Source: Alphaproteobacteria bacterium
GTDB taxonomy: Bacteria; Pseudomonadota; Alphaproteobacteria; SP197
Reading direction: 5' to 3'
NCBI GenBank assembly: GCA_965207785.1
Contig: CBDBNO010000010.1
Coordinates: 202,108 to 266,107, forward strand
Length of the DNA stretch: 64,000 bases
Part shown: piece after piece, positions 1-64,000 of the stretch
Numbering within the stretch: the first letter of the stretch is position 1
How the letters are laid out: every line of letters starts with the position of its first letter
Notes under the pieces: generated by a model
Databases searched by the model: none
What the model was told of the DNA's origin: nothing
What the model saw: only the letters and a program-made list of their open reading frames with translations
Program-made: the position numbers and the translations under genes

Positions 1-1373
1 TGCGCAAGATAATCGCGAAGATCGCGCAACAAGGCTGTTTCGGCACCTCCGGCGACGGCAAGGAAATCCTCGGTATCGGCAAGAGCCTTGGGGAGCGTTA
101 GCCAGGGAACTGCACTTTCGGCAGCCATGAGGCGTTGCGCCACGCCGATTTCATATGCGTGGCGGGCTGGTTCCGGCATAACTTCGGAAGCTTCGGTGTG
201 GATGAGTCTCTCCCCTAAGATTTGAAGGCGGGCATCAGACAATCCTTGCAGAATCGCCGGGCGTGCGGACCATTCGGCCAAATGGAACGCGGCCATAGCT
301 GTCTGATCGTCAATTCCCGTAAAACCGTCATAGATTTGCTCTTCGACGTGCCGGGACGGTTTCTTCGGCTCGCGGGTTGCGAGGAAAGCGGCAATGAGGC
401 GTTGGACAAGCACGTTGTCGCGGCGGACGCGCGCAGCGCGGTCTCTCAGATCCACAATGTCCGGCACCATAGATTGTATGTGCTCGGGCGCATCATCATA
501 CAAGGCAACGCACGGACAGGCGTTGGCACGCAAAACTCGCACGGGCTTCGGTCTAACGGAAAGCCGTTCAACCAATTGGTGGTCAGGGAGAACGGCCAAC
601 TCTTCGGGATCTACGGCAAGGTTGAACACAAACAGCTGCGAACTGTTGTCCGGATTGGGTCCAAGGTTCGTAACCATCCAGGAGTACACGTTGCCGAAAA
701 AGATGTCGGTGAGGGAAAAAAACTCTTCCTGCTCCACAAAATCCAATACGGCGGCTTTCTGGGAGAATCGGACAAAGTTCGACCAGTGGCCCTCAGCTCG
801 ATCGGCTAGGATGCGGCATACATGGATCGTCGCCTCCACGTCACCCATTGCATCATGGGCAGCAAATTGGCTGTAGCCGTTGATCGGAGCAAGCATGTCA
901 AGCTTGAAGGTAGCCCGACCACTCTTGTCGATCGGCAACGAAAGAACACCTGGTTGGAACAAGTTAATCGCCTTCATGATTCGCAGACTGTCCGAACGGG
1001 AATTGCCGTTTGTATTGGTGAGGTATGGGGCGTGCAGAGTCTTGAATAGTGCCTGGCGTAGAAGATGCTCGTCGAAGGCCATGGAGTTGTGGCCGACGAA
1101 GATCGCCGGCGACCATTCATCGAGCTTGGCCTTGATTGCGCGCACCATCTGGTAATGGCTGGGCAGGTCCGGGGCGATGAGCTCGTCAATGGTTATGGCT
1201 GTAACGCGCATGGCACCAGGCGACGGTACGACGTATGGGAGCAGTCGGCAGCGAATTTCAAATCGTTCCAATTCGCGCAACTCGTGATCAGTCCTGATCG
1301 CGCCGAACTGGAGAATTTGGTCGAAAGCGGTGTTGGTTCCTGTGGTTTCCGTGTCGTAGAATACGAAACTCAA
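1..1373 (-). CDS. sbcB: Exodeoxyribonuclease I (SbcB-like DEDDh 3'-5' exonuclease); partial, C-terminal end lies beyond window start
   Basis: Hand translation of the minus strand from TTG at 1373 gives LSFVFYDTETTGTNTAFDQILQFGAIRTD...NSRSDSL...HAHDAMGDVEAT, matching ExoI motifs (DxE, HAHDAM). AGGAG lies 8 nt upstream. This ORF is not in the supplied track because it starts with TTG and runs off the window. Confidence 0.75.
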   Translation of the reverse strand, partial: MSFVFYDTETTGTNTAFDQILQFGAIRTDHELRELERFEIRCRLLPYVVPSPGAMRVTAITIDELIAPDLPSHYQMVRAIKAKLDEWSPAIFVGHNSMAFDEHLLRQALFKTLHAPYLTNTNGNSRSDSLRIMKAINLFQPGVLSLPIDKSGRATFKLDMLAPINGYSQFAAHDAMGDVEATIHVCRILADRAEGHWSNFVRFSQKAAVLDFVEQEEFFSLTDIFFGNVYSWMVTNLGPNPDNSSQLFVFNLAVDPEELAVLPDHQLVERLSVRPKPVRVLRANACPCVALYDDAPEHIQSMVPDIVDLRDRAARVRRDNVLVQRLIAAFLATREPKKPSRHVEEQIYDGFTGIDDQTAMAAFHLAEWSARPAILQGLSDARLQILGERLIHTEASEVMPEPARHAYEIGVAQRLMAAESAVPWLTLPKALADTEDFLAVAGGAETALLRDLRDYLA

Positions 1374-1391
1374 GCTGGTTTCTCCTAGATG

Positions 1392-1925
1392 TCACGCGAA
1401 CAGGTTTCCAAGCCGAAAACGCATGGCGGACGTACTGACCTTGAAGCTTCTGGCCAACGCGGTCACCGCGCTTTCGTCGTCGATGTCGAACGGCTCGTTG
1501 CCCAGCGCCTTCGCAAGCATGGCTTTCGGCATCAATAGTTCCGCAGCAAAGAGGTTGGCTTCGATCTCCATCACGTCAACTCCTTCCGTCGATACCGAAT
1601 CGCGCATCAGCATCGGAGATGCCAAGGCTTTATCGACGTGCACCTCCTTGGTGATTTGCGACTTGTGAAGGGTCAAGTGGCCGCATTCATGGGCGATGGT
1701 GAAGCGCTGGCGGTTGGGATGGTGAAGAGCATTGACGCCGATTATCGGTTTGCCGTCCTTCAAGTAGATCATCCCGGATAGTTCGTCATCAAGCGGCGAA
1801 AATCTCAGTGTGGCGCCGAGTGTTCTTACAATCCGTTCGACAGGAACTGGCGGAGCCATCACTTCATGGTCGTCAAGAAGGGACTGTGCCCGGATCAAGA
1901 TAACCTTTCTTCGTCTTGGGTTCAT
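1392..1925 (-). CDS. ImmA/IrrE-family zinc metallopeptidase (COG2856, CapP-like)
   Basis: 177 aa with the HEXXH motif (IAHECGHLTL) in the family-typical position. Its ATG overlaps the stop of the upstream XRE gene (ATGA at 1925-1928). Confidence 0.85.
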   Translation of the reverse strand: MNPRRRKVILIRAQSLLDDHEVMAPPVPVERIVRTLGATLRFSPLDDELSGMIYLKDGKPIIGVNALHHPNRQRFTIAHECGHLTLHKSQITKEVHVDKALASPMLMRDSVSTEGVDVMEIEANLFAAELLMPKAMLAKALGNEPFDIDDESAVTALARSFKVSTSAMRFRLGNLFA

Positions 1926-2299
1926 CAGTCGGTCTCCGGTGTTTCTTGGTTATCGGTGTGCAGGGCATCACCTATCAGACGCAACACGTCCTGCCGTTGC
2001 GTTTCGCTGAGTCCCTCGGCGGGAAGGGGCAGCTCAGCAGGCTCGTCATCACGGGGGGGCGGCAGTGGCATTAGAACACCCGGGGAATCGAGGTCGAGTG
2101 CGGTGGCGATGGCATAAAGGTGATGCAGCAGGACTTGCTGACGGCCGGCTTCAATGTTGGCGAGTGACGCGCGCGAGATGCCGATTTCGGCAGCGAGCTG
2201 GGCTTGGGTGCGGGGAGCGCCCGCACGAAAGTGCCTGATGTGCCGGCCCACTTCCCTATAGATGTCACTTGGCCTCATGTGTGGATAGTACCGGAACAC
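1925..2299 (-). CDS. XRE-family HTH transcriptional regulator (CapH-like repressor) with acidic C-terminal tail
   Basis: HTH_3-like segment TQAQLAAEIGISRASLANIEAGRQ. Translationally coupled to the downstream ImmA gene. An alternative ATG start lies at 2278. Confidence 0.8.
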   Translation of the reverse strand: MFRYYPHMRPSDIYREVGRHIRHFRAGAPRTQAQLAAEIGISRASLANIEAGRQQVLLHHLYAIATALDLDSPGVLMPLPPPRDDEPAELPLPAEGLSETQRQDVLRLIGDALHTDNQETPETD

Positions 2300-2330
2300 A
2301 CAAGAGATGCCAAGCTCGCAAACAGCATAT

Positions 2331-2345
2331 GTTTGTTTAACAAAC
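2331..2345. promoter_or_regulatory. Inverted repeat GTTTG-N5-CAAAC in an AT-rich divergent intergenic region; candidate operator for the XRE regulator
   Basis: gtttgtttaacaaac read directly. It sits in the only AT-rich stretch (2320-2370) between the divergent XRE gene and the Ubl operon. A TTGACG -35-like hexamer is at 2365-2370. Confidence 0.35.
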
Positions 2346-2452
2346 GTGTAAGATGTTTTTTTTCTTGACGGGCCAGTTCATCGGTGCGATGCTACGGATT
2401 GAACCGGGCACAGAGGCGCCCGACCACCTGAACGGAAATGAGGTGTTGAACT

Positions 2453-3178
2453 ATGGATGAACGCAACCTGGTCGTAGAGGACCGCAACCATCCGCGGGAT
2501 GGTGTGGAACGAGAAAAGGGCCCGTCCGGCACCTTCACAATCAATGTGGGCAACGACGCTCTCGAGTTCCAGGGTGTAGACATGAAAGATCCGGTGCCCA
2601 CGGGCCGTCAGATTATCGAGGCGGCCAAGCTAGGCCCAGTCGAGGCGTTCCTGCTTTTCGCCGTCTCTCATGACCGCCGGCTCAGTGAAGTCAAACTTGA
2701 TGAGACCGTCGATATCCGCGGAGACGCCGAAAAGCTCTTCCTTGTCTTCAAGAACGACCGGTCTTGGCGCGGGCTCATCGACGGCAAGCGGTTCGAGTGG
2801 GGCGCGGAGGCAATCAACGGCCGCGTGCTGAAGTGGCTGGCTGGAGTCGATCCCGCAACGCACGGCGTTTGGCTCGAACTGCGAGACGAACCCGACCGGC
2901 TGATCGGCGACGACGAACAGGTGTCGCTGTCGACTGCAGGTGTCGAACGCTTTCGGACCGACCCGCTGTTTCGCGTGTGTGTCGAGGACGAATTCCATCC
3001 GTGGACTCGGCCGACCATCACGACTGAGGAGATTGCCGCGTTGGGCGGTTGGGATATCTCGCAGGGCGTTATCGAAGTCGACCCTGACCAGAACGAGCGC
3101 ACACTTTCGCCGGAAGAGGTCATCAAGCTGCGACCCGATGTGTCGTACGGCAAGAAGCTTCGTTTCAAGAGGGGATAG
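2453..3178 (+). CDS. Multi-ubiquitin (tandem beta-grasp) ubiquitin-like protein, BilA-like; C-terminus ...LRFKRG
   Basis: 241 aa. Residue pattern resembles the Multiubiquitin family that travels with prokaryotic E1/E2/JAB genes. It ends in a single Gly before the stop. AGGTG RBS 9 nt upstream. First gene of a 4-gene operon. Confidence 0.65.
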   Translation: MDERNLVVEDRNHPRDGVEREKGPSGTFTINVGNDALEFQGVDMKDPVPTGRQIIEAAKLGPVEAFLLFAVSHDRRLSEVKLDETVDIRGDAEKLFLVFKNDRSWRGLIDGKRFEWGAEAINGRVLKWLAGVDPATHGVWLELRDEPDRLIGDDEQVSLSTAGVERFRTDPLFRVCVEDEFHPWTRPTITTEEIAALGGWDISQGVIEVDPDQNERTLSPEEVIKLRPDVSYGKKLRFKRG

Positions 3179-3180
3179 CT

Positions 3181-3570
3181 ATGAACTCGCGGATCGAGTC
3201 CGAGTTGGCACTTCTCCGGCTGCACTACTCCAGGGTGGACTATCTGGCGGAGAACGCGATGCACTGGTTTAGGGTTGAGATGCTCAAGACGCCCAAGAAA
3301 TGGGCGCCGGCAGAAATCCCCGTCGTGTTCGCCGTCACCGAAGGCCACCCTGGCGCGCAGCCTTACGGCTTCTTTGTGCCCGGGGAGTTGAACTTGGATG
3401 GCAATCCGCCCTCCGAGCATGGTGCGCCCCACCCCCCTCCGTTCGAGGGCATCTGGCGGTTTCTGTCGTGGCAGCCGGAAGGATGGCACCCAACAGGCGA
3501 TGTGCGCTCGGGCTCGAATCTGTGGGGCTGGGTACGGACATTCATGCACCGGTTGAGGGAAGGAGTCTGA
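3181..3570 (+). CDS. E2-like (UBC-fold) protein, BilB position; contains no cysteine
   Basis: 129 aa in the operon position of the E2. Has a HPG...GFFV segment resembling the E2 HPN...GxIC region, but there is not a single Cys in the ORF. Starts 2 nt after the Ubl stop. Confidence 0.5.
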   Translation: MNSRIESELALLRLHYSRVDYLAENAMHWFRVEMLKTPKKWAPAEIPVVFAVTEGHPGAQPYGFFVPGELNLDGNPPSEHGAPHPPPFEGIWRFLSWQPEGWHPTGDVRSGSNLWGWVRTFMHRLREGV

Positions 3571-3574
3571 AGGG

Positions 3575-4093
3575 ATGAACACCCTCATGTTAGACAAAGA
3601 CCTTCAGCGCCGCCTCTGGTCCCATCTCCTGCGCAAGGACTCGATGCAAGAACAGGCCGCTTTCCTTTTCTGCATGACGGAACCCGCAGATTGCGGGGTG
3701 ACGTTCGTGGCGGTTGATCAGGCCTTTCTGGGACCAGACGACTTCGTCGCCCAGCGTACTGACTACCTGGAACTGACGAATGAGACCCGGATCAGGCTGA
3801 TTAAGCGAGCGCATGTCCTAGGAACCTCGCTGGCCGAGCTTCACTCGCACCCTGGCCCTTGGCCGGCAGCTTTTTCTCTATCCGACCGGATTGGATTGAG
3901 AGAAACCGTACCGCATATGCGGTGGCGCTTGAAAAGGCGGCCCTACCTGGCCGTGGTGGTGGCGCCGTCAGGCTTCGACGCACTGGTTTGGTCGCGGGAC
4001 GCCAGGATTCCCGAGCCTCTGGCCGGGATCGACATTGGCGGCGAGCTCATGACGCCGACCAACTTCTCACTCGGAGGATGGGACGATGACTGA
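3575..4093 (+). CDS. JAB/MPN+ (JAMM) metallo-isopeptidase, BilC-like
   Basis: 172 aa with an upstream Glu and ELHSHPGPWPAAFSLSD, i.e. the HxH...S..D JAMM motif. GGAAGGAG RBS. Confidence 0.8.
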   Translation: MNTLMLDKDLQRRLWSHLLRKDSMQEQAAFLFCMTEPADCGVTFVAVDQAFLGPDDFVAQRTDYLELTNETRIRLIKRAHVLGTSLAELHSHPGPWPAAFSLSDRIGLRETVPHMRWRLKRRPYLAVVVAPSGFDALVWSRDARIPEPLAGIDIGGELMTPTNFSLGGWDDD

Positions 4094-4943
4094 GGATCGC
4101 TTTGATCGGAATGAACAGTTGTTTGGCAAAGAGGGCCAAGCTCGCTTGCGGCGTACCCGTGTGGCCGTCATGGGGGCAGGAGGGTTGGGCAGTCACGTTA
4201 TTGCGCAGGTTGCACTGCTCGGGGTGGGCGACATAGCGGCGGTTGACCGACAATGCGTCGCACGTTCAGATCGCAACCGCTATCTCGGCGTGTGGGACAA
4301 GGATCCGATTCCCGGGTCGCCAAAGGTGGCGCTCGCGAAACGCCATATCCACTTGATTGATCCCAGGATTACGGTCACACCGATTAAGGACGACATACTC
4401 TCGGCGCCCAGCCTCGGCGCGATTCAAAAGGCCGATTTCGTTTTCGGATGTGTGGACAATGACGGGGTCCGATTCTTCATCAACGAGGCATGTCTTGCCT
4501 ACGAGAAGCCGCTGATCGATCTGGCTTCCGACGTGCCTGAACCAGGGGTGTTCGGCGGCCACGTTGCGATCGTCTCTGGTAGTCTTGGCTGCATGCACTG
4601 CCTCGACCTTCTTGATCCCGACGAGGTGCGCCGATACCTCTCACCGCCCGAATTAGTTGAAAACGAAGACGCTGTCTACGGGATCAAGGCGAGCGCGCTT
4701 GCGGAGACCGGCCCTTCGGTTGTATCGGTGAATGGGGCAGTCGCCTCACTTGGCGTGACTGCTTTCATGGCACTAGCGACAGGAATGCACCTCCCTTACG
4801 CATTCCTGACCTATCGTGGAGACCGAGGTACAGTCACGCGCAAGACGATCAAGGCTGCCGAAGACTGCTACTATTGCTCCGTGGTGCGCGGTCAGGGTGA
4901 GTGGGCGAATCTTGAGCGGTACTTTCGAAAGGCCGCTGCTTGA
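4086..4943 (+). CDS. ThiF/MoeB-family E1-like ubiquitin-activating enzyme, BilD-like
   Basis: 285 aa. Rossmann motif VAVMGAGGLGSHV. Two Cys pairs (GCMHC, CYYC) form a MoeB-like Zn site. Overlaps the JAB gene by 8 nt with a GGAGGA RBS. Confidence 0.85.
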   Translation: MTEDRFDRNEQLFGKEGQARLRRTRVAVMGAGGLGSHVIAQVALLGVGDIAAVDRQCVARSDRNRYLGVWDKDPIPGSPKVALAKRHIHLIDPRITVTPIKDDILSAPSLGAIQKADFVFGCVDNDGVRFFINEACLAYEKPLIDLASDVPEPGVFGGHVAIVSGSLGCMHCLDLLDPDEVRRYLSPPELVENEDAVYGIKASALAETGPSVVSVNGAVASLGVTAFMALATGMHLPYAFLTYRGDRGTVTRKTIKAAEDCYYCSVVRGQGEWANLERYFRKAAA

Positions 4944-4945
4944 AC

Positions 4946-5007
4946 ATGCATGCCGATCATATTGAGCACTGCGCCGTACATCCTACGGACTTTCGGCATG
5001 CATTGTG
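4946..5007. terminator. Long imperfect hairpin immediately after the E1 stop (possible operon terminator / island boundary structure)
   Basis: catgcatgccga (4946-4957) pairs with tcggcatgcat (4997-5007). A nested ccgta/tacgg stem is inside. No clean U-tract follows. Confidence 0.3.
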
Positions 5008-5186
5008 AGTTCCCTGTCTGTCTTGCCAACTGACCGCCTACCACGTCTTCCAATCCACGTCCTCGAACAGATGCGCACGCGTGTACTGCCGCCCATTGAT
5101 ATTGGCCTGTGAAACAGAGAATTCCGCTACTTGTGGAGTATGGCCTGGGCACTTCCGCTAAGAGGAACCGAACCGCTGACGCGACG

Positions 5187-5456
5187 TCAAGACTGTCCCG
5201 GCATTCGGAGCTCGAGGTGAATAGAGTCCACGGTAGCTAGTGAGATCAGCTTCACGGCCTCAGCCACAATGTATCCGTCGCTCGCCTCGATCACCAAGCA
5301 ATCGAGCCCTGCCCGAGCGTAGCGAGGGCATAGATCCAGGATCACGTGGTGCTCCCAACCGGAAGGACGACCACTCCAAATTGTCGGATCGTGATTGCGA
5401 AGTTTATCGGCTTGAAGTAGTCGGGTACGCCGTGCCATTGCCTGACTGCGGACCAC
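5187..5456 (-). CDS. Hypothetical small ORF / possible gene remnant
   Basis: 89-aa ORF starting at GTG 10 nt after the proW stop. Its GC3 (about 58%) is far lower than the flanking genes and there is no recognisable motif. Confidence 0.2.
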   Translation of the reverse strand: MVRSQAMARRTRLLQADKLRNHDPTIWSGRPSGWEHHVILDLCPRYARAGLDCLVIEASDGYIVAEAVKLISLATVDSIHLELRMPGQS

Positions 5457-5466
5457 GAGATCTTCG

Positions 5467-7548
5467 TCAGGTGGAAAGGCCGAGGTCGCGTTTCTTGCCG
5501 GCGGCCCAGGCCTGGATGATGCGGTCGGCGATCATGGCCATGAGGGCCATGGATCCGCCGGCGATGACGCCCTGGCCAAACTTGGCGTTGGTGAGGCTGT
5601 CGTAGACCCATTGGCCGAGACCCTTGGTGCCGACGAGGGCGGCGATGACGAGCATGGCGAGGGCGAACATCACCACCTGGTTGAGGCCCACCATGATCTC
5701 CGGGATCGCGAGGGGGAGCTTGACCTTCCAGAGGACCTGGCGCTCGGTGCAGCCCATCATGCGGGCGGCCTCGATGGCCACGGGATCGACGTGGCGGATG
5801 CCGTGCTCGGTGTAGCGGATCGCCGGCACGATGGCGTACATGATGATCGCCAGGAGCGCCGAGAAATCCCCCACCAGGAACACCATCACCACGGGGATGA
5901 GGAAGACGAAGAGCGGCATGGTCTGCAGGGTGTCGTTGATCGGCCGCAGGACGGCGGAGACACGGTCGTTCTGCGCCGCCCAGATTCCTAAGGCCCCGCC
6001 GGCCACGAAGCAGATGATGACCGAGGTGGCGGTGAGGTAGAACGACAGCATGGCCCGTGGCCAGGCGCCGCTCACCAGCATGAAGAGCATGCCGAGGAAG
6101 GCGAACAGCGCAACCCTCCAGCCGCCGACCTGAAAGGCGATGAGCGTGACGGCGGCCATGAAGACGGGCCACGGCGTGCCGGACGAACCGTAGTAGAAGA
6201 GGATGCCCAGGAGCGCCGTGGCGACGGCGGCGCGCCAGCCGCCCAGCCTTGCCGCCAGGGTGCCGATGGCCACCAGGATCATCCAGTAGATGACGGAAGC
6301 CAGCGCCGTCATCTCGAACCCCCACGAGGTGGGCCGCGCAATCCTTTCGAGGCCCGCCTTCATGGGCAGCATGAAGAAATAGAGCGTGTAGGTCTTGATG
6401 GCGTCCGTGGTGTCGAAGAAGTTGCGGGTGAACCAGGAGACCGCCGTGTTGAGGCCCTCGGCCGGGTAGATGATCCAGGCATCGGGATAGGCGTTGAACA
6501 CCGGCACCGCCCATGCGAGCAGCGAGCCGGCGGCGACCGCTGCGACCATGGAGGTCAGCATGGGATGGCGGGCGATGTAGTTCCCTGAACGATGCACGTG
6601 GATCTCGCCCGAGCGTTCGGCGAAGCCGCGGCTGATGCGGTCCATCATCATGGCGATCAGCACGATGACCAGTCCGGCCAGCAGGCTCTGGCCGGTCTGG
6701 GCCTTGCGCATCGTGGAGAGCACTTCCCAGCCGATATCGGCGAAGCCGCCGATGATGGCGGCGATGATGACCATGGCGAGTGCCGCCATGATGGTCTGGT
6801 TGACGCCGATCATGATCGTGTGCATGGCGGCCGGAATGCGCACCAGGAAGAGAAGCTGGAAACCGTTGCAGCCGGACATCTGGCCGCTCTCGATGACGTT
6901 GTCGGGAACCCGCTGCAGACCCAGCATGAGATTGCGGACCATGGGCGGGCTGGCGTAGACCGCCGAGGCCACCATGCCGACCACCGGCCCGATGCCGAAG
7001 AGAATCAGGATGGGAATGAGATAGGCGAACGTCGGCACCGTCTGCATGACGTCGAGCGTCGGTTCGATGACGCGCCGGGCCCAGCGGAACTGGAAGCCGA
7101 GCAGTCCCATGACGAACCCGATCATGATCGAAAGCGGCACGGACATGCAGACCAGCGCCAGGGTCGACATGCTCTCGTCCCAGTATCCGACGACCACCAT
7201 GTAGAAGAGCGAGGCCGTGCAGAAGGCGGCGAGACGCCAGCCCTTGGCGGCGTAGGCGATGATCGCCACGATGGCGATCGTGACCGGCCACGGCGACGTC
7301 TGCAGCACGATCTGGATCCCCTCCATCGGCCATTCGAGGGCATCGGAAATCAACCGGAAGAGCGGCTTGAAGTTGGCCGTGAACCAGTCCATCAGATACT
7401 CGAGGCCGGCCTCGATGGGGAGAATCCAGCCCTTCGGATACTTGACGAGCCACTTCGCGTCGTCACGCAGGATGAGGCAAACAATCGCCAGGACGCCGAA
7501 GACCAGCCAGACCAAGAGCCTGGGCGGCAGCAGGCGCGCCGGGTTCAC
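5467..7548 (-). CDS. Glycine betaine/proline-type ABC transporter permease, duplicated (fused double ProW-like) transmembrane protein
   Basis: 693 aa, very hydrophobic, with two BPD_transp_1-like halves. ATGA overlap with the downstream ATPase gene. Confidence 0.85.
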   Translation of the reverse strand: MNPARLLPPRLLVWLVFGVLAIVCLILRDDAKWLVKYPKGWILPIEAGLEYLMDWFTANFKPLFRLISDALEWPMEGIQIVLQTSPWPVTIAIVAIIAYAAKGWRLAAFCTASLFYMVVVGYWDESMSTLALVCMSVPLSIMIGFVMGLLGFQFRWARRVIEPTLDVMQTVPTFAYLIPILILFGIGPVVGMVASAVYASPPMVRNLMLGLQRVPDNVIESGQMSGCNGFQLLFLVRIPAAMHTIMIGVNQTIMAALAMVIIAAIIGGFADIGWEVLSTMRKAQTGQSLLAGLVIVLIAMMMDRISRGFAERSGEIHVHRSGNYIARHPMLTSMVAAVAAGSLLAWAVPVFNAYPDAWIIYPAEGLNTAVSWFTRNFFDTTDAIKTYTLYFFMLPMKAGLERIARPTSWGFEMTALASVIYWMILVAIGTLAARLGGWRAAVATALLGILFYYGSSGTPWPVFMAAVTLIAFQVGGWRVALFAFLGMLFMLVSGAWPRAMLSFYLTATSVIICFVAGGALGIWAAQNDRVSAVLRPINDTLQTMPLFVFLIPVVMVFLVGDFSALLAIIMYAIVPAIRYTEHGIRHVDPVAIEAARMMGCTERQVLWKVKLPLAIPEIMVGLNQVVMFALAMLVIAALVGTKGLGQWVYDSLTNAKFGQGVIAGGSMALMAMIADRIIQAWAAGKKRDLGLST

Positions 7549-8612
7549 TCCGCATCCTCCCCGGCATGGCTGTCGGCGAGAGAGCTCAACACCATCTGGG
7601 CAGTGATGCTGCCAACGATGGCGCCCTCCCCGTTCTTCACGGCGATGACGTCCGAACCTTCGGCGAAGCGCGGCATGATCTCTTCGAGCGTGGCATGTTC
7701 GTCGACAACGTCATCGGTGGCGGGATGGGAAGCAGCAGCCGTGGCGATGTCGCCGGCGGTGATGACCTTCACCCGCGGCACGTCCTGGGTGAACTCGCTG
7801 ACATAGTCGTCGGCCGGCTGCATCACCACCTCGGCGGGGGTGCCGATCTGCACGATCCGGCCATCCTTCATGATGGCGATCCTGTCCGCCAGGCGCAGGG
7901 CCTCGAGGAAGTCGTGGGTGATGAAGACGATGGTCTTGTGGAGAAGTTGCTGCAGACGCAGGAACTCGTCCTGCATCTGCCGGCGGATCAGCGGATCGAG
8001 AGCGGAGAAGGGCTCGTCAAGGAACCACAGCTCCGGTTCGACAGCCAGGCTCCTGGCGATGCCGACACGCTGCTGCTGGCCGCCCGACAGCTCGCGCGGA
8101 TAGCTCGTCTCGCGCCCTCCCAGTCCGACGAGCTCGATCATTTCCATCGCCCGGGCGCGCCTTTCCTCCTTGGCGATTCCCTGGATCTGCAGGGGGAACG
8201 CCACGTTCTCGAGCACCGACAGATGCGGTAGGAGACCGAAGTTCTGGAACACCATGCCCATCTTGTGGCGGCGGATGTCGATCAGCTTGTCCCTGGAGAC
8301 CTGCAGGAGATCCTCGCCATCGAGAATCACCTCCCCTGCGGTCGGCTCGACGAGCCGGGAGAGACAGCGCACGATCGTCGATTTCCCGGAACCCGACAGG
8401 CCCATGATGACGAAGATCTCGCCGATGTGGACGTCGAACGTGACATCGCAGGCGGCACCGATGTGACCTGACTCGTTGATGGACCCGATCAGGCTTGTGG
8501 GATCGGCCACATCGCCATGGCCGTCCGTGAAGAACCTGTCGGCGTCGGGACCGTACACCTTCCAGACATGCCTGCACGTCAGCTTGACTTCCTGATCATC
8601 GGTTCCCGTCAT
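7545..8612 (-). CDS. proV: Glycine betaine/proline ABC transporter ATP-binding protein (ProV-like) with C-terminal CBS region
   Basis: Walker A (GLSGSGKST), ABC signature (LSGGQQQRV) and Walker B (LDEPFSALD). Confidence 0.9.
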   Translation of the reverse strand: MTGTDDQEVKLTCRHVWKVYGPDADRFFTDGHGDVADPTSLIGSINESGHIGAACDVTFDVHIGEIFVIMGLSGSGKSTIVRCLSRLVEPTAGEVILDGEDLLQVSRDKLIDIRRHKMGMVFQNFGLLPHLSVLENVAFPLQIQGIAKEERRARAMEMIELVGLGGRETSYPRELSGGQQQRVGIARSLAVEPELWFLDEPFSALDPLIRRQMQDEFLRLQQLLHKTIVFITHDFLEALRLADRIAIMKDGRIVQIGTPAEVVMQPADDYVSEFTQDVPRVKVITAGDIATAAASHPATDDVVDEHATLEEIMPRFAEGSDVIAVKNGEGAIVGSITAQMVLSSLADSHAGEDAE

Positions 8613-8782
8613 GATCTCCTCGCATGGGCCAAGCCTCGCTCCCGGACTGTCCCACTCCCCCCAGGACGGGACAATCTATCCGGTTGGTTCACAAAACGCC
8701 ATGATCCGGGCCGACGGTCTCGACCGGCCCTCGAAACAAGTGCACTATGGGACGCCATCTTGAAGGAGTCTGAAAGCAGGCC

Positions 8783-9916
8783 ATGCTCAGGACCGAGGAC
8801 ATCGAAGGCCTTGACCGCCCGACGGCTCAAGCCCGCGGCCTGCCGGGACATGCCTACACATGCGAGGACTTCGCCCGCCACGAGTACGCCCGGCTCTTCG
8901 CCAGGACCTGGACATTTGCCGGGTATGCCCACGAGGTGCCGGATGCCGGATCCGTCATGCCGAGGACACTGGCCGGCGTGCCCCTCCTCTTCACGCGCAC
9001 CCGTGACGGCGAGGTCAGGTGCTTCCACAACATCTGCACCCATCGGGGTACACAGCTCGTCGACGAGGCTGCCAGTGGTCTTGCCACCCTGCGCTGCCGC
9101 TATCACGGCTGGACCTACGATCTCGATGGCGCGCTGCGCCTGACACCCCACTGGGGCGGTCACAACCAGGGCCAGGGCGAAGGCTTCGAGAAGTCCTGCC
9201 ATGGTCTCAAGCCCGTTCGCATGGCGCGCTGGCACGACTGGATCTTCGTCAACGTCGATGGCCTCGCCGAACCCTTTGCCGACTACGCCGCCCCCTTCAT
9301 GGCCCATGTCGCCGAGTACGACCTCGACGACGCCACCTGGGCGCTGACGCTGCGCTACGACATTGCCGGCAACTGGAAGCTGGTGGCCGAGAACTACCTC
9401 GAGACGCTCCATCTTAACTTCGTGCACACCGTGCTCGCCGAGGCGGCTCCCTTCGAGCAGCACGAGGTCATCGCCGAGGACGCCTGTCTGGGCACCATCA
9501 TCAACGTCGGTCTGCCAGCCACCTGGACCAAGGCCGAGTCCCTTCCCCGCTGGCCGGGTATTGATCACGCCAACCGGACGGCCAAGAACCTGGCGCTCTT
9601 TCCCAACTTCAAGTTCGTGATCGGCCCCGACCATGCCTGCTCCATGGTGGAGTTTCCCGATGGCGCCGGCCAGTCCCACCAGCGCTGGGACTTCTACTTC
9701 CACGGCGACGGGGCCACGGCGCCGCGTTACGCCGAGTCAAGGAAGGCGATCATCGAGTTCTTCGACACCACCAATGTCGAGGACTTCAATGCCGTGGAGG
9801 CGGTGCACAAAGGCCACATGTCCCCGGCCATGCAGGGCGCCCGCTTCAACGGCATCTGGGAGGGGGGCGTGCACCACTTCCAGAAACTCGTTGCCCACTA
9901 CATGAGCGAACCATGA
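8783..9916 (+). CDS. Rieske [2Fe-2S] non-heme iron oxygenase alpha subunit (betaine/carnitine-type monooxygenase-like)
   Basis: The pair CTHRG...CRYHGW gives the CxH-x17-CxxH Rieske ligands. 377 aa. Adjacent to the betaine transporter genes. Confidence 0.8.
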   Translation: MLRTEDIEGLDRPTAQARGLPGHAYTCEDFARHEYARLFARTWTFAGYAHEVPDAGSVMPRTLAGVPLLFTRTRDGEVRCFHNICTHRGTQLVDEAASGLATLRCRYHGWTYDLDGALRLTPHWGGHNQGQGEGFEKSCHGLKPVRMARWHDWIFVNVDGLAEPFADYAAPFMAHVAEYDLDDATWALTLRYDIAGNWKLVAENYLETLHLNFVHTVLAEAAPFEQHEVIAEDACLGTIINVGLPATWTKAESLPRWPGIDHANRTAKNLALFPNFKFVIGPDHACSMVEFPDGAGQSHQRWDFYFHGDGATAPRYAESRKAIIEFFDTTNVEDFNAVEAVHKGHMSPAMQGARFNGIWEGGVHHFQKLVAHYMSEP

Positions 9917-10794
9917 ACACAGACGTCTTCATCACCTGTGCCGTGACCGGCGCCGGCGACACCACTGACAAGAGTCACCATGTGCCGGTGACGCCGGAGG
10001 CCATCGCCGATGCGGCCATCGAATCCGCCCGTGCGGGTGCAGCCATCGCCCACATCCACGTGCGCGACGTGACGACCGGCAAGGGCAACCGGGACAGGGA
10101 GGCCTTCCGCGAAGTCGTGGCACGGGTGCGCGACAGCGAGTGCGACGTCATTCTCAACCTGACCACGGGCATGGGCGGCGACTACATGCCCGATGCGGAT
10201 GATCCGGGGCACGCGTCGGCGGAAAGCGACATGACATCGCCCGAGGAGCGGGTGCTCCATGTCGAGGAACTGCTTCCGGAAATCTGCAGCCTCGATGTCG
10301 CCACCATGAACTTCACCGACGGCGCCTTCATCAACGTCCCCGATCACCTGAGGGTCATGGGCAAGCGAATCGCCGAGGCCGGCGTGAAGCCGGAACTCGA
10401 GTGCTTCGATCTGGGTCACGTCAGGCTCGCCAACCAGCTCATCTCCGAGGGAGTCATCGAGGAGCCGCCGCTCTTCCAGATCTGCCTCGGCGTGCCCTGG
10501 GGAGCTCCGGCGGATCCAGAATCGCTGATCGCCATGCGCAACCTGCTGCCGGCGAACGCCGAATGGTCGGCCTTCGGGATCAGCCGCATGCAGATTCCCA
10601 TGGCAGCGCAGGCCGTGATCTCGGGCGGCAACGTGCGCGTCGGTCTCGAGGACAACCTCTACCTGTCCAGGGGTGTGCTGGCGACCAACGGCCAGCTCGT
10701 GGAGCGCGCCGTCGAGGTCGTCGAACGCCTCGGCGCGCGGATCATGAGTCCCGCCGAGACGCGCCAGAAACTGGGCTTGACGAAGCAGTTCTGA
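9913..10794 (+). CDS. BKACE family enzyme (3-keto-5-aminohexanoate cleavage enzyme-like, DUF849)
   Basis: 293 aa with the typical N-terminus [11 protein letters not shown]...HIHVRD. ATGA overlap with the Rieske gene. Confidence 0.8.
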
Positions 10795-10811
10795 AGCTAA
10801 GGCGGCGGACC

Positions 10812-11225
10812 ATGGTGGAGAAGATCGTCAGGACCGATGAGGAATGGCGGTCCCAGCTGACCGAGGAGCAGTTCAGGGTCACGAGGCGCGCCGGAACCGA
10901 AAGGCCCTTCACCGGGATCTATCACGGAACCGGCGAACCGGGTCTCTATCGCTGTGTGTGCTGCGGTGCCGCACTCTTCGATTCCGCGACCAAGTTCGAG
11001 TCCGGCACCGGGTGGCCGAGTTTCTGGGCCCCGGTCGACGACGAGGCGGTCGAGCTCAAGTCCGACAGGAGCATCTTCTTCATGCCCCGGACCGAGGTGG
11101 TCTGCGCCCGCTGCGACGCACATCTCGGCCACGTCTTCCCCGACGGACCGCCCCCGACCCACCAGCGCTACTGCATGAATTCGGCCGCCCTTACCCACGA
11201 GAAGGCGAACGACGGCGGGACGTGA
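10812..11225 (+). CDS. msrB: Peptide-methionine (R)-S-oxide reductase MsrB
   Basis: SelR fold signature with both CxxC pairs ([21 protein letters not shown]). The supplied ORF has a spurious N-terminal extension; the start is set at the ATG after the BKACE stop. Confidence 0.85.
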
Positions 11226-12229
11226 AGCCCGGACCTCTCAATCTCATCACCGATGTCGACGGCATCCTCGTCGGTCAGGCGGAAGATCACCGCGTCAGGA
11301 CCGGTGTCACCGCCATCGTCCCGAGGGAACGCGTCACGGCCGCCGCCGACGTCAGGGGCGGCGCCCCGGGCACGCGCGAGACCGGCACGCTCCATGTCGC
11401 CAGCCTCGTCGACGCCGTGGACGCGGTCGTGCTGTCGGGCGGCTCGGTCTTCGGCCTCGATGCGGCAGGCGGCGCCGTGGCACGGCTGGCCGAGGAAGGA
11501 CGGGGGTTTCCCACCTCAGCCGGCAGGATTCCTGTGGTGCCGGCGGCCATCCTCTTCGACCTCGCAAACGGCGGCGACAAGGACTGGGGCCGACAGTCTC
11601 CCTACCCTGATCTGGGCTACCGGGCGGTCAAGGCGGCGGCGGACCGTTTCGACCTGGGCAACGCCGGCGCCGGGCTTGGCGCCAGCGCCGGAACCCTGAA
11701 AGGGGGAACGGGGAGCGCCTCGGCGGTCACCGACAGCGGTCTCCAGGTGGGAGCCCTCGTTGCGGTCAACGCTGTCGGATCGACGGTGATCCCCGGCACT
11801 TCGACGCTGTGGGCGGCGCTCTTCGAACAGGCCGGCGAGATGGGGACGGCGCCACGCTCGCTGCCCGAAGGTCCGGTGGACCTCGAGGACGAGTTCAAGG
11901 GCTTCGCGGCTGAGAACACCACCATCGGCGTCGTTGCGACCAATGCGACCCTCGACAAGGGGGCGCTCAATCGCATCGCCATCATGGCCCATGACGGGCT
12001 GGCCCGGGCCATCCGTCCCGTTCACACGCCCTTCGACGGCGACACCCTGTTCGCGCTCGCCACGGCGAGGCACACGGATGCAATCGATGCCGTCACGCTC
12101 GCACGCCTGGGCTCGATGGCGTCAGACTGCGTGACGAGAGCGACGGGAAGGGCCATGGTGGCAGCCCAGACCCTTGATGGCATGACGAGCTACAGCGACT
12201 GGAGGGATGGCAGGTGCCAACAGCAGTGA
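11222..12229 (+). CDS. P1/S58 family peptidase (DmpA/L-aminopeptidase-like)
   Basis: GTG start overlapping the msrB stop (GTGA). [22 protein letters not shown] is a typical DmpA N-terminus. Same frame as the long ORF 10844..12229. Confidence 0.75.
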
Positions 12230-12900
12230 TCACAGGCGCTAGCCGGGGGATTGGCCTCGAACTGGCGAGACAGTATCTCGCCGAAGGCTGGACGGTTCAC
12301 GCCGGGGCCCGCCGGCCCGACCAGGCTACGGGACTGTCGGAACTGGCATGTCCAAGGCTTGTCGTCCACCGGCTCGACGTGACTCGCAGCGAGGATGCAA
12401 CCGCCCTCGCCGCATCGCTTGGCGGGGCGCCAGTCGATCTCCTCGTCAACAATGCCGGTATCTGGTACGGCGACGACGAGCTCTATGGCCGGTTCAGCGA
12501 CGAGGCATGGATCGAGCAGTTCCGGGTCCACGTGTTTGGCACCATGACCATGGTGGCGGCACTGCAGGACAACGTCGCAGCGAGCGAAGGGCGCACCATC
12601 ATCAACATCTCGAGCGGCAGCGGCAGCTTTGGCTGGCAGGCCAAGTCGCCCGACTATCCCTACAACTCCTCGAAGGCGGCGCTCAACATGCTGGCGCGGG
12701 GGCTGGCGCTGGATCTCCGGGAAAGAGGGATCATCGTCGTCAACTTCTCACCAGGGTTTGTCTCCACCGACATGACAGGCCATGACGCCGACCTCGATCC
12801 CGCCACCAGCGTTGCCGGCATGCGCCAGGTGATCGCCAGCCTCGATCATGCCGCCAGCGGCTCCTTCCTGCGCTACAACGGCGAGGCCATGCCATGGTGA
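12214..12900 (+). CDS. Short-chain dehydrogenase/reductase (SDR), CsgA/C-factor-like
   Basis: TGASRGIG cofactor motif, NNAG, and YxxxK (YNSSK). Confidence 0.85.
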   Translation: MPTAVITGASRGIGLELARQYLAEGWTVHAGARRPDQATGLSELACPRLVVHRLDVTRSEDATALAASLGGAPVDLLVNNAGIWYGDDELYGRFSDEAWIEQFRVHVFGTMTMVAALQDNVAASEGRTIINISSGSGSFGWQAKSPDYPYNSSKAALNMLARGLALDLRERGIIVVNFSPGFVSTDMTGHDADLDPATSVAGMRQVIASLDHAASGSFLRYNGEAMPW

Positions 12901-13568
12901 AATCGGTCTTGATCACCGGAGCAAGCCGCGGCATCGGCTTCGAGTTCACAAGTCAGTACGCAGCCGACGGCTGGCAGGTCCATGCCTGCTGCCGCCGTCC
13001 CGGCGATGTGTCGTTCGACCAGGGCGTCGACGTGCATGCGCTGGATGTCACCGACCAGGCGTCGATCGACGCCCTGGCCTCGTCCCTCGATGGCACGGCC
13101 ATCGATCTTCTGATCAACAACGCCGCAATCTTTGGCGGGCCCCACCAGGAAGTCGGTGACACATCCGACGATGATTGGGAGCTGGTGATGCGCACCAACG
13201 TCATCGCTCCCTTCAGGGTGACTGACGCGCTGAGGGGCCATCTTGCCCTTGCGTCCGAGCCCATTGTCGTCCACATCTCGAGTCTCGCCGGATCCATCGC
13301 CGACAACCGTTCCGGAGGCATCCACCTCTACCGGACCAGCAAGACGGCGCTCAACATGGTGGCGGCAAACCTCGCCCGCGACCTCGCCGGAGACGGCATC
13401 AAGGTCCTGGCACTTCACCCCGGGTGGGTCAGGACGGACATGGGAGGCACATCCGCGCCGCTCTCTGCCAGTGAGAGCGTTGCAGGCATGCGCCAGGTGA
13501 TCGCCTCTGCCTCTTTTGCGATGAGCGGCGGGTTCTTCAACTACAACGGCCGGTCCCTGCCCTGGTAG
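12894..13568 (+). CDS. Short-chain dehydrogenase/reductase (SDR), tandem paralogue of the preceding gene
   Basis: TGASRGIG, NNAA, YRTSK. Same length and motif spacing as 12214..12900. Confidence 0.85.
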   Translation: MVKSVLITGASRGIGFEFTSQYAADGWQVHACCRRPGDVSFDQGVDVHALDVTDQASIDALASSLDGTAIDLLINNAAIFGGPHQEVGDTSDDDWELVMRTNVIAPFRVTDALRGHLALASEPIVVHISSLAGSIADNRSGGIHLYRTSKTALNMVAANLARDLAGDGIKVLALHPGWVRTDMGGTSAPLSASESVAGMRQVIASASFAMSGGFFNYNGRSLPW

Positions 13569-13577
13569 GCAACCCGT

Positions 13578-16334
13578 TCAGGAAACCGTGGCGCCGGTCT
13601 TTTGTCCTGCGCCGGCAGTGATCCTGCCATGACACTGCTTGAACTTGCGTCCTGAACCGCAGGGGCAGCGTTCGTTGCGTCCGACCCGGCCCCACGTCGA
13701 CGGATCGGCGGGATTGCGATCGCTCTGCCTGACCCGACGCATCGAGGACGGCATCGGCCGCCAGCTGCTTCGCCCGGACGACGGCATCTCCGAAACACCG
13801 CGCGCTTCCTGCATGCGCCGCCGCGCCTCCTCCTGGCGCTGCGCCTCCATCTCCGCCGACGAGCGGATCTCGACCCTCATCAGGAGCTGGGTGACCGATT
13901 CGCGCACCGAGTCCAGCAGGTCGTCGAACAGGTTGAAGGCCTCCCGCTGGTACTCCCGCAAGGGATCCCTCTGCGCATAGCTTCTCAACCCGACCGACTG
14001 CCTTAAGTGATCGAGAGCCAGGAGGTGGTCGCGCCATTTCTGGTCGATGACCTGAAGGAGCAGGCTCTTTTCGGCGATTCTCATCACCTGAGACGTGAAC
14101 TCCTCCTCCTTGCGGCTCATCGCCCCGTCGGCAGCGCCAAGAATACGGTCGAGCACTTCCTCCTCGGCCATGCCTTCCTCGGTCGCCCATTCGGTGACCG
14201 GAAGATCAAGCCCGAGAATGCGCCGGACGTCGTTGTCGAGACCCTCGATGTCCCAGTGTTCGGGGTAGGTGTCGGCGGGAATGGCGCGATTCACACAGTC
14301 CTCGATGACTTCCCGGCGCATGTCCGTGATGGTCTCGGCAACCTCAGTTGCCGCCATCAGGTCGCGGCGCTGCTCGTAGATCACCTTGCGCTGGTCGTTC
14401 ATGACGTTGTCGAAGCGCAGCAGTGTCTTGCGGATCTCGAAGTTGCGCGCCTCGACCTTGCCCTGAGCTCTTTCGATCGCCTTGTTGACCCAGGAATGGG
14501 CGATCGCCTCACCCTCCTCGAGGCCGAGTTTCTGGAGCATGGAATCGAGCTTGTCGGACCCGAAGATGCGCATCAGGTCATCTTCCAGGGAGAGCAGGAA
14601 GGTTGACGCTCCCGGATCGCCCTGACGACCGGAACGGCCACGCAGCTGGTTGTCGATGCGCCGGCTTTCGTGGCGTTCCGTCCCGACGATGTAGAGCCCG
14701 CCGGCCTCGAGGACCCGATCGCGCTCGCCGCCGACTTCGGCGCGAATACTCTCTTCCCGGCGCTGGCGTTCCGCTTCGTCCGCAATGTCGGCGAGTTCCT
14801 GGCCGATGCGCACATCGGCGTTGCCGCCAAGCTGGATGTCGGTGCCCCGGCCCGCCATGTTCGTGGCGATCGTGACCGCGCCGAAACGTCCGGCCTGGGC
14901 GATGATGGCGGCTTCCTGCTCGTGGTAGCGGGCGTTCAGCACGTGGTGATCGATCTTTTTCTTCTTCAGCTGGCGCGAGATCTGTTCCGACTTCTCGATC
15001 GACACGGTGCCGACGAGAACCGGCTGCCCGCGCTCGTGGCAGTCCTCGATCAGGGCGATGATCGCATCGTGCTTTTCGGCAACCGTGCGATAGACCTCGT
15101 CGTCGCCATCGGCACGGATCATCGGCCGGTGGGTCGGGATCTCGAGGACCTCGAGACCGTAGATCTCGGCAAACTCCCCGGCCTCGGTCATCGCCGTGCC
15201 GGTCATGCCGGCCAGCTTGTCGTAGAGACGGAAGTAGTTCTGGAAGGTGATGGAGGCCAGCGTCTGGTTCTCGGTCTGGATGGGCACCCGCTCCTTGGCC
15301 TCGAGGGCCTGGTGCAGGCCGTCGGAGTAACGGCGGCCTTCCATCATGCGCCCGGTGAACTCGTCGATGATGATGACCTTGCCGTCCTTGACGATGTAGT
15401 CGACGTCCCTGGTGAAGAGCTTGTGGGCGCGCAGCGCCTGGTTCAGGTGGTGCACGAGCGTGACATTCTGGACGTCGTAGAGCGAGCCTTCCTCCATCAG
15501 GCCGGCGTCCTTCAACAGGGTCTCGACAGCATCGGAGCCCTCGTCGGTGAATGTCACGGCGCGGCGTTTCTCGTCCTTCTCGAAGGCATCGTCGGGCAGG
15601 CGGGGAATGAGGACATCCACCTTGCGGTAGACGTCCGATGTGTCCTGGGTCGGGCCGGAGATCACCAGGGGCGTTCTCGCCTCGTCCACCAGGATGCTGT
15701 CGATCTCGTCGACGATTGCGAAGTTCTGCCCGCGCTGGACCATGGTCTCCAGGGAGAACTTCATGTTGTCGCGCAGGTAGTCGAAACCGAACTCGTTGTT
15801 GGTGCCATAGGTGACGTCGCAGGCGTACTGCTCCTTGCGATCGGCATCCGACAGGCCCGAGACGATGCAGCCCACACTCAGTCCCAGGAACCGGTAGATC
15901 TCGCCCATCCAGTCGGCGTCGCGCCGCGCCAGGTAATCGTTCACCGTCACCACGTGAACACCCTTGCCGTCCAGCGCATTGAGATAGACGGGAAGAGTCG
16001 CCACGAGAGTCTTTCCCTCGCCGGTCTTCATCTCGGAGATCTTGCCGCTGTGAAGCACCATGCCGCCCTCGAGCTGGACGTCGAAATGGCGCTGGCCCAG
16101 GGTTCTCTTCGCCGCCTCGCGCACGGTCGCGAAGGCCTCGACGAGGAGATCGTCCCTGGGCGTGCCGTCGGCGAGACGCTGGCGAAACTCCTCTGTGCGC
16201 CCGGCAAGCTCGGCGTCGCCGAGCGCCTCCATCTCCGCTTCGAGCGCGTTGATCCGGTCGACGGTCTTGCCGAGCTTCTTGATGATCCGCGAATTGGCCG
16301 ACCCGAAGAGCCGGTTCGCGAGGTTGCCGAGCAT
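13578..16334 (-). CDS. secA: Preprotein translocase ATPase SecA
   Basis: DEAD-like motor motifs. C-terminal zinc finger [14 protein letters not shown]. The start is set at [11 protein letters not shown] (ATG 16334); the supplied ORF has an upstream extension. Confidence 0.9.
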
Positions 16335-16451
16335 GGGAACCGTCTGCCTTCCGCCTTGGAATCTGGCGTCGTTCTTACCTGAAACAGATAGGTCCGCGGT
16401 CAAAACCTGTCAATGTCGCCGACATCGCCGCCGTGACTCTCCCGTGACCTT

Positions 16452-17306
16452 GTGCGGCTTCGCAAGATGTGGTCTTTGCGCCCCATGAACATTCTCTATC
16501 CCGCCCTCGCCTGCCTCTTGCTGAGCGCGCCCGTGTTCGCCAGCGACCCGGTCGCCCGGATCAATGACGAAGAGATTTCCAGGGCCGATGTCGACGCCTT
16601 CGTGGACCGCCTTCCTCCCGATGTGGCAGCCACGCCCCCACGGGATCTTTGGCTGCCGGTGATCGAGAGGATGATCAGCAACCGCCTGATCGTCGAGGAA
16701 GCGCGGCGGCTCGGCATCCAGGACACCGCCGGATTTCTCGCCGAACTCGCGCGTCTCGAAGACGACCTGCTGTTGCGTCACTACGCCGAGTCGCTCGTCA
16801 CCCGGGCCGTCACGCAAGAGACCATGGACCAGGCCTACAACGCATGGGCCGCCAGCGTGACAGCCGAAGGCCTTCCCCTGGAAGTCCATGCCAGCCACAT
16901 CCTTGTTGACACGTCCGAAGAAGCACAGGCGATCGCCTTGCGCGCCCGGCAGGGCGAGGACTTCGCGGAACTGGCGCGAAGCCATTCGACCGGTCCGACG
17001 GGGCCACACGGCGGCGACCTTGGCTGGTTCAGAGCGGGCACGATGGTTGCCGAGTTCGAGGAGGCTGCCTGGGCACTCGCTCCAGGGGAGGTCTCCGATC
17101 CCGTCGAGACGAGGTTCGGATGGCATGTCATCAAGGTCCACGACCGGCGAACCATGGACGTGCCCCCGCTCGCCGAAGTGGAAGCAACGCTCGGTCAGGA
17201 GCTCGCCCGCCAGGCCATCACCGACGACCTGCAGCGCCTCCGCTCGCAAGCCTCCATCGAGATCCTGACGACGGTTCCGCCGGACGACTTTGGAGGGGAC
17301 GAGTGA
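16452..17306 (+). CDS. Parvulin-type peptidyl-prolyl cis-trans isomerase (SurA/PpiC-like), secreted
   Basis: Signal peptide followed by the PpiC domain HILVDTSEEA...GGDLGWF...GWHVIKV. Confidence 0.8.
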   Translation: MRLRKMWSLRPMNILYPALACLLLSAPVFASDPVARINDEEISRADVDAFVDRLPPDVAATPPRDLWLPVIERMISNRLIVEEARRLGIQDTAGFLAELARLEDDLLLRHYAESLVTRAVTQETMDQAYNAWAASVTAEGLPLEVHASHILVDTSEEAQAIALRARQGEDFAELARSHSTGPTGPHGGDLGWFRAGTMVAEFEEAAWALAPGEVSDPVETRFGWHVIKVHDRRTMDVPPLAEVEATLGQELARQAITDDLQRLRSQASIEILTTVPPDDFGGDE

Positions 17307-18544
17307 GCGACCAGACGAACATCTCCCCCTTCGCTCCGGAAGGGTTCCCGGTCATGCACCCGGTGCCGGGCGTGCGCCTCGGGGCCGGCCGCTGCGGAAT
17401 CAGGCACGCGGACACCAAGCTCGACCTCATGGTGGCCGCGTTCGATCGCCCCGCCTCCGTAGCCGGCGTCTTCACGAAGTCGAGCACGGCGGGCGCCCCG
17501 GTCCAGTGGTGCCGCCGCCATCTCGCCCGCGGCGTTGCGAGAGGGCTCGTCGTCAATTCCGGCAACGCCAATGTCTTCACCGGAAAGGCAGGGCGAGACG
17601 CCGTGGAAGCGATGGCCGGACGAACCGCAGCGCTCGTCGGCGCAGAACCTCACGAGATCTTCGTTGCCTCCACCGGCGTCATTGGCGAGACGTTGCCTGT
17701 CGCTATCGTCGTCGAGGCCCTTCCCGCCATCACCGCTTCGCTCGACGACCACTCCTGGCACGACGCCGCCCAGGCGATCATGACCACCGATACCTTTCCC
17801 AAGGGCTCCTCGATCATCACCTCGATCGCCGGAACCCCGGTGACCATCACCGGGTTCGCCAAGGGCTCCGGCATGATTGCGCCCGACATGGCGACGATGC
17901 TGGCCTACGTCTTCACGGATGCAACACTCCCGGCCGCCGTTCTCCAGTCCCTGCTGGCCTCGGCGGCCGACCGTTCCTTCAACGCCATCACCGTGGACAG
18001 CGACACCTCGACCAGCGACACGCTGCAGCTCTTTGCCACGGGCCAGGTCCAACACTCACCCATCACCAATCGACGGGATCCGCGCCTGAAGGACTTCCGC
18101 GAGGCCCTTGATACCTTGTGCCTCGACCTAGCGCATCAGGTCGTCAAGGACGGTGAAGGGGCTCAGAAGTTCGTCGAGATCCGCGTCACGGGCGCGAAGT
18201 CGGCCAAGGCGGCACGCAGGATCGGCCTCGCGATTGCCAACTCACCGCTGGTCAAAACCGCCATTGCCGGAGGCGATGCCAACTGGGGCCGCATCGTCAT
18301 GGCCGTGGGCAAGTCGGGAGAACCGATCGCCGAAACTGACCTCGATATCCACGTGGGAGGCCACGCCGTCGCCCTTAACGGCGCACCGCCACCGGGCTAC
18401 GACGAGACCCCCGTCGCCCGCCACATGGCGGGACGGGAGGTCCTGATCGAGGTCACGGTCGGCCCGGGACGCGGCAAGGCGACGGTCTGGACCTGCGATT
18501 TCACACGCCGCTACATCGAGATCAACGCCGACTACCGCAGCTGA
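17303..18544 (+). CDS. argJ: Bifunctional glutamate N-acetyltransferase / amino-acid acetyltransferase ArgJ
   Basis: ArgJ motifs (ATMLAYVFTDA autoproteolytic site region). GTG start overlapping the PPIase stop. Same frame as the longer supplied ORF. Confidence 0.85.
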   Translation: MSDQTNISPFAPEGFPVMHPVPGVRLGAGRCGIRHADTKLDLMVAAFDRPASVAGVFTKSSTAGAPVQWCRRHLARGVARGLVVNSGNANVFTGKAGRDAVEAMAGRTAALVGAEPHEIFVASTGVIGETLPVAIVVEALPAITASLDDHSWHDAAQAIMTTDTFPKGSSIITSIAGTPVTITGFAKGSGMIAPDMATMLAYVFTDATLPAAVLQSLLASAADRSFNAITVDSDTSTSDTLQLFATGQVQHSPITNRRDPRLKDFREALDTLCLDLAHQVVKDGEGAQKFVEIRVTGAKSAKAARRIGLAIANSPLVKTAIAGGDANWGRIVMAVGKSGEPIAETDLDIHVGGHAVALNGAPPPGYDETPVARHMAGREVLIEVTVGPGRGKATVWTCDFTRRYIEINADYRS

Positions 18545-18621
18545 AGCCTGGTGTCTTCCGCTTCGTGGCATTCACCACGCAGGCAGGGTCAACGCCACGG
18601 CCGGGTAAGCGCGTTGTGAGC

Positions 18622-28804: not shown

Positions 28805-29949
28805 CCGGGGGCCTCACCGACGACCAGAAGACGTTTGCCGACAGCCTGGACCGGCTGCTCTCCGACGCCCTCCCCTTCGCCCGTCGCCAGGCAGCGGTGG
28901 CGACGCAGGGGGGCTTTGACGAGGATGTCTGGCAACAGTTTGCCGATCTCGGGTGCATGGCGGCCGCCTTCCCCGAGGAGCATGGCGGACTGGGCGGCGG
29001 GCCGGAAAACCTCATGATCATCGGCGAGAAGTTTGGCCGCCACCTGGTGACCGGACCCTTTCTTGCCAGTGTCGTGCTGGGCGGCCATGCCGTGTTGTTC
29101 GCGAGTTCCGAAGCATGGAAGGCCAAGCTGTTGCCCGGCGTTGCAGGGGGAACAACGAAGCTGGCCCTCGCCTGGACGGAACGACAGGCGCGCCACGACC
29201 TCCATGATGTCGCCACGAGCGTGCGGCCGGTGAATGGCGGCTGGGTGCTGTCAGGCCGAAAGGATGTCGTTCCCGGCGGCGCACAAGCCGACGTCGTCGT
29301 TGTCTCGGCGCGTGTTTCAGGCGACCGGCGGGACCGTGACGGCATCATCCTCGTCGCCGTGCCGGCCGACGCCCCGGGCATCGTCAGGCTGGACGAGCGG
29401 GCCCACGACGGCAACCGGGTCTCGACCATCCTCCTCGACGGCGTCGAGGTGGACGACACCCAGTTTCTGACCACACCCGATCAGGGGCTCGCGGTCCTCG
29501 AACGCGCGATCGATCATGCCATCGCGTTCGTCTGTGCCGATGCCGCAGGGTCCATGTGGCAGGTCTTCGAGACCACCCTGGAGTATCTCAAGACCCGGCG
29601 GCAGTTCGACCGGACGCTTGCGTCGTTCCAGGCGCTCCAGCATCGCATGGTGGATCTCTACATCGACTGTGAACTTGCCTGGTCGATGGTTCTCGACGCG
29701 ACCGAGGCCCTCGCCACACCCCGGCGACGCCACGCCGTGTCGTCGGCCAAGGTCGCGGTCGGCGAGTCGGCGCGACGGGTGGCCGAGGAGGGCGTCCAGC
29801 TCCATGGCGGCATCGGCATGACCATAGATGTACCCGTCGGACATCATCTCAAACGCGCCGTGGTGATGAACGCCTCGTTCGGCGATGCGGACCATCACCT
29901 CGATCTTCTCGCCACATCACCAGTTACCCGGGAGTCAAGCCATGTCTGA
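28801..29949 (+). CDS. Acyl-CoA dehydrogenase family protein (second subunit-like)
   Basis: ACAD-fold residue pattern. The start (MTGGLTDDQK) overlaps the upstream stop (ATGA). Confidence 0.75.
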   Translation: MTGGLTDDQKTFADSLDRLLSDALPFARRQAAVATQGGFDEDVWQQFADLGCMAAAFPEEHGGLGGGPENLMIIGEKFGRHLVTGPFLASVVLGGHAVLFASSEAWKAKLLPGVAGGTTKLALAWTERQARHDLHDVATSVRPVNGGWVLSGRKDVVPGGAQADVVVVSARVSGDRRDRDGIILVAVPADAPGIVRLDERAHDGNRVSTILLDGVEVDDTQFLTTPDQGLAVLERAIDHAIAFVCADAAGSMWQVFETTLEYLKTRRQFDRTLASFQALQHRMVDLYIDCELAWSMVLDATEALATPRRRHAVSSAKVAVGESARRVAEEGVQLHGGIGMTIDVPVGHHLKRAVVMNASFGDADHHLDLLATSPVTRESSHV

Positions 29950-30742
29950 TGCCGTCAGGACCGAGCGCCGCGGAAAGGTGCTCGAGGTCACCCTCGACCG
30001 GCCGCCCGTCAATGCCATCGACGACAGCACATCGATGGAACTCTACCAGGCCTTCCGCACGCTGCAGGACGACGACGGGCTCATGGTCGGCATCGTCACC
30101 GGTGCGGGCGAGCGCTGCTTTTCCGCCGGATGGGACCTCAAGGCCGTGGCCGCCGCCGATCGGCTCGACGAGGTCGACGGCGAGGGGTCGCCTGGCGGGT
30201 TTGCCGGACTGACGGAGTTCTGGGATCTCCACAAGCCGGTCATCGGCGCCGTCAACGGCATGGCCATCGGCGGCGGCTTCGAACTGGCGCTTTCGACTGA
30301 CATCCTGCTCGCTGCCGACCATGTCGAGTTCTGGCTGCCCGAGATGCAGCGCGGTTTCCTGGCGAGCGCCGGCGCCATCCAGCGCCTGCCCCGCCGCATC
30401 CCCTACAACGTCGCCATGGACCTCTTCCTGACCGGACGCCACATGGATGCCACCGAAGCGAAACACTGGGGCCTGGTGAGCGAAGTCCTGCCGGCAGAAG
30501 ACCTGATGACGCGGGCCCGCGAACTGGCGGATCAACTCAGTGAGTCGGCGCCCCTGGCGCTTCAGGGTCTCAAGGCGATCATGCCGGTCGTCATGCCACT
30601 TCCCCTCGAGGATGCCATGGTAAGGACGAAGACCGGCAATTCCGGTGTCGACATCTACGAGAGGATGATGCTCTCCGAGGACGCTATCGAGGGGCCACGC
30701 GCCTTCGCCGAGAAACGCAAGCCCGAATGGAAGGGACGCTGA
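29942..30742 (+). CDS. Enoyl-CoA hydratase/isomerase (crotonase family)
   Basis: Crotonase fold signature (GAGERCFSAGWDL...AVNGMAIGGGFELAL). Confidence 0.85.
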   Translation: MSDAVRTERRGKVLEVTLDRPPVNAIDDSTSMELYQAFRTLQDDDGLMVGIVTGAGERCFSAGWDLKAVAAADRLDEVDGEGSPGGFAGLTEFWDLHKPVIGAVNGMAIGGGFELALSTDILLAADHVEFWLPEMQRGFLASAGAIQRLPRRIPYNVAMDLFLTGRHMDATEAKHWGLVSEVLPAEDLMTRARELADQLSESAPLALQGLKAIMPVVMPLPLEDAMVRTKTGNSGVDIYERMMLSEDAIEGPRAFAEKRKPEWKGR

Positions 30743-30792
30743 TCCGGTCTTGTTGACCTGTTCGGACCTGGAGTATGGTCGCGCACGCGTGC

Positions 30793-30884
<92 letters not shown>

Positions 30885-31293
30885 CCGCCGTCCGTGACAT
30901 TCTCTGGTGGGCAAGCTCAACCGTCAGAACGGCGCGGTCCTTGGACATTTCGGCCGGAATAACCAACCCGGATGTTGCATGAATACGCCGGAATCCTCAG
31001 CCGGCCCGCGTTGTGACCGATGTCTCGACCCAGAATCATGTCCGGACGTGGACTTGGTGCAAGCCGTCGAGTTGCGTTCAATCCCGGGTGCCTGACCGGC
31101 CGGGTAGGGACATGTCCCATTCCGGTCGGAGGTGCATTCGTCACATGTTGTGGTCGTCAGCGTCGCGACGTCGTTGGCGACGCAGGTAACGTTCGCCGGT
31201 CGCGATCATATGGTCCGGCCGTTCGCAGCGGATCGATTCAGTTGCCCGCTCGACGTCACATTTTGCCAGGGCGGTCGCGGTGCAGTCAGACGG

Positions 31294-32151
31294 TTACGCC
31301 TGCCACAACAAGGGGAACGATTCCGATGTCATCGGATCGCCAGGCTTCAGGTTGCAGGCCGCCGCGTGGTGTTCGAGGTTTGGCACCGTGCCGCCGGTCT
31401 TGTCCGGCCAATAGACCGCCGTGTCACCCAACAGGCGAACGGAAACCACGACGAGCGGGGTCTTGGGATTCCGATTGCCGGGACTGGCATGCAGCAGCAT
31501 GCCATTGAAAATGAGGCAGTCGCCCGGTTCCATGGCGTAGCTGATGATGTCGTACTCGCCTCGGTTCCCCTCAATGTCGGGGAGCTCGTCCCACTGCGAC
31601 TCATCATCGCCGGAGGCATCCATTTGTTCCTTCGCGCCCGCCGAGTCGAAGTTCAGCCGGAAGTACGTCTTCCCCCAGCGATGGGACCCGCGAATACACT
31701 CCAGGGCGCTGTCCTGGTCGACCGGGTAGAGCGGCGTCCAGGCCGCGCACAGGCAGTCCCGTCCGTCCACGCAATAGTAGGGCATGTCCTGGTGCCATGG
31801 CGACGTGGCGTTCGCTGCCGCCGTTCGAAAGAAGACGGATTCGTAAAAGAGACTCACGTGCGTCCACCCCATCAGGGTTCCCGCCAGGGGTGCCACCGGA
31901 GAGTCGAAGATGAACCGTCGATACTCATCGATCTCGTGCCAGCGGCGGTTTTGATTGGTGAATCGGCGGCCGTCTTCCTCGTCCATATAGGTCCAGGCAT
32001 ACTCCCCTGGCTCACTGACCGCCCTTTCGGCGCCCCGACGAAGCAGCTCGATCCATTCTTGGTCGAACACCTGCCGCAAGCATATCACGCCGTCGCGCCG
32101 GAATGCGGCGACCTGATCGTCTGACAACAGAGGGATTGACTTCTCGGTCAT
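31294..32151 (-). CDS. Phytanoyl-CoA dioxygenase (PhyH) family Fe(II)/2OG oxygenase
   Basis: PhyH-type HxD...H arrangement (WHQDMPYY...LLHASPGN). Confidence 0.75.
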   Translation of the reverse strand: MTEKSIPLLSDDQVAAFRRDGVICLRQVFDQEWIELLRRGAERAVSEPGEYAWTYMDEEDGRRFTNQNRRWHEIDEYRRFIFDSPVAPLAGTLMGWTHVSLFYESVFFRTAAANATSPWHQDMPYYCVDGRDCLCAAWTPLYPVDQDSALECIRGSHRWGKTYFRLNFDSAGAKEQMDASGDDESQWDELPDIEGNRGEYDIISYAMEPGDCLIFNGMLLHASPGNRNPKTPLVVVSVRLLGDTAVYWPDKTGGTVPNLEHHAAACNLKPGDPMTSESFPLLWQA

Positions 32152-32787
32152 ATCTCATCTCCCGCCATCTTGATCACAACTGATGGTCTGCTCGCCGGTA
32201 CGAGAAACCGTTCCGAGCGAGGGCGTCACGATGGTCTCGCATCCGCCGCTCACATTGAGAACGACGCCGGCGATGTTGCCGATCCGCTCCGATTGGGACG
32301 GACGCATTTGCGGCATGGGGCAGACATCACGAGCGGACGGAGGAGACGGGACATAAACCCGCCCGCGGCCCATGCAGCGGAACGATCTGACCACTCGGAT
32401 GCGCGTGGCCGGTTTCGGGTGGTGGCTCCAAGATCCAAGGTTCGAATTCCTGCTTCTAGGAAGACCGGGTTTGAATCGCGTGTTGACCAAGGCGATGATA
32501 GTTTTCAAAACATCTTTCTCACAAGCGCGATTGAACGCGTTGCGTAGGGGAGTTCCCTTCCGGTTTGCGTGGAGGACGCAATCGCGTCGGTCTATCGCCG
32601 GGGCGAGGTTTTGGATTGAATCGGTTGATGATTTTTCGATGAGGCCTCAGTTAAGGCGCGGTCCTTGCCCTGACAGGCAGCGTGTCCACCGCTCGAACGA
32701 GCGTGCGGACCTGCGAACACCTTTGGAAGGCTCATGGGGCCGGTCAAGATCGCACGCATCAGGTGTTCGGCAGGGAAGGAATGGTGG

Positions 32788-33552
32788 ATGAATATCTCTG
32801 GGAAGGCGGCGGTGGTGACCGGCGGTGGCTCCGGCCTGGGCGCCGCGGTCGCGCAACATCTGTCCAGTTCAGGCGCCAAGGTAGCGCTTTTGGACATTGA
32901 TGCGTCAGCAGCAGGCGAGGTCGCCAGCAAGATTGGTGGATTGTCGTTCAGTTGTGACGTATCCGACGAAGACGATGTCGGTCATGCTCTTGCCGAGGCT
33001 CGTGATCAGCATGGACCGGCGCGCATCTGTGTAAACTGCGCCGGCGTTGGAAGCGCCGTCCGGATTGTGGGACGTCGCGGTCTTATGCCCTTGGATCACT
33101 TCAAGCGAGAGTTGGAGATCAACCTGGTTGGCACCTTCAACGTCATGCGACTGGCGGTCGCGGAAATGTCGACGCTGGAACCTCTCGAAGAGACAAGGGA
33201 GAGAGGGATCGTCGTCAACACGGCGTCCATCGCCGCCTACGAGGGACAGATTGGCCAGGCTCCCTACGCGGCATCGAAGGCCGGAATCGTCGGACTGACA
33301 TTGGAAGCGGCGCGCGAGTTCGGTTCCTTGGGCGTTCGTGTCATGACCGTTGCGCCGGGCCTCTTCACAACGCCGATGTGGGAGGGAACGCCAGATGAGG
33401 TTTACGACAACTTGAAGGCACAGATGGTCTTCCCGAAGCGCATGGGCCATCCGCAAGAGTTCGCCAAGCTGGTCGGACACATCGTCGAGAACACGATGCT
33501 CAATGGTGAGGTCATCCGGCTCGATGGTGCAGTAAGGATGCAGGCTCGATGA
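32788..33552 (+). CDS. SDR family 3-hydroxyacyl-CoA dehydrogenase-like oxidoreductase
   Basis: VTGGGSGLG and YAASKAG motifs. The start is set at MNISGKAAVVTGG; the supplied ORF is extended upstream. Confidence 0.85.
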   Translation: MNISGKAAVVTGGGSGLGAAVAQHLSSSGAKVALLDIDASAAGEVASKIGGLSFSCDVSDEDDVGHALAEARDQHGPARICVNCAGVGSAVRIVGRRGLMPLDHFKRELEINLVGTFNVMRLAVAEMSTLEPLEETRERGIVVNTASIAAYEGQIGQAPYAASKAGIVGLTLEAAREFGSLGVRVMTVAPGLFTTPMWEGTPDEVYDNLKAQMVFPKRMGHPQEFAKLVGHIVENTMLNGEVIRLDGAVRMQAR

Positions 33553-33589
33553 CGATGTTCCGCGATGGCGGCCTTACACGACAGGTCAG

Positions 33590-34015
33590 GTGTTGGTTGA
33601 AGTAATCATGGAACGCTGGATACCCGAGCCGACTCCGGAGACGCAGCATTTCTGGGACGGAACCAGACAAGGGCGGCTTCTTTTGCAACGCTGCAACGGT
33701 TGCGACAAATTCTATTTCCCGCCCCGACCCTTCTGCCCGTCATGCGCCTCCCGCGATGTCGACGTAATCGACGCAAGCGGTCGGGCGACTTTGAGAAGCT
33801 ATGTCCTGAGTTACCGGCCGACACCCGGTTTCGAAATTCCGTTCTCCATTGCCATTGTCGAGTTGGCGGAGGGCCCGCGCATGCTGACCAACATCATAGA
33901 CTGTCCACAAACGCCCGAGGCATTGGCTTTGGATTCCGAACTCGAGGTCGTCTTCACGAAGGTATCCGATGAGATCAGCCTGCCCCAGTTCCGCCTTTGC
34001 GGAGATGGGTCGTGA
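33590..34015 (+). CDS. Zn-ribbon/OB-fold protein (DUF35 family) partner of thiolase-like protein
   Basis: CNGCDKFYFPPRPFCPSC zinc ribbon followed by an OB-fold region. GTGA overlap with the next gene. Confidence 0.75.
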   Translation: MLVEVIMERWIPEPTPETQHFWDGTRQGRLLLQRCNGCDKFYFPPRPFCPSCASRDVDVIDASGRATLRSYVLSYRPTPGFEIPFSIAIVELAEGPRMLTNIIDCPQTPEALALDSELEVVFTKVSDEISLPQFRLCGDGS

Positions 34016-35157
34016 AGGCTGGTTCGGTGGCTGTCGTGGGCGCGGCGGAAACGACGCAGCTTGGCAGAATCCCCGAAACATCCGAACTGCAATTGCATTG
34101 CGATGCGGCGCTCAACGCGCTCGATGATGCCGGTCTTGCCCCGTCCGAAATCGATGGCTATGCCGGGGTCGGCAGCTACGTCGGCGAGATGGTGCTCGCG
34201 CTCGGCCTTAAGCCGACCTGGGTCGACGGAACGCTGGTTGGCGGTTGCTCGTTTATGCTCATGGTCCGCCACGCGGCCGCCGCCATCACAGCGGGCTTGT
34301 GCAACACGGTTTTGATCACCCACGGCGAGAGCGGCCGCTCTAAGGTCGCGGCCATGCCGTGGGTCACCAAGCCGGGCTCGCTGGTCGGCCAGTTCGAAAT
34401 GCCGTTTGGCGCGATGGACCCGACCACCATGTTCAACACACCGGTTCTGCGCTACATGCACGAGTATGGCGTGACGGAAGAGGACCTTGCCCTTGTCGCG
34501 GTGATCCAACGGGAATGGGCGGCGAGGAACCCTCGCGCCTATGCCAAGGATCCGCTGAGTGTCGACGACGTGCTCGATTCACGGATGATCGCCTGGCCGC
34601 TACGGAAGCTGATGTGTTGTCTGGTCACGGACGGGGGCGGCGCCTTGATCTTGACCTCGGCCGAACGTTCGAAGGATCGACCGAAGCCCCCGGTTTACGT
34701 TCTTGGCACGGGCGAGAGCGTCGAATCGCCGCTTACCGCCCAGATCGAGGATCTGACCAGCGGCCGCGCCTTCCGCATGGCGGGCGCCAGCGCCTTTGCC
34801 GAGGCTGGCCTCAGACCGGCCGATATCGATCATCTCATGATCTATGACGCCTTCGCGCAACTGCCCCTCTGGGGTCTGGAGGATCTGGGTTTTGTCGGCA
34901 AGGGCGAAGCAGCCGGATTCATCCGGGAACGACGCACGGCGCCGGGCGGCCCCCTGCCGACGAACACCAACGGCGGTGGCCTCTCCTACACGCACACCGG
35001 CATGTACGGCATGTTCGCCATGCAGGAATCGATTCGCCAAGTACGCGGCACCGCTCCCGCTCAGGTCGACAGCGTCGTGACATCATTGACCCACGGTGTT
35101 GGGAATTACTTCGAAGCGGGCGGCACCGTGATCTTCGGCAACCAGCTACCAGATTGA
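34012..35157 (+). CDS. Thiolase-like lipid-transfer/SCP-x-type protein
   Basis: Thiolase-fold pattern. GTG start with a GGAGATGGG RBS. Same frame as supplied ORF 33997..35157. Confidence 0.75.
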   Translation: MKAGSVAVVGAAETTQLGRIPETSELQLHCDAALNALDDAGLAPSEIDGYAGVGSYVGEMVLALGLKPTWVDGTLVGGCSFMLMVRHAAAAITAGLCNTVLITHGESGRSKVAAMPWVTKPGSLVGQFEMPFGAMDPTTMFNTPVLRYMHEYGVTEEDLALVAVIQREWAARNPRAYAKDPLSVDDVLDSRMIAWPLRKLMCCLVTDGGGALILTSAERSKDRPKPPVYVLGTGESVESPLTAQIEDLTSGRAFRMAGASAFAEAGLRPADIDHLMIYDAFAQLPLWGLEDLGFVGKGEAAGFIRERRTAPGGPLPTNTNGGGLSYTHTGMYGMFAMQESIRQVRGTAPAQVDSVVTSLTHGVGNYFEAGGTVIFGNQLPD

Positions 35158-35479
35158 ATCCCTTGCGTCATGCATCCGGAGCTCATGCCGTTTGCCACAA
35201 AGGCTTCCATCAACGACATCACCCGATGAGCCGAGCGTGGCAGGGTCTGCCTGGCGCCGGTTGATTCGGTGCTTCATGGAGGCAGCGGCCGCTTGAACAA
35301 ACGTCGGCACCTAACGTCTCGTCCCAAGCACCTGCGTGATGGCTCCGCCTCGACACCTTTCCGGCGGGCAAGCGGACAGCGATCCGGAATCAGTCCAGTG
35401 AGGATATTGAAAAATTATTCCATTAATGGTGTAGTGGGATATGAGGCATTCGACACTGTCACATATGCCAACGTCGTCC

Positions 35480-35658
35480 GGCAATGGGCAGCGCCAATGC
35501 AAGAGTGCGCGGACAGCGCGGTGTGCTCCTGGGCCGTGTCGGAGAGATTGCGGAGGTCGCGCGAGTCACCTTGTGGCTCTGTTCCAACGCCGCCGCCCTA
35601 CATGACGGGCACGACAATCAATGTCAGCGGCGGACGCGAAATCTATGTCAGGGTTTGA
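35480..35658 (+). pseudogene. Remnant of an SDR gene (C-terminal about 55 codons only, with 1-nt frameshift)
   Basis: One frame reads LLGRVGEIAEVARVTLWLCSNAAA. After a 1-nt shift near 35598 the next frame reads YMTGTTINVSGG, i.e. the canonical SDR C-terminus. No N-terminal part is present upstream. Confidence 0.5.
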
Positions 35659-35739
35659 GATGACATGCTTGCCTCCCGACAGGACCGAGGATGTCCTGCT
35701 GGCCTGTTCGAGCGCCTCTTGACGGTGTCACCGGATAGC

Positions 35740-36852
35740 ATGCGGCGTGTCGATTCCGGGGTGCTCCGCCACTTTGTGCGCGACGTTTTTGTCGCGGCCG
35801 GATGCTGCGATGAGGAGGCCGAGAGAATCGCGCACCATCTCGTGCTTGCCAATCTGCGCGGACACGAAAGCCACGGCCTGAGCCGGGTGATACGCTACCT
35901 CGAATGGATGTCGATCGGACGGGTTCATGCCAATCGCTCGATCGACATCGTGCAGGAAAGCGAGACGATGGCCGTGGTCGACGGCAATCTCGGTTTTGGC
36001 CAGACCGTCGGCGCCGAAACGGTGGCGCTCGGCGTCGATAAGGCTCGCCGCAACGGCGTCGCCGTCATCGGTCTGCGGAACGCCGGACATCTCGGCTGCA
36101 TCGGCGACTGGGCCGAGCTTGCTGCCGACTCCGGTATCGCGACAATTCACATGGTGAACGTCCGCGGCAGTCTGCTTGTCGCGCCCCATGGCGGAATCGA
36201 CCGTCGCCACGGGACCTCGCCGTTCGCTTGCGGGTTCCCCGTTCCAGGCGACGATCCCGTCGTGCTCGACTTCGCGACGTCGATGATCGCCGAGGGCAAG
36301 GTGTTCGTGGCGCTCCAAGGGGGCGAGCGGCCTCCCGTGGGATCCCTTGTCGGTCCCGACGGTGCGCCATCCGACGATCCGATGCATCTGTATGGGCGGA
36401 CGGCGACAGATGACGTGCCTGACCCAAACGCCGGATCTGGCGCCCTGACACCCTTCGGACTGCACAAGGGGGCGGGTCTCGCCTACATGATCGAGTTGTT
36501 CGCCGGCGCCCTGACCGGCTCCGGCGTGGCCGGGTTGTCCGCAGAGACAGGACAAAGGCCATTCTGCAATGGCATGCTGTCGGTCTATATTTCGGTTGAT
36601 GCATTCGCGGAACCGGAGGCCTTACGCGCTGAAATCCTGACCTACGCCGACTTCTACAAGAGCGCGGCCCCGACCGGCGCGGGAGGTGAGATCCTGGTAC
36701 CCGGCGAGCGCGAACGGCGCAATCTTGTCGAGCGGGAGCGGCTCGGTGTGCCAATCTCCGGTCAACTTCGGCGCGATCTTCGCAAGGCCGCGCAGCGAGT
36801 CGGTCTGCCGCCGGAGGCTCATGCCTGGGTGGAGGTGAGGGCACGAGCCTAG
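35740..36852 (+). CDS. Ldh_2-family (malate/L-lactate/sulfolactate dehydrogenase type 2) oxidoreductase
   Basis: Ldh_2-type N-terminus (LRGHESHGL...). The start is set at MRRVDSG. Confidence 0.75.
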   Translation: MRRVDSGVLRHFVRDVFVAAGCCDEEAERIAHHLVLANLRGHESHGLSRVIRYLEWMSIGRVHANRSIDIVQESETMAVVDGNLGFGQTVGAETVALGVDKARRNGVAVIGLRNAGHLGCIGDWAELAADSGIATIHMVNVRGSLLVAPHGGIDRRHGTSPFACGFPVPGDDPVVLDFATSMIAEGKVFVALQGGERPPVGSLVGPDGAPSDDPMHLYGRTATDDVPDPNAGSGALTPFGLHKGAGLAYMIELFAGALTGSGVAGLSAETGQRPFCNGMLSVYISVDAFAEPEALRAEILTYADFYKSAAPTGAGGEILVPGERERRNLVERERLGVPISGQLRRDLRKAAQRVGLPPEAHAWVEVRARA

Positions 36853-37003
36853 AGCGCGGCGCGACGCCCACGACGGCGGGCCGGCGCGGAAGGTGACGCA
36901 GCGGATCGGTTTCGCGCCCCGACACGACCGAGCGTCATCTGATCGGGTAGACAAGGGAGGTTCCGGCGGGCGATGTGGCTCATGAAAAGGTGGGTAGACG
37001 GCA

Positions 37004-37849
37004 ATGGCCAACAAACGAAAGACTGACGGCAAGTCGAACGCCAGGCGGCGACCGGGCGGCGGCGCGCGACAGGGTGCCGAACAGGAGCTGTCGACCGAGC
37101 GGCTGGCGCGAGGCTTCCACATTCTCTGCAGTTTTCAGACCAGCGACGAATTCCTGACCAACGGCGAGATCGCGCGGCGAACGGCGCTGCCCAAGCCGAC
37201 GGTTTCGCGCATCTGCGCCTTGCTGGTGTCGCTCGGATACCTCAACTACGATCCGTCGCTCAGCACCTATAGGCTCGGCGCCGCTCTACTGCAATTGGCC
37301 AAGCCGCTGTTGTCCGCGAGGGGCATCCAGGGTGTCGCCCAGGTCAAAATGCGGGAACTGGCGGACGACACGGGTCTCACCGTGGGCCTGGGCCGTCGCG
37401 TCGGCCTCAACATCGTCTATGTCGCCGCCGTGCGGGGCTCCAATCCGATCATGCTGGATCTCGGGATCGGATCCGCGGTGCCGATCGTTCCTACGGCCAT
37501 GGGCCGTGTCTACCTCGCCGTCTCGCCGGAAACTGAGCGCGAGGCCCTGCTCGATCAAATCGCCGCCAGCGAAGGTCGCGATCGCGAGCAGATCGGCAAT
37601 GCGGCCGCCCTGGCGATCGAGAGCTATCGGGTTTACGGCTACTGCTCGACCCTGGGCGAGTGGAACCCTGAAGTGAATGCGGTGGGTTCGGCCGTCATCT
37701 GCCCCGGGGACGGCGAGATCATGCCCATGATGTGCGGTGGTCCGGCGAGTCAGTTTTCGCCAGCCGCCATTCGCGACAGTGTCGGACCCCGCCTACGCGA
37801 GATCGCCGCCTCGCTTTCGGTCGAGCCTGACGTGGCGTCGTCCGATTGA
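37004..37849 (+). CDS. IclR-family transcriptional regulator
   Basis: N-terminal wHTH (TNGEIARRTALPKPTVSRICALLVSLGYL) plus an IclR effector domain. Confidence 0.85.
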   Translation: MANKRKTDGKSNARRRPGGGARQGAEQELSTERLARGFHILCSFQTSDEFLTNGEIARRTALPKPTVSRICALLVSLGYLNYDPSLSTYRLGAALLQLAKPLLSARGIQGVAQVKMRELADDTGLTVGLGRRVGLNIVYVAAVRGSNPIMLDLGIGSAVPIVPTAMGRVYLAVSPETEREALLDQIAASEGRDREQIGNAAALAIESYRVYGYCSTLGEWNPEVNAVGSAVICPGDGEIMPMMCGGPASQFSPAAIRDSVGPRLREIAASLSVEPDVASSD

Positions 37850-38005
37850 AAGAACTACGCACGCGCCTTGGCCCTTGACGACACAGTGAAGAAATGGAAA
37901 ATCGTTTCATTAAATGCTGCACGCCAGTTTGGCTGACATATCGCCCGTGGGGAAGGCGCATTCCGGCGCCTTGAATCGCTCGTCTTCAGATCTGAGGGGG
38001 GTCAC

Positions 38006-38443
38006 ATGGAACCGATCAGTTTCGACCTCGGCGGTCGGACCGCGATCGTCACCGGTGCAGGGCGGGGCATAGGCCGCGCCTGTGCGCTTGCTCTTGCTGC
38101 CAATGGTGCCAACGTCGTGGCCTGCTCGCGCACACTGGACCAGGTCGAGGCTGTGGTGGGGGAGGTCGAGGCCATGGGACGAGACGGTCTCGCCATCGCA
38201 GCCGACGTGACCAACCAGGATGACGTCGAGGCCATGGTCGACAAGGTCATCACGCGCTTTGGCGGTATCGATATCCTGGTGAACAACGCCGGTACCTTCA
38301 TCATGAAGCCGCTGGTGCCGACCGAAGGCTGGAAACCGTCCGTCGGCAAGGTCATTCCGGGCTTCAACGAGCCCTTCGACGACACGGACTGGTACAAGAC
38401 GATGGATTGGCGTTCATACTACACCCCGGTTTGCGTGCCTTGA
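38006..38443 (+). pseudogene. SDR gene, N-terminal half (interrupted by mobile element insertion)
   Basis: TGAGRGIG...NNAG...DDTDWYKTMD, then the reading frame runs into foreign sequence and stops. The matching C-terminal half is at 41580..42014. Confidence 0.7.
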
Positions 38444-40644
38444 TCGAACAGGCTGGGACTGTCGGTTGGAACCCTGATTCGCAACGCTTTTTTTCTTCCC
38501 GCCTTGATGTGGATGGCGTCCAGCTCGCCGCGCTTTACACGCTGCAACACGGTCTGGCGTGACACGCCGAGGCGGTTCGTGGCCTCGAGCATCGGCACAT
38601 AGCCAGGCGGCGCCTCTTCCATGAACCGGGGACGGAATGCCTCGTTGATGCGGATGCGCCAGGGGGCGCCGGGAGTGGCCTGTTCGCCATCAAGGAAGCC
38701 GTCGGCAAGCCATCGATGGACGGTCGAGGTGGCCACCCCGAGGACGTTCGCGGCTTTCCGGATGTTGACGAGGGTTCCGTCATCGGTCCGGGTCGATGGG
38801 TCAAAGCGCGGGATTTTCCAGTGACCGCGGAAGTGGCGAACGCGGTCGGCGGTGAACCGGAGACCTTGTGCGGTGGTTTTCCCCTGGCGGCAGAGGATGC
38901 CGGCGATGACATCGTCAGGGTGGAACTGCGCGAGGCGGCGCACCAGATCGACGGTGTTCTCGTCGGTCCGGACTCCACCCTGGCGCTTTTTCGGACGGTC
39001 CAGCTCGATTTCCGTCAGGCAGCCGGTGCACCAGTGAAGGGTGAGGTGGATGTGCGATGCCTCCCTCGGAGCCCGAATGACGACATCCTGGAGCACGGTG
39101 CGCAGCAGTTCTTTCTTGTCCCGAGCCGTGGTCGTGGAGGCATTCCAGACCTGGCGGAGATCCTTTCCCAACGCGATGAGGGCATCAAGGTCCGCCGGTT
39201 CAAGGGGACGGGGACGTTCCTGCCGGCGGCGGGCCAGTTCCGCCTGGCTGTCGTCAAGCGCCTTGAGGCATTGCTCCCATTCCGCCTCCAGCCCGCGCGC
39301 CACCAGGCGGTTTTCCGGATCGACGGCACGATAGCGCCGTTCGGCTCTGGCGGCTTCATAGCGAGCCCGCTCGACCTCCATCTCCCAGTGCGCAAGAATC
39401 CGCTCCCGGTCGGCCTCGACCTTTCCGGCGGCCTGCAGCGCCGCTTCGATCCCGGCCGGCTGGATGGCGTCCAGCACGGCCTCGCCGACGGCATGGTCGA
39501 TCTTTGTGGCGCCCACATAGAGGCACAAGCGGGTCCGTTCCGCCGTCAACTCGCCGGCCGACCTGCAGTGATAGCCCGGCGATGCGGTGCGGCCGGTATA
39601 GTGGGTCATCAAACGGCGGCCGCATTCCCCGCAGACAGCAAGGCCCTGCAACAGGGCCGATCCTTCCCGGACCGCACCCTGACTGGCTCCGTGTTTCTGC
39701 GGCCGGGCGTTGGTGGCGATGCGGGCAAGGATCGCTTCGTGGGTTGCCCAGTCGATGTAGCCTTGATGGTGGTCGCGAATGAGGACGGGCCATTCCGAAC
39801 GTGGCCGCATGCGGATGCGCTTGCGTACGGTTCCGGTATCGTCGATCACGGTGTCCTGACGCCTTCGTCCATAGGTATAGGCTCCGGCATAGACCGGATG
39901 GGTGAGAACCATGTGGATGATGCGGTAGGACGGCTTGACCCAACGGATGGTCTCGCGCGGCCCGCGCACCGGAAAGACCCGCTCCTGGCGCGAGAACCAG
40001 CGCCACACACCGCGCGCAGAGCCGAACTCGGGGAAGCGTTCGAACACCGTGCGGATCGCCGCCTGGACCTGCTCGTCGGGGTCGATGAGGAGTTCTCCGT
40101 CTCCGTCACCGCGAACATAGCCTGCCGGGACGCTGCGATAGAGTTCGCCGCGCGCCGCCTTGCTGCGGATGCCGCCGTCGAGGCGGGCGCGCAGGAAGTG
40201 AAGTTCGGCCTCGCTCATCGTGCCCTTGAGGCCGAGAACCAGGCGGTCGTTGAACAGGCCAGGATGGTAGATGCCGTCGGCATCGGCGATCAGGGTGTTG
40301 GTGAGGCTGCACAGGTCGATCAGCTTGTACCAGTCTGTATTGTTCCGGGCCAGGCGGGACGCCTCCAGGCCAAGCAGGATGCCGACCTTGCCCATCGCCA
40401 CCTCGGTCGTGACCCGGGCAAAGCCGGTTCTGCCTTCCGTACTGGCGCCGGAGCGTCCGAGGTCTTCGTCGACGACATGGATCTGGTCAGGCCGCCATCC
40501 CAGATCCCGTGCACGGTCGACCAGGGCGTACTGGCGGCGGGTGGATTCCTGGTTGTGCTCGACCTGGGAAGCCGAAGACTGGCGGACATAGACGATGGCG
40601 CCGCGTTCCAGATGCGCCGGGGCGATTCGCATGTCAGCCATCAT
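38419..40644 (-). CDS. Large serine recombinase (resolvase/invertase N-domain + recombinase domain + zinc-ribbon + C-terminal HTH)
   Basis: Catalytic region IVYVRQSSASQ...RLARN. Cys-cluster (CGECGRRLM...C). About 740 aa. The start is set at MMADMRI with a GGAGA RBS. Confidence 0.85.
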   Translation of the reverse strand: MMADMRIAPAHLERGAIVYVRQSSASQVEHNQESTRRQYALVDRARDLGWRPDQIHVVDEDLGRSGASTEGRTGFARVTTEVAMGKVGILLGLEASRLARNNTDWYKLIDLCSLTNTLIADADGIYHPGLFNDRLVLGLKGTMSEAELHFLRARLDGGIRSKAARGELYRSVPAGYVRGDGDGELLIDPDEQVQAAIRTVFERFPEFGSARGVWRWFSRQERVFPVRGPRETIRWVKPSYRIIHMVLTHPVYAGAYTYGRRRQDTVIDDTGTVRKRIRMRPRSEWPVLIRDHHQGYIDWATHEAILARIATNARPQKHGASQGAVREGSALLQGLAVCGECGRRLMTHYTGRTASPGYHCRSAGELTAERTRLCLYVGATKIDHAVGEAVLDAIQPAGIEAALQAAGKVEADRERILAHWEMEVERARYEAARAERRYRAVDPENRLVARGLEAEWEQCLKALDDSQAELARRRQERPRPLEPADLDALIALGKDLRQVWNASTTTARDKKELLRTVLQDVVIRAPREASHIHLTLHWCTGCLTEIELDRPKKRQGGVRTDENTVDLVRRLAQFHPDDVIAGILCRQGKTTAQGLRFTADRVRHFRGHWKIPRFDPSTRTDDGTLVNIRKAANVLGVATSTVHRWLADGFLDGEQATPGAPWRIRINEAFRPRFMEEAPPGYVPMLEATNRLGVSRQTVLQRVKRGELDAIHIKAGRKKALRIRVPTDSPSLFDQGTQTGV

Positions 40645-40858
40645 CCGTCTCCTGCCCGCAGACAGGCTGGAGCACGGTGCGTGCCATGAGATGGGCGAGG
40701 TGTTCCAGAACCGCCTGGCGGACAGCCGCATCGAGGGTGGACCACACGCGAGCATGAGACGCCTGGTGTGGCAGGAAGAGGTCCAGCTGCATGGCCATGC
40801 CACTTGATCGTGCGATGCATCATGTGATGGAGCATGGTAACGTTACTGGGGGTCGGGA

Positions 40859-41152
40859 TCAATCCCGTCCGAAGCCGCGCGGCAAGTCCACCTCGTTCAG
40901 GGCGTCGAGATCGAGCGCATCGATGGCCTGCAACTTGGCATGAACCGCCGTATCCTGAAGCCCCTCGGGCAAGGCTTGAAGCCAGTTGCGATAGTGCTCC
41001 TGCAAGGCGATCAGGGTGTCCACCGCATCGTGCCAGCGTTGCGGCTTCGAGCGCCGGTCCTTGGGACGCCGGTACTGCACGGGGCAGGCGCCGGCCTTGA
41101 GCCGCTCGCGGTAGCGGCGTTGCTTCTCGGCAGGGGTAAGGGGCATCGTCAT
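40859..41152 (-). CDS. Hypothetical protein carried on the recombinase element
   Basis: 97-aa ORF co-oriented and upstream of the recombinase, with high GC3. Function unknown. Confidence 0.4.
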   Translation of the reverse strand: MTMPLTPAEKQRRYRERLKAGACPVQYRRPKDRRSKPQRWHDAVDTLIALQEHYRNWLQALPEGLQDTAVHAKLQAIDALDLDALNEVDLPRGFGRD

Positions 41153-41187
41153 TCTCCTGACGGCGGATGGGCCATGTCGATGCCATG

Positions 41188-41550
41188 TTAGCGTGACCGC
41201 TCAGGTTGGGCGTGGGACGACTGCCCTGGCGAACATCCTGCGGTGAGCGCGGGAGCGGATTCCGGAGAACCCGTCGGGGAGTCCGGGCCCACCTCGGTGC
41301 GTTGGCGAATCCTTTCGATCCGGTCACGCAATCTCTGCAGCTCCCGCACTCCGACAGTGGGCAGTTCGGAAGTGTCATCGGTATCGGACGGCCCGGCGGT
41401 TCCCGCATCGGTCCATTCCACGGGCACATATCGCTGGCTCTCATCCGGGAACAACAGCAGGAACTGGGGCTGGTTCTGGCGGCGGGCCCGGCCCAGGACA
41501 TTCAGGGACTGTCCCTCGAACACGTGGGCCTTGCGGGTGATGCGCACCAC
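41188..41550 (-). CDS. Hypothetical protein carried on the recombinase element
   Basis: 120-aa ORF, first gene of the element in the transcription direction. Function unknown. Confidence 0.4.
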   Translation of the reverse strand: MVRITRKAHVFEGQSLNVLGRARRQNQPQFLLLFPDESQRYVPVEWTDAGTAGPSDTDDTSELPTVGVRELQRLRDRIERIRQRTEVGPDSPTGSPESAPALTAGCSPGQSSHAQPERSR

Positions 41551-41579
41551 ATCTGGAAAGTCATGGATGTGGGTAGTCT

Positions 41580-42014
41580 GTGACGTGTTCCTTCAACACC
41601 AACGTGACGAGCGTGTTCCGCTGTTGCCAAGCCGTGGTTCCCCACATGATGGCGCAGCGCAAGGGTCGCATCATCAACATCGGCTCGATCGATGCGGAAC
41701 ATGGTCTGCGCTTTGCCGCAGCATACTGCGCAAGCAAGGGCGCCGTGAAGTCCTTGACCAAGGCGTTGGCGCGGGAGTGGGTGAGCTACAACATCACGGT
41801 CAACTGCGTGTCCCCGGGCTACGTCGACACCGATCTTGTACCCGCGGTGATGCACAACGAGGAACTCAAGGCTCAGACGGCGAAGGCGAACGTACCCATG
41901 CGGCGTTTCGCCAAGCCCGAGGAGATTGCCGCGCCCATGGTCTGGTTGGCCTCGGACCTCGCAGACTATGTCACCGGCGAGTCGATCTACATTGATGGCG
42001 GCGTTCTGGCTTAA
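41580..42014 (+). pseudogene. SDR gene, C-terminal half (complement of 38006..38443)
   Basis: TNVTSVF...YCASKGAV...YVTGESIYIDGG. Begins with no start codon or RBS of its own immediately after the element end. Confidence 0.7.
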
Positions 42015-42020
42015 CGCGCC

Positions 42021-43382
42021 ATGAGCACCGGAGCGGAACCCCTGACGAGGCCTGCGCCAGGTAGGCTCGGCGCCGTAGCCGTGATCGGAGCGGGACGACA
42101 TGCCGTCAACTGGGCGGTTCGGTTTCTATGCCGCGGCGCTGATGTACGCATCTGGGATCCCGAGCCCGGCTGCCTCGACGACGTCGAGACTCGCGCTGAG
42201 GTCGCCATGCGATCCGTGCTCAGGCTGGGGTCGTTTCCGCGTGCCGGAGAAGCGCACCTGACCGGAGTCGGAACCCTTGAAGAAGCCTGCAAAGGCGTAG
42301 AATTCGTGCAGGTCGCTCTCGAGGGTGGAGATGACGCGCGGTGCGCCGTCGTCCCTCGCATCGACGCCTTGCTTGCCGACGATGTTCCAATCGGCGTCTG
42401 TTGTGGCGGCGTGCCCGAGGCTGCCCTTGGGCGGTCCGGCAGGCTGGTCGGCGTCCGCGCCCTCGAACCGATTCATATCGTCGCCGCCATGGAGCTGTCG
42501 CCCGGAAGCGCCGACGATGCGGTGGTGGCGCGTGCGTGCGAAATCTACCGTGACATCGGCATGTCCATCCTGACACATGACTCCTGCTCGGGCTGGGCGA
42601 CTGACCGACTGATGGAGGCGTTAGGCCGCGAAGCGGCGGAGCTCTGCCGGACCGGCGGCCTCTGTGCGGCCGACCTCGATATGCGCATCGCCAGCGGGCC
42701 GGCCCTGTTGTGGGCTGTTGCCAGCGCCGATCCTGCGGCAACGGAAATGGACAACGACGAGGGCCTCGACTGCACGGCGCGGGATGACGCGATTGTCGCG
42801 GTGACCCAAGCGCTCCGCAGCGCAAACCTCGGGGCCGGACGCCTGCTCGAGGACGACGAGGCGCGCCGCTATGCGAGCATAGAGACCCGCCGATGGCACG
42901 CCGGTGACGCGGTCGACGCCCCCCTGGAACTCTACGCCTGTCGGGTCAGGCCGGACTGGCTCGACTACAACGGCCACATGACGACCGTCGCCTACCACAT
43001 TGCGTTCGACGAGGCGTTCGAGCAGTTCCTGCGCTACATCGGATGCGACGATACCTACCGGGCGACCGGACGCACGGTGTTCGTTGCCGACAACCGCGTC
43101 CGGTACCTGTGCGAGTGCAGGCTCGGCACGCCGCTCGGCATACGTGTTCAACTGCTGGGCCTGGACCGCAAGCGCCTGCATGTCCTGCAGACCATGGTCT
43201 TCGAGGAAAGCGGCGAACTGGCCAGCACCAATGAGAGTCTGTGGCTGCATGTTGACATGCAGCAGCAGCGTGTCGTGCCTTTCGATGACAGGCTGCTGAC
43301 GCCCTTGAACGCGATCATGGCGTCGCACGCGGCGCTCACCACACCCGAGGGCATTGGCGCCGCGATGGGAGTTCGGCCATGA
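42021..43382 (+). CDS. L-carnitine dehydrogenase-like 3-hydroxyacyl-CoA-DH-family domain fused to C-terminal hotdog thioesterase (betainyl-CoA thioesterase-like)
   Basis: N-terminal NAD-binding segment (AVIGAGRHAVNWA). C-terminal 4HBT-like region (YNGHMTTVAYHIAFDEAFE). 453 aa. Confidence 0.65.
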   Translation: MSTGAEPLTRPAPGRLGAVAVIGAGRHAVNWAVRFLCRGADVRIWDPEPGCLDDVETRAEVAMRSVLRLGSFPRAGEAHLTGVGTLEEACKGVEFVQVALEGGDDARCAVVPRIDALLADDVPIGVCCGGVPEAALGRSGRLVGVRALEPIHIVAAMELSPGSADDAVVARACEIYRDIGMSILTHDSCSGWATDRLMEALGREAAELCRTGGLCAADLDMRIASGPALLWAVASADPAATEMDNDEGLDCTARDDAIVAVTQALRSANLGAGRLLEDDEARRYASIETRRWHAGDAVDAPLELYACRVRPDWLDYNGHMTTVAYHIAFDEAFEQFLRYIGCDDTYRATGRTVFVADNRVRYLCECRLGTPLGIRVQLLGLDRKRLHVLQTMVFEESGELASTNESLWLHVDMQQQRVVPFDDRLLTPLNAIMASHAALTTPEGIGAAMGVRP

Positions 43383-44827
43383 GCGCCGCGAACCTGCTGT
43401 TCATCTGCACCGACCAACACACGCGTCGGGCGTCCTGCTGCTACGGCCATCCCGTGGTCCGGACGCCGAACTTGGATCGGCTTGCCGCGCGCGGCGTCCG
43501 CTTCACGCAGGCCTACGCCTCGTCACCGATCTGCATGCCCGCGCGCGCCTCCATGGCGACGGGGCTCCATGTGCACCAGCATCGTTACTGGTCGAGCGCG
43601 GAGATGTACGACGGCTCGACCCCCGCCTGGGGCCACCGGGTCATGACGGCCGGTGGCGCCAGCGTCGCCATCGGCAAGCTCCACTATCGCTCGAAGGACG
43701 ACCCGAACGGATTCGACACCGAGATCCTGACCATGCACGCGCCTGGGCCGGAGGGCTGGGCCCAATCCGTGCTGCGGGCCAGAACGCCGGCATTGGGGTC
43801 GAACGAGGACTTTGCGCGCGACATCGGCTGGGGTGAGACCGACTACACCGAGTATGATCGCCGCGTGGCAAAGGCCGCCTGCTCCTGGCTGCGGGAACAA
43901 CCGGGCAAGTTGAGCGATCGCCCCTGGGTTCTTTTCGTCTCCTTCGTGGCGCCGCACAACCCCTTCCGAGCGCCGGAGGAGTTTCGCGAGCATTATCCGG
44001 ACGAGCGGATCGACATGCCGGCCGCCTATGGTCACAAGCGTCCGCGTCGACACCCTGTCGAGGCGTCGATCGAACGGTGCTTCGCGAGTGATGACTATTT
44101 TGATGACGATGCCCAGGTGCGCTTGGCCCGGGCCGGTTACTACGGGCTCTGCACGTTCGTCGATCAGCAGATCGGACAGGTACTCGCCGCGCTCGAGGAG
44201 TCGGGCGCGGCCGACCGCACCCACGTCCTGTATGTCTCCGACCATGGCGAGATGCTCGGCCACGCCGGGTTCTGGGGCAAGTACGTGATGCGCGAAGATT
44301 CCGTGGCGATACCTCTGATCCTGGAGGGACCGGCCGTGCCGCGCGGAGACACGGTCGCCACCTGTGCATCGCAGGTCGACATTCTGCCCACGGTGCTCGA
44401 GGCGCTGGACATTGCATCGGAGCCGGTAGATTCGCCCCTTCCGGGAACCTCCCTTTTCAAGCTGGCGCGCGGTGCCTCGCCGTCACGCGCGATCCTGTCG
44501 GAGTACCACGACGGTGGCTCCTCGACGGGCCTCTTCATGGTGCGGTCCGGCCGATGGAAGTATGTCTACTATCCAGGCTATCCACCCCAGCTGTTCGACC
44601 GCGAAGGCGATCCCGACGAGCTGCACGATCTGGGCGAAAGCCCGGCCCACGCCGACGTGCGCCGCGCGTGTGAGGCCCGGCTGCGCGAGATGGTCGATCC
44701 CGAGGCGGCCAACGAACAGGCCTTCGCGGACCAGGCGATCCGAATTGAGGAGCTTGGCGGCGAGGCCGCGCTTCTCTCCGAGGGCAGCATTTACGACACC
44801 TACTCCTACACGCCGACACCGACATGA
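43379..44827 (+). CDS. Sulfatase (choline-sulfatase/arylsulfatase family)
   Basis: Active-site CxPxR (PICMPARAS). N-terminus LLFICTDQH. ATGA overlap with the upstream gene. Confidence 0.8.
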   Translation: MSAANLLFICTDQHTRRASCCYGHPVVRTPNLDRLAARGVRFTQAYASSPICMPARASMATGLHVHQHRYWSSAEMYDGSTPAWGHRVMTAGGASVAIGKLHYRSKDDPNGFDTEILTMHAPGPEGWAQSVLRARTPALGSNEDFARDIGWGETDYTEYDRRVAKAACSWLREQPGKLSDRPWVLFVSFVAPHNPFRAPEEFREHYPDERIDMPAAYGHKRPRRHPVEASIERCFASDDYFDDDAQVRLARAGYYGLCTFVDQQIGQVLAALEESGAADRTHVLYVSDHGEMLGHAGFWGKYVMREDSVAIPLILEGPAVPRGDTVATCASQVDILPTVLEALDIASEPVDSPLPGTSLFKLARGASPSRAILSEYHDGGSSTGLFMVRSGRWKYVYYPGYPPQLFDREGDPDELHDLGESPAHADVRRACEARLREMVDPEAANEQAFADQAIRIEELGGEAALLSEGSIYDTYSYTPTPT

Positions 44828-46245
44828 CGGCATCGACATCGCCTCGCGCACGCGTCGCAAACGCGAGCAGCGACATGTTCGGATCGCTTCTGATCGCCAA
44901 CCGCGGCGAGATCGCAGCCCGTATCGCCCGTACCTGCCGGCGGTTGGGCATAAGGTGTGTCGCCGTTTACAGCGAGGCCGACTGCGACGCGCCGCACACG
45001 AGTCTCGCCGATGAGGCGGTAGCCATTGGACCGGCGCCCGTCGCCGAGAGCTATCTCGCGATCGAGACAGTCGTCGAGGCCGCCCGGGCGACCGGCTGCG
45101 ATGCGGTTCATCCAGGCTACGGTCTGCTCAGCGAGAATCCCCGCTTCATCGCGGCGGTTGCGGAAGCCGGTCTCACCTTCGTCGGACCCACTGCGCAGGT
45201 CGTGGCCCTGATGGGTGACAAGCAGCGCGCCCGCGCTTTTGCTCGGGAGGCCGGGCTTTGCGTGGTGCCCGGGTTCGACGGTGAACTCGGCGACGAGGCT
45301 GCGACGCTGAGCTTCGCGACGGCTCTCGGCTATCCGCTGATGGTCAAGGCGGCGGCGGGCGGTGGCGGGATCGGCATGAAGGTGGCCCGCGACGAACGAG
45401 AGTTGGGCAAGGCCATTGCCGAGTGCCGGCGGCGAAGCACGAGCGCCTTTGGATCGGACAAGCTCTACATCGAGCGGTACATCGAACGGCCGCGGCATGT
45501 CGAAGTCCAGGTGCTCGCCGATCACCAGGGCCAGGCGGTTCATCTTTTCGAACGCGAATGCAGCATTCAGCGCCGTCATCAAAAGGTGATCGAGGAAGCC
45601 CCGTCGGTCCTGATGGAAAGGTTCGAAGGCCTGCGCGCGCGCATGACCGACGCGGCGCTCTGCTTGACGAGAGCGGCCGGCTATACGAATGCCGGCACGG
45701 TCGAGTTTATCGTTGACGACGCCGGCGACTTCTACTTCATCGAGATGAACACACGGCTGCAGGTCGAGCACCCGGTGACCGAGATGGTGACCGGCCTGGA
45801 TCTCGTCGAGTTGCAGCTGCGCATTGCCGCAGGCGAACCTCTTCCCGCCGAAGCGTCGTCCGTCGCGTTGGACGGCCACGCCATCGAGTGCAGGCTTTAC
45901 GCCGAGAATCCGAACAAGGGGTTCCTGCCGTCGCCGGGCCGAGTCGACGGCTATCGCGAGCCGGACCTGCCCGGCGTGCGTATCGACTCAGGTATCGCTG
46001 AGGGTTGGACCGTCACGCCCCATTACGATCCGCTGCTCGCCAAACTCGTTGCGCACGGCGCGACGCGAGACCAGGCCGCTGAGCGGATGTCGGTCGCGCT
46101 GGACCAACTCGTCATCGACGGACCGGTTCACAACGGCGCCCTGCATCGCGCCGCGCTCGCATCCGAGGCGTTCCGAAGCGGAGCCTTCCACACCGGCTGG
46201 CTCGAAGGTTGGTACCGAACCGCCCTTGAGACGGACGAAACCTGA
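44824..46245 (+). CDS. Biotin carboxylase subunit of an acyl-CoA carboxylase
   Basis: MFGSLLIANRGEIAARI... with ATP-grasp motifs. The functional start may be the ATG at 44875. Confidence 0.8.
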   Translation: MTASTSPRARVANASSDMFGSLLIANRGEIAARIARTCRRLGIRCVAVYSEADCDAPHTSLADEAVAIGPAPVAESYLAIETVVEAARATGCDAVHPGYGLLSENPRFIAAVAEAGLTFVGPTAQVVALMGDKQRARAFAREAGLCVVPGFDGELGDEAATLSFATALGYPLMVKAAAGGGGIGMKVARDERELGKAIAECRRRSTSAFGSDKLYIERYIERPRHVEVQVLADHQGQAVHLFERECSIQRRHQKVIEEAPSVLMERFEGLRARMTDAALCLTRAAGYTNAGTVEFIVDDAGDFYFIEMNTRLQVEHPVTEMVTGLDLVELQLRIAAGEPLPAEASSVALDGHAIECRLYAENPNKGFLPSPGRVDGYREPDLPGVRIDSGIAEGWTVTPHYDPLLAKLVAHGATRDQAAERMSVALDQLVIDGPVHNGALHRAALASEAFRSGAFHTGWLEGWYRTALETDET

Positions 46246-46266
46246 AACGAGTGTTGGGGAAAGGTC

Positions 46267-46488
46267 ATGTCGAAGACACTGTCCGCCACGGTGACCGGCA
46301 CCGTGTGGAAGATCGAATCGGCGGCGGGCGAAAGGGTCGAGGAGGGCGACGACCTCCTTATTCTTGAGTCCATGAAGATGGAGGTACCGGTCGCCGCCGA
46401 GTCCGATTGCGTGGTTGTCGAGTTCCTGTGCAAGGAGGGCGACGCGGTCCTGGAAGGCCAAGCGCTCGTCATCGTGGACCCGGAGTGA
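46267..46488 (+). CDS. Biotin carboxyl carrier protein (biotinyl domain)
   Basis: 73 aa with LESMKME (the biotinyl-lysine AMKM-type motif). Confidence 0.8.
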   Translation: MSKTLSATVTGTVWKIESAAGERVEEGDDLLILESMKMEVPVAAESDCVVVEFLCKEGDAVLEGQALVIVDPE

Positions 46489-46533
46489 GCAGCGGATCGA
46501 GGGAGCGATGACCTGGCACACGGAGAGAAAACG

Positions 46534-48102
46534 ATGAGCAGTTCCTGGGACGACGAACTCGAGGAGCTCGAGTTACGGCGAGCCAAAGCCCGGGAGCACG
46601 GCGGGGCACACTGGGTCGGGCGCGAGCGCGCCAAGGACCGCCTGACCGCGCGCGAGCGGATCGACCTGCTTCTCGATCCCGGATCGTTCCAGGAGGTCGG
46701 CATGCTCGCTGCCATGCCGGCGCCCGACGGCAAGCTGCCCGCGGGCCTGGTTTGCGGCTTTGGCCGGCTCGACGGCCGCACGATTGCCGTGGCGGCCGAG
46801 GACTACACCGTCGCCATGGGTACCTGGACAGGCCTCTATCTCGGCAAGAGCAAGGGTATCTTTCCCGGCTATATCGAGGACCTCGCCCATCGAATGGAAC
46901 TGCCCCTGGTCGTCTTCCTGCAGGGCATCGGCGGCGACGTCGATTCACCGGGCGACGCCAATTCCAATGTCCTCCCGTCGGCGATGAGCGTGCATCCGCT
47001 GCTCGCCCTGCTGAGCCGCGTGCCGATGGTCGCGGCCGTCATGGGGCCGTGTGCGGGCGGCTCGGCCGCCCGCGCCGCATGTTCCCACTTCTCGTTGATG
47101 AGCCGGCCCAACGCGGTCGTGTTCGGCGGTGGACCGCCGTTGGTCGAGCACGCCTTGGGCCAGAAGGTCGACAAGAATGAACTGGGCGGCCACGAAGTGC
47201 ACACCCAGCATTCCGGCGTGATCGACAATGCTTTCGACACGGAAGAGGAAGCCGTCGCCATGATCCGGCGCTTCCTGTCCTATCTTCCCGGCAACGTCCA
47301 CGCTCTCCCGCCCAGGCTCGATCCCGCGGACGACGACCCTGTGGAGCGCAGCTGCGACCGGGTGCTCAAGGTCGTCCGGCCCGACCGGCCGCGGCGCGGC
47401 TACGATCCTCGCCTGCTGCTCAACGACATTTTCGACCGTGACAGCTTTTTCGAGATCGGCCCCGAATGGGCGCGATCGCTGGTCGTCGGTCTTGCCCGCC
47501 TGGGCGGCATGACGGTAGGCGTCCTTGCCAACAGCGGTCTGTACGCCGGCGGCGCCCTGACGCCCGATGCCGCCGACAAGCAGGCGCGCTTCGTCGAGAT
47601 GTGCGACACCTTTCATGTGCCACTCGTATATCTGGTCGACACGCCCGGCATCATGGTCGGACCGGAAGCCGAACGCGCGGGCCTGTTGCGCCGCGCCGTG
47701 CGGGCGGTCACCGCCATCCAAAGGGCCACGGTGCCGGTCGTCACGCTTCACATTCGGCGCAGTTTCGGGATCGGCGCCATGGCAGCCGGCAATCCGGACG
47801 GCCTCAGCATCAAACTGGCCTGGCCGACCGTCATTCAGGGCGCCATGGGCTTGCCGATCGAGGGCGCGGCGGCACAACTCTACAAGGACGAGCTGGCGAC
47901 GGCAGAGGATCCGAAGGCCTTTCTGGCAGAGGTCGTGCAACGGCTGCGCGAAAAGGTCTCGGTATGGGCGGCAGCCGAGCAGTTCGGCGTCGAAGACGTC
48001 ATCGATCCGCGCGAGACCCGGCAGGTTCTGTACCGTTGGCTCGACGCGGCGACGCAGTCCCAGCGTCCCGGTCCCAAGCATGGCCCGCAATACCGCCCCT
48101 GA
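46534..48102 (+). CDS. Acyl-CoA carboxylase carboxyltransferase subunit (propionyl-CoA carboxylase beta-like)
   Basis: Carboxyl-transferase N- and C-domains. 522 aa. Confidence 0.8.
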   Translation: MSSSWDDELEELELRRAKAREHGGAHWVGRERAKDRLTARERIDLLLDPGSFQEVGMLAAMPAPDGKLPAGLVCGFGRLDGRTIAVAAEDYTVAMGTWTGLYLGKSKGIFPGYIEDLAHRMELPLVVFLQGIGGDVDSPGDANSNVLPSAMSVHPLLALLSRVPMVAAVMGPCAGGSAARAACSHFSLMSRPNAVVFGGGPPLVEHALGQKVDKNELGGHEVHTQHSGVIDNAFDTEEEAVAMIRRFLSYLPGNVHALPPRLDPADDDPVERSCDRVLKVVRPDRPRRGYDPRLLLNDIFDRDSFFEIGPEWARSLVVGLARLGGMTVGVLANSGLYAGGALTPDAADKQARFVEMCDTFHVPLVYLVDTPGIMVGPEAERAGLLRRAVRAVTAIQRATVPVVTLHIRRSFGIGAMAAGNPDGLSIKLAWPTVIQGAMGLPIEGAAAQLYKDELATAEDPKAFLAEVVQRLREKVSVWAAAEQFGVEDVIDPRETRQVLYRWLDAATQSQRPGPKHGPQYRP

Positions 48103-48222
48103 CGCGCTGCTTGCGGTCCAAGGCGGGTGGTTGCCGCCCGGGATCCCCGGCGCGCCGACGGGTAGGGCGGGGGTCCGTCATGGTTCGGTCCCGACGGATC
48201 CATCAACTTTGGAGCATTCGGC

Positions 48223-50295
48223 ATGACCCGCGATCAACGGTACGACGTTCTCTTCGAGCCGATACGTATCGGCCCGCTCACGGCCAAGAATCGTTTCTAT
48301 CAGGTGCCGCACTGCACCGGAGCGGGCCACCAGTACATCAATACGCAAAACCGGATCCGCGAGGTTCGCGCGGAAGGCGGATGGGCGGTGGTGTGCACCG
48401 ACATCTGTTCGATCCATCAGACCGCCGACCCCTCGCCCTATGCCTATCTCAAGCTTTGGGACGACGAAGACGCGCGGGCGCTCCGCGCCATGGTCGACGC
48501 CGTCCACCGTCACGACGCACTCGCCGGTTGTCAGCTCATGCACGAGGGCGTGTCGGCCATGAACCGGCTGAGCCGGGAACCGCCTATCGGACCGTCACCC
48601 CGGCCGCATCGCGTCGACCCGCGACAGGCCCGCGCGCTCGACAAGAGCGACATCCGCGAGGTGCGGCGCTGGCAGCGCAAGGCGGCCCAGCGAGCCAAGG
48701 AGATCGGTTTCGACCTGGTTTATGTCTACGCGGCCCACGGGCTTTCCCTTGCGCTCGACTTCCTCTCGTCCCGAGTTAACCGGCGCTGCGACGAGTACGG
48801 CGGCAGTCTCGAGAACCGGGCCCGTTTGCTGCGCGAGCTCATCGAGGAGACCAAGGATGCGGTGGGCGATAGCTGTGCCGTCGCCGTGCGTCTGGCCGTC
48901 GACGAAGTTGCGGGCGAGCGGGGCATTACGTCGGAGCGCGAGGGCCGAGAGGTCGTCGAGATGCTGGCCGAGTTACCCGACCTTTGGGACGTCAATGTCG
49001 GCGGCACGGAACATGACAGTCCGACAGCGCGTTTCGCAGAGGAAGGGCACCATGAGTCCTATGTTTCCTTCGTCAAGAAAGTAACGACCAAGCCGGTCGT
49101 CGGCGTCGGCTGGTTTACCTCGCCCGACACCATGGTCGGCCAGATTCGGCGCGGTGTGCTGGATCTGATCGGCGCTGCACGCCCGGGCATCGCCGATCCG
49201 TTCCTGCCGCGCAAGATCGAGGAAGGACGCCAGGACGACATACGCGAATGCATCGCCTGCAACATCTGTCTGGCCAGTGAATACATCGTCGCGCCGCTGC
49301 GATGTACCCAAAACCCGACGGTTGGCGAGGAGTGGCGCCGCGGATGGCATCCCGAGAACATCCCGGCCAGGGGCTCGGACAGTAGCGTCCTGGTCGTCGG
49401 CGCGGGGCCCGCGGGGCTCGAGGCCACGCGGGCGCTCGGTCAGCGCGGTTACAAGGTCACCCTGGCCGAGGCAGGACGCGACCTCGGCGGCCGCGTCAGC
49501 CGGGAATGCCGTCTTCCCGGCATGGGGTCCTATGCGCGGGTCCGGGATTGGCGGGTCGCGCAGATTTCGCGCATGAGCAATGTCGAAGTCTTTCGCGAGA
49601 GTCGGCTCGCCGCCGACGATGTTCTCGCCTTTGGCGCGGATCACGTCGTGTTCGCGACGGGTGCTCGCTGGCGCGCCGATGGCGTTGGCCGAAGTAACTT
49701 CGAACCGATTGCGAACGACGGTAGCTTGATCATGCTGACACCAGACGATGTTCTCGACGGTTGTGCCGTCGAGGGTCCGGTCGTGATCTTCGACGACGAT
49801 GGTTACTACATGGCTGCCACGATCGCCGAGAGACTGCGTGCCGAGGGGCATGCGGTGAGCCTTGCCTGTCCCGAGGGCAGGGCCGCGTCGTGGATGGGAC
49901 ACACCGCCGAGCTCCGGCCCATGAACCGCCGTTTGCTGGAGGCCGGCGTCAACATCCTTCCAAACCGGACCCTCGTCGCAATCCGTAATGCCTCGGTCGA
50001 CCTTGCCTGCGTTTTCACCGAGGCGGTGGAGCCGATGCCGGCCCGGACGGTCGTGTCGGTTACCATGCGCCGCGAGGAGGCCGGGGTTTACGATTGCCTG
50101 CACGGTGATCCCGATGGCCTGGCGGCGTCCGGAATCCGAACGATTCGCCTCATCGGCGACTGCTGGGCTCCGGGTATCATCGCCGAAGCCGTGCACAGCG
50201 GCCACCGCTATGCGCGAGAACTCGACGCCGCCGATCCGGGCGACCTGCCGTATCGGGTCGAGCATACGGTTCTCGACGGACATGCCGCCGCCTGA
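48223..50295 (+). CDS. OYE-like FMN + FAD/NAD(P)-binding iron-sulfur flavoprotein (trimethylamine dehydrogenase / N-methylproline demethylase / 2,4-dienoyl-CoA reductase family)
   Basis: Old-yellow-enzyme TIM barrel. CIACNICL 4Fe-4S motif. C-terminal GxGxxG (VVGAGPAGLE). 690 aa. Confidence 0.8.
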   Translation: MTRDQRYDVLFEPIRIGPLTAKNRFYQVPHCTGAGHQYINTQNRIREVRAEGGWAVVCTDICSIHQTADPSPYAYLKLWDDEDARALRAMVDAVHRHDALAGCQLMHEGVSAMNRLSREPPIGPSPRPHRVDPRQARALDKSDIREVRRWQRKAAQRAKEIGFDLVYVYAAHGLSLALDFLSSRVNRRCDEYGGSLENRARLLRELIEETKDAVGDSCAVAVRLAVDEVAGERGITSEREGREVVEMLAELPDLWDVNVGGTEHDSPTARFAEEGHHESYVSFVKKVTTKPVVGVGWFTSPDTMVGQIRRGVLDLIGAARPGIADPFLPRKIEEGRQDDIRECIACNICLASEYIVAPLRCTQNPTVGEEWRRGWHPENIPARGSDSSVLVVGAGPAGLEATRALGQRGYKVTLAEAGRDLGGRVSRECRLPGMGSYARVRDWRVAQISRMSNVEVFRESRLAADDVLAFGADHVVFATGARWRADGVGRSNFEPIANDGSLIMLTPDDVLDGCAVEGPVVIFDDDGYYMAATIAERLRAEGHAVSLACPEGRAASWMGHTAELRPMNRRLLEAGVNILPNRTLVAIRNASVDLACVFTEAVEPMPARTVVSVTMRREEAGVYDCLHGDPDGLAASGIRTIRLIGDCWAPGIIAEAVHSGHRYARELDAADPGDLPYRVEHTVLDGHAAA

Positions 50296-50385
50296 ACGCC
50301 AGCCATGCGACCGACATCGTCGTGCAACGACAGTCCCGGGTGCGCGGCTGGGGCCTGCTCCGACACGCTTGTCCCGGGTCGGCGC

Positions 50386-50419
50386 TTGACTTTGAACATT
50401 TATTGAAATATTTTTTCAA
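50386..50419 (+). promoter_or_regulatory. Putative promoter with overlapping operator (TTGACT -35-like hexamer plus inverted repeat TTGAAA-N5-TTTCAA over the -10 region) upstream of the SBP gene
   Basis: Read directly. This is the only AT-rich block in the 193-bp intergenic region. Confidence 0.3.
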
Positions 50420-50488
50420 ATCAGTTCTCGGCGCTGACTTTCGCTTCGCTGTGCGAACCGGTGCAAGGTCTCAAACCCCTGGGAGGAT

Positions 50489-52075
50489 GTGATGACGATG
50501 ATGGGACAACTGGATGAGTTTCTTCGGACAGTGCGCCCGTCGAGGCGCGACTTCATGGCACAGGCGGCCGCATTCGGCGTGGCCAGCGCTGTCGCCTCGA
50601 CCATGTGGTCGCGTTCGGCCAAAGCGGCTCCGAGTCGAGGTGGCGATCTCAAGGTCGGCATCGGTCAGGGTTCGACCGGTGACACTTTAGACCCTGTCGG
50701 GACCGGCAACGTTTATGTCTATGTTGCGCGGTGGTCATCCTTCAACAATCTGATCGAGCTTGACTCGAACAAGAACCCGCTCCCCGAACTGGCCGAAAGC
50801 TGGGACGTGAGCTCCGACGCGACGGACTGGCTGTTTACCCTTCGCCGCGGCGTTACATTCCACAATGGCAAGACGCTCGACGCCGATGACGTCGTTTATT
50901 CGATCAATCTGCACCGGGGCGAGGATTCGCCATCATCTGCCAAACCTCTGCTTAGCGGCGTCTCCGATGTAACAGCCGAAGCTCCGGACAAGGTCCGCTT
51001 CCGTTTGTCGTCGAGCCAGGCCGAGCTGCCGTACATCCTCGCCGATTATGCTCTTTGTATCGTCCCTGCCGGTCACGACGACTGGGACAATCCGGTCGGT
51101 ACGGGCGGTTACGTCGTGGAGAGCTGGGAGCCCGGTGTCACCAGCTTGTTTACGCGCAATCCGGACTACTGGAAGCCGGACCGTGCCTGGGTCGATTCGG
51201 TCGAGCTGCTCTCAATCACCGACGTGGCGGCCCGGATGAGCGCCCTGCAGAGCGGCGCCGTTCACGCGATCGACCGGATCGATCCTAGATTGGCCGCCTT
51301 GGTCGCCGAAACCGAGGGGTTGAAGGTGGTCAGCTCCAAGGATCAGAACTACTTCAACAGCCTGATGCGTTGCGACGAAGGGCCGTTTGCGAACAACGAC
51401 ATCCGTCTCGCCTTCAAGTATCTTCTGCAACGACAGCAGATGGTTGACGCGTTGCTCGGCGGCTTCGGCACGGTCGGCAACGATCACTGCGTGCCGTCAA
51501 GCGATCCGATGTTCAATCACGAGTTGCCCCAGCGGCCCTACGACCCGGAAAAGGCGGCCTGGCACTTGCAGCAGGCGGGTGAGGACTCCTTTGCGGTGGA
51601 TCTCTACACCTCGACGGCCGGTCATCCCGAGGGGGTGAACGCGGCGGTCCTCATGCAGGAAGCGGCGAAGGGCGGGGGTGTTGACATCAACGTGATCCGC
51701 ACTCCGGCGGACGGGTACTGGTCGGACGTGTGGATGCAGAAGCCCTTCTGCATCTCGATCTGGGGCGTGCGCCCGACACCGGCAATGCAGATGAACCTGG
51801 CCTATCGGTCGGGCGCGCCGTGGAACGACACCTATTTCAGCGACCCGCAGTTCGACCAGTTGCTCGACCAGGTGCAGGTCGAAACCGACGAGGAGCGTCG
51901 CAAGCAAATCTACTGGGATCTCCAGGAGATTCTGTCGGATAACGGCGGCGCCGGCATCTTTGCCTTCATACATGTCAACGACGGCTACAGTGAGAGCGTG
52001 GAGGGAACCCAGCCCGATGCGGTGCGCGAGATGTATGGCTGCCGTGTCGGCGAGAGGGTCTGGCTGGAAAGTTGA
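50489..52075 (+). CDS. ABC transporter periplasmic substrate-binding protein (family 5 / peptide-nickel-type), Tat-exported
   Basis: Twin-arginine motif SRRDFMAQAAAFGVA. SBP_bac_5-like length of 528 aa. Confidence 0.8.
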   Translation: MMTMMGQLDEFLRTVRPSRRDFMAQAAAFGVASAVASTMWSRSAKAAPSRGGDLKVGIGQGSTGDTLDPVGTGNVYVYVARWSSFNNLIELDSNKNPLPELAESWDVSSDATDWLFTLRRGVTFHNGKTLDADDVVYSINLHRGEDSPSSAKPLLSGVSDVTAEAPDKVRFRLSSSQAELPYILADYALCIVPAGHDDWDNPVGTGGYVVESWEPGVTSLFTRNPDYWKPDRAWVDSVELLSITDVAARMSALQSGAVHAIDRIDPRLAALVAETEGLKVVSSKDQNYFNSLMRCDEGPFANNDIRLAFKYLLQRQQMVDALLGGFGTVGNDHCVPSSDPMFNHELPQRPYDPEKAAWHLQQAGEDSFAVDLYTSTAGHPEGVNAAVLMQEAAKGGGVDINVIRTPADGYWSDVWMQKPFCISIWGVRPTPAMQMNLAYRSGAPWNDTYFSDPQFDQLLDQVQVETDEERRKQIYWDLQEILSDNGGAGIFAFIHVNDGYSESVEGTQPDAVREMYGCRVGERVWLES

Positions 52076-52259
52076 GCCGGGTTCGGGACGCGGCCTCCGG
52101 CGGCTGGCCCGTGTGACCTGGGCAGTCGCGAAGCGGCCTCAAGCCACCGTGCCGCGGGTGATGTGCGCCGTCGTGTTGCCACGTGACCGAATGCCTTGTT
52201 GAACAATTGTTCCCCATCGGGAAGTCTTTGCCCGAATCCAACGACTGGGGAGGTTTTGC

Positions 52260-53807
52260 ATGGGGTTGCGTGTGCCATTGGGCACCGTGCTCGAGCGTCA
52301 GGCCGAGAGGCGCGGCGACAACCCGTTCCTGACTATTGTCGACGACGATACTTGCCTGAGCTATCGCGAATTCAACGAGCTGGTGAACCGCGCCGCCCAC
52401 GGCCTGGCCGAGCTCGGCGTGACGAAGGGCGACTACATCGGCGTGATGCTGCGCAACGCGCTTGAGCCGCTTGTTGTGTCTTATGCCCTCAAAAAGCTCG
52501 GGGCGATCGAGGTCGCGATCAACTGCGACTTTCGTGGGCCCGGCCTCGCGCGCATGCTCAATCTCACGCGTAATCCGCTGCTGCTCACCGAGACCGGATT
52601 CCTCGAGCCGCTTCGGCAGATCGCCGGCGAACTGACCGATTTGACCACGTTGGTCGTCAAGGGCGATCTGTCCGCCGTCGACGTCGAACTGGGCGACCGC
52701 AAGGTGATTCCGTTCGAGACCATTCTCTCGGACCGAACCGACAATCCGGGTGTCGCGGTGCGCGACGTCGATCTCGCCCTGGTGCTCTTCTCCTCGGGCA
52801 CCACGGGTCTGTCGAAGGGGCAGCTTTCGACTCATCGTTTCGCGGTCCGCACCGCCGAGGGTGTCGCAAACAATTACGGCCTGACCGAGGACGACGTGGT
52901 CTACACGCCTTGGCCGCTCCATCACCTCGGCGCCGCGATTGCGGAGTTCGTCCCGGCGCTGCTCACGGGTGGCCAGGTGGTGCTGCGCGGAAAGCTGTCG
53001 GTCAGTCGCTACTGGGACGAGGTGCGGCGGTACGGTGCGACCTGGTGCATGATGCAGGGTGGTTTGCAGAAATGGCTCTGGGACCTGCCGCCGAGCCCGG
53101 ACGATCAAAACCACAAGGTCCGCCTGGCCTGGGGCGGGCCGTTCCCGGTGAACCGCCCGGCCTTCGAGGAGCGCTTCGGGCTCAAGACGGGCTACTGCTT
53201 CGGCATGAGCGATATGGGCATGTGCAGCTATCAGTCGATCACGGAGCCCGAACCGCCAAACTCCTGCGGCAAGATCCTCAAGGACCTCTTCGATGTCCGC
53301 ATCGTTGACGACGACGACGAGGAGCTGCCGACCGGCGAGGTGGGCGAGATCGTGGTCCGCCCGCTCGAACCACACATCATCATCGAGCAGTACTTCGGCA
53401 TGCCCGAGTACACGCTTCAGGCGTTCCGCAATCTCTGGTTCCACACCGGCGACGTCGGCTACTTCGACAAAGACGGCTACCTCTTCTTCCTCGAGCGGAA
53501 GAAGCAGGTCATCAAGCACGGCGGCGAGAACATTCTCCCCACCGAGGTCGAGGAGGGAATTCACAGCCACCCCGATGTCGAGTTCTCCGCCGTGATCGGC
53601 GTGCCGAATGATGCGGGCGAGGAGGACGTCAGAGCCTTCGTTCAGCTGCGCCCGGGCGGCGCCGTGACGGCCGAAGAGTTGCGTGACCACTGCAGCGAAC
53701 GTATGGCCAAGTGGATGGTCCCGGCATCGATCACGATACTTGACGAATTGCCGATGACCACAACCGGCAAACCTGCCCTGGCGGAGTTGCGCGAGATGGG
53801 TTCGTGA
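52260..53807 (+). CDS. AMP-dependent synthetase/ligase (acyl-CoA / betaine-CoA ligase-like)
   Basis: AMP-binding motifs (LFSSGTTGLSKG; YHTGD; GEIVVRP). Confidence 0.85.
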   Translation: MGLRVPLGTVLERQAERRGDNPFLTIVDDDTCLSYREFNELVNRAAHGLAELGVTKGDYIGVMLRNALEPLVVSYALKKLGAIEVAINCDFRGPGLARMLNLTRNPLLLTETGFLEPLRQIAGELTDLTTLVVKGDLSAVDVELGDRKVIPFETILSDRTDNPGVAVRDVDLALVLFSSGTTGLSKGQLSTHRFAVRTAEGVANNYGLTEDDVVYTPWPLHHLGAAIAEFVPALLTGGQVVLRGKLSVSRYWDEVRRYGATWCMMQGGLQKWLWDLPPSPDDQNHKVRLAWGGPFPVNRPAFEERFGLKTGYCFGMSDMGMCSYQSITEPEPPNSCGKILKDLFDVRIVDDDDEELPTGEVGEIVVRPLEPHIIIEQYFGMPEYTLQAFRNLWFHTGDVGYFDKDGYLFFLERKKQVIKHGGENILPTEVEEGIHSHPDVEFSAVIGVPNDAGEEDVRAFVQLRPGGAVTAEELRDHCSERMAKWMVPASITILDELPMTTTGKPALAELREMGS

Positions 53808-53893
53808 GGCCCGATCGCGTGCGGCTCGCTCTGTCCTCTGTGACACCCTATGCTCGATGTCTTTCCGACGGACCAGGCAAGGAGGAGGCTTCC

Positions 53894-54229
53894 ATGAGCG
53901 CCGGCCGACGCATTCAGAACATCTACGAGACACCCTTCGAACCCTACGACATGGACGGACCTCTGGAAGGGGACAAGACCTGGCTGCCCGTGAGCTGGAC
54001 CAAGGAGTCGGGGCGCGGCTGCTACCTGATTCGCATGGAACCCGGATCCGAGACCATTCCCCATGAACACCGCTGCCGGGAGGAGTTCCTCATCCTGGAG
54101 GGCGAGCTCATCGAGAGCGACGGCACCGTGCTCAAAACCGGCGACATGGTGAGCTATGACAAGGGGACCTATCACAATTCGCGCACCGAGACCGGCTGTC
54201 TGCTGATCGGTTTCGACTGGCTGCCCTGA
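53894..54229 (+). CDS. Cupin-domain protein
   Basis: AAGGAGGA RBS. Cupin motif pair (PHEHRCREEFLILEGEL...GDMVSYDKGTYH). Confidence 0.65.
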   Translation: MSAGRRIQNIYETPFEPYDMDGPLEGDKTWLPVSWTKESGRGCYLIRMEPGSETIPHEHRCREEFLILEGELIESDGTVLKTGDMVSYDKGTYHNSRTETGCLLIGFDWLP

Positions 54230-54233
54230 CGCG

Positions 54234-55002
54234 ATTGGAACCGGCAACCTGAATCTCGATGCGGCAGGCGCCTCAGGCGAAGGTCCGTACCGGTTCACCC
54301 AGGATTGACATGTCCGGCTCGACGCCCAGACCGGGTTTCTCGTTGGGTTCGAGAAATCCGTCGACAACCCTTGGCGCATCTTCGTCGTAGCGCATGTTGG
54401 AGAAGTAGGAGGAGACGTAGGTCGCGGCGAAGGTGGCGTCCGGTGTCGAGACCGCCATGTGCGCCTGCGCCGCCGCGGAGAGATCCGCCCCCCAGGCATC
54501 GTCGACGGTCATGAACTTGCCCGCCGCGGTGCACACATCGCGGATGAGGCGCATGCCCGTGATGCTGCCGACCCGGGTGATCTTGCAACCGATGCCCTCG
54601 AATCAGTTGTCGGCAAGCCCCTGCAGCAACACATGGATGTCCGCCATGCACTCGTCGAGGATCATGGGCTGGCACACCTGACGGCGAATGGAGAGGCATT
54701 CGGCATAGGTCAGGCACGGCTGCTCGATGTAGAAGTCGACGTCTTCGGTCAGCCTGAGGACGCGCAGCGCCTCGTGGGTCTTCCAGGCCTTGTTGGCGTC
54801 CACCACCAGGGTTTCACCTGGCTGAATGCATGCTCCCGCCATGTGTATGCGCGCGATGTCCTGTTCGAAGTTGCTGCCCCTCCCCGCCTTGACCTGAAAA
54901 TGGGTGAAGCCCTCGTCGCGATACTGCGACATGCGCCGTTTCACGGTTTCGGACGGACCCATCTCGATCTCGGGATAGGCGCGGGCCTTCTCCTGCATGC
55001 GC
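54234..55002. repeat. 769-bp direct repeat copy 1 (about 95% identical to 56934..57699): displaced duplicate of the 3' part of the enolase-superfamily gene plus its downstream flank
   Basis: Aligned by eye over the full length. Both repeat ends were located: the start at ttggaacc(g/a)gcaacctgaatctcg and the end at tcctgcatgcgc. Confidence 0.8.
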
Positions 55003-55193
55003 GGCAGCGACGGCTCGTTTGCGATCGACGCAATGGCAGCCGCAATCGAGAGTGGATTCGATCGGCTGGGCTGACCTGCTCGGCGAGGCGATTGCGCCGT
55101 CGAGATTGCTGAACGTGACGTTCTGCGAGGGTGACGTGGTGCGTCCGAAGCCCGTTCGAGCTCACCCCGTCGTCTGGCGTGGGCAACATTCAA
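54273..55193 (-). pseudogene. Enolase-superfamily gene fragment (lacks about 90 N-terminal codons; internal TGA)
   Basis: Two ORFs (54273..54554 and 54603..55193) together reproduce residues MQEKARAYPEIEMGP...EPVRTFA of the intact paralogue at 56970..58073. Where the intact copy has TGC (Cys in LADNCFEG), this copy has TGA. Confidence 0.75.
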
Positions 55194-55392
55194 TCCGAAC
55201 GATAGATGGTCTCATGTCGTGCCTGTCTACGATTGCGCCGCCACAGGACGACATTGTGCCGATAAATCAAAGTGCTATCGCTTCACTTGTGGATCGTCTC
55301 CCCGACAAAGGCGCGAACGTACACGCACCGGCTAACTTCTCGGTGTTGACGCGCCAGATGACTTTTCGAGTGATTTTGCAGAAAGGTCCGTC

Positions 55393-55700
55393 ATGTCAAC
55401 ACCGCAGGGGAAGAGAACTGCCAACCTGAAGCTCACCCTGAACAGGCGCAGTGTGGAAGCGCTGGTGACCGCCGACAAACCCTACATCGCTTGGGACGAC
55501 AGGCTCACAGGCTTCGGCGTGCGCGTGCAGCCCACCTGCATGCGGTCCTATCTCGTCAACTACCGTGCCGACGGCGCAGGCCGGAAGGCGGCCAACGGAC
55601 GGGTCGTGCCGGGACGCCACGGGACTATGACGCCCGAGCGGGCCCGGCGCATGGCGCATGAAACCCTGGGACGCTTCGCTGCTGGCGAGGACCCCGCAGG
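55393..55700 (+). pseudogene. Phage-type tyrosine integrase, N-terminal arm-binding (DUF4102-like) fragment only
   Basis: LKLTLNRRSVEALVTADKPYIAWDDRLTGFGVRVQPTCMRSYLVNYRADG...MTPERARRMAHETLGRFAAGEDP matches the integrase N-terminal domain. Downstream sequence in this frame is low-complexity, with no catalytic R..HxxR..Y region. Confidence 0.6.
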
Positions 55701-55871
55701 CGAGCGCGCCGGAAGACGCGCGACGCCGACGCGGTCCACGATCTGCAGCCGAATCCGCTCGCCATCACTCTGGTTTGCGAGAACGGATCGGATCGGTACG
55801 CGGGGTGCTATCCGGTTTGTTGTCGCTTCTTTTCAGGGGCGGCTTCTCGTTGGCGTGGCTCTCATGTCCGA

Positions 55872-56912
55872 TTACAAGTCGTTTGGCGCCTTGCGGTCCG
55901 CCGACGCCAGCGTCTCGAATTCGCATCTCGCCTCCTCGAGCTCGCCTATCGCATCGGCGAGCGCTTCGCCAAACGATTCGGGCGGACCGTCGAACGGCAG
56001 CCTGTCGATGGTATGGTCGAGCTTGTAGCGCGCCCGCCAGGCCTTGTGGCGTGCGAACTCCTGGCGAATGGTCGGCGAGTTCCATCGTCGGATCTCCGGC
56101 CAGTGGGTGGCGTCCGGAAAGCGAAGGTCCCGGGCGATGAAGCCCGGCACAAAGACGCAGCGTTCCGCAGGCTTTCGCAGCGGCTCGCCACGGTGCAGGA
56201 CGAGGTTGCCTTGCATGAACATGCCGAATCCCGCCTCGGCACAGGTGACTCTCTCGATGCGTTCGGACGGGAAGTCTGGAAACGCCCCGACGGTCGTGCG
56301 CAACCGCGATGGATCGTCCATGCCGGCCAGCACCGCCGCCTCGTCGACGGTACCCCTGAAGTACTCGAAGGCGCCGCCATCGAGCACCGTCGGATCGCTC
56401 ACCATGATGACGAGACCGAATCCGAGCGAGTCCAGATGCCAGCCTTGGTTCGTCTTCTCGACCTCCGGCGGCGCGTAGATGAAGCTCGCGGCGAGCGTTG
56501 GCAACGTGTGCGATATCAGCGGCGTGCCGGCAATCCCGGAGAGGAACTGGGACAAACGGGGACACGCACAGAAGTCACGGATGAACTTCGAAGAGAACGC
56601 CGCCCCTCGGGGCTTGATGTAAGTGGCGTCGGGGTCGCCCTCGGTAGGCGGCCGCATCCGCTTGAAGGCCTCACCGACCTCGCGCAGCGCCGCCACGCCC
56701 TGCTCGCTCAGCACCCTGAAGGACGTCGTCATCGCGACGTCGGAGGCGTGCGTGGAACACTCCCTTGCGCTGTACCCGAAATCGCGCAAGCGATACACCA
56801 TCTCCGGAGGTTCAAGCGCCAAATGGCGTTCGGAATCGAACTCGGGCTCCCGATCGAGGGGCGTGTAGCACGCGGGGATCCTCTCGGGGAACAAGATGCC
56901 GTTTGCGATCAT
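55872..56912 (-). CDS. Hypothetical protein, possible Fe(II)/2OG-oxygenase-like fold
   Basis: 346-aa ORF between the two repeat copies. Has an HxD (WHLDSLGFG) and a distal His (LVLHRGEP). No confident family assignment. Confidence 0.5.
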   Translation of the reverse strand: MIANGILFPERIPACYTPLDREPEFDSERHLALEPPEMVYRLRDFGYSARECSTHASDVAMTTSFRVLSEQGVAALREVGEAFKRMRPPTEGDPDATYIKPRGAAFSSKFIRDFCACPRLSQFLSGIAGTPLISHTLPTLAASFIYAPPEVEKTNQGWHLDSLGFGLVIMVSDPTVLDGGAFEYFRGTVDEAAVLAGMDDPSRLRTTVGAFPDFPSERIERVTCAEAGFGMFMQGNLVLHRGEPLRKPAERCVFVPGFIARDLRFPDATHWPEIRRWNSPTIRQEFARHKAWRARYKLDHTIDRLPFDGPPESFGEALADAIGELEEARCEFETLASADRKAPNDL

Positions 56913-56933
56913 GGTATCGACCTCATCACCCTT

Positions 56934-57699
56934 GGAACCAGCAACCTGAATCTCGATGCGGCCGGCGCCTCAGGCGAAGGTCCGGATCGGTTCACCCAGG
57001 ATTGACATGTCCGGTTCGACGCCCAGACCGGGTTTCTCGTTGGGTTCGAGGAAACCGTCGACAACCCTTGGCGCATCTTCGTCGTAGCGCATGTTGGAGA
57101 AGTAGGAGGAGACGTAGGTCGCGGCGAAGGTGGCGTCCGGTGTCGAGACCGCCATGTGCGCCTGTGCCGCCGCGGAGAGGTCCGCCCCCCAGGCATCGTC
57201 CACGGTCATGAATTTGCCCGCCGCGGTGCACACATCGCGGATGAGGCGCATGCCGGTGATGCCGCCGACCCGGGTGATCTTGCAACCGATGCCCTCGAAG
57301 CAGTTGTCGGCAAGCCCCTGCAGCAACACATGGATGTCCGCCATGCACTCGTCGAGGATCATGGGCTGGCGCACCTGGTGGCGAATGGAGAGGCATTCGG
57401 CATAGGTCAGGCACGGCTGCTCGATATAGAAGTCGACGTCTTCGGTCAGCCTGAGGACGCGCAGCGCCTCGTGGGTCTTCCAGGCCTTGTTGGCGTCCAC
57501 CACCAGGGTCTCACCCGGCTGAATGCATGCGCCCGCCATGCGTATGCGCGCGATGTCCTGTTCGAAGTTGCTGCCCCTCCCCGCCTTGACCTGAAAATGG
57601 GTGAAGCCCTCGGCGCGGTACTGCGACATGCGCTGTTTCACGGTCTCGGGCGGACCCATCTCGATCTCGGGATAGGCGCGGGCCTTCTCCTGCATGCGC
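56934..57699. repeat. Direct repeat copy 2 (within and downstream of the intact enolase-superfamily gene 3' end)
   Basis: See copy 1. Confidence 0.8.
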
Positions 57700-58073
57700 C
57701 CGCCGATCAGATGATAGAGAGGCCGGTCGTAGGCCTTGCCGACAATGTCCCAGCAGGCGATGTCGATCGCCGACTTCGCGTAACCGCCGCCCATCAGCCA
57801 ACGGTTCATCGTGGCATTGATGCGATCTGTCTGGGTCGGATCCTCTCCGATCAGCCCCGGTGCCATTTCCTCGATCGCCGCACGTACCCCCAGCGCGTGT
57901 TCGGGCTGGTAGGTCGAGGCAATCGGGCAGACCTCGCCCCACCCGACGAGGTCTGAGTCCGTTTCCAGCCGCACGACGGTGTCGTCCAGGGATTCGTAGG
58001 TTCTGTTGGGATAGCGTTTGGGCTTCTCGAGCGGAATGTCGAGTTGAAACACGTCAATCCGAGATATCTTCAT
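56970..58073 (-). CDS. Enolase-superfamily enzyme (mandelate racemase/muconate lactonizing enzyme family; HpbD/proline-betaine-epimerase-like)
   Basis: 367 aa. KxK...D...E...D metal ligands in MR/MLE arrangement (FQVKAGRGSN...VVDANKAW...FYIEQPC...ILDECMAD). Confidence 0.85.
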   Translation of the reverse strand: MKISRIDVFQLDIPLEKPKRYPNRTYESLDDTVVRLETDSDLVGWGEVCPIASTYQPEHALGVRAAIEEMAPGLIGEDPTQTDRINATMNRWLMGGGYAKSAIDIACWDIVGKAYDRPLYHLIGGRMQEKARAYPEIEMGPPETVKQRMSQYRAEGFTHFQVKAGRGSNFEQDIARIRMAGACIQPGETLVVDANKAWKTHEALRVLRLTEDVDFYIEQPCLTYAECLSIRHQVRQPMILDECMADIHVLLQGLADNCFEGIGCKITRVGGITGMRLIRDVCTAAGKFMTVDDAWGADLSAAAQAHMAVSTPDATFAATYVSSYFSNMRYDEDAPRVVDGFLEPNEKPGLGVEPDMSILGEPIRTFA

Positions 58074-58428
58074 CTGATTCCTCCGTCTGTCGGGCGGGAC
58101 GATAACGAGCTTGTCTGCAAGGGCCTTGGCCAGGAACTCTTCCTGCGCGACCGCTCTCGCGCAAGCGTCAATCGGCCCCCTTGCAAACGCGGAAACTCCG
58201 GCGCGACGCCTGCGGCCAACACCTTGATGAGCACTTCACCAGCCTTGAAGGATCGTTGCGGTGGCGGAGCCCGTCGAGACCGCCATGGCCGACAGGCCAA
58301 ACGGGGGACATCCGCGATGCAATCGTCGCGAGCATGCCGGCGAACTCGCCACGGCACCGTCTTGACGACGTCGATGTCGCGGCGCGTAATGACGAGACAG
58401 GAGCGCGGGTGCAGTTGAGACGGACCGG

Positions 58429-59493
58429 GTGATGACGTTCTGGGTGAAGGGTTCGTCAGGTCTGTCGATCGTCGACCGTTCGCTTGAATCGCCGCTGGAT
58501 GCCCAGGACGGCTACCTGACCGCCAACGAGCGCTTCTTTGTCTGCAACAGCGGCACCACGACGATCGTCGATGCCCAAAGGCACATGGTTCATGTTCACG
58601 GCGACGGCGTGGAGAATGAGCTCAAGCTGTCGATCGCCGACCTCGAAACCATGCCGCAACGCAGCGTGCCGGCGGTGCTGGAGTGTGCGGGGAACCATCG
58701 CTTCCTGTTTCGGGAGGTCGCGGGCGAGACGCTCGACAGGCGCCCGCAGGTGACAGAGTTGATGTGGGGCCTCGGGGCCGTCGGCATGGCACGATGGCGC
58801 GGCGTTCCGTTGCGCCATGTCCTCGGACTGGCTCGTCTTGACCAGGAAGCCGTTCACGTCTGTCCCAGAGGCGCGGAGACCGATTCTCGTGAAGGAGAGA
58901 TCAGGATTCCCATGCCGATGTCCAAGGCCATGGATCCCGACACGATCCTGGCACTCGAGATGAACGGCCAGCCCTTGCCTCCTGACCATGGCTTCCCGGT
59001 CAGGGTGATCGTGCCGGGGTGGATTGGTGCGTACAGCGTCAAGTGGGTTCGCGACATCGAGGTCTCGCGCAGCTATCTCAAGGTGATGCGGAACACCGAA
59101 TTCTATGTGCTGCGAGGCAACGACTGGCCGGCCGGAGGAATACCGATTACCGAACTCAACCTGAAGAGCAGCCTCGCGCTGCGGTGGCCGGCGCGACTGG
59201 TGGCGGGCGATCACATCCTCCACGGGTATGCCCGAGGTTCGACAGCACCGATCGACAGCGTTCACTGGAGTGACGACGGAGGTTCAAGCTGGCAGGATGC
59301 GAAACTGACCGGTCCGGACGAACCATATGGTTGGGTGCGCTTTCAGTTTCGTTGGCGCGCCGCTGCGGGCCAATACACCCTTATGACGAGAGCCACGGAT
59401 CGCAACGGAAGGACCCAGCCCGAGAGGGTTCCGTTCAACAATGGCGGGTATCTGTTCAATGCGGTCCATCCGCATCCCGTCACCGTCGTGTGA
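58429..59493 (+). CDS. Sulfite-oxidase-family molybdopterin oxidoreductase
   Basis: Moco-binding Cys in VLECAGNHR. C-terminal dimerisation-like region. 354 aa. Confidence 0.75.
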   Translation: MMTFWVKGSSGLSIVDRSLESPLDAQDGYLTANERFFVCNSGTTTIVDAQRHMVHVHGDGVENELKLSIADLETMPQRSVPAVLECAGNHRFLFREVAGETLDRRPQVTELMWGLGAVGMARWRGVPLRHVLGLARLDQEAVHVCPRGAETDSREGEIRIPMPMSKAMDPDTILALEMNGQPLPPDHGFPVRVIVPGWIGAYSVKWVRDIEVSRSYLKVMRNTEFYVLRGNDWPAGGIPITELNLKSSLALRWPARLVAGDHILHGYARGSTAPIDSVHWSDDGGSSWQDAKLTGPDEPYGWVRFQFRWRAAAGQYTLMTRATDRNGRTQPERVPFNNGGYLFNAVHPHPVTVV

Positions 59494-59526
59494 GCAATCG
59501 GCACCAGGCGAACAGAGGGACGCTCC

Positions 59527-60621
59527 ATGAAAATCACGCGGATCAGCGTCCATCAGGTGGATGTTCCCATCAAGCCCGCGACCATCTCTCACAACCGGGT
59601 GATGTCGGTGTTCGACGAGACAATCGTGCGCATCGAGACGGATGCCGGCATCGACGGCTGGGGCGACAGCGTGCCGTGGGGTTCGAACTTCGTTGCCGCC
59701 TTCGCCCGCGGCGTGCGTGCCGGTCTCGACGAGCTCGGCCCGCTGCTCATCGGCCGCGACCCGAGAATGGTGGCGGCGATCGGAGAACTGATGGACTCGG
59801 CGATGACAGGCCAAGCTTATGTGAAGACGGCGCTGGACGTCGCGTGCTGGGACATCTTGGGACGATCGCTCGACACGCCGCTCTACATGCTGCTGGGGGG
59901 CATGGTGACGCCGCGGCCGGAAGTGGTTGGCTCGGTACCGCCACGGCCGGGCGAGGAACTCGAGGCGGTGATGGCCGCGTTGCGGGCGGACGGCATTGCG
60001 CAGTTCTCGGGCAAGACCAGTGGGGACGTGGCCGAAGACATCGCCTATCTGCGATGGATGGGTGAACGCATGCACCCCGGCGAGTCTCTGAAGTACGACG
60101 GCAACGGCGGATGGCGCGTCGACGAGGCGATCCGCGTCGCCAGGGCCATGGGCGACATCGACGTCTATTTCGAGCAGCCCTGCGCGACCTACGAGGAGTG
60201 CCGCGACGTGCGCCGCACGACAGGAGTTCCGCTCATCCTGGATGAATCGGCGACGAACATCGGCGTCGTCCTGCGCGCGAAGGAGGACGGCGTTCTTGAC
60301 GGGCTGAACGTCAAGCTTGCGAGTGCCGGCGGCATCTCGAAGATGCGCCTCATCCGTGACCTCTGCGTCGCGCTCAATGTTCCGATGGAAATCCAGGACT
60401 CATCCTACAGCGACCTTGCCTGCGCGGTGGTGGCCCATATGGGCCACTCGACGCCGGAACGCTGCATCCGCTCGGTCATCTATCCGAAGGGCCTGGAGAA
60501 AGCGACGGTGACGAACCCTCCGCGTATCGTGGGTGGACGGATGACCGCGCCCGACGGGCCGGGTATCGGCGCAATTCCCATGCCGGACGTCATTGGAGAT
60601 CCGATCTCCGTCTACGAATGA
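59527..60621 (+). CDS. Enolase-superfamily enzyme (MR/MLE family), distant paralogue of 56970..58073
   Basis: 364 aa. MR_MLE N- and C-domains (FSGKTSGD...YDGNGGW...FEQPC...ILDESATN). Ends ...GDPISVYE. Confidence 0.85.
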   Translation: MKITRISVHQVDVPIKPATISHNRVMSVFDETIVRIETDAGIDGWGDSVPWGSNFVAAFARGVRAGLDELGPLLIGRDPRMVAAIGELMDSAMTGQAYVKTALDVACWDILGRSLDTPLYMLLGGMVTPRPEVVGSVPPRPGEELEAVMAALRADGIAQFSGKTSGDVAEDIAYLRWMGERMHPGESLKYDGNGGWRVDEAIRVARAMGDIDVYFEQPCATYEECRDVRRTTGVPLILDESATNIGVVLRAKEDGVLDGLNVKLASAGGISKMRLIRDLCVALNVPMEIQDSSYSDLACAVVAHMGHSTPERCIRSVIYPKGLEKATVTNPPRIVGGRMTAPDGPGIGAIPMPDVIGDPISVYE

Positions 60622-61160
60622 CGGAATCGCTCCGGGGGAATGAACGGCATCCATGGCGCGCGAGCGTGCGGTCAGCGAACTTATGCGGGTCGGGCGTCGA
60701 GATCATTCCCGGTTCCCGCCCCGTTCGGCGCGGATTCCAGTACGTCGCCCGCCAGCAACCAGTCATCGTCAACGGTGCGGATGCGTTGTTTTCCCGCCAA
60801 GTCCCGGCGCGACTCTCGTGATGGACTTAGGCGAAGCACCGGCAGTCATGTGCCTCGCGCTGATCGCCCAACCGTTTGAAGTGCGGAATGCGGGCGCCGG
60901 GCAACAGTTCATTGCATGTCCGTCCCTCGACGTTCGACACGTCACCGACAAGCAGGGCAACGACGCCGGAAAGACACCGCCATCATCTGCGCACCCCTTG
61001 CCGTGAGTCGCGAGGGCCGCCCGGGTCGGGAACTGCTTGAATGGCCGGAACAGGGTCGCGAAGGCGGCCGTTTCGGTTATGGACGAACCACGACGTGTTC
61101 GAATGGCGAAACGCCGCGGGCGGCGTGTTCAACCGCGGCGCCGACATCGTCGAGGCCGTA
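60593..61160. repeat. Repeat copy A (about 80-85% identical to 63645..end): last 10 codons of the enolase gene + intergenic region + 3' end of the convergent MDR gene
   Basis: Begins at the 15-bp perfect palindrome GGAGATC-C-GATCTCC (60595-60609). Aligned by eye to 63645-64000. Confidence 0.65.
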
Positions 61161-62096
61161 GGCGTGAACCTGGAACCGGTCGACGGGCAGGCGGCCTTCG
61201 GCGATCATGCGGACGAGCGATGCGGGCGCGTCTCTCGCAAACCACAACGATCCCCTGAATGCCAGTTCCCTGGTCACGAAATCCGACGTCGGCACGGTCG
61301 GATTGACCGACGCCACCGAGATCATGGAACCTCCCCTGTTCAGGACGGCGGCAGCCTGGTTGATCCACGCCGGATCGTCCGTGTCGACGGTGTTCAGGAC
61401 CATGTCAATGCCGTCGGGAATCTCCGTCGACGTCTCGACCCGGTCGTCCAGTCCGTCAAACGCGGCCAACCGCTCCGGCGACCTGCCGACGGCACACACG
61501 CGCCCGGCGCCCATGGCCAGAGCAACGACGACGGCACTGACACCGACCAGTCCCGTCGCGCCATAGACGGCGACGCTGGAGCCCGTCCGGAGACCCCCGT
61601 GCACGAACCCCCCGTGGGCCGTTCCCATCCATCCGAGCCGGCACAGCACGTCGGCCGAGGTCACGGACAATGCCGGTTCGACGGCAGTCAGGCACTCGGC
61701 CGGCAACACGATATGCGTCGCCAGGGCGCCGTCGCGCCAACGCTTCAGAATCTCTTCAGCCCCACCCGAAATGTCGAAACATCCTGCGAAGGCGTATTCG
61801 GTGCGGCCTGTCGGTGACGTTGCCTCGATGTAGCTGTCGCAGAACACGCGGTCACCGACGGCAACGCTTGTGACCCCGCCGCCGACCGCGACGATCGTTC
61901 CGGCACAGTCCATTCCCGGCGTGAACGGCCGGCGCGGCGTGACGAAACCGCTGTTACCGGCGATCAGCGTCCCCATGTAGGGGGACATGAAGACCGCCTC
62001 GACCGCGACGACCGCGCAGCCTTCCGGCGCACTTGGATCATCCAGGACTTCAACGACCAGGGATTCAGCATTGTCGTAGAGCCGCGCAGCGCGCAT
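61077..62096 (-). CDS. Zinc-type medium-chain dehydrogenase/reductase (MDR, alcohol dehydrogenase-like)
   Basis: GroES-like and Rossmann regions (VAVYGATGLVGVSAV). The start is set at MRAARLYDN. Confidence 0.8.
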   Translation of the reverse strand: MRAARLYDNAESLVVEVLDDPSAPEGCAVVAVEAVFMSPYMGTLIAGNSGFVTPRRPFTPGMDCAGTIVAVGGGVTSVAVGDRVFCDSYIEATSPTGRTEYAFAGCFDISGGAEEILKRWRDGALATHIVLPAECLTAVEPALSVTSADVLCRLGWMGTAHGGFVHGGLRTGSSVAVYGATGLVGVSAVVVALAMGAGRVCAVGRSPERLAAFDGLDDRVETSTEIPDGIDMVLNTVDTDDPAWINQAAAVLNRGGSMISVASVNPTVPTSDFVTRELAFRGSLWFARDAPASLVRMIAEGRLPVDRFQVHAYGLDDVGAAVEHAARGVSPFEHVVVRP

Positions 62097-62154
62097 GGCG
62101 TTCACCTCCAATCGGTCCGGGCAACTTATCTCAATTGAGCATCCCAGAAAGAGA

Positions 62155-62556
62155 CAAATGTCCTCATCCAGTGCAAGCGTGCTGATCGCCGATTGGCGTG
62201 GAAACCTGGAAGGAACGGGCGTCGCCGAATCGCAGGCACGGAACCGCTGTCATGTCAGGCTTGCTCATGCCGGCTCCGGGCTTGGCACTTGTCTGCGGGA
62301 CCATGTGCTGTTGGACGAGGCCGGTCGCTCGGTTGGGCTTGGTGTCACGGCGATTTCGCTGTCGCACCTGGTGGGCGTGGAAGAAGATACCGTCCACCTT
62401 CAGCACACGACCAACTGCGAACCGGTCATCATTGAATGTGCTGACACGGCGGTGGCCAGCCTGGACAGCACACCGGAACCGGAGCTTGAATGGCGGGAAG
62501 GACCGGTCAACTTTCCTGGCGACTGCCGAGCACCACGAACGACAGAAGAACTGTAA
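62155..62556 (+). CDS. Hypothetical protein
   Basis: About 130-aa ORF from MSSSSASV in the gap between convergent/divergent genes. No motif, and the weak coding signal may be spurious. Confidence 0.25.
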   Translation, partial: QMSSSSASVLIADWRGNLEGTGVAESQARNRCHVRLAHAGSGLGTCLRDHVLLDEAGRSVGLGVTAISLSHLVGVEEDTVHLQHTTNCEPVIIECADTAVASLDSTPEPELEWREGPVNFPGDCRAPRTTEEL

Positions 62557-62630
62557 GGGAAGGGTTTGAGGCTGCAGTCGCTCTCTGATCCACACTTGTC
62601 AATGGGACACAGTTCGACAGGAGTCGTCAC

Positions 62631-63443
62631 ATGACAGGACAATCGCATGCGACCAACAAGTTGCCCCGCTTCGACTATCACGTCGGGTTTGTATCCGCCC
62701 CCGGTGGATTTGACTGTTCGCCGCAGGAGTTCCTCAGGGTTGCCCCTCAGCGCACCGGCGTGATTCAGCGTGTCCTGTCGATTCAGGGTTATGATCAGAC
62801 CCTCCCGATCGAAGGCAGAGCCAGGAGTTTTCATCTTATCGAAGAAGCTGTGATGGCACTCGGGTTCTCGCGATGCCAGGTCGTCGGGCAGGTCGGATCC
62901 AATTGGGTCCACTGTACCGGTACGACACCGGGCCAGATTGAGGAGTTGTGCGACGATCTGGGCGAGAGAGCCAACTTGACCTTCCTGATGGCTGGTCACT
63001 GCATCGTCATGGCGTTGCGTGACATGGGTGCCAGAAAGATCACGGTTTCCAACGGCTACTACCGACCCGATTGGGCCTTTGGCATAAACCGATACCTGGA
63101 ACAGGCCGGGTTCGACATTTGCTATCAAGGCAACCTGATTGATCAGGGAATCTACCCCGACATTGACGCCCTGGCTGAATCGGAAAGGGCTACTTTCTGG
63201 GATTATCCGGTTTCCGACGCGACAAGATCGCTTCTGGCGGCGCACCGTGCAGCACCCGCGGCCGATGCCATTGTGGTGACAGGCGGTGGCGTTCGCACGC
63301 TTGACTGCATCGACGCCATTGAAACGATGACAGGCAAACCCGTTGTCGCGTCAGACGTCTCGCTGTACTGGGCAATGCTGAGGGCGCTCGGCGCCAAACC
63401 GCCGGGGCGAGATTTTGGATCCCTGATACGGTCATTGAGTTAG
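62631..63443 (+). CDS. Asp/Glu/hydantoin racemase-family protein (arylmalonate decarboxylase/maleate isomerase-like)
   Basis: 270 aa with two Cys-containing half-site regions typical of the family (GTTPGQIEELCDD...VVTGGGVRTLDCI). Confidence 0.7.
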   Translation: MTGQSHATNKLPRFDYHVGFVSAPGGFDCSPQEFLRVAPQRTGVIQRVLSIQGYDQTLPIEGRARSFHLIEEAVMALGFSRCQVVGQVGSNWVHCTGTTPGQIEELCDDLGERANLTFLMAGHCIVMALRDMGARKITVSNGYYRPDWAFGINRYLEQAGFDICYQGNLIDQGIYPDIDALAESERATFWDYPVSDATRSLLAAHRAAPAADAIVVTGGGVRTLDCIDAIETMTGKPVVASDVSLYWAMLRALGAKPPGRDFGSLIRSLS

Positions 63444-63644
63444 TGCATGCCGCCCAGCCGGGGATCTTCCATGGCCTGGTCAACAAGGTACGCCAGAAGA
63501 TCCTGAGTCATGCCAGCGTGACCCTTGCTACCTCCTCAGCCTGTTCCTGCAGAATGTCCGCGTCGTCCTCCAGGTTCACCATATCGAGAATGCGTCCGAC
63601 CCGACGGAGATCGCGCAGCACCGTCTCCACCCTGGCAATGCACT

Positions 63645-64000
63645 TTGGAGATCCGATCTCCGTCTACGAATGACGGAATCGCTCCCAAGGGAACGAACGC
63701 CCTCCATGGTGCGCGAACGTGCGGTCAGCGAACGTCACGAGATCTTCCCCAACACCCGCCTGTTCGACACGTCACTGACAATCAGGGACATCGCGCTGGA
63801 GAGATACCGCCTTCCCCTGCTCACCCCGTGCCGCGCGCGAAGGCCGCCCGGCTCCCGAATCGCTTGCCGTGGAGGTCGAATGGCCGGAACGAGGTCGCAA
63901 GAGCGGCCGTTTCGCTCACGGCCTGACCGCGACGTGCTCGAAAGGCGAAACGCCGCGGGCGGCGTGATCAATCGCGGCGCCGACATCGTCGAGGCCGTAG
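63645..64000. repeat. Repeat copy B (see 60593..61160); contains an orphan 10-codon enolase 3' end (GDPISVYE stop) with no upstream enolase gene
   Basis: ttggagatccgatctccgtctacgaatgacggaatcgctcc matches copy A. It continues to the window end with patchy identity. Confidence 0.65.
63917..64000 (-). CDS. MDR-family dehydrogenase paralogue, C-terminal end only (gene continues beyond window)
   Basis: Minus-strand reading ...EHVAVRP-stop aligns to the ...EHVVVRP-stop of the MDR at 61077. Confidence 0.5.

What the first reader, a model, noticed from the sequence alone, without database searches (positions are those of the whole stretch)
1392..2452. Divergent XRE-HTH / ImmA-IrrE peptidase pair with palindromic operator next to the Ubl operon (CapH/CapP-like damage-sensing control), co-oriented with sbcB
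The XRE repressor and HEXXH metallopeptidase are translationally coupled (ATGA) and transcribed away from the Ubl operon across a 150-bp AT-rich region. That region carries GTTTG-N5-CAAAC and a TTGACG hexamer. This is the arrangement of CapH/CapP-type modules that derepress CBASS and other defence operons after DNA damage. The same transcript direction continues 18 nt later into exonuclease I (sbcB), which is unusual and may couple the regulator to a DNA-end-processing enzyme.
Basis: partly seen in the sequence, partly recalled or inferred. Interest (0 to 1): 0.6.

Follow-up and report, generated by a model that had tools for sequence, protein, structure and literature searches.

The report
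Damage-switch regulator cassette with its own exonuclease
A repressor and its cleaving protease sit back-to-back with a ubiquitin-like defence operon, which is a known kind of DNA-damage switch, but here and in dozens of relatives the pair always carries a third gene, an exonuclease I-like enzyme, that nobody seems to have described as part of the switch.

Summary
An XRE repressor (1925-2278), an M78/ImmA peptidase (1392-1925) and an ExoI-like gene (1373 to <1) run leftward. They are divergent from a multi-ubiquitin/E2-like/JAB/E1 operon (2453-4943) across a lower-GC region that carries GTTTG-N5-CAAAC and TTGACG. There are three small corrections. The stop/start overlap is TGATG, not ATGA. The XRE start is ATG 2278 (leaderless), not 2299. 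The palindrome is the centre of a four-half-site array (2319-2359) lying between two back-to-back -35 boxes.

The CapH/CapP-like reading is supported, but that association with ubiquitin-like operons is already published (Lau 2022; Chambers 2023; Ye 2024).

The new part is "sbcB". It is not a housekeeping neighbour. It follows the peptidase in 21 of 28 informative loci with peptidase identity of at least 50%, against 4 of 105 below that, and in 7 of 7 plasmid records. The divergent partner operon meanwhile changes: multi-Ubl, Bil II, CBASS II and III, TIR/SIR2-HerA, Dcm/Vsr.

The peptidase is a short, GAF-less form, so it lacks the ssDNA groove defined for CapP. The exonuclease keeps all five catalytic residues.

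My best reading is a portable three-gene damage-responsive regulator in which the exonuclease tunes the ssDNA signal. I could not establish its exact role.

The parts
1..1373 (-). It is the third gene of the cassette, and its 3' end is cut off by the window start.
   Evidence: TTG start at 1373 with an AGGAGA RBS, 18 nt after the peptidase stop. Pfam RNase_T plus Exonuc_X-T_C. E. coli ExoI structures match at 1e-35 over residues 2-382. NCBIfam exodeoxyribonuclease I scores 185.5 bits, below the 260-bit cutoff. PADLOC 'RTasSbcB' matches at 5.7e-110 over its full length. DEDDh residues D7, E9, D101, H173 and D178 are invariant in 26 of 26 cassette homologues.
1392..1925 (-). Short M78 (ImmA/IrrE/CapP-type) Zn-metallopeptidase of 177 aa, with an HECGH motif.
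   Evidence: Pfam Peptidase_M78 9e-25. PADLOC capP 1.6e-31, covering only profile positions 8-150 of 242. The PDB profile hit to CapP 7T5T covers residues 84-174 of 291. The AF2 model has pLDDT 83.5, and its top fold hits are PprI, CapP and IrrE. There is no GAF domain.
1925..2278 (-). XRE-family HTH repressor of 117 aa, with the start revised to ATG 2278. It has a Pro-rich linker and a conserved C-terminal helix.
   Evidence: Pfam HTH_31 and HTH_3. PADLOC capH 3e-8. Homologues are called at 117 aa. The C-terminal motif LP-LP..GLSxxQRxxVxRL is conserved.
2285..2313 (-). Promoter of the XRE-peptidase-exonuclease operon: -35 TTGGCA (2313-2308), a 17-nt spacer, and -10 TACTAT (2290-2285). The ATG lies 6 nt downstream, so the mRNA is leaderless.
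   Evidence: It is the only sigma-70-like match on the minus strand in 1200-2700. The same geometry, with the start codon 34-39 nt after the first base of the -35 box, is found in 34 of 36 non-redundant relatives (alignment A2).
2319..2359 (.). Operator array of four half-sites: CAAAC 2319-2323, GTTTG 2331-2335, CAAAC 2341-2345 and GTTTT 2355-2359. It fills the space between the two -35 boxes.
   Evidence: Read directly from the sequence. GTTTG-N5-CAAAC-N6/7-GTTTG is conserved in the close relatives whatever the partner operon. A perfect inverted repeat lies within 32 nt upstream of the -35 box in 27 of 36 relatives.
2331..2345 (.). Its centre (2338) lies midway between the two -35 hexamers.
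   Evidence: 1 match against 0.04 expected by chance. The N5 spacing is kept in all 7 close-clade sequences of A2.
2365..2393 (+). Putative promoter of the Ubl operon: -35 TTGACG (2365-2370), a 17-nt spacer ending in TGC (extended -10), and -10 GATGCT (2388-2393).
   Evidence: TTGAC(C/G)-N17-(A/G)AT(A/G)(C/T)T, with the spacer tail CATC(C/G)GTGC, is conserved among the window, L001 and L164. A reverse GTCAA lies 48-59 nt from the XRE -35 box in 25 of 36 relatives. This promoter is inferred and has not been mapped.
2453..4943 (+). The regulated partner operon: Multi_ubiq protein (2453-3178), a 129-aa protein with no Pfam match and no cysteine in the E2 position (3181-3570), a JAB peptidase (3575-4093) and a single-domain E1/ThiF (4086-4943).
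   Evidence: Pfam Multi_ubiq 1.6e-31, a weak Prok-JAB hit and ThiF 7e-33. The same four genes are found next to the cassette in L001-L004, L011 and L164.

Best explanation
This is a portable three-gene, damage-responsive transcriptional switch of the CapH/CapP (ImmR/ImmA, DdrO/IrrE) kind. In this window it controls the neighbouring ubiquitin-like operon.

Proposed mechanism:
1. The XRE protein binds as a dimer of dimers to four GTTTG/CAAAC half-sites (2319-2359). These fill the roughly 50 bp between two back-to-back -35 boxes.
2. Binding holds down both promoters: its own leaderless operon to the left and the Ubl operon to the right.
3. A stress signal activates the short M78 peptidase, which cuts the repressor in or near its conserved C-terminal helix. 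The repressor then loses oligomerisation and DNA binding, and both promoters fire.
4. The ExoI-like enzyme is made from the same transcript and is catalytically competent. It degrades 3'-ended single-stranded DNA. Its most likely role is to set the threshold of the ssDNA signal and to reset the switch, acting as a negative feedback that keeps a potentially toxic operon off during ordinary repair.

What is shown: the gene identities, the operon layout, conservation of the promoter and operator architecture, and the tight linkage of the exonuclease to this peptidase clade across changing partner operons.

What is inferred: repression, cleavage, the nature of the signal, and the role of the exonuclease.
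For: Identity of the proteins:
- The peptidase hits capP and the HTH protein hits capH in PADLOC.
- By profile search the closest solved structure is CapP, and by fold search PprI/IrrE then CapP.

The cassette is portable:
- The same XRE-peptidase-exonuclease trio, with peptidase identity of 50-86%, sits divergent from a multi-Ubl operon (L001-4, L011, L164).
- It also sits divergent from Bil type II (L165), CBASS II with Cap2 and patatin (L167) and CBASS III with TRIP13, HORMA and SMODS (L012).
- Other partners are TIR/SIR2/HerA (L016), Dcm+Vsr (L017), and DUF7665/JAB/E1 operons (L009, L092, L094, L098).

The regulatory DNA travels with the cassette:
- GTCAA-(half-sites)-TTGACA-N17-(-10)-ATG is conserved whatever the partner operon.
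- CapH likewise binds a conserved site upstream of the -35 box.

The exonuclease is linked to this peptidase clade:
- It follows the peptidase in 21 of 28 loci at 50% identity or more, against 4 of 105 below that.
- In PLSDB the 7 records with the exonuclease are exactly the 7 with a peptidase of at least 50% identity.
- The gap between peptidase and exonuclease is -4 to +39 nt in 36 loci.
- No terminator-like or promoter-like site lies between them in the window.

Support for a threshold role:
- The DEDDh catalytic residues are invariant in 26 of 26 homologues.
- There is a precedent for ExoI setting a defence threshold: host SbcB degrades DRT10 cDNA and suppresses toxicity.
Against: - No experiment supports any functional step.
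- The peptidase lacks the GAF domain. In CapP and IrrE that domain forms half of the ssDNA groove and part of the repressor docking site. ssDNA may therefore not be the signal here, which would weaken the threshold idea.
- Short peptidases of the same family work without any exonuclease gene (L005, L032 and about 100 loci below 50% identity). The exonuclease is therefore an add-on and not a requirement.
- The XRE protein shows no sequence match to CapH in the PDB at E <= 0.01. Its nearest solved relatives are R-M controller proteins.
- The operator half-sites do not overlap the -35 or -10 hexamers, so repression has to act through contacts upstream of the promoters.
- The counts include some near-identical loci (L001-3, L165/166).
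Confidence: 0.6

Rival explanations
1. The ExoI-like protein is the sensor. The peptidase has lost the GAF domain, so the exonuclease binds ssDNA (or 3' ends, or SSB-coated DNA) and activates the peptidase through a protein-protein contact. It would then supply in trans the missing wall of the ssDNA groove.
For: - The peptidase is 177 aa with no GAF domain.
- GAF residues are needed for ssDNA binding and CapH cleavage in CapP.
- The exonuclease co-occurs strictly with one peptidase clade.
- The full ExoI architecture, including the SH3-like and C-terminal domains, is retained.
Against: - The whole short-peptidase family is GAF-less, and most members have no exonuclease.
- The conserved loop between HExxH and ExEAN is not specific to the exonuclease-linked clade.
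- A pure sensor would not need invariant catalytic residues.
- No interaction was modelled.
Confidence: 0.22
2. The ExoI-like enzyme is an induced effector or accessory defence nuclease. It is placed under the damage-responsive promoter and attacks phage ssDNA or replication intermediates, independently of regulation.
For: - The catalytic site is intact.
- PADLOC lists this family as a defence-associated protein, RTasSbcB.
- In one relative (L090) an HD-domain protein occupies the same slot after the peptidase, 10 nt downstream. This suggests a swappable cargo position.
Against: - The partner operons (CBASS II and III, Bil II) are complete systems with their own effectors.
- The exonuclease tracks the peptidase clade and not any effector type.
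- No trio was seen without a divergent operon where the upstream sequence was available.
Confidence: 0.12
3. The pair is an ImmR/ImmA-type immunity module of an integrative or conjugative element or a prophage. It would control element excision and would merely lie next to the Ubl operon.
For: - The peptidase has the short, GAF-less ImmA architecture.
- One homologous cassette lies beside Tra genes and integrases (L164).
- The cassette has lower GC than its flank.
Against: - The divergent neighbour is a defence-type operon in every locus examined, never int/xis.
- The partner's -35 box sits at a fixed distance from the operators.
- There are no close relatives in 50,697 phage records or in IMG/VR.
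Confidence: 0.04
4. The sbcB adjacency is incidental: a housekeeping exonuclease I gene that happens to lie downstream.
For: The protein is a full-length ExoI homologue.
Against: - It scores below the NCBIfam ExoI equivalog cutoff.
- The linkage is conserved across several phyla and on plasmids.
- The context beyond the exonuclease differs between otherwise identical cassettes (L001 against L002 and L003).
Confidence: 0.02

Closest known systems
CapH/CapP (E. coli MS115-1 and Thauera sp. K11 CBASS regulators; Lau et al. 2022; Calloji et al. 2026 preprint)
   Same: - An XRE HTH gene is followed by an M78 Zn-peptidase gene.
- The pair is divergent from a defence operon and shares its promoter region.
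- The conserved repressor site lies upstream of the -35 box.
- Association with ubiquitin-like operons is already reported: 6a and 6e systems, 15% of Bil II operons and 31% of Bub operons.
   Different: - The peptidase here is 177 aa, against 291 aa in CapP. It lacks the GAF domain and the cysteine of the switch loop.
- The repressor has no detectable CapH-specific similarity beyond the HTH domain.
- A third, co-transcribed ExoI-like gene is present. None of the papers I searched mentions it.
ImmR/ImmA of Bacillus ICEBs1 and phage phi105
   Same: The metallopeptidase is short and GAF-less, and it cleaves an adjacent HTH repressor after DNA damage. Architecturally this is the closest match to the 177-aa protein (background).
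   Different: ImmR/ImmA controls excision and transfer genes of a mobile element. Here the regulated neighbour is a defence-type operon, there is an added exonuclease, and no close phage relatives were found.
DdrO/IrrE (PprI) of Deinococcus
   Same: These are the best fold matches (8SLN, 3DTI). The logic is the same: a protease cleaves the C-terminal dimerisation region of an XRE repressor.
   Different: IrrE has HTH and GAF domains and binds ssDNA between the peptidase and GAF domains. It is also a chromosomal global regulator, not a mobile cassette.
Exonuclease I (SbcB) of E. coli, including its role as a threshold setter for DRT10/UG17
   Same: The protein is DEDDh exonuclease plus SH3-like plus C-terminal domain, aligned over about 380 residues. 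Host SbcB removes ssDNA products and so keeps a defence system quiet.
   Different: Identity is about 28-30%, and the score is below the equivalog cutoff. The gene is encoded inside a mobile regulatory cassette rather than as a housekeeping gene.

Membership tests
CapH/CapP regulator pair | Adjacent genes for an XRE-type HTH protein and an M78 HExxH Zn-metallopeptidase, with the HTH gene first | tested here: met
   Pfam HTH_31/HTH_3 and Peptidase_M78; PADLOC capH 3e-8 and capP 1.6e-31; 1-nt stop/start overlap.
CapH/CapP regulator pair | Encoded upstream of, and on the opposite strand to, an immune operon, sharing its promoter region | tested here: met
   The operon 2453-4943 is divergent across 174 bp. 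The same holds in every homologous locus that has upstream sequence.
CapH/CapP regulator pair | CapP has three domains (peptidase, HTH, GAF), with an ssDNA groove between the peptidase and GAF domains | tested here: not met
   The protein is 177 aa. It covers capP profile positions 8-150 of 242 and CapP residues 84-174 of 291. The model shows a peptidase domain plus a three-helix tail only. Fold hits cover 0.39-0.47 of the targets.
CapH/CapP regulator pair | Cysteine-switch loop over the active site (present in about one third of CapP proteins) | tested here: not met
   There is no cysteine between HExxH and ExEAN. That position is occupied by a different conserved loop (H-V-D-K...L-x-R-D-x-x-S, pLDDT below 50).
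CapH/CapP regulator pair | Repressor binding site conserved upstream of the -35 box of the regulated promoter | tested here: met
   The half-site array 2319-2359 lies between the two -35 boxes and is conserved across relatives. Binding itself was not tested.
CapH/CapP regulator pair | CapH C-terminal oligomerisation domain containing the CapP cleavage site (F82|R83) | tested here: inconclusive
   A conserved C-terminal amphipathic helix (SETQRQDVLRLIG) follows a Pro-rich linker. No homology to the CapH CTD is detectable, and the Arg is not invariant.
CapH/CapP regulator pair | Peptidase activated by ssDNA or DNA damage, and operon derepressed | not testable with these tools
   This needs biochemistry and reporter assays.
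ImmR/ImmA (mobile-element immunity) | Short single-module ImmA peptidase (about 170 aa, no GAF domain) | tested here: met
   177 aa here, and family members are 164-193 aa.
ImmR/ImmA (mobile-element immunity) | Controls divergent excision or transfer genes of an ICE or prophage | tested here: not met
   The partner operons are Ubl/E1, CBASS, TIR/SIR2 and R-M types. There are no close phage relatives.
Exodeoxyribonuclease I (SbcB) | DEDDh catalytic residues plus the ExoI SH3-like and C-terminal domains | tested here: met
   D7, E9, D101, H173 and D178 are invariant. Pfam RNase_T plus Exonuc_X-T_C. ExoI_SH3 and ExoI_C are found on homologues. The alignment to 1FXX/4JRP covers residues 2-382.
Exodeoxyribonuclease I (SbcB) | Orthology to housekeeping sbcB (NCBIfam equivalog cutoff) | tested here: not met
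   185.5 bits against a cutoff of 260. True sbcB genes on plasmids are only 27-30% identical, while cassette copies are 37-43%. PGAP names them 'exonuclease domain-containing protein'.
Bil (type I/II) and Bub (6E/DUF6527) operons, for the regulated neighbour | Bil: a multidomain E1 (IAD-AAD-CYS) and a Cys-bearing E2. Bub: a DUF6527 protein and fused Ubl-E2, JAB-E1 or E2-E1 proteins | tested here: not met
   The E1 is 285 aa with a single ThiF domain and no BilD_N (compare L165). The 129-aa protein has no Pfam hit at E <= 10 and no cysteine. There is no DUF6527 and there are no fusions. The gene order Ubl-E2 position-JAB-E1 matches Bil.

The most novel reading that the evidence does not exclude
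The ExoI-like protein is an integral, trans-acting sensor or gatekeeper of a three-component switch. In this clade the CapP-type peptidase has shed its GAF domain, and ssDNA recognition, or discrimination of phage ssDNA from repair ssDNA through free 3' ends or SSB, has passed to a dedicated exonuclease that physically controls the peptidase. This would be a new way for immune operons to read DNA damage.
Probability: 0.22. Interest if true: 0.7.

Novelty: new variant of a known kind. Interest (0 to 1): 0.5.

Why it matters
CapH/CapP is one of only three known families of regulators that switch bacterial immune operons on after DNA damage, and its sensing mechanism has just been tied to a peptidase-GAF groove.

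This locus belongs to a widespread clade found in several phyla and on rhizobial plasmids. The clade lacks that groove and instead always carries an active-looking exonuclease I paralogue, while swapping freely between Ubl, Bil, CBASS, TIR/SIR2 and R-M operons.

That gives a clean and testable question: does a dedicated ssDNA exonuclease set the trigger threshold of immune-operon expression, or act as the sensor? It also shows that annotation pipelines and published surveys, which count only 'CapH+CapP', miss a conserved component.

The basic finding that such a regulator sits next to a Ubl operon is not new.

Tried and rejected
- **Exact-sequence look-ups.** Look-ups of the window peptidase and of its best homologue found nothing. 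I obtained context from other homologues instead.
- **Reverse transcriptase to the left.** I suspected one because of the PADLOC name RTasSbcB. Homologous cassettes end at the exonuclease and have unrelated flanks. The only RVT gene seen (L166) lies beyond several transposases.
- **Phage origin.** The IMG/VR scan with the exonuclease gave no match. The phage database gave only 33-35% ImmA hits and host sbcB fragments at Stx-phage ends.
- **A peptidase feature specific to the exonuclease-linked clade.** The conserved H-V-D-K...R-D loop and the roughly 175-aa length are shared by relatives without the exonuclease. There is therefore no co-variation signal.
- **CapH-specific similarity of the repressor.** None was found in the PDB at E <= 0.01.
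- **Classifying the 129-aa 'E2'.** It has no Pfam hit even at E <= 10.
- **Supplementary tables.** Those of the Bub paper are not held in the library.
- **Host identification.** A megablast of the flank against plasmids gave only about 76% identity to Shinella and Paracoccus ABC-transporter genes.
- **The repeat finder.** At minimum length 8 it missed the 7-nt-arm palindrome. I located it by eye and by pattern search.
Full report
**What is in the window**

Three genes run leftward on the minus strand.
- An XRE-family HTH gene ends at 1925. Its stop overlaps the start of the next gene by one base (TGATG).
- A 177-aa HExxH peptidase gene occupies 1392-1925.
- After an 18-nt gap with an AGGAGA ribosome-binding site, an exonuclease I-like gene starts at TTG 1373 and leaves the window.

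A four-gene operon runs rightward from 2453: Multi_ubiq, a 129-aa protein, JAB, and a ThiF-type E1.

The spacer has 48% GC against 63% for the window. It contains GTTTGTTTAACAAAC at 2331-2345 and TTGACG at 2365-2370. The palindrome and the overlapping CAAAC-N7-GTTTG (2319-2335) are each unique in the window, at 0.04 and 0.07 expected by chance.

**Start of the repressor, and the promoters**

Homologues of the HTH protein are called at 117 aa. The only sigma-70-like site on the minus strand is TTGGCA-N17-TACTAT (2313-2285), which places the transcription start on ATG 2278.

In 34 of 36 non-redundant relatives the start codon lies 34-39 nt after the first base of a TTGAC(A/G) hexamer. This is the geometry of a leaderless mRNA (alignment A2).

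On the other side, TTGACG-N17-GATGCT has a TGC extended -10 element. It is conserved as TTGACC-N17-AATATT in L001 and TTGACC-N17-AATGTT in L164. A reverse GTCAA lies 48-59 nt from the repressor's -35 box in 25 of 36 relatives.

**Operator**

Four half-sites lie between the two -35 boxes: CAAAC 2319, GTTTG 2331, CAAAC 2341 and GTTTT 2355.

In the close clade the pattern GTTTG-N5-CAAAC-N6/7-GTTTG is kept. This holds whether the partner operon is the multi-Ubl type, Bil II or CBASS II. More distant relatives have a strong palindrome of the ACAAACATATGTTTGT kind, or variants built on CACAC or CGCA cores. It abuts the -35 box, and a weaker second site lies beyond it.

CapH of E. coli MS115-1 also binds a conserved 22-bp site upstream of the -35 box and forms tetramers. 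This fits an array of two dimer sites.

**Identity of the pair**

The peptidase matches PADLOC capP at 1.6e-31, and the HTH protein matches capH at 3e-8. A profile of the peptidase family finds CapP 7T5T first in the PDB, followed by IrrE/PprI. An AlphaFold model (pLDDT 83.5) matches PprI-ssDNA, CapP and IrrE by fold.

The matches cover only the peptidase domain and the small helical domain. CapP and IrrE are 240-291 aa and carry a C-terminal GAF domain. The window protein and all of its relatives are 164-193 aa.

This matters for two reasons. ssDNA binds CapP and IrrE in the groove between the peptidase and GAF domains. The GAF domain also docks the repressor's HTH domain. The cysteine of the CapP switch loop is absent as well. 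In its place the family has a strictly conserved loop of low model confidence (H-V-D-K...L-x-R-D-x-x-S).

The repressor has an HTH domain, a Pro-rich linker and a conserved C-terminal amphipathic helix. It shows no CapH-specific similarity.

**The 'sbcB' gene**

It is a full-length ExoI homologue (1e-35 to E. coli ExoI, residues 2-382; Pfam RNase_T plus Exonuc_X-T_C). It nevertheless scores below the NCBIfam equivalog cutoff (185.5 against 260 bits). It matches PADLOC's defence-associated RTasSbcB model over its full length (5.7e-110).

I fetched 163 loci encoding relatives of the peptidase and located the seven window proteins in them by tblastn.
- An ExoI-like ORF lies directly downstream on the same strand in 21 of 28 informative loci whose peptidase is at least 50% identical to the window's.
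- The same is true in only 4 of 105 loci below 50%.
- Some loci are near-duplicates (L001-3).

An independent check in PLSDB gave the same answer. The seven plasmid records with an ExoI-like gene at 37% identity or more are exactly the seven with a peptidase at 50% or more, and the genes are adjacent. The remaining ExoI hits are true sbcB at 27-30%. RefSeq annotates the trio as HTH regulator, ImmA/IrrE metallo-endopeptidase and exonuclease domain-containing protein.

The gap between peptidase and exonuclease is -4 to +39 nt in 36 loci, and all five DEDDh residues are invariant in 26 of 26. Beyond the exonuclease the context differs even between otherwise identical cassettes (L001 against L002 and L003). 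The cassette therefore ends there, and no reverse transcriptase follows.

**The partner operon changes**

With the trio held nearly constant, the divergent operon varies as follows.

| Partner operon | Loci |
|---|---|
| Window-type multi-Ubl operon | L001-4, L011, L164 |
| Bil type II (BilD_N+ThiF E1) | L165, peptidase 73% identical |
| CBASS type II (E2_A-ThiF-JAB fusion plus patatin) | L167, 68% identical |
| CBASS type III (TRIP13-like AAA, bacHORMA_2, SMODS, DUF6602) | L012 |
| A DncV-like cyclase | L025 |
| TIR, SIR2 and HerA | L016 |
| Dcm plus Vsr | L017 |
| DUF7665/JAB/E1 and DUF6791-ThiF operons | L009, L092, L094, L098, L086 |

About two thirds of the partners contain an E1-type enzyme. 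This is the behaviour expected of a portable regulator rather than of a component of any one system.

The cassette occurs in Pseudomonadota, Acidobacteriota and Gemmatimonadota MAGs and on conjugative rhizobial plasmids. It has lower GC than its flank here.

**What is already known**

Lau et al. (2022) reported CapH/CapP-like pairs next to 6a and 6e ubiquitin-like operons, the latter encoding a multi-beta-grasp protein and an E1. Chambers et al. found them at 15% of Bil type II operons, in divergent orientation. Ye et al. found them at 31% of 544 Bub operons.

None of these papers mentions an exonuclease. The same is true of the 2026 CapP mechanism preprint and the CapK/CapS paper. Full-text searches for CapP or CapH with exonuclease or SbcB, and for ImmA with DEDDh, returned nothing relevant. 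The library is not exhaustive.

**Mechanism**

The layout supports a repressor-protease switch that controls both divergent promoters.

For the exonuclease I favour a threshold or reset role. It is co-transcribed from the autoregulated promoter. It looks catalytically active. It would remove 3'-ended ssDNA, which is the ligand established for the CapP, CapW and CapK regulators. Host SbcB does something comparable for DRT10.

The main rival is that the exonuclease replaces the missing GAF domain as the ssDNA sensor. That is attractive, but it is weakened because most GAF-less relatives manage without an exonuclease.

An effector role is less likely because the partner systems are complete in themselves. 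One relative does have an HD-domain protein in the same slot (L090), which leaves room for a 'cargo' interpretation.

A mobile-element immunity role and a chance adjacency are both contradicted by the comparative data.

**Verdict**

- The peptidase is a short ImmA-like variant of CapP.
- The exonuclease is a conserved and, as far as I could find, undescribed third member of this regulator clade.
- Novelty: new variant of a known kind. Interest is moderate (0.5).

Noticed in passing
window 2453-4943: The Ubl operon fits neither Bil nor Bub. The Multi_ubiq protein ends ...LRFKRG with the glycine already terminal. The 129-aa protein in the E2 position has no cysteine and no Pfam hit even at E <= 10. 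The E1 is a 285-aa single ThiF domain, and there is no DUF6527 protein. A cysteine-free E2-position protein recalls the oxyester chemistry reported for Bub.
   Followed up: partly
window ~2400-2452 (and L001, L164): The 5' leader of the Ubl operon is strongly conserved among close relatives (CCGGGCnnAGAGGCGCCnGAnCACCTGAAC...GAGGT). It could form a GGGC/GCCC hairpin just upstream of the ribosome-binding site.
   Followed up: no
L011 855-6940; L018 947-6786; L169 1-3458: In several relatives the Ubl/E1 operon is followed on the same strand by a PD-(D/E)XK protein of about 900 aa and a UvrD-like protein of about 1100 aa (an AddAB-like pair). In L004 an AAA+ ATPase and an S8 peptidase follow instead.
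   Followed up: no
L090 341-2350: In one relative (peptidase 56% identical) the gene that follows the peptidase by 10 nt is a 473-aa HD-domain protein rather than the ExoI-like gene. From its sequence motifs it looks dGTPase-like. This suggests that the third slot can be exchanged.
   Followed up: partly
window 1392-1925, residues 94-115 of the peptidase: A strictly conserved loop (H96, D98, K99, P104-R108) lies between the HExxH helix and the ExEAN helix, and it is predicted with pLDDT below 50. It occupies the position of the CapP cysteine-switch loop, which makes it a candidate autoinhibitory element of a different chemistry. It is shared by relatives with and without the exonuclease.
   Followed up: partly
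window 1-5400 versus 5400-9000: The cassette plus the Ubl operon have 54-61% GC. GC rises to 63-67% from about 5400, where a betaine/proline ABC transporter operon begins. This is consistent with a horizontally acquired island whose left end lies outside the window.
   Followed up: partly
L001-L003 4763-6483: In a homologous locus the cassette lies next to a DarT-Macro (DarTG) pair and a YagJ/ResIII gene, which is a typical defence island.
   Followed up: no
trio loci generally (L009, L092, L094, L098, L086, L019, L165, L167, L168, L169): About two thirds of the partner operons of the exonuclease-bearing cassette contain an E1/ThiF enzyme of some kind, in at least five different architectures. 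This may be a real preference or may reflect sampling.
   Followed up: partly

Follow-up and report, generated by a model that had tools for sequence, protein, structure and literature searches.

A ubiquitin-like conjugation operon of the cysteine-free Bub lineage, and a divergent CapH/CapP/ExoI arm, on a probable mobile cassette

Positions 2453-4943 of the window (the whole 64,000-nucleotide stretch of alphaproteobacterial DNA that was analysed) hold a real four-gene operon for ubiquitin-like protein tagging. By homology, this operon belongs to the cysteine-free Bub/6e lineage and not to Bil, and together with three genes transcribed away from it, it probably forms a mobile cassette of ~5 kb in which seven genes are arranged as two divergent operons, a Bub/'6e' conjugation arm and a CapH/CapP/ExoI switch arm. 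The cassette would most likely serve inducible anti-phage defence or a stress response.

The four ORFs of the right arm lie where the initial annotation had placed them and encode proteins of 241, 129, 172 and 285 amino acids. Domain matches and ORF positions agree on the ubiquitin-like conjugation operon that had been proposed, in the order Ubl, E2-fold protein, JAB and E1. The tight coupling described for these genes was also found, in that the Ubl and E2 genes are separated by the stop codon and a gap of 2 nt, and the JAB and E1 genes overlap by 8 nt, across which their frames differ; the gap between the E2 and JAB genes, however, is 4 nt rather than the 5 nt first given. As had been noted, GC3 is lower than in the neighbours (0.63–0.78 in the cassette cf. 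0.84–0.92 in the flanking transporter genes). Loci in other genomes are 77–80% identical in DNA over a span that runs exactly from exoI to the E1 stop, and similarity to two of these loci, L010 (80%) and L011 (77%), ends at 4939-4955, i.e., at the E1 stop. The left end of the cassette lies beyond the start of the window.

The first gene of the operon (2453..3178, plus strand) encodes Ubl3, a chain of three beta-grasp (Multi_ubiq) domains whose C-terminal Gly241 is free. It matched Pfam Multi_ubiq at 1.6e-31 in three stretches, and its thirds scored separately gave 2e-9, 4e-17 and 1.5e-3, in keeping with the 241-aa multi-ubiquitin protein ending in Gly that had been described. The C-terminus reads ...RFKRG, with KRG invariant in 16 relatives, 9 of which carry 1–3 residues beyond the Gly. 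PDB matches included Ubl3 of M. brachiatum (8u38/9d5b, ~3e-24) and the BubA Ubl3 of E. coli (9cd2, 1e-21). In M. brachiatum Ubl3 the Ca2+ site includes D85, D131 and E148 (PMC11601603), which align with D102, D148 and E165 of the window protein; D148 and E165 are invariant among relatives and position 102 is D or E, so that, judged by alignment, the acidic Ca2+ ligands of domains 1 and 2 that mark the Ubl3 class appear to be present along with its three beta-grasp domains. In the 5' leader of this gene, ~30 nt upstream of a GAGG ribosome-binding site and the ATG, RNAalifold on 8 loci predicted a conserved GC-rich hairpin (2405..2422, plus strand) of 7 pairs, 4 of which have changes on both sides that preserve pairing. 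The hairpin had no match in Rfam and is a lead only, because the sample of 8 loci is small.

The second gene (3181..3570, plus strand) encodes a BubB-like E2 of 129 aa with a putative catalytic Ser96, identified from its family profile and fold matches. It had been called 'UBC-like', and the UBC fold stands, with BubB as the best match in both sequence and fold, but the protein contains no cysteine at all. The family profile matched only BubB in the PDB, relatives of the protein match Prok-E2_E, and its fold neighbours include UEV and RWD domains. Of 223 family members, 201 have Ser96, which shares the alignment column of the catalytic D-S-H serine of BubB. The triplets in these 223 sequences covary, ~180 being Y-S-(non-H) and 18 D-S-H, and Ser96 aligns gap-free with the serine of the Synechocystis E2; a HMMER pairwise alignment with Citrobacter BubB put Ser96 opposite S337, not S333. 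Family covariation and the Synechocystis alignment are the basis for equating Ser96 with the catalytic serine of BubB. Ser96 is essentially invariant and W92, W97, Y62 and N113 around it are invariant. Tyr62 and Gln98 stand where Type I Bub has Asp and His, and conservation across the family revealed no invariant His or Lys, i.e., neither the Asp and His that partner the serine in Type I Bub nor the Lys and His that do so in Type II. With Tyr62 and Gln98 in place of Asp and His, activation of an oxyester on Ser96 could be weak, or this E2 could use another mechanism.

The third gene (3575..4093, plus strand) encodes a JAB/JAMM metallopeptidase of 172 aa with the motif E26...H90-x-H92...S101-x-x-D104, recognised by conservation and from fused relatives. 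The isopeptidase motif is intact, as had been proposed, with E26, H90, H92, S101 and D104 invariant in 36 relatives; the match to Pfam Prok-JAB itself (0.0014) is under the curated cut-off. JAB-E1 fusions among the relatives align with Citrobacter BubCD along their whole length, through both domains; that of L022 covers BubCD residues 9-410, including the HSHPG motif. The fourth gene (4086..4943, plus strand) encodes a minimal E1 of 285 aa with a single ThiF/MoeB adenylation domain, as indicated by Pfam, PDB matches and conservation. ThiF (7e-33, residues 7-255) was the only domain found in Pfam, with no match to BilD_N, and the Zn ligands C169, C172, C261 and C264 are conserved in 36 relatives, both of which bear out the minimal E1 with a Zn tetracysteine site described earlier. 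The only other conserved cysteine is C122 of the adenylation motif. The crossover loop (173-208) has no Cys, and within it Tyr198-Gly199 is invariant in the 36 relatives. PDB matches of the E1 included MoeB (1e-15) and BubCD (2e-13), while BilD was absent among the 60 matches listed.

The initial annotation identified the operon as Bil (bacterial ISG15-like, '6E'), a label that merges two separate families, since 6d and 6c/CEHH are Bil Types I and II and 6e/DUF6527 is Bub (PMC1779556 Table 1; PMC10557695; PMC11601596). A genuine Bil system, with a thioester relay from E1 to E2 and tagging of phage tail proteins, would fit the presence of Ubl, E2, JAB (DUB) and E1 on four separate polypeptides, which is the Bil layout (PMC10557695), and the 65–73% identity of the regulators to those beside real Type II Bil. 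It is nevertheless very improbable, as the E1 has ThiF only and lacks BilD_N/IAD, the CYS domain (an insertion of ~80 aa) and a crossover-loop cysteine, and the E2 has no cysteine where Bil has a catalytic cysteine with an adjacent histidine (CEHH in Type II). In comparison with L054, a genuine Type II Bil operon that encodes a 470-aa BilD with PF27312 BilD_N and a BilB with 4 cysteines, the four window proteins gave no significant BLASTP match to BilA-D (JAB against BilC, E 0.65; other cognate pairs unaligned at E ≤ 10). For the E2 and E1, PDB searches by sequence and by fold matched BubB and BubCD but listed no BilB or BilD. The only Bil-derived match was that of the Ubl to a Ubl3 structure, which cannot tell the two families apart, as Ubl3 proteins occur in both Bil II and Bub (PMC11601603). 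Membership of Bil is ruled out by the absent cysteines and domains. The homologies point instead to Bub: the second protein is a cysteine-free member of the Prok-E2_E/BubB family with a serine at the predicted catalytic position, and the E1 combines the invariant Tyr-Gly of its crossover loop with a match to the E1 domain of BubCD. Even less credible than Bil is a ThiS/MoaD-ThiF/MoeB-like pathway for a sulfur carrier or cofactor. Outside Bub, the E1 was most similar in sequence to MoeB, ThiF and Uba4, but all NCBIfam ThiF/MoeB equivalogs scored far under their cut-offs (e.g., 95 bits against 275), no ThiG, ThiH, MoaE or rhodanese partner was found in ~40 loci, and the operon encodes a Ubl of three domains alongside an E2-fold protein and a JAB peptidase. 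Together with the patchy, horizontal distribution of the family, the sub-threshold equivalogs and missing sulfur partners essentially refute this pathway.

A divergent capH/capP pair (1392-2299), absent from the initial annotation, lies to the left of the conjugation operon. The capH-like gene (1925..2299, minus strand) encodes an XRE-family helix-turn-helix repressor of 124 aa, identified with Pfam (HTH_31 and HTH_3, 1e-9) and PADLOC (capH, 3e-8), and its stop overlaps the capP start (ATGA). The capP-like gene (1392..1925, minus strand) encodes an ImmA/IrrE (M78) Zn-metallopeptidase of 177 aa that consists of the peptidase domain only. It matched Pfam Peptidase_M78 (8.9e-25) with an HECGH motif, which contains its single Cys, and PADLOC capP (1.6e-31) at model positions 8-150 of 242 only. 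Compared to characterised CapP (PMC13228613), this protein lacks the C-terminal HTH/GAF region and the cysteine of the cysteine switch. Thus, the pair has the makeup of the CapH/CapP class, an HTH repressor and an M78/IrrE-type metallopeptidase divergent from the operon, and is kept in most related loci; CapP and CapH are 73% and 65% identical, respectively, to the regulators beside the Type II Bil operon of L054. A candidate CapH operator with half-sites CAAAC-N7-GTTTG-N5-CAAAC was read from the sequence at 2319..2345, just upstream of a TTGAC -35-like box (2365-2369), and the same CAAAC/GTTTG arrangement followed by TTGAC(A) recurs between the same genes in L004, L010, L012, L015, L032 and L037, among others. 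Published CapP is activated by ssDNA and cleaves CapH (10.1101/2022.04.27.489752; PMC13228613), its HTH and GAF domains forming the ssDNA groove (PMC13228613). These groove domains are missing from the short 177-aa CapP, for which ssDNA sensing is only putative. The CapH/CapP response is to DNA damage in general (10.1101/2022.04.27.489752), and CapH/CapP are present with 31% of Bub operons (PMC11601596).

The third gene of the capH-capP-exoI operon (1..1373, minus strand) encodes a divergent exonuclease I (SbcB-like, DEDDh), as judged by Pfam, the PDB and PADLOC. It runs off the window start, with ~11 C-terminal codons missing. The start codon is a TTG at 1373, 18 nt beyond the capP stop; an AGGAGA ribosome-binding site precedes it, and the protein begins MSFVFYDTETTG. 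The initial annotation took this gene for sbcB, the left neighbour of the island; given that position, its GC3 of 0.63 and its conservation with the cassette, it is an island gene. The DEDDh motifs and ExoI C-terminal domains are present (Pfam RNase_T and Exonuc_X-T_C), and the protein matched E. coli ExoI structures at 4e-36. On the ExoI equivalog NCBIfam NF008746 (cut-off 260 bits), the copies of the window, L010 and L007 scored 187–204 bits, the window copy being at 187. It is closer to the defence-associated RTasSbcB of PADLOC (381 bits) than to canonical ExoI, and the 80% identical L010 copy matched RTasSbcB over its full length (1.9e-114). exoI is found 9–30 nt after capP in 11 related loci and follows capP in 4 of 5 homologues sampled elsewhere, the fifth (L056) having no capH/capP adjoining; four relatives have capP/capH and no exoI. 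The three genes adjoin Type II Bil (L052, L054), an AAA+/ADP-ribosylglycohydrolase pair (L053) and Type II Bub with BubE (L057). These results indicate that capH-capP-exoI is a portable trio. The word 'exonuclease' does not appear in the text of the CapH/CapP papers 10.1101/2022.04.27.489752 and PMC13228613.

The family is as rare as had been suggested, occurring in 35 of 185,579 species genomes from several phyla. The Ubl-E2-JAB-E1 order recurs in ~40 related loci, which include Ubl-E2 fusions (L006, L034, L040, L042, L043) and JAB-E1 fusions of 457 aa (L022, L025, L035, L039), the architectures of BubAB and BubCD, respectively, which further supports homology to Bub. Genes for AbiE, restriction-modification, GmrSD, DarT/Macro, MazF, transposases, resolvases and ArdA lie near the family loci, which supports horizontal movement of the operon and its placement among defence and mobile genes.

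By analogy to the characterised systems, we propose that the Ubl operon would be silent under CapH until DNA damage or phage-derived ssDNA activates the short CapP, which would act as a peptidase that cuts the CapH repressor. The E1 would then, probably as a homodimer in the manner of MoeB and BubCD, adenylate Gly241 of Ubl3. The Ubl would move as an oxyester onto Tyr198 of the E1 crossover loop, pass from there to Ser96 of the cysteine-free E2 and finally be joined to lysines of target proteins. JAB would most likely be the deconjugase, since Gly is already the last residue of the window Ubl and a BubE serine protease is absent; it would also be the maturase in relatives where 1–3 residues follow the Gly or where Ubl and E2 form one protein. 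The co-transcribed ExoI-family 3'-5' exonuclease probably clears ssDNA and would therefore reset, or set the threshold of, the CapH/CapP switch.

One unlikely alternative to this relay is that the E2-fold protein is an inert RWD/UEV-like adaptor, with the E1 transferring the Ubl directly or the module mainly controlling assembly of Ubl3 filaments. Such an adaptor was predicted for 6e operons by Iyer et al. 2006 (PMC1779556), and would be consistent with a protein that is free of cysteine, has neither the Asp nor the His partner of the Bub serine and counts UEV and RWD among its structural neighbours, as would the conserved Ca2+-filament residues of Ubl3. However, Ser96 is retained at the column of a proven BubB serine within a conservation pattern typical of an active site, and in Bub, where mutagenesis proved the catalytic roles of the Tyr and Ser, the likewise cysteine-free BubB is an active E2 (PMC11601596). 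Somewhat less doubtful is that the conjugation machinery works as described here and the cassette is a DNA-damage/stress-response or mobile-element addiction module rather than an anti-phage system. The general response of CapH/CapP to DNA damage, the co-encoded ssDNA exonuclease and the mobile-element surroundings, where ArdA, resolvases, transposases and T4SS fragments occur, would suit such a module. In addition, Bil is the only one of the two families with proven activity against phages; for Bub, the authors report no operon so far that protects E. coli from phage (PMC11601596, Discussion). By association only, this is countered by a neighbourhood enriched in genuine defence genes (AbiE, restriction-modification, GmrSD, DarTG and toxin-antitoxin systems), and by the fact that Type II Bil, for which anti-phage conjugation has been demonstrated, is driven by the same trio. 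On balance, we retain a cassette that tags proteins through Tyr198 and Ser96 under an inducible switch. A bolder and tentative extension is that it is an undescribed third oxyester (Bub) architecture, driven by an unreported portable switch of CapH, short CapP and ExoI. Such an architecture may have all its genes split and BubE absent, with JAB the only deconjugase and Tyr-Ser instead of Asp-Ser-His at the E2 active site, and ExoI may be an integral part of the sensor that delivers or shapes, or else erases, the ssDNA signal for a CapP deprived of its own ssDNA-binding domains. If true, one switch would be exchanged between thioester (Bil) systems, oxyester (Bub) systems and unrelated effectors.

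The closest known system is the Type I Bub ('6E.1') of Citrobacter sp. RHBSTW-00271 (Ye et al., PMC11601596; PDB 9ea4, 9eae, 9eav), which likewise has a three-domain Ubl, a cysteine-free UBC-fold E2, a JAB, an association with CapH/CapP and an E1 with a single adenylation domain that has a Tyr in its crossover loop but lacks a catalytic Cys. The window operon differs from published Bub in four respects, namely split genes, no BubE, Tyr62/Gln98 and another regulator set. In Citrobacter, Ubl-E2 (BubAB) and JAB-E1 (BubCD) are fused, and published Type II Bub fuses E2 to E1, whereas the four window genes are separate. Published Bub operons always carry DUF6527/BubE, a serine protease that is present in Citrobacter; in a phmmer search with Synechocystis BubE against the six-frame window and all loci, only the BubE query itself was found, and no BubE (DUF6527/PF20137) occurred among 129 flanking ORFs or in the two small ORFs after E1, while as positive controls Synechocystis BubE matched PF20137 at 3e-22 and precomputed tables label PF20137 as BubE in L057. 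The Citrobacter E2 has Asp299 and His335 at the positions of Tyr62 and Gln98, and the regulator pair of the window comes with an ExoI gene.

The 6e operon of Synechocystis sp. PCC 6803 plasmid pSYSX (NC_005232 51619-55295; PMC1779556) shares a divergent capH/capP, a multiubiquitin protein and a stand-alone Prok-E2_E protein (126 aa) encoded between the Ubl and E1 genes, but it has a fused JAB-E1 (471 aa), DUF6527 (PF20137, 3e-22), a D-S-H E2, a two-domain Ubl and no exoI. Type II Bil (Ensifer aridi, M. brachiatum; Chambers et al., PMC10557695) has four separate genes in the same order and in some cases Ubl3, and the L052 and L054 operons share the same capH-capP-exoI trio, 65–73% identical to that of the window. 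Its E1 (~450–500 aa), however, has IAD (BilD_N), AAD and CYS domains with a catalytic Cys, its E2 (~150 aa) has the CEHH cysteine, and its chemistry is thioester where that of the window would be oxyester. CapH/CapP of CBASS and other defence operons (Lau et al., 10.1101/2022.04.27.489752; PMC13228613) likewise pair an HTH repressor with an M78/IrrE-type peptidase divergently from the regulated operon, but the window CapP is short, without HTH/GAF or the switch cysteine, and is followed by an ExoI gene. The SbcB proteins of DRT systems, represented by PADLOC RTasSbcB, are full-length matches of the cassette-type ExoI. Host SbcB controls DRT10, for which the tuning of the defence activation threshold by an ssDNA exonuclease is an established idea (10.64898/2026.04.29.721553); in the cassette the exonuclease is encoded with a CapH/CapP switch and not a reverse transcriptase, and by analogy may play a comparable role.

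The four-gene operon is real and well supported. In the ORF listing, the Ubl (2453-3178, 241 aa), E2 (3181-3570, 129 aa), JAB (3575-4093, 172 aa) and E1 (4086-4943, 285 aa) reading frames had exactly the coordinates and lengths reported in the initial annotation, as did the 2-nt gap and the 8-nt overlap between them; the second gap, claimed to be 5 nt, is 4 nt. The lower GC3 described for this island also held, with values of 0.63-0.78 in the cassette vs 0.84-0.92 in the ABC-transporter genes on the right. DNA identity of 77-80% with two related loci (L010 and L011) extends from window position 1 to 4939-4955; it takes in everything from exoI to the E1 stop and ends there. The E1 stop is separated by 520 bp (4944-5466) from the gene of a ProW-like permease, and it is in this interval, where the only ORFs are two on the minus strand (86 and 89 aa, with zero Pfam matches), that similarity to other cassettes stops. 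The flanking transporter genes (5467-8612, minus strand) encode a 693-aa permease with two BPD_transp_1 domains (fused ProW-like) and a 355-aa ProV-like ATPase, and their GC3 is host-typical. No tRNA, integrase, att site or insertion-marking repeat was seen to the right of E1, and Rfam and tRNA scans of window 1-6000 and 1-12000 were negative except for a chance-level Hrs13 match.

Three of the four encoded proteins carry the domains initially ascribed to them. The Ubl, described as a multi-ubiquitin beta-grasp protein with a C-terminal Gly, matched Pfam Multi_ubiq (1.6e-31) in three stretches, and each third of the protein matched this model alone. Its C-terminus, ...KRG, is an end that is invariant in 16 relatives; in 9 of these the Gly is followed by 1-3 further residues, and some relatives have the Ubl fused to E2. 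Its PDB matches were the M. brachiatum Ubl3 (8u38/9d5b, ~3e-24) and BubA of E. coli ZDHYS365 (9cd2, 1e-21). In the M. brachiatum protein, D85, D131 and E148 are acidic Ca2+ ligands within and between Ubl3 dimers (PMC11601603); these residues align with D102, D148 and E165 of the window Ubl, the latter two of which are invariant in 16 relatives. The JAMM isopeptidase motif of JAB is intact as claimed, although its Pfam Prok-JAB score was sub-threshold (0.0014), with E26, H90, H92, S101 and D104 invariant in 36 relatives. In four relatives JAB and E1 form one 457-aa protein that aligns with both domains of Citrobacter BubCD, including the HSHPG motif. E1 is likewise the minimal ThiF/MoeB enzyme with a Zn tetracysteine site that had been proposed (Pfam ThiF, 7e-33; a single adenylation domain; four conserved Zn cysteines). 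Its crossover loop, which lies between C172 and the GPSVV strand, is cysteine-free and contains an invariant Tyr198-Gly199. The PDB matches of E1 were MoeB, Uba4, ThiF and then BubCD (2e-13), and BilD was not among the 60 matches listed.

The suggested profile check of all four proteins thus found Multi_ubiq and ThiF, left Prok-JAB below threshold and gave no Pfam match to the single E2 sequence of 129 aa, for which the fold was assigned only with a structural model and a family profile. When 1.84 billion representatives were searched with a profile, 349 E2 family members were returned at E ≤ 1e-3. Among the 223 sequences aligned to the profile, column 96 is Ser in 201, and columns 62, 96 and 98 occur in two correlated states, D-S-H (18 sequences) and Y-S-(non-His) (~180). 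The E2 of Synechocystis, which matches Prok-E2_E at 9e-56, aligned without gaps to that of the window over the active-site segment (SWQRWSRHEREW in Synechocystis, IWRFLSWQPEGW in the window). From this alignment and the column covariation, we infer that Ser96 is the counterpart of the Bub catalytic serine, with Tyr62 in place of Asp and Gln98 in place of His. A pairwise HMMER comparison with Citrobacter BubB gave another register, in which D299, S333 and H335 lie opposite Y62, W92 and F94 and S337-W338 lie opposite S96-W97; equating Ser96 with S337 was rejected in view of the same family-wide covariation and gap-free alignment. An oxyester relay from Tyr198 of E1 to Ser96 of E2 is proposed with moderate confidence, as somewhat the better bet.

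Bil and Bub are kept apart in the literature. Iyer et al. 2006 (PMC1779556, Table 1) distinguished type 6d (Ubl, JAB, E1 and a cysteine-containing E2) from type 6e (polyUbl, a cysteine-less "inactive E2/RWD", a JAB-E1 fusion and a metal-binding protein Y). In the naming of the Corbett laboratory, 6c/CEHH is "Type II Bil" (PMC10557695) and 6e/DUF6527 is "Bub" (PMC11601596). Bil E1s have IAD-AAD-CYS domains and a catalytic cysteine, and Bil E2s also have a catalytic cysteine, while the Bub relay runs through Y370, a tyrosine of the crossover loop, and S333, an E2 serine partnered by H335 and D299, and BubE is always present (Corbett laboratory; PMC10557695, PMC11601596). None of the enzyme-level hallmarks of Bil was found in the window operon. 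Another locus, L054, provides a direct comparison: its CapH, CapP and ExoI are 65%, 73% and 66% identical to those of the window, and divergent from them lies a genuine Type II Bil operon (85-aa Ubl, 152-aa E2 containing four cysteines, Prok-JAB, and an E1 of 470 aa that carries PF27312 BilD_N), yet BLASTP of these four Bil proteins against the four of the window gave nothing significant. The initial interpretation was half right: this is a Ubl-conjugation operon in a defence/mobile context, but of the Bub/6e lineage and not Bil. A sulfur-carrier reading (ThiS/MoaD type) was rejected. The PADLOC run that had been recommended matched capH and capP; it had zero matches for the window Ubl, E2 and JAB, a blank given no weight in either direction, since PADLOC likewise missed the canonical Bub proteins of Synechocystis. 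Our confidence is high that the cassette encodes a conjugation module of the Bub lineage, controlled by regulators of CapH/CapP type. The anti-phage function that is established for Bil is not simply transferable to it, and the chances that the cassette has an anti-phage role are about evenly balanced.

Divergent from the Ubl operon is a pair of genes absent from the initial annotation, encoding a CapH-like XRE-type HTH protein (1925-2299, minus strand; PADLOC capH 3e-8) and a CapP-like M78/ImmA peptidase (1392-1925, minus strand; PADLOC capP 1.6e-31). The ExoI-family gene reported as sbcB to the left of the island is indeed present, but it is part of the cassette rather than an outside neighbour: its GC3 (0.63) is that of the cassette, and it begins on the minus strand 18 nt past the capP stop, with a TTG start at 1373 preceded by an AGGAGA ribosome-binding site, and runs off the window start. 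The product is a DEDDh ExoI homologue scoring 187 bits vs the NCBIfam ExoI equivalog cut-off of 260, and the L010 ExoI matched the DRT-associated "RTasSbcB" of PADLOC at 1.9e-114. In 11 related genome loci, exoI lies 9-30 nt past capP (in L011, at 4797-6201, it is seemingly frameshifted into two ORFs). Of five more distant ExoI homologues sampled (61-70% identical), four directly follow capH-capP, and the operons divergent from these trios are Type II Bil (L052 and L054), an AAA+ ATPase with ADP-ribosylglycohydrolase (L053) and a canonical Type II Bub including BubE (L057). The fifth (L056, 6001-7407) is an orphan exoI without capH/capP at apparently the same hydantoinase-flanked site at which L053 has the full switch and AAA+ system, which suggests that the defence operon was lost there and exoI retained. 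Altogether the trio occurs in the window (1-2299, minus strand) and in L007, L010-L012, L015-L020, L024, L052-L054 and L057, with a 468-aa ExoI and tight spacing. Because the three genes (capH, short capP and exoI) front unrelated divergent operons, with ExoI directly after capH-capP in four of the five sampled cases, they seem to make up a portable regulatory module.

The CapPs of the trio are ~175 aa long and consist of the peptidase domain only, whereas in characterised CapP an HTH/GAF part, absent from the trio form, forms an ssDNA groove (PMC13228613). The word "exonuclease" does not occur in the text of two CapH/CapP papers (10.1101/2022.04.27.489752, PMC13228613). By analogy with host SbcB, which sets the activation threshold of DRT10 (10.64898/2026.04.29.721553), ExoI may tune the ssDNA signal, a specific role that we propose tentatively and at slightly less than an even chance. 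By eye and by locus comparison, a candidate CapH operator with CAAAC/GTTTG half-sites was spotted at 2319-2345, just 5' of a TTGAC -35-like box (2365-2369), and this arrangement recurs in the equivalent capH-Ubl region of many related loci; an inverted-repeat search of the promoter region returned nothing. The Ubl 5' leader contains a GC-rich hairpin (2405-2422, plus strand) that is conserved in 8 loci, with 4 of 7 pairs kept through two-sided changes and no Rfam match.

The operon is absent from most genomes, as had been stated, with 35 loci in 185,579 species genomes scanned. These were mostly from Alphaproteobacteria, but also from Latescibacterota, Dehalococcoidia, Gemmatimonadales, Acidobacteriota and Gemmataceae. 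The Ubl-E2-JAB-E1 order is kept in all related loci, which vary in having Ubl3 or a single-domain Ubl1, Ubl-E2 fusions (5 loci) and JAB-E1 fusions (4 loci). In the other loci, nearby genes include AbiE, Type I and Type ISP restriction-modification, GmrSD, HigB, DarT/Macro and MazF, together with mobile-element genes (ArdA, resolvases, transposases and T4SS fragments). A close E2 relative was found on one plasmid only (Ca. Tenderia), and the phage collection had no match. One locus (L003; ENA ERZ26167216 ctg474907, 8001-9725) holds a decayed operon copy, with the Ubl gene absent, E1 in 210-aa and 68-aa pieces and a HigB/HTH toxin-antitoxin pair instead of capH/capP; the copy lies beside a resolvase and a restriction-modification system of Type I.

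BubE was sought with two positive controls, the Synechocystis pSYSX operon (capH/capP, multiubiquitin, E2, JAB-E1 and DUF6527; last gene PF20137 at 3e-22), which was retrieved, and L057, in which precomputed tables label PF20137 as "BubE". A phmmer search with Synechocystis BubE as query, run on six-frame translations of all loci and of the entire 64-kb window, recovered nothing but the query protein, and neither 129 flanking ORFs nor the tabulated genes of related loci included DUF6527. The weight of the absence rests on these phmmer and Pfam tests; a regex search for BubE cysteine signatures, which found nothing in the window, carries little weight, as only 1 of 3 patterns recognised the positive control. 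Relatives without BubE also lie on Nostoc, Mesorhizobium and Ca. Tenderia plasmids. Because operons with a canonical D-S-H E2 or JAB-E1 fusions (L045/L046, L047, L049 on Nostoc pNsp_c and L050 on Mesorhizobium pMspAR07b) also have no DUF6527/BubE nearby, it seems that not every member of the wider 6e lineage carries BubE. Convergent to E1 in L049 and L050 is the gene of a 529-562-aa protein for which Pfam gave no match.

Bacterial Ubl conjugation is a young field in which the anti-phage mechanism of Bil and the Bub chemistry are known and the Bub biology is not. Near-identical CapH-CapP-ExoI regulators front either Bil or Bub-like operons, which suggests that a single DNA-damage/ssDNA-sensing input can be coupled interchangeably to either chemistry as its output, and points to ExoI as a possible unrecognised component of that input. 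The E2 serine would evidently be able to do without Asp/His partners, which is relevant to the activation of serine E2s. This Bub-type pathway in minimal form, with one activity per small protein and the second protease absent, is suited to dissection of the Tyr-to-Ser oxyester relay and to asking what JAB does when maturation is unneeded. Compared to published Bub, it differs in four respects: its genes are split, BubE is absent, the E2 active site is altered and its regulator contains ExoI.

Follow-up and report, generated by a model that had tools for sequence, protein, structure and literature searches.

A cysteine-free BubB-type E2 with a predicted serine nucleophile in an unfused, Bub-like operon of an alphaproteobacterium

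The DNA analysed here is a stretch of 64,000 nt (the window) from an Alphaproteobacteria bacterium (GTDB SP197; assembly GCA_965207785.1, contig CBDBNO010000010.1, positions 202,108–266,107 of the forward strand). Four separate ORFs encode a ubiquitin-like protein (Ubl), an E2-like protein, a JAB/JAMM peptidase and an E1-type adenylating enzyme (Table 1). The E2 gene starts 2 nt after the Ubl stop codon, the JAB frame follows 4 nt after the E2 gene, and JAB and E1 overlap by 8 nt. Genes for a CapH-like repressor and a CapP-like peptidase lie divergently upstream of the Ubl gene, and an ExoI-like exonuclease gene is found directly downstream of capP. Of 51 related loci, 12 have the exonuclease gene at the equivalent place, and the copy in one of these (L009) is annotated PF00929/PF26016 (RNase_T + ExoI_C); the gene may supply the branch with a fifth component of its own or belong to the CapH/CapP damage-sensing module. 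No inverted repeats that could represent a CapH operator were found in the 2299–2453 intergenic region, and promoter and terminator scans performed at chance level.

Table 1. Features of the conjugation operon and its divergent upstream genes (window coordinates).
Feature	Position	Strand	Evidence
Cys-free BubB-like E2 (divergent UBC fold, Prok-E2_E/6e lineage), 129 aa	3181..3570	+	ORF, AF2 model, Foldseek, profile matches
Ser96 codon, predicted catalytic nucleophile (equivalent to BubB S333)	3466..3468	+	Conservation, profile alignments
Tyr62 codon, clade-invariant, at BubB D299 position	3364..3366	+	Alignments
BubA-like ubiquitin-like protein, 241 aa, three Multi_ubiq stretches, ends ...KRG-stop	2453..3178	+	Pfam PF14452, E=1.6e-31
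Stand-alone JAB/JAMM peptidase (BubC-like), 172 aa	3575..4093	+	Weak Prok-JAB match; motif invariant
Single-domain E1/ThiF-type adenylating enzyme (BubD-like), 285 aa	4086..4943	+	Pfam ThiF, E=7e-33
E1 Tyr198 codon, crossover loop, predicted E1 nucleophile (BubCD Y370 analogue)	4677..4679	+	Conservation, loop position
CapH-like HTH repressor, divergent	1925..2299	-	Pfam HTH_31/HTH_3; PADLOC capH 3e-08
CapP-like M78 metallopeptidase	1392..1925	-	Pfam Peptidase_M78 9e-25; PADLOC capP 1.6e-31
ExoI/RNase T-like DEDD exonuclease, cut by window edge	3..1391	-	463-aa open frame with FYDTETTG

The G+C content is 0.54–0.61 over the exonuclease-capP-capH-Ubl-E2-JAB-E1 block (window positions 1–5500), 0.62–0.66 in the flanking 5.5–10 kb and 0.634 across the whole window. 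The lower G+C of the block relative to its flanks suggests a horizontally acquired island. On the reverse strand, the block is followed by an ORF for a polytopic membrane protein of 693 aa (5467–7548) and an ABC ATPase of 355 aa (7545–8612) with the Walker A motif GLSGSGKST, which we take to be genes of ordinary host metabolism and the right-hand edge of the island; a further 377-aa ORF is located past the ATPase at 8783–9916. The sole tRNA gene in the window, tRNA-Ser(CGA) at 30793–30881, is ∼26 kb from the operon and thus not an obvious integration site for it.

The operon was compared with 45 related loci (L001–L045), 35 of them from named genomes that belong mostly to Alphaproteobacteria, with others from Latescibacterota, Dehalococcoidia, Gemmatimonadales, Acidobacteriota and Gemmataceae. 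All 45 keep the order Ubl-E2-JAB-E1, with fusions in some, and the first-pass annotation of this DNA was correct in placing the gene in an E2 slot: it lies between a Multi_ubiq Ubl and JAB plus ThiF/E1 in every one, and likewise in the loci added later (L046–L048, L050 and L051). Ubl and E2 are fused in five of the 45 (L006, L035, L041, L043 and L044) and JAB and E1 in four. Frequent neighbours of the related cassettes are restriction, Abi, DarT and transposase genes.

Translation of the E2 frame confirmed the observation from which the first-pass annotation had started, namely that the 129-aa product contains no cysteine. The bare count is not significant, given that the chance of finding none in 129 residues is estimated at roughly 0.2–0.3 for a cysteine content of ∼1%; it is the family-wide pattern that is significant. 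Cysteine is absent from 105 of 192 near-full-length relatives, while the others have 1–4 at scattered positions, and no column of the family alignment is a conserved cysteine, the highest occupancy of any column being 21 of ∼220 sequences.

One explanation for such a frame is an artefact of sequencing or assembly, or the decay of the gene or of the entire system, both of which had been raised at first pass. The absence of cysteine would fit this, as would the lack of Pfam, NCBIfam and PADLOC matches for the window protein; however, a search of 5.8 billion proteins yielded 75 homologues, nearly all of 129 aa and aligned end to end, the closest with up to 88% identity, and, of 1.84 billion cluster representatives (50% identity) searched with a profile, 338 matched at E<=1e-3. 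Pairwise dN/dS for the E2 gene (Nei-Gojobori) was 0.10–0.12 against the three closest loci (L011, L012 and L004), and the catalytic motifs are intact in all partner genes. Homologue length and dN/dS rule out a frameshift whose repair would restore a cysteine-containing frame, and a dN/dS of ∼0.1 together with conservation across >200 homologues excludes decay. On these comparisons a frameshift, an assembly error and a decaying gene are all excluded, and we give an artefact or decay a negligible probability. A cysteine-containing ORF that overlaps the gene in the +2 frame (3300–3578) was also considered and was set aside as lacking support in a GC-rich stretch. The contig index searched contained no identical copy of the window E2 protein.

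Operons of this general type were described by Iyer, Burroughs & Aravind in 2006 as the 6e neighbourhood, in which a polyUbl and a JAB-E1 fusion occur with a metal-binding protein Y and with an E2 domain that lacks Cys and was termed "RWD-like inactive"; this E2 is sometimes a stand-alone gene between Ubl and JAB+E1 (PMC1779556). The name Bub ("bacterial ubiquitination-like") has since replaced "6E" and "DUF6527" operons, and Ye, Gong, Chambers & Corbett found the BubB E2 to be active, with an invariant serine (S333) at the canonical cysteine position to which Type I systems add an invariant H335 and D299 (10.1101/2024.11.21.623953). In the same work the Bub E1 was found to have an invariant crossover-loop tyrosine (Y370) instead of a cysteine, and conjugation was abolished by mutation of S333 or H335 (Type I), of S106 (Type II) or of the E1 tyrosine, so that the pathway runs on oxyesters; oxyester intermediates and Ubl-Lys conjugates were demonstrated for the Citrobacter and E. 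coli systems only. The existence of a Cys-less E2 is therefore already explained, the 6e E2 having been noted in 2006 and the Ser/Tyr oxyesters of Bub in 2024.

An AF2 model of the window E2 (pLDDT 91.3, pTM 0.85; built on 27 homologues) has the topology α1-β1-β2-β3-β4-long loop-β5-loop-α2. The sole confident Foldseek match in the PDB was Citrobacter BubB (9eae_C; prob 1.00, TM 0.66, 13% identity), with RWD and UEV domains (2ebk, 3r3q) the next best and weak; the predicted fold is a divergent UBC type. Profiles were built for the window clade (A1) and for a subclade with a D-S-H signature described below (A2), and BubB alone was matched among PDB sequences (A1, E=1.6e-3; A2, E=8e-11). The window E2 itself had no match in Pfam (E<=0.1, then E<=10), NCBIfam or PADLOC, and thus falls below the PF14462 gathering threshold (25 bits) with no match even at E<=10. 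Among its relatives, it is the more divergent that match PF14462, at E=2e-5 to 3e-2 and just under the threshold (P0069, P0072 and P0075 score 24.7, 20.7 and 14.3 bits), and members of the D-S-H clade carry precomputed PF14462 matches at E<=1e-5. Comparison of A1 with A2 by hhalign (99.9% probability, E=2.5e-34) establishes homology to Prok-E2_E despite the subthreshold score of the window protein. By its predicted fold and profile matches, the window E2 is a real, conserved BubB-type protein of the Bub/6E family, in the Prok-E2_E (6e) lineage.

In the 221-sequence family alignment, column 62 is Tyr in 201 sequences and Asp in 17. All 17 D62 sequences have His at column 98, a residue found there in only four Y62 sequences, and these 17 form a separate subclade with the signature PD-N-F ... 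W-x-x-F-S-W-H (D-S-H). The A2 profile places these residues on D299, S333 and H335 of 9eae_C, and in the hhalign comparison PYGFFVP falls on PDNFYV, with W-R-F-L-S-W-Q lying on W-x-x-F-S-W-H. By these alignments, S96 is the equivalent of S333, Y62 of D299 and Q98 of H335. A first HMMER register had put W92 on S333 and S96 on S337, implying loss of the catalytic serine, since a shared "SW-x-PE" string pulled the alignment four residues out; it was rejected as a register error because of the D62/H98 covariation, the A2-BubB match, the hhalign result and the conservation of S96 with a single Cys. The correction of this four-residue misalignment with BubB by way of the D-S-H subclade is a methodological caution.

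Serine at column 96 is nearly universal in the family (199 of 203 members, 98%). One relative, P0213, has Cys in the serine column, His at +2 (...WLCLH...) and Tyr at column 62, and may have reverted naturally to thioester chemistry; a Ser/Cys exchange is of the kind that would be expected at a nucleophile position. Besides S96, the nearly invariant residues are W92, W97, W102, G111, N113 and R124, and conservation within the E2 peaks in the motif around S96 (W92, S96, W97, W102, N113). The branch to which the window belongs has Y at column 62 and mostly Q, S, A, T or N at column 98, and Y62 and S96 are its only invariant hydroxyl residues. Y-type sequences account for ∼130 of the 150 best representatives, a proportion biased by a search that was seeded from the Y-type clade; with at least ∼130 cluster representatives at 50% identity, mostly from Alphaproteobacteria, this clade is nonetheless clearly not small.

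These equivalences do not uphold the first-pass reading of HPG-x4-GFFV (residues 56–66) as an HPN...Cys active site. The segment corresponds to the GYP-x4-D299-x-FYV strand of BubB, where a helper residue is positioned, and S96 lies 40 residues downstream. Another of its suggestions, that a non-thiol nucleophile is used, is supported by the BubB-type match and, by analogy, by the Ser/Tyr oxyesters reported for the family (10.1101/2024.11.21.623953).

The first-pass annotation had also proposed a UEV-like pseudo-E2, i.e. a non-catalytic UEV/RWD-like protein that binds Ubl or bridges E1 and target while E1 transfers directly. This was the reading of Iyer et al. in 2006 (PMC1779556), Foldseek ranked RWD and UEV domains next after BubB, and the window branch lacks the Asp and His that have been proposed as activators of the serine. 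However, mutants of the E2 serine abolish conjugation in both tested Bub types, so that the reading has been overturned experimentally for the family outside the window branch, and the column aligned with S333 is 98% Ser in both branches, with Cys in one relative as is typical of a nucleophile position, within a motif that is the best conserved of the protein. It is because the Asp/His helpers are missing that we retain a pseudo-E2 as a minority possibility for the window branch, and an unlikely one. The absence of Asp and His (Type I) or Lys and His (Type II) means that the serine could be less reactive, or that the chemistry could differ.

A further reading, also improbable in our estimation, is that the nucleophile or relay differs from that of Bub, with Tyr62 itself the acceptor (Tyr-to-Tyr from Y198 of the E1) or with a Ser-Tyr dyad of new chemistry, S96 being in a supporting role. 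Y62 is branch-invariant, occupies the active-site position of D299 and is probably close to S96, judging from homology to the published BubB structure. D62 and H98 covary (17/17) and are jointly replaced by Tyr and a variable residue, Y62 and S96 are the invariant hydroxyls of the branch, and the E1 of the family already uses Tyr oxyesters. In contrast to Y62, which is branch-specific, S96 is kept in both branches, which makes serine the parsimonious nucleophile, and a Tyr acceptor is without structural or biochemical precedent in any E2. Tyr62 may instead be an activator or an oxyanion partner of the serine; these roles and that of acceptor are the candidates.

The partner genes support an active pathway as far as their sequences indicate. 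The window Ubl ends exactly at KRG (3173–3178, then stop), so no processing is needed. The KRG terminus is conserved across loci, and what follows it varies: the window and about half of L001–L045 end exactly at ...KRG, others have a tail of 1–9 aa (KRGAK, KRGCYALADRI) or continue into an E2 fusion, and this continuum implies that the need for JAB processing varies between close relatives. In the JAB protein, residues E26, H90-x-H92, S101 and D104 are invariant in 39 of 39 homologues, with numbering near that of E28, H91, H93 and D104 in Citrobacter BubCD, although a phmmer search of the PDB reached BubCD at a non-significant E=0.84.

The E1 matched MoeB, Uba4, ThiF and BubCD in the PDB, the last at 2.3e-13 over residues 22–230, and its adenylation residues are invariant. 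Five cysteines are also invariant, four in a CxxC...CxxC zinc site (C169/C172/C261/C264), which is typical of MoeB/ThiF/UBA5-type enzymes, and one in a GCVD motif (C122). None is in the crossover loop, where no column of residues 173–208 has Cys in more than 0–2 of 37 sequences, and the sole invariant residues between C172 and G209 are Y198-G199 (37/37). A JAB-E1 fusion from the D-S-H clade (459 aa) has a loop tyrosine at position 373, and Y370 of Citrobacter is in a 458-aa protein. Fragments of the E1 gave no match to BubCD at E<=1, or E=0.72 at best, and a C-terminal E1 profile matched the NEDD8-E1 UBA3 and not BubCD in the PDB; Y198 is accordingly placed as the predicted analogue of Y370 by loop position and conservation and not by a confident residue-level alignment.

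Three general characteristics of Bub were thus found in the window, namely a Cys-free, diverged UBC E2 with a serine, an E1 loop with Tyr and no Cys, and a β-grasp Ubl with a C-terminal Gly. A fourth, the DUF6527 serine protease BubE, was not found in the window or in ∼50 related loci, in searches made without a DUF6527 positive control. DUF6527 was absent from the Pfam families listed (25 of 43) for 150 ORFs downstream of E1 in ∼30 loci, and the families that were listed were a heterogeneous set of transposase, Abi, DarT, HipA and housekeeping genes. It was likewise absent from the 10 ORFs immediately adjoining E1 and from the precomputed Pfam tables of the related loci, and a regex for the C-x3-C...H-x2-C signature had no hit in any locus or in the entire 64-kb window. 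Small ORFs of 81 and 99 aa that overlap or abut the end of E1 in L047/L048 (6757–7002) and L043 (7732–8028) have faint Pfam matches to TMEM164 and colicin-K immunity, not to DUF6527, and may be unrecognised accessory proteins or spurious ORFs.

It has been reported that "all Bub operons encode BubE", and the 544 catalogued operons of Table S1 in that report were drawn from DUF6527-containing operons (10.1101/2024.11.21.623953). Cassettes without BubE, including the D-S-H loci L046–L048, are missing from the catalogue because of this construction, and the sequences described here indicate that the published catalogue does not cover all Bub operons.

Type I Bub (6E.1; Citrobacter BubAB/BubCD/BubE; PDB 9eae, 9eav) shares with the window a Cys-free UBC-fold E2 with an invariant Ser, a multi-β-grasp Ubl ending in Gly, a JAMM peptidase, frequent CapH/CapP, a homodimer-type E1 with Tyr and no crossover-loop Cys, and the order Ubl-E2-JAB-E1. 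It differs in its Ubl-E2 and JAB-E1 fusions, whereas the window genes are unfused, and the window Ubl has no need of processing, the operon has no DUF6527/BubE gene, and Y62 and Q98 replace D299 and H335 in a protein with ∼13% identity to BubB. Fusion state varies within the branch and is thus not a deep distinction from Type I. Type II Bub (6E.2; E. coli BubA/BubBD/BubE) would be comparable to the window branch in its serine E2, tyrosine E1 and oxyester logic, but has an E2-E1 fusion, no JAB, Lys and His beside the Ser, and BubE.

The window operon also belongs to the lineage of 6e, PF14462 and PF14452 (PMC1779556), with which it shares the polyUbl, Cys-less E2, JAB and E1; unlike the window, the 2006 description includes protein Y (C-x3-C...H-x2-C), and it called the E2 inactive. 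Bil systems (BilABCD) resemble the window in having four separate genes for Ubl, E2, JAB and E1 and in their defence-island contexts. The Bil framing implied at first pass does not hold, however, since the Bil E2 has a catalytic Cys and the Bil E1 an IAD-AAD-CYS architecture, whereas the window E2 is Cys-free and of the Prok-E2_E (6e) lineage, not BilB, and the 285-aa E1 has one ThiF-type domain. Eukaryotic UEV/RWD pseudo-E2s share a UBC-like fold without the catalytic Cys, but lack a conserved nucleophile in place of the Cys, a position at which the window family has a near-invariant Ser (98%) in an operon with an E1.

[quoted passage not shown] In such a pathway, the E1 would adenylate the Ubl, a three-β-grasp protein made already mature, at its C-terminal Gly, and Tyr198 of the crossover loop would take the Ubl as an oxyester. 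A second oxyester, on Ser96, would form as the Ubl passes to the E2, and the E2 would transfer the Ubl to a target lysine by aminolysis. The JAMM peptidase would remove C-terminal tails or fusions where these are present and, as there is no BubE, is probably responsible for deconjugation too. CapH probably represses the operon until DNA damage or phage infection occurs, when CapP would relieve the repression. CapH/CapP genes accompany 31% of the catalogued Bub operons, and no Bub operon is so far known to protect against phage.

More speculatively, the BubE-less branch could represent a third solution to the E2 active site, based on a Ser-Tyr pair in which Tyr62 is the base or oxyanion partner or else the acceptor in a Tyr-to-Tyr(-to-Ser) relay, and with the JAMM peptidase alone responsible for deconjugation; we regard this as possible, though rather doubtful. 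What is new is a sizeable, mostly alphaproteobacterial and uncatalogued branch of the family that has no BubE, is usually unfused, and carries an invariant Tyr in place of the Asp/His pair. Such a branch would constitute a natural experiment, both on what activates an oxyester E2, an enzyme normally sluggish, and on whether BubE is essential to the pathway, and its mature-ended Ubl and unfused proteins would make it a convenient system for reconstitution.

Follow-up and report, generated by a model that had tools for sequence, protein, structure and literature searches.

Serine-recombinase elements and the locus under study

Large serine recombinases (LSRs) serve as the sole transposase of Tn4451 (TnpX) and Tn5397 (TndX) and in the elements of the multi-targeting LSRs, which enter many sites sharing a common motif. 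In the TnpX and TndX elements a 2-nt core, GA, is repeated in direct orientation at the two ends, and nothing else of the target is duplicated. The element described here, found within an SDR gene in the window (the whole 64,000-nucleotide stretch analysed), resembles them in its use of a single LSR, in its many sites with a common motif and in its bounding core. It differs in having an AA/TT core, in being the size of an insertion sequence (IS) with no resistance cargo, in its long and specific target, a catalytic motif conserved among the RT genes of group II introns, and in being hosted outside Firmicutes, by Proteobacteria, Acidobacteria, Binatia and others. Multi-targeting was defined by Durrant et al. 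2022 (PMC10083194) as one LSR cluster in more than three unrelated target gene clusters, with 90%/50% criteria; in that study one multi-targeting LSR had a TT core, and DUF4368 was present in 63% of the TndX/TnpX-like multi-targeting clade. No DUF4368 match was found in the window LSR or five relatives, a C-terminal tandem of MerR/Xis-type HTH motifs being present instead in the LSR. Most insertion sites of the element family belong to one gene family (group II intron RT), with some non-RT sites.

The phage serine integrases phiC31, Bxb1 and SPbeta SprA/YokA have the same order of catalytic, recombinase, zinc-ribbon and coiled-coil regions as the window LSR, and their att half-sites are likewise imperfect inverted repeats on either side of a dinucleotide that is not palindromic. 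Unlike these systems, the element lacks a phage genome, occurs in multiple copies and finds many attB sites in one genome, encodes an LSR with an additional C-terminal HTH extension of ~215 aa, and has given one product that crossed a mismatched core. IS607 likewise has the size of an IS and a serine recombinase as its transposase, and exchange takes place at a dinucleotide, GG, that is the same in both partners (PMC6188088). Its TnpA is small, with an N-terminal HTH and no recombinase or zinc-ribbon domains, and IS607 has no terminal inverted repeats, almost no target specificity and often tnpB. The element was rejected as an IS607 member, having inverted-repeat ends, a full LSR body with LSR-type domain order, a C-terminal HTH, a long preferred target, an AA core and no TnpB gene. 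Finally, skin/sigK, SPbeta/spsM, the XisF fdxN element and gin/gerE are recombinase elements in coding sequence whose precise removal restores the gene; these are single-copy, lineage-conserved and developmentally regulated (PMC5595907), whereas the window copy appears recent, strain-specific and off-target, and derived from a multi-copy selfish element.

The interrupted SDR gene and the ends of the element

The two halves of the SDR gene were recognised by Pfam profiles, with ORF 38006-38443 (+) matching adh_short at positions 2-92 of 195, and ORF 41580-42014 (+) matching adh_short at 104-192 of 195 and adh_short_C2 at 100-235 of 236. The upstream ORF continues into element sequence, to 38443. 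An intact allele (P0001, 272 aa) was found on Logan contig L001 from a related strain, which is colinear with the window at ~97% nucleotide identity over 14.8 kb; the 5' flank aligned up to 38403 and the 3' flank from 41593/41594, the alignment being interrupted precisely at 38403 and 41593. The earlier note had described an SDR gene cleanly split by a compact LSR-driven element, a view that would have failed had the halves come from different paralogues with no empty site anywhere; the uninterrupted allele in L001 bears out both the split and the precision of the insertion. The full-length SDR expected on joining the halves was obtained with the join of 38403 to 41594, which gave a protein 100% identical to P0001, with the motifs TGAGRGIG (residue 16), NNAG (93) and YCASK (177) of a classical SDR. 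The join first proposed, 38407 to 41599, is out of frame, and 38407 to 41598 is in frame but places MD where the intact gene has IN. The features of the locus are collected in Table 1.

Table 1. Features of the interrupted SDR gene and of the inserted element (window coordinates; LSR domains in residues).
Feature	Position	Strand	Remarks
SDR gene, 5' part	38006..38403	+	codons 1-132 and first 2 nt (AT) of Ile133 codon
Junction dinucleotide AT, left junction (attL-type)	38402..38403	.	same as empty-site dinucleotide
Mobile element	38404..41593	-	3190 bp, one copy of crossover dinucleotide (TT, 41592-41593) counted; absent from L001
Terminal inverted repeat, LSR-distal end	38404..38422	.	GGATTGGCGTTCATACTAC = GGAT-N10-ACTAC; overlaps LSR stop codon
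LSR, 740 aa	38419..40641	-	Pfam PF00239, PF07508, PF13408, PF12728
LSR catalytic domain	residues ~15-166		predicted nucleophile S22 in YVRQSS
LSR recombinase domain	residues ~191-311		
LSR zinc ribbon	residues ~330-389		
LSR coiled-coil region	up to residue ~525		
LSR C-terminal extension	residues ~621-647 and ~686-723		two MerR/Xis-type HTH motifs
ORF3, 54 aa	40634..40798	-	overlaps LSR start by 8 nt
ORF2, 97 aa	40859..41152	-	gene callers start 2 codons later = 95 aa
ORF1, 120 aa	41188..41550	-	conserved upstream of LSR in L002-L017
Terminal inverted repeat, ORF1-proximal end	41573..41591	.	reverse complement GGAACACGTCACAGACTAC = GGAA-N10-ACTAC
Junction dinucleotide TT, right junction (attR-type)	41592..41593	.	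element's own core, AA on LSR strand
SDR gene, 3' part	41594..42014	+	third base of Ile133 codon to stop codon

The empty site reads AAGACG-AT-CAACACC, the left junction AAGACG-AT-GGATTGG and the right junction GTTCC-TT-CAACACC. Both ends of the element carry a GGAW-N10-ACTAC inverted repeat with equal spacing. In relatives, the LSR-distal (3') terminus T[AT]TG-N7-[AT]TCC is kept in at least 45 cases, and the ORF1-proximal (5') terminus shows a conserved GGAA-N10-ACT[AG]CC. The same dinucleotide stands at both junctions in 35 of 38 distinct family sites (AA when read on the LSR strand and TT on that of the target), the window copy, with AT on the left and TT on the right, being an exception. 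The element family recombines at a shared 2-nt crossover between inverted half-sites, as LSR families do. An ATGGAT motif shared by the junctions had been put forward as attL/attR; such sharing is at chance level, a common 6-mer occurring in 60% of shuffled junction neighbourhoods, and the assignment was wrong, as the right copy lies 25 nt inside the element and the left copy consists of 2 nt of target followed by the terminal GGAT of the element. It is superseded by the 2-nt core between the GGAW-N10-ACTAC inverted repeats.

These junctions also bear on whether a repeat was simply misplaced inside the SDR gene by the metagenome assembler. The family is repetitive and metagenome contigs may be chimeric at repeats, mismatched flank pairs being seen in L100/L104/L109 and L115/L116. 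Against such an error, the same gene continues in both flanks with base-pair precision, the junctions fall exactly at the conserved termini and one of them has the target's own dinucleotide, and a mis-join would not mimic genuine recombination at each of the two ends; an assembly artefact is thus extremely improbable.

The large serine recombinase

The LSR gene, earlier given as 742 aa, encodes 740 aa from the ATG at 40641, or 741 aa from the ATG at 40644. The Resolvase domain (PF00239, E = 4.8e-16) covers profile positions 1-144 of 145, and the catalytic motifs Y18-V-R20-Q-S22-S and L-E-A-S-R-L-A-R are intact, so that the refuting case named earlier, a recombinase without its catalytic serine region, does not apply; S22 was assigned as the nucleophile by motif alignment. 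The recombinase (PF07508, E = 4.1e-11) and zinc-ribbon (PF13408, Zn_ribbon_recom, E = 6.6e-6) domains were also found, and the best PDB match was SPbeta SprA/YokA over residues 62-524, including the SprA coiled-coil region. The C-terminal pair of MerR/Xis-type HTH domains is unusual for an LSR; the excisionase domain TIGR01764 of NCBIfam was matched in the protein, and the HTH of IS607 TnpA gave a weak match to the C-terminal HTH (E = 1.5e-4). The exact LSR protein was found on 10 contigs.

Family and target preference

Relatives of the element numbered 106 in the species genomes of GTDB, where one genome often has several or they make up whole short contigs, and 301 in metagenomes; plasmids add 924 places in 469 records. 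The family is thus common, in many soil phyla, and its annotation does not mark the copies as mobile elements: among the 40 plasmid records listed, 38 carry the label 'recombinase family protein' and one 'transposase', in keeping with the earlier description of a poorly characterised element type. Copies within one genome are 99.9–100% identical over ~2.75 kb, and copies of the window element itself are 99.9–100% identical over all 3190 bp (L166/L169, L167, L168 and L170). The window element is a member of a widespread, multi-copy IS-like family annotated only generically; being short, with defined ends and near-identical copies, it agrees with the operational definition of an insertion sequence, with the caveat that ORF2 is possibly a passenger.

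The LSR matches phage integrase phrog_95 (E = 2.7e-50) and, among solved structures, is closest to a prophage integrase, which would suit a larger integrative element, prophage or ICE, that used an attB in the SDR gene and has since decayed to its integrase module. This origin is highly improbable in view of the conserved inverted-repeat termini directly at both junctions, the constant size of 2.7–3.2 kb in at least 45 complete copies from many phyla, the absence of phage or conjugation genes from the element, the 100% identical copies at different sites and the whole-element contigs L012 and L170, bounded by the core dinucleotide (L170 nearly without flank).

The family has a marked target preference, about 30 of the 38 distinct sites lying within group II intron RT genes. 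The target codons are D-x-D-[IL]-x-x-[YF]|F-[DG]-x-[IV]-x-H, with the bar at the insertion point, and the family target PWM translates as WVVDVDIRGYF|DRIPHDELM. The LSR gene always runs antisense to its target, RVT_1 and GIIM are found on the interrupted halves, and in-silico excision of relatives restores RT/maturase ORFs. Rfam matches to D1–D4 and domain V/VI (group-II-D1D4, Intron_gpII) flank the interrupted ORF in L008, L017 and L169, placing these target genes inside bona fide group II introns. Among the window-identical copies, excision from L166/L169 restores a 484-aa RT ORF (VDCDLSNY|FGEIPHAE) with RVT_1 and GIIM on its halves, L168 is a confirmed RT gene with RVT_1 and GIIM on one side, and L167 is RT-like by flank translation only; the junctions in L167, L168 and L169 are AA/AA. 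Non-RT family sites comprise SDR, LysR, thiolase and others. The idea of an element type that inserts in coding sequence therefore holds for this SDR gene but not as a specialisation in SDR or host genes.

Origin of the SDR insertion

An active IS-like LSR element that prefers RT genes, and whose SDR copy is a recent off-target insertion, is very probably what the window contains; the recent off-target event follows from the near-identical copies in RT genes elsewhere. The family target PWM places the SDR site at rank 1372–11271 of ~121,500 positions, a poor match, and the site shares 21–26 of 58 nt with the RT sites of the identical element (expected 15 ± 3.6). With an AT core in the SDR target and a TT core in the element, a mismatched core was crossed.

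By analogy with TnpX/TndX and the phage serine integrases, the LSR would excise the element as a circle, whose joined ends would form an attP-like site, GTAGT-N10-WTCC-AA-GGAA-N10-ACTAC, with the predicted circle junction …CAATCC-AA-GGAACACG…. None of the retrieved family loci showed a circular or tandem junction, and excision as a circle is inferred. The LSR would then synapse this site with the target, both being cut at the 2-nt core, which is AA on the strand of the LSR and TT on the coding strand of the target, and strand exchange and religation would leave no target duplication beyond the shared dinucleotide. The AT-left/TT-right pair would fit one daughter strand of a heteroduplex product that was left unrepaired. 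The canonical serine integrases such as phiC31 and Bxb1 are not known to complete recombination over a mismatched central dinucleotide, so that the AT/TT pair calls for a rare tolerated event or for repair after insertion.

The mismatch is also relevant to a domesticated switch like skin/sigK, SPbeta/spsM or the XisF fdxN element, in which regulated excision would turn on the SDR gene and the downstream operon. Excision would give an undamaged gene, as the 14 nucleotide differences between the restored SDR and the L001 allele (13 at third codon positions, one at position 2) change no amino acid, and the best NCBIfam match of the LSR is XisF. However, this match (NF041201) scores 70.9 bits where the cut-off is 375, and the LSR is therefore not an XisF equivalog; moreover, the SDR gene is uninterrupted in the 97%-identical relative, 100% identical copies of this multi-copy family lie in group II intron RT genes, and mismatched attL (AT) and attR (TT) cores should hinder excision rather than favour it. 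A switch is accordingly very improbable. On the preferred reading, a recent off-target insertion, the SDR gene of the source genome has been knocked out, and the downstream operon probably too.

A wider reading, given slightly less than even weight, is that an undescribed LSR-driven insertion sequence family (LSR body, tandem C-terminal Xis/MerR HTH, DUF5372-like ORF and ~52-aa ORF) consists of hyperparasites that home with base-pair precision into the DNA for the catalytic motif of group II intron RTs, with a sister clade that uses the codon for the catalytic Glu in IS4-type DDE transposases, occasional mis-insertion in host genes and exchange possible over a one-base core mismatch. No published description of an RT-homing LSR element family was found. 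Beside IS607, the elements described here add another kind of serine-recombinase insertion sequence, distinct in mechanism. They also provide a case in which one mobile element has its 'safe haven' in a gene of another, at the catalytic motif, which bears on the limits to host damage by selfish elements and on the inactivation of group II introns. Dozens of attP/attB pairs occurring in nature, with a long conserved target defined by an encoded protein motif, are available from the family; these pairs and the off-target product over a mismatched core are material for the study or engineering of LSR specificity and of the supposed dinucleotide strictness.

Small open reading frames

The size of 3.2 kb reported earlier for the insert was accurate (3190 bp), but not its three-gene content; three small ORFs, not two, accompany the LSR, making four co-oriented ORFs, all with pN/pS below 1. 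Searches of family libraries and a fold search gave no functional assignment for any of the small ORFs. In ORF1 (pN/pS ~0.5), the N-terminal ~60 aa are kept family-wide (F.G..L.V...LL..PDGS...VP..WTD); matches to Pfam DUF5372 (E = 0.017 in the window, 2.4e-4 in the L017 relative) are both below cut-off, and ORF1 is not annotated in plasmid records, where it is usually not called at all. ORF3 (pN/pS 0.46–0.49) is kept at the same position across the family (MQL.L...W..L....R.A...LA.L.A), its equivalent in plasmids being labelled hypothetical protein by PGAP; it had no match in any family library searched, and its overlap with the LSR start suggests translational coupling. Possible roles of ORF1, ORF3 and the Xis-like HTH pair of the LSR are in directionality, the binding of the ends or regulation. 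ORF2 is restricted to the window/L002 subgroup of the family, with 89% amino acid identity to its L002 counterpart and a pN/pS of 0.20. Its AF2 model is all-helical (pLDDT 87.5), with no fold match in the PDB, and none of its 170 homologues has a Pfam domain. One homologue sits directly after IstB in an IS21-like element, and ORF2 looks like an accessory gene common to other mobile elements that may be a passenger here.

The interrupted SDR gene

The proposal in the earlier note that an SDR gene is split into two halves by a large serine recombinase (LSR) element was borne out by the two adh_short halves, by an empty site and by exact restoration of a known protein. Between the halves, the minus strand carries a long ORF, in which Resolvase, Recombinase and Zn_ribbon_recom domains were recognised, together with several small co-oriented ORFs. 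A search with the joined SDR matched a 272-aa SDR (P0001, 99% identical) encoded on L001, a 14.8-kb Logan assembly from a related strain, which is colinear with the window at ~97% nucleotide identity and has in common with it the neighbouring IclR regulator, 3HCDH/thioesterase, sulfatase and biotin carboxylase genes. The search for an empty site elsewhere was thus answered by L001, in which the SDR is uninterrupted: window positions 38403 and 41593 were exact BLAST alignment breakpoints, both mapping to L001 position 8105. The empty site reads AAGACG-AT-CAACACC, the left junction in the window AAGACG-AT-GGATTGG and the right junction GTGTTCC-TT-CAACACC. Joining 38403 to 41594 gave a full-length SDR of 272 aa, identical in protein sequence to P0001 and with the motifs TGAGRGIG, NNAG and YCASK all present, while the join originally proposed (38407 to 41599) is out of frame. 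Of the 14 nucleotides at which the restored gene differs from the intact allele, 13 are third codon positions and the other is a second position; the encoded amino acids are all unchanged. Because of this empty site and the exact restoration of the protein on joining, the split is, as judged from the sequences, real, precise and recent, with no target duplication past the 2-nt crossover core. The element is the unusual part, the split itself being a commonplace outcome. The ATGGAT motif that the earlier note saw in common at the junctions was rejected as an att site: a shared 6-mer turned up in 60% of shuffles, as chance would give, and the right-hand copy is internal to the element, 25 nt inside.

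An older SDR fragment, with no relation to the element, lies ahead of an Ldh_2 gene in both strains (window 35269-35658, plus strand; L001 5096-5359). It is a short ORF with a typical SDR C-terminus (…TTINVSGGREIYVRV), called in L001 as an adh_short_C2 protein of 87 aa.

Features of the interrupted SDR gene and of the element within it (window coordinates)
Feature	Position	Strand	Remarks
SDR 5' half	ORF 38006-38443	+	adh_short positions 2-92 of 195
SDR 3' half	ORF 41580-42014	+	adh_short positions 104-192
Element	38404-41593, 3190 bp	genes on -	absent from L001
LSR, 740 aa	38419-40641	-	catalytic motifs YVRQSS, SRLAR
ORF3, 54 aa	40634-40798	-	8-nt overlap with LSR start; conserved family-wide
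ORF2, 97 aa	40859-41152	-	restricted to the subgroup of this element and L002
ORF1, 120 aa	41188-41550	-	N-terminal ~60 residues kept upstream of related recombinases
LSR-distal terminal repeat	38404-38422		reads GGATTGGCGTTCATACTAC
ORF1-proximal terminal repeat	41573-41591		reverse complement reads GGAACACGTCACAGACTAC

Genes and ends of the element

The LSR, described before as 742 aa long and preceded by two small ORFs, was corrected to 740 aa from the ATG at 40641, with three small ORFs ahead of it; its catalytic region was found to be present (YVRQSS and SRLAR). Among solved structures it is closest to the SPbeta integrase SprA (over residues 62-524), and it also matched the phage integrase family phrog_95 (2.7e-50). 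Past residue ~525 the protein carries an extra tail of ~215 aa with two MerR/excisionase-type HTH motifs, which is kept in the relatives L003, L007, L010 and L029. DUF4368 was absent from all LSRs tested (this one and five relatives), and assignment to the XisF equivalog was rejected on a score of 70.9 bits, the cut-off being 375.

Searches of the small ORFs against Pfam, NCBIfam and PHROGs returned no family beyond a sub-threshold match of ORF1 to Pfam DUF5372 (E = 0.017 for the window protein and 2.4e-4 for that of the relative L017). The N-terminal ~60 residues of ORF1 (F.G..L.V…LL..PDGS…VP..WTD) lie upstream of every related recombinase examined, and the equivalent of ORF3 in plasmids is a hypothetical protein according to PGAP. 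The rhizobial genes y4bA/y4bD of pNGR234a, considered as a possible LSR/DUF5372 pair of this kind, were dropped, as the pair was absent from the first 30 kb of that plasmid and a literature search gave nothing on it, and nothing relevant was found in the literature searched for DUF5372 or LSR insertion sequences. ORF2 has 170 homologues, helical proteins of ~95 aa none of which has a known domain; its AF2 model, a confident one (pLDDT 87.5, four helices), gave no Foldseek match in the PDB. One homologue immediately follows IstB in an IS21-like element (L171 945-1235) and another in a small chromosomal islet adjoining hisS/aspS, found on 23 contigs (L172-L176 5001-5294). ORF2 looks like an accessory gene moving between unrelated mobile elements. 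Values of pN/pS against relatives were below 1 for all four ORFs (LSR 0.23-0.33, ORF2 0.20, ORF1 about 0.5 and ORF3 about 0.46). The two ends are imperfect inverted copies of each other, with the same spacing; a simple search for inverted or direct repeats was uninformative before the relatives defined the termini.

An IS-like family

With each GTDB species represented by one genome, a scan turned up 106 relatives; JGI metagenomes added 301, and PLSDB plasmids contained 924 places in 469 records, mostly from rhizobia. Among the plasmid records listed, the annotation was 'recombinase family protein' in 38 of 40 and 'transposase' in one. Genomes often hold several copies, with two in a Binatia genome, three each in a Rhizobiaceae MAG and in Cystobacter fuscus, and at least seven in an Acidobacteriaceae MAG (many at contig ends), and some relatives are whole contigs of 2.6-4.4 kb, as is typical of a collapsed repeat. 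Within a single genome, copies show 99.9-100% identity over ~2.75 kb, with a sharp drop at the same termini.

With the patterns GGAA-N10-ACT[AG]CC and T[AT]TG-N7-[AT]TCC, both ends were placed in 48 loci, giving lengths of 2.70-3.21 kb; the end pairing of L130, probably false, was left out of the site analysis. With the LSR on the plus strand, AA precedes and AA follows the element, and one contig (L012) consists of exactly 'aa-GGAAAC…GATCC-aa'. The same dinucleotide stood at both junctions in 35 of 38 distinct sites, the pattern that would be expected of serine-recombinase exchange over a 2-bp overlap. In IS607, a GG dinucleotide is exchanged (PMC6188088). Membership of the IS607 family was rejected on the wrong domain order, the presence of inverted repeats, a core other than GG and the lack of TnpB.

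By analogy, excision would yield a circle with the attP GTAGT-N10-WTCC-AA-GGAA-N10-ACTAC, for which the predicted ~60-bp joint of the element ends is CCGGGGTGTAGTATGAACGCCAATCC-AA-GGAACACGTCACAGACTACCCACATCC and the predicted circle-junction sequence CAATCCAAGGAACACG; none of the fetched loci contained a circular or tandem attP junction. Integration would require the LSR only, and ORF1, ORF3 and/or the Xis-like C-terminal HTH pair may have a directionality or regulatory role. Its mode of action would resemble that of the transposable LSRs TnpX and TndX and of the LSRs described as 'multi-targeting' by Durrant et al. (PMC10083194). It differs from them in lacking DUF4368, in having another C-terminal module, in carrying no cargo and in using a long target that corresponds to a protein motif.

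Several family members were noted for other features. In the Candidatus Binatia contig CBDCOS010000002.1, L003 and L004 (4577-9261) have 4.7 kb in common at 97% identity, comprising the element and the surrounding intron, which suggests joint duplication of an intron and the element lodged in it; the junction dinucleotides of the two are not the same (AA versus TA). On the TOL-type Pseudomonas putida plasmids pWW53 (L084, NC_008275.1 76003-78215) and pDK1 (NC_014124.1), the family member adjoins xylS and is a frameshifted copy, the annotation giving its LSR in two fragments.

The usual target

In-silico deletion of the element from six loci (L007, L008, L016, L017, L019 and L037) restored long ORFs on the strand opposite to the LSR, with typical sequences of a group II intron reverse transcriptase (RT)/maturase (e.g., RPLGIP…, GTPQG..SPLL and YADD). 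The junction in restored RT ORFs is always at …D-x-D-[IL]-x-x-[YF] | F-D-x-[IV]-x-H…, and the target PWM, derived from 34-35 unique half-sites, reads WVVDVDIRGYF|DRIPHDELM in translation. RVT_1 and GIIM were found on the called halves of interrupted genes, and Rfam models of ribozyme D1-D4 and of domain V/VI flank the interrupted ORF in L008, L017 and L169. RT sites accounted for 26 of the 38 by a strict pattern and for ~30 with obvious variants included, a strong target preference with fixed orientation at the level of sequence. In the full-text literature searched, no LSR insertion sequence homing into group II intron RT genes was found described. The non-RT sites are host genes, some of which mimic the RT motif, such as a LysR gene (KDADVVIA|FDLIEHEQ, L010) and L082. 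The three identical copies on contig_7 of the Rhizobiaceae MAG CAWUFE02 (L010 5493-8253, L011 and L028) all occupy non-RT sites, namely this LysR regulator, a thiolase and one site without assignment.

In a sister clade (LSR 38% identical) from the Planctomycetota MAG MFD00822.bin.2.173, elements of 2.63 kb (L043 5572-8201, L044 5573-8201 and L046 5571-8201) have homologous termini (GGTC-N10-ACTGC … TATG-N7-CACT) and a GA core. Their insertion points fall precisely within the Glu codon of the Y..RW.IE motif of IS4-like DDE transposase genes, which suggests that the mobile-element gene whose catalytic motif is targeted differs from clade to clade. A generic termini pattern applied to clades of 35-43% identity recovered the L043 group alone.

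Copies of the window element elsewhere were also found in intron RT genes. Exact matches to its proteins occurred on 8 contigs for ORF1 and 10 for the LSR. Of four other loci compared, one (L166/L169, ENA ERZ25069580, ctg89981) is 100.000% identical over 3190 bp, and in-silico excision gave a 484-aa RT ORF (VDCDLSNY|FGEIPHAE) with RVT_1 and GIIM called on its halves; the L169 target reads …GATTTGTCCAACTAC-TT-CGGCGAGATACCGCAC… at the core. A copy on a 1.07-Mb contig of the same sample (L168, 99.97% identical) has an RVT_1 and GIIM gene on one side, the flanks of L167 (99.94%) have an RT-like translation (DADLIKP|FGEIPHAE) with no domain call behind it, and L170 (99.91%) is a contig made up of the whole element and hardly any flank; AA stands at both junctions in all of these. 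The closest distinct relative, L002 (86% nucleotide identity, the same four ORFs), also lies in an RT gene. Near-identical copies in RT genes with AA at both junctions argue that the element is active or very recently active. On these comparisons its normal core is AA (TT on the target coding strand) and its normal home an intron RT gene, the SDR copy being the odd one out.

The mismatched insertion in the SDR gene

Read along the coding strand of the target, the SDR site is GAC-ACG-GAC-TGG-TAC-AAG-ACG-AT|C-AAC, and the identical element's RT sites are GAT-TGC-GAT-xTG-TCC-AAC-TAC-TT|C-GGC. Both have the two Asp codons and the 'xTC' codon at matching positions, and in both the LSR runs antisense to the target. 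The site was rejected as a strong mimic of the RT target, as pairwise matches were modestly above background (21-26 of 58, against 15±3.6 expected) and it ranked 1372-11271 of ~121,500 window positions by the family PWM (top 1-9%); the likeness is probably due to chance. The second-best match in the window to the ±30-nt PWM, both strands considered, lies in the same SDR gene at 38345-38406 (minus strand; core 38375-38376), 27 nt upstream of the insertion point, and is unused ('gag ccc TTc gac gac'). It is possibly a chance match, its rank dropping to 26-79 with shorter PWMs.

The cores are mismatched, AT in the SDR target against TT in the element, with AT at the left junction and TT at the right, and every placement of a 2-nt stagger includes a mismatch. 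Canonical integrases are blocked by core dinucleotide mismatches, so insertion into the SDR would be a rare, tolerated event. Strand exchange would have left two heteroduplex junctions with one mispair each, and after replication without repair the window lineage would have inherited one strand's version of both; the AT/TT pair fits this model. The junctions of L028, one AT and one AA, look like a mirror of this mismatch. The heteroduplex model predicts hindered excision from the SDR, which, if it occurred, would yield the wild-type ATC (Ile) or TTC (Phe), the restored genes being predicted to read AAGACGATCAACACC or AAGACGTTCAACACC.
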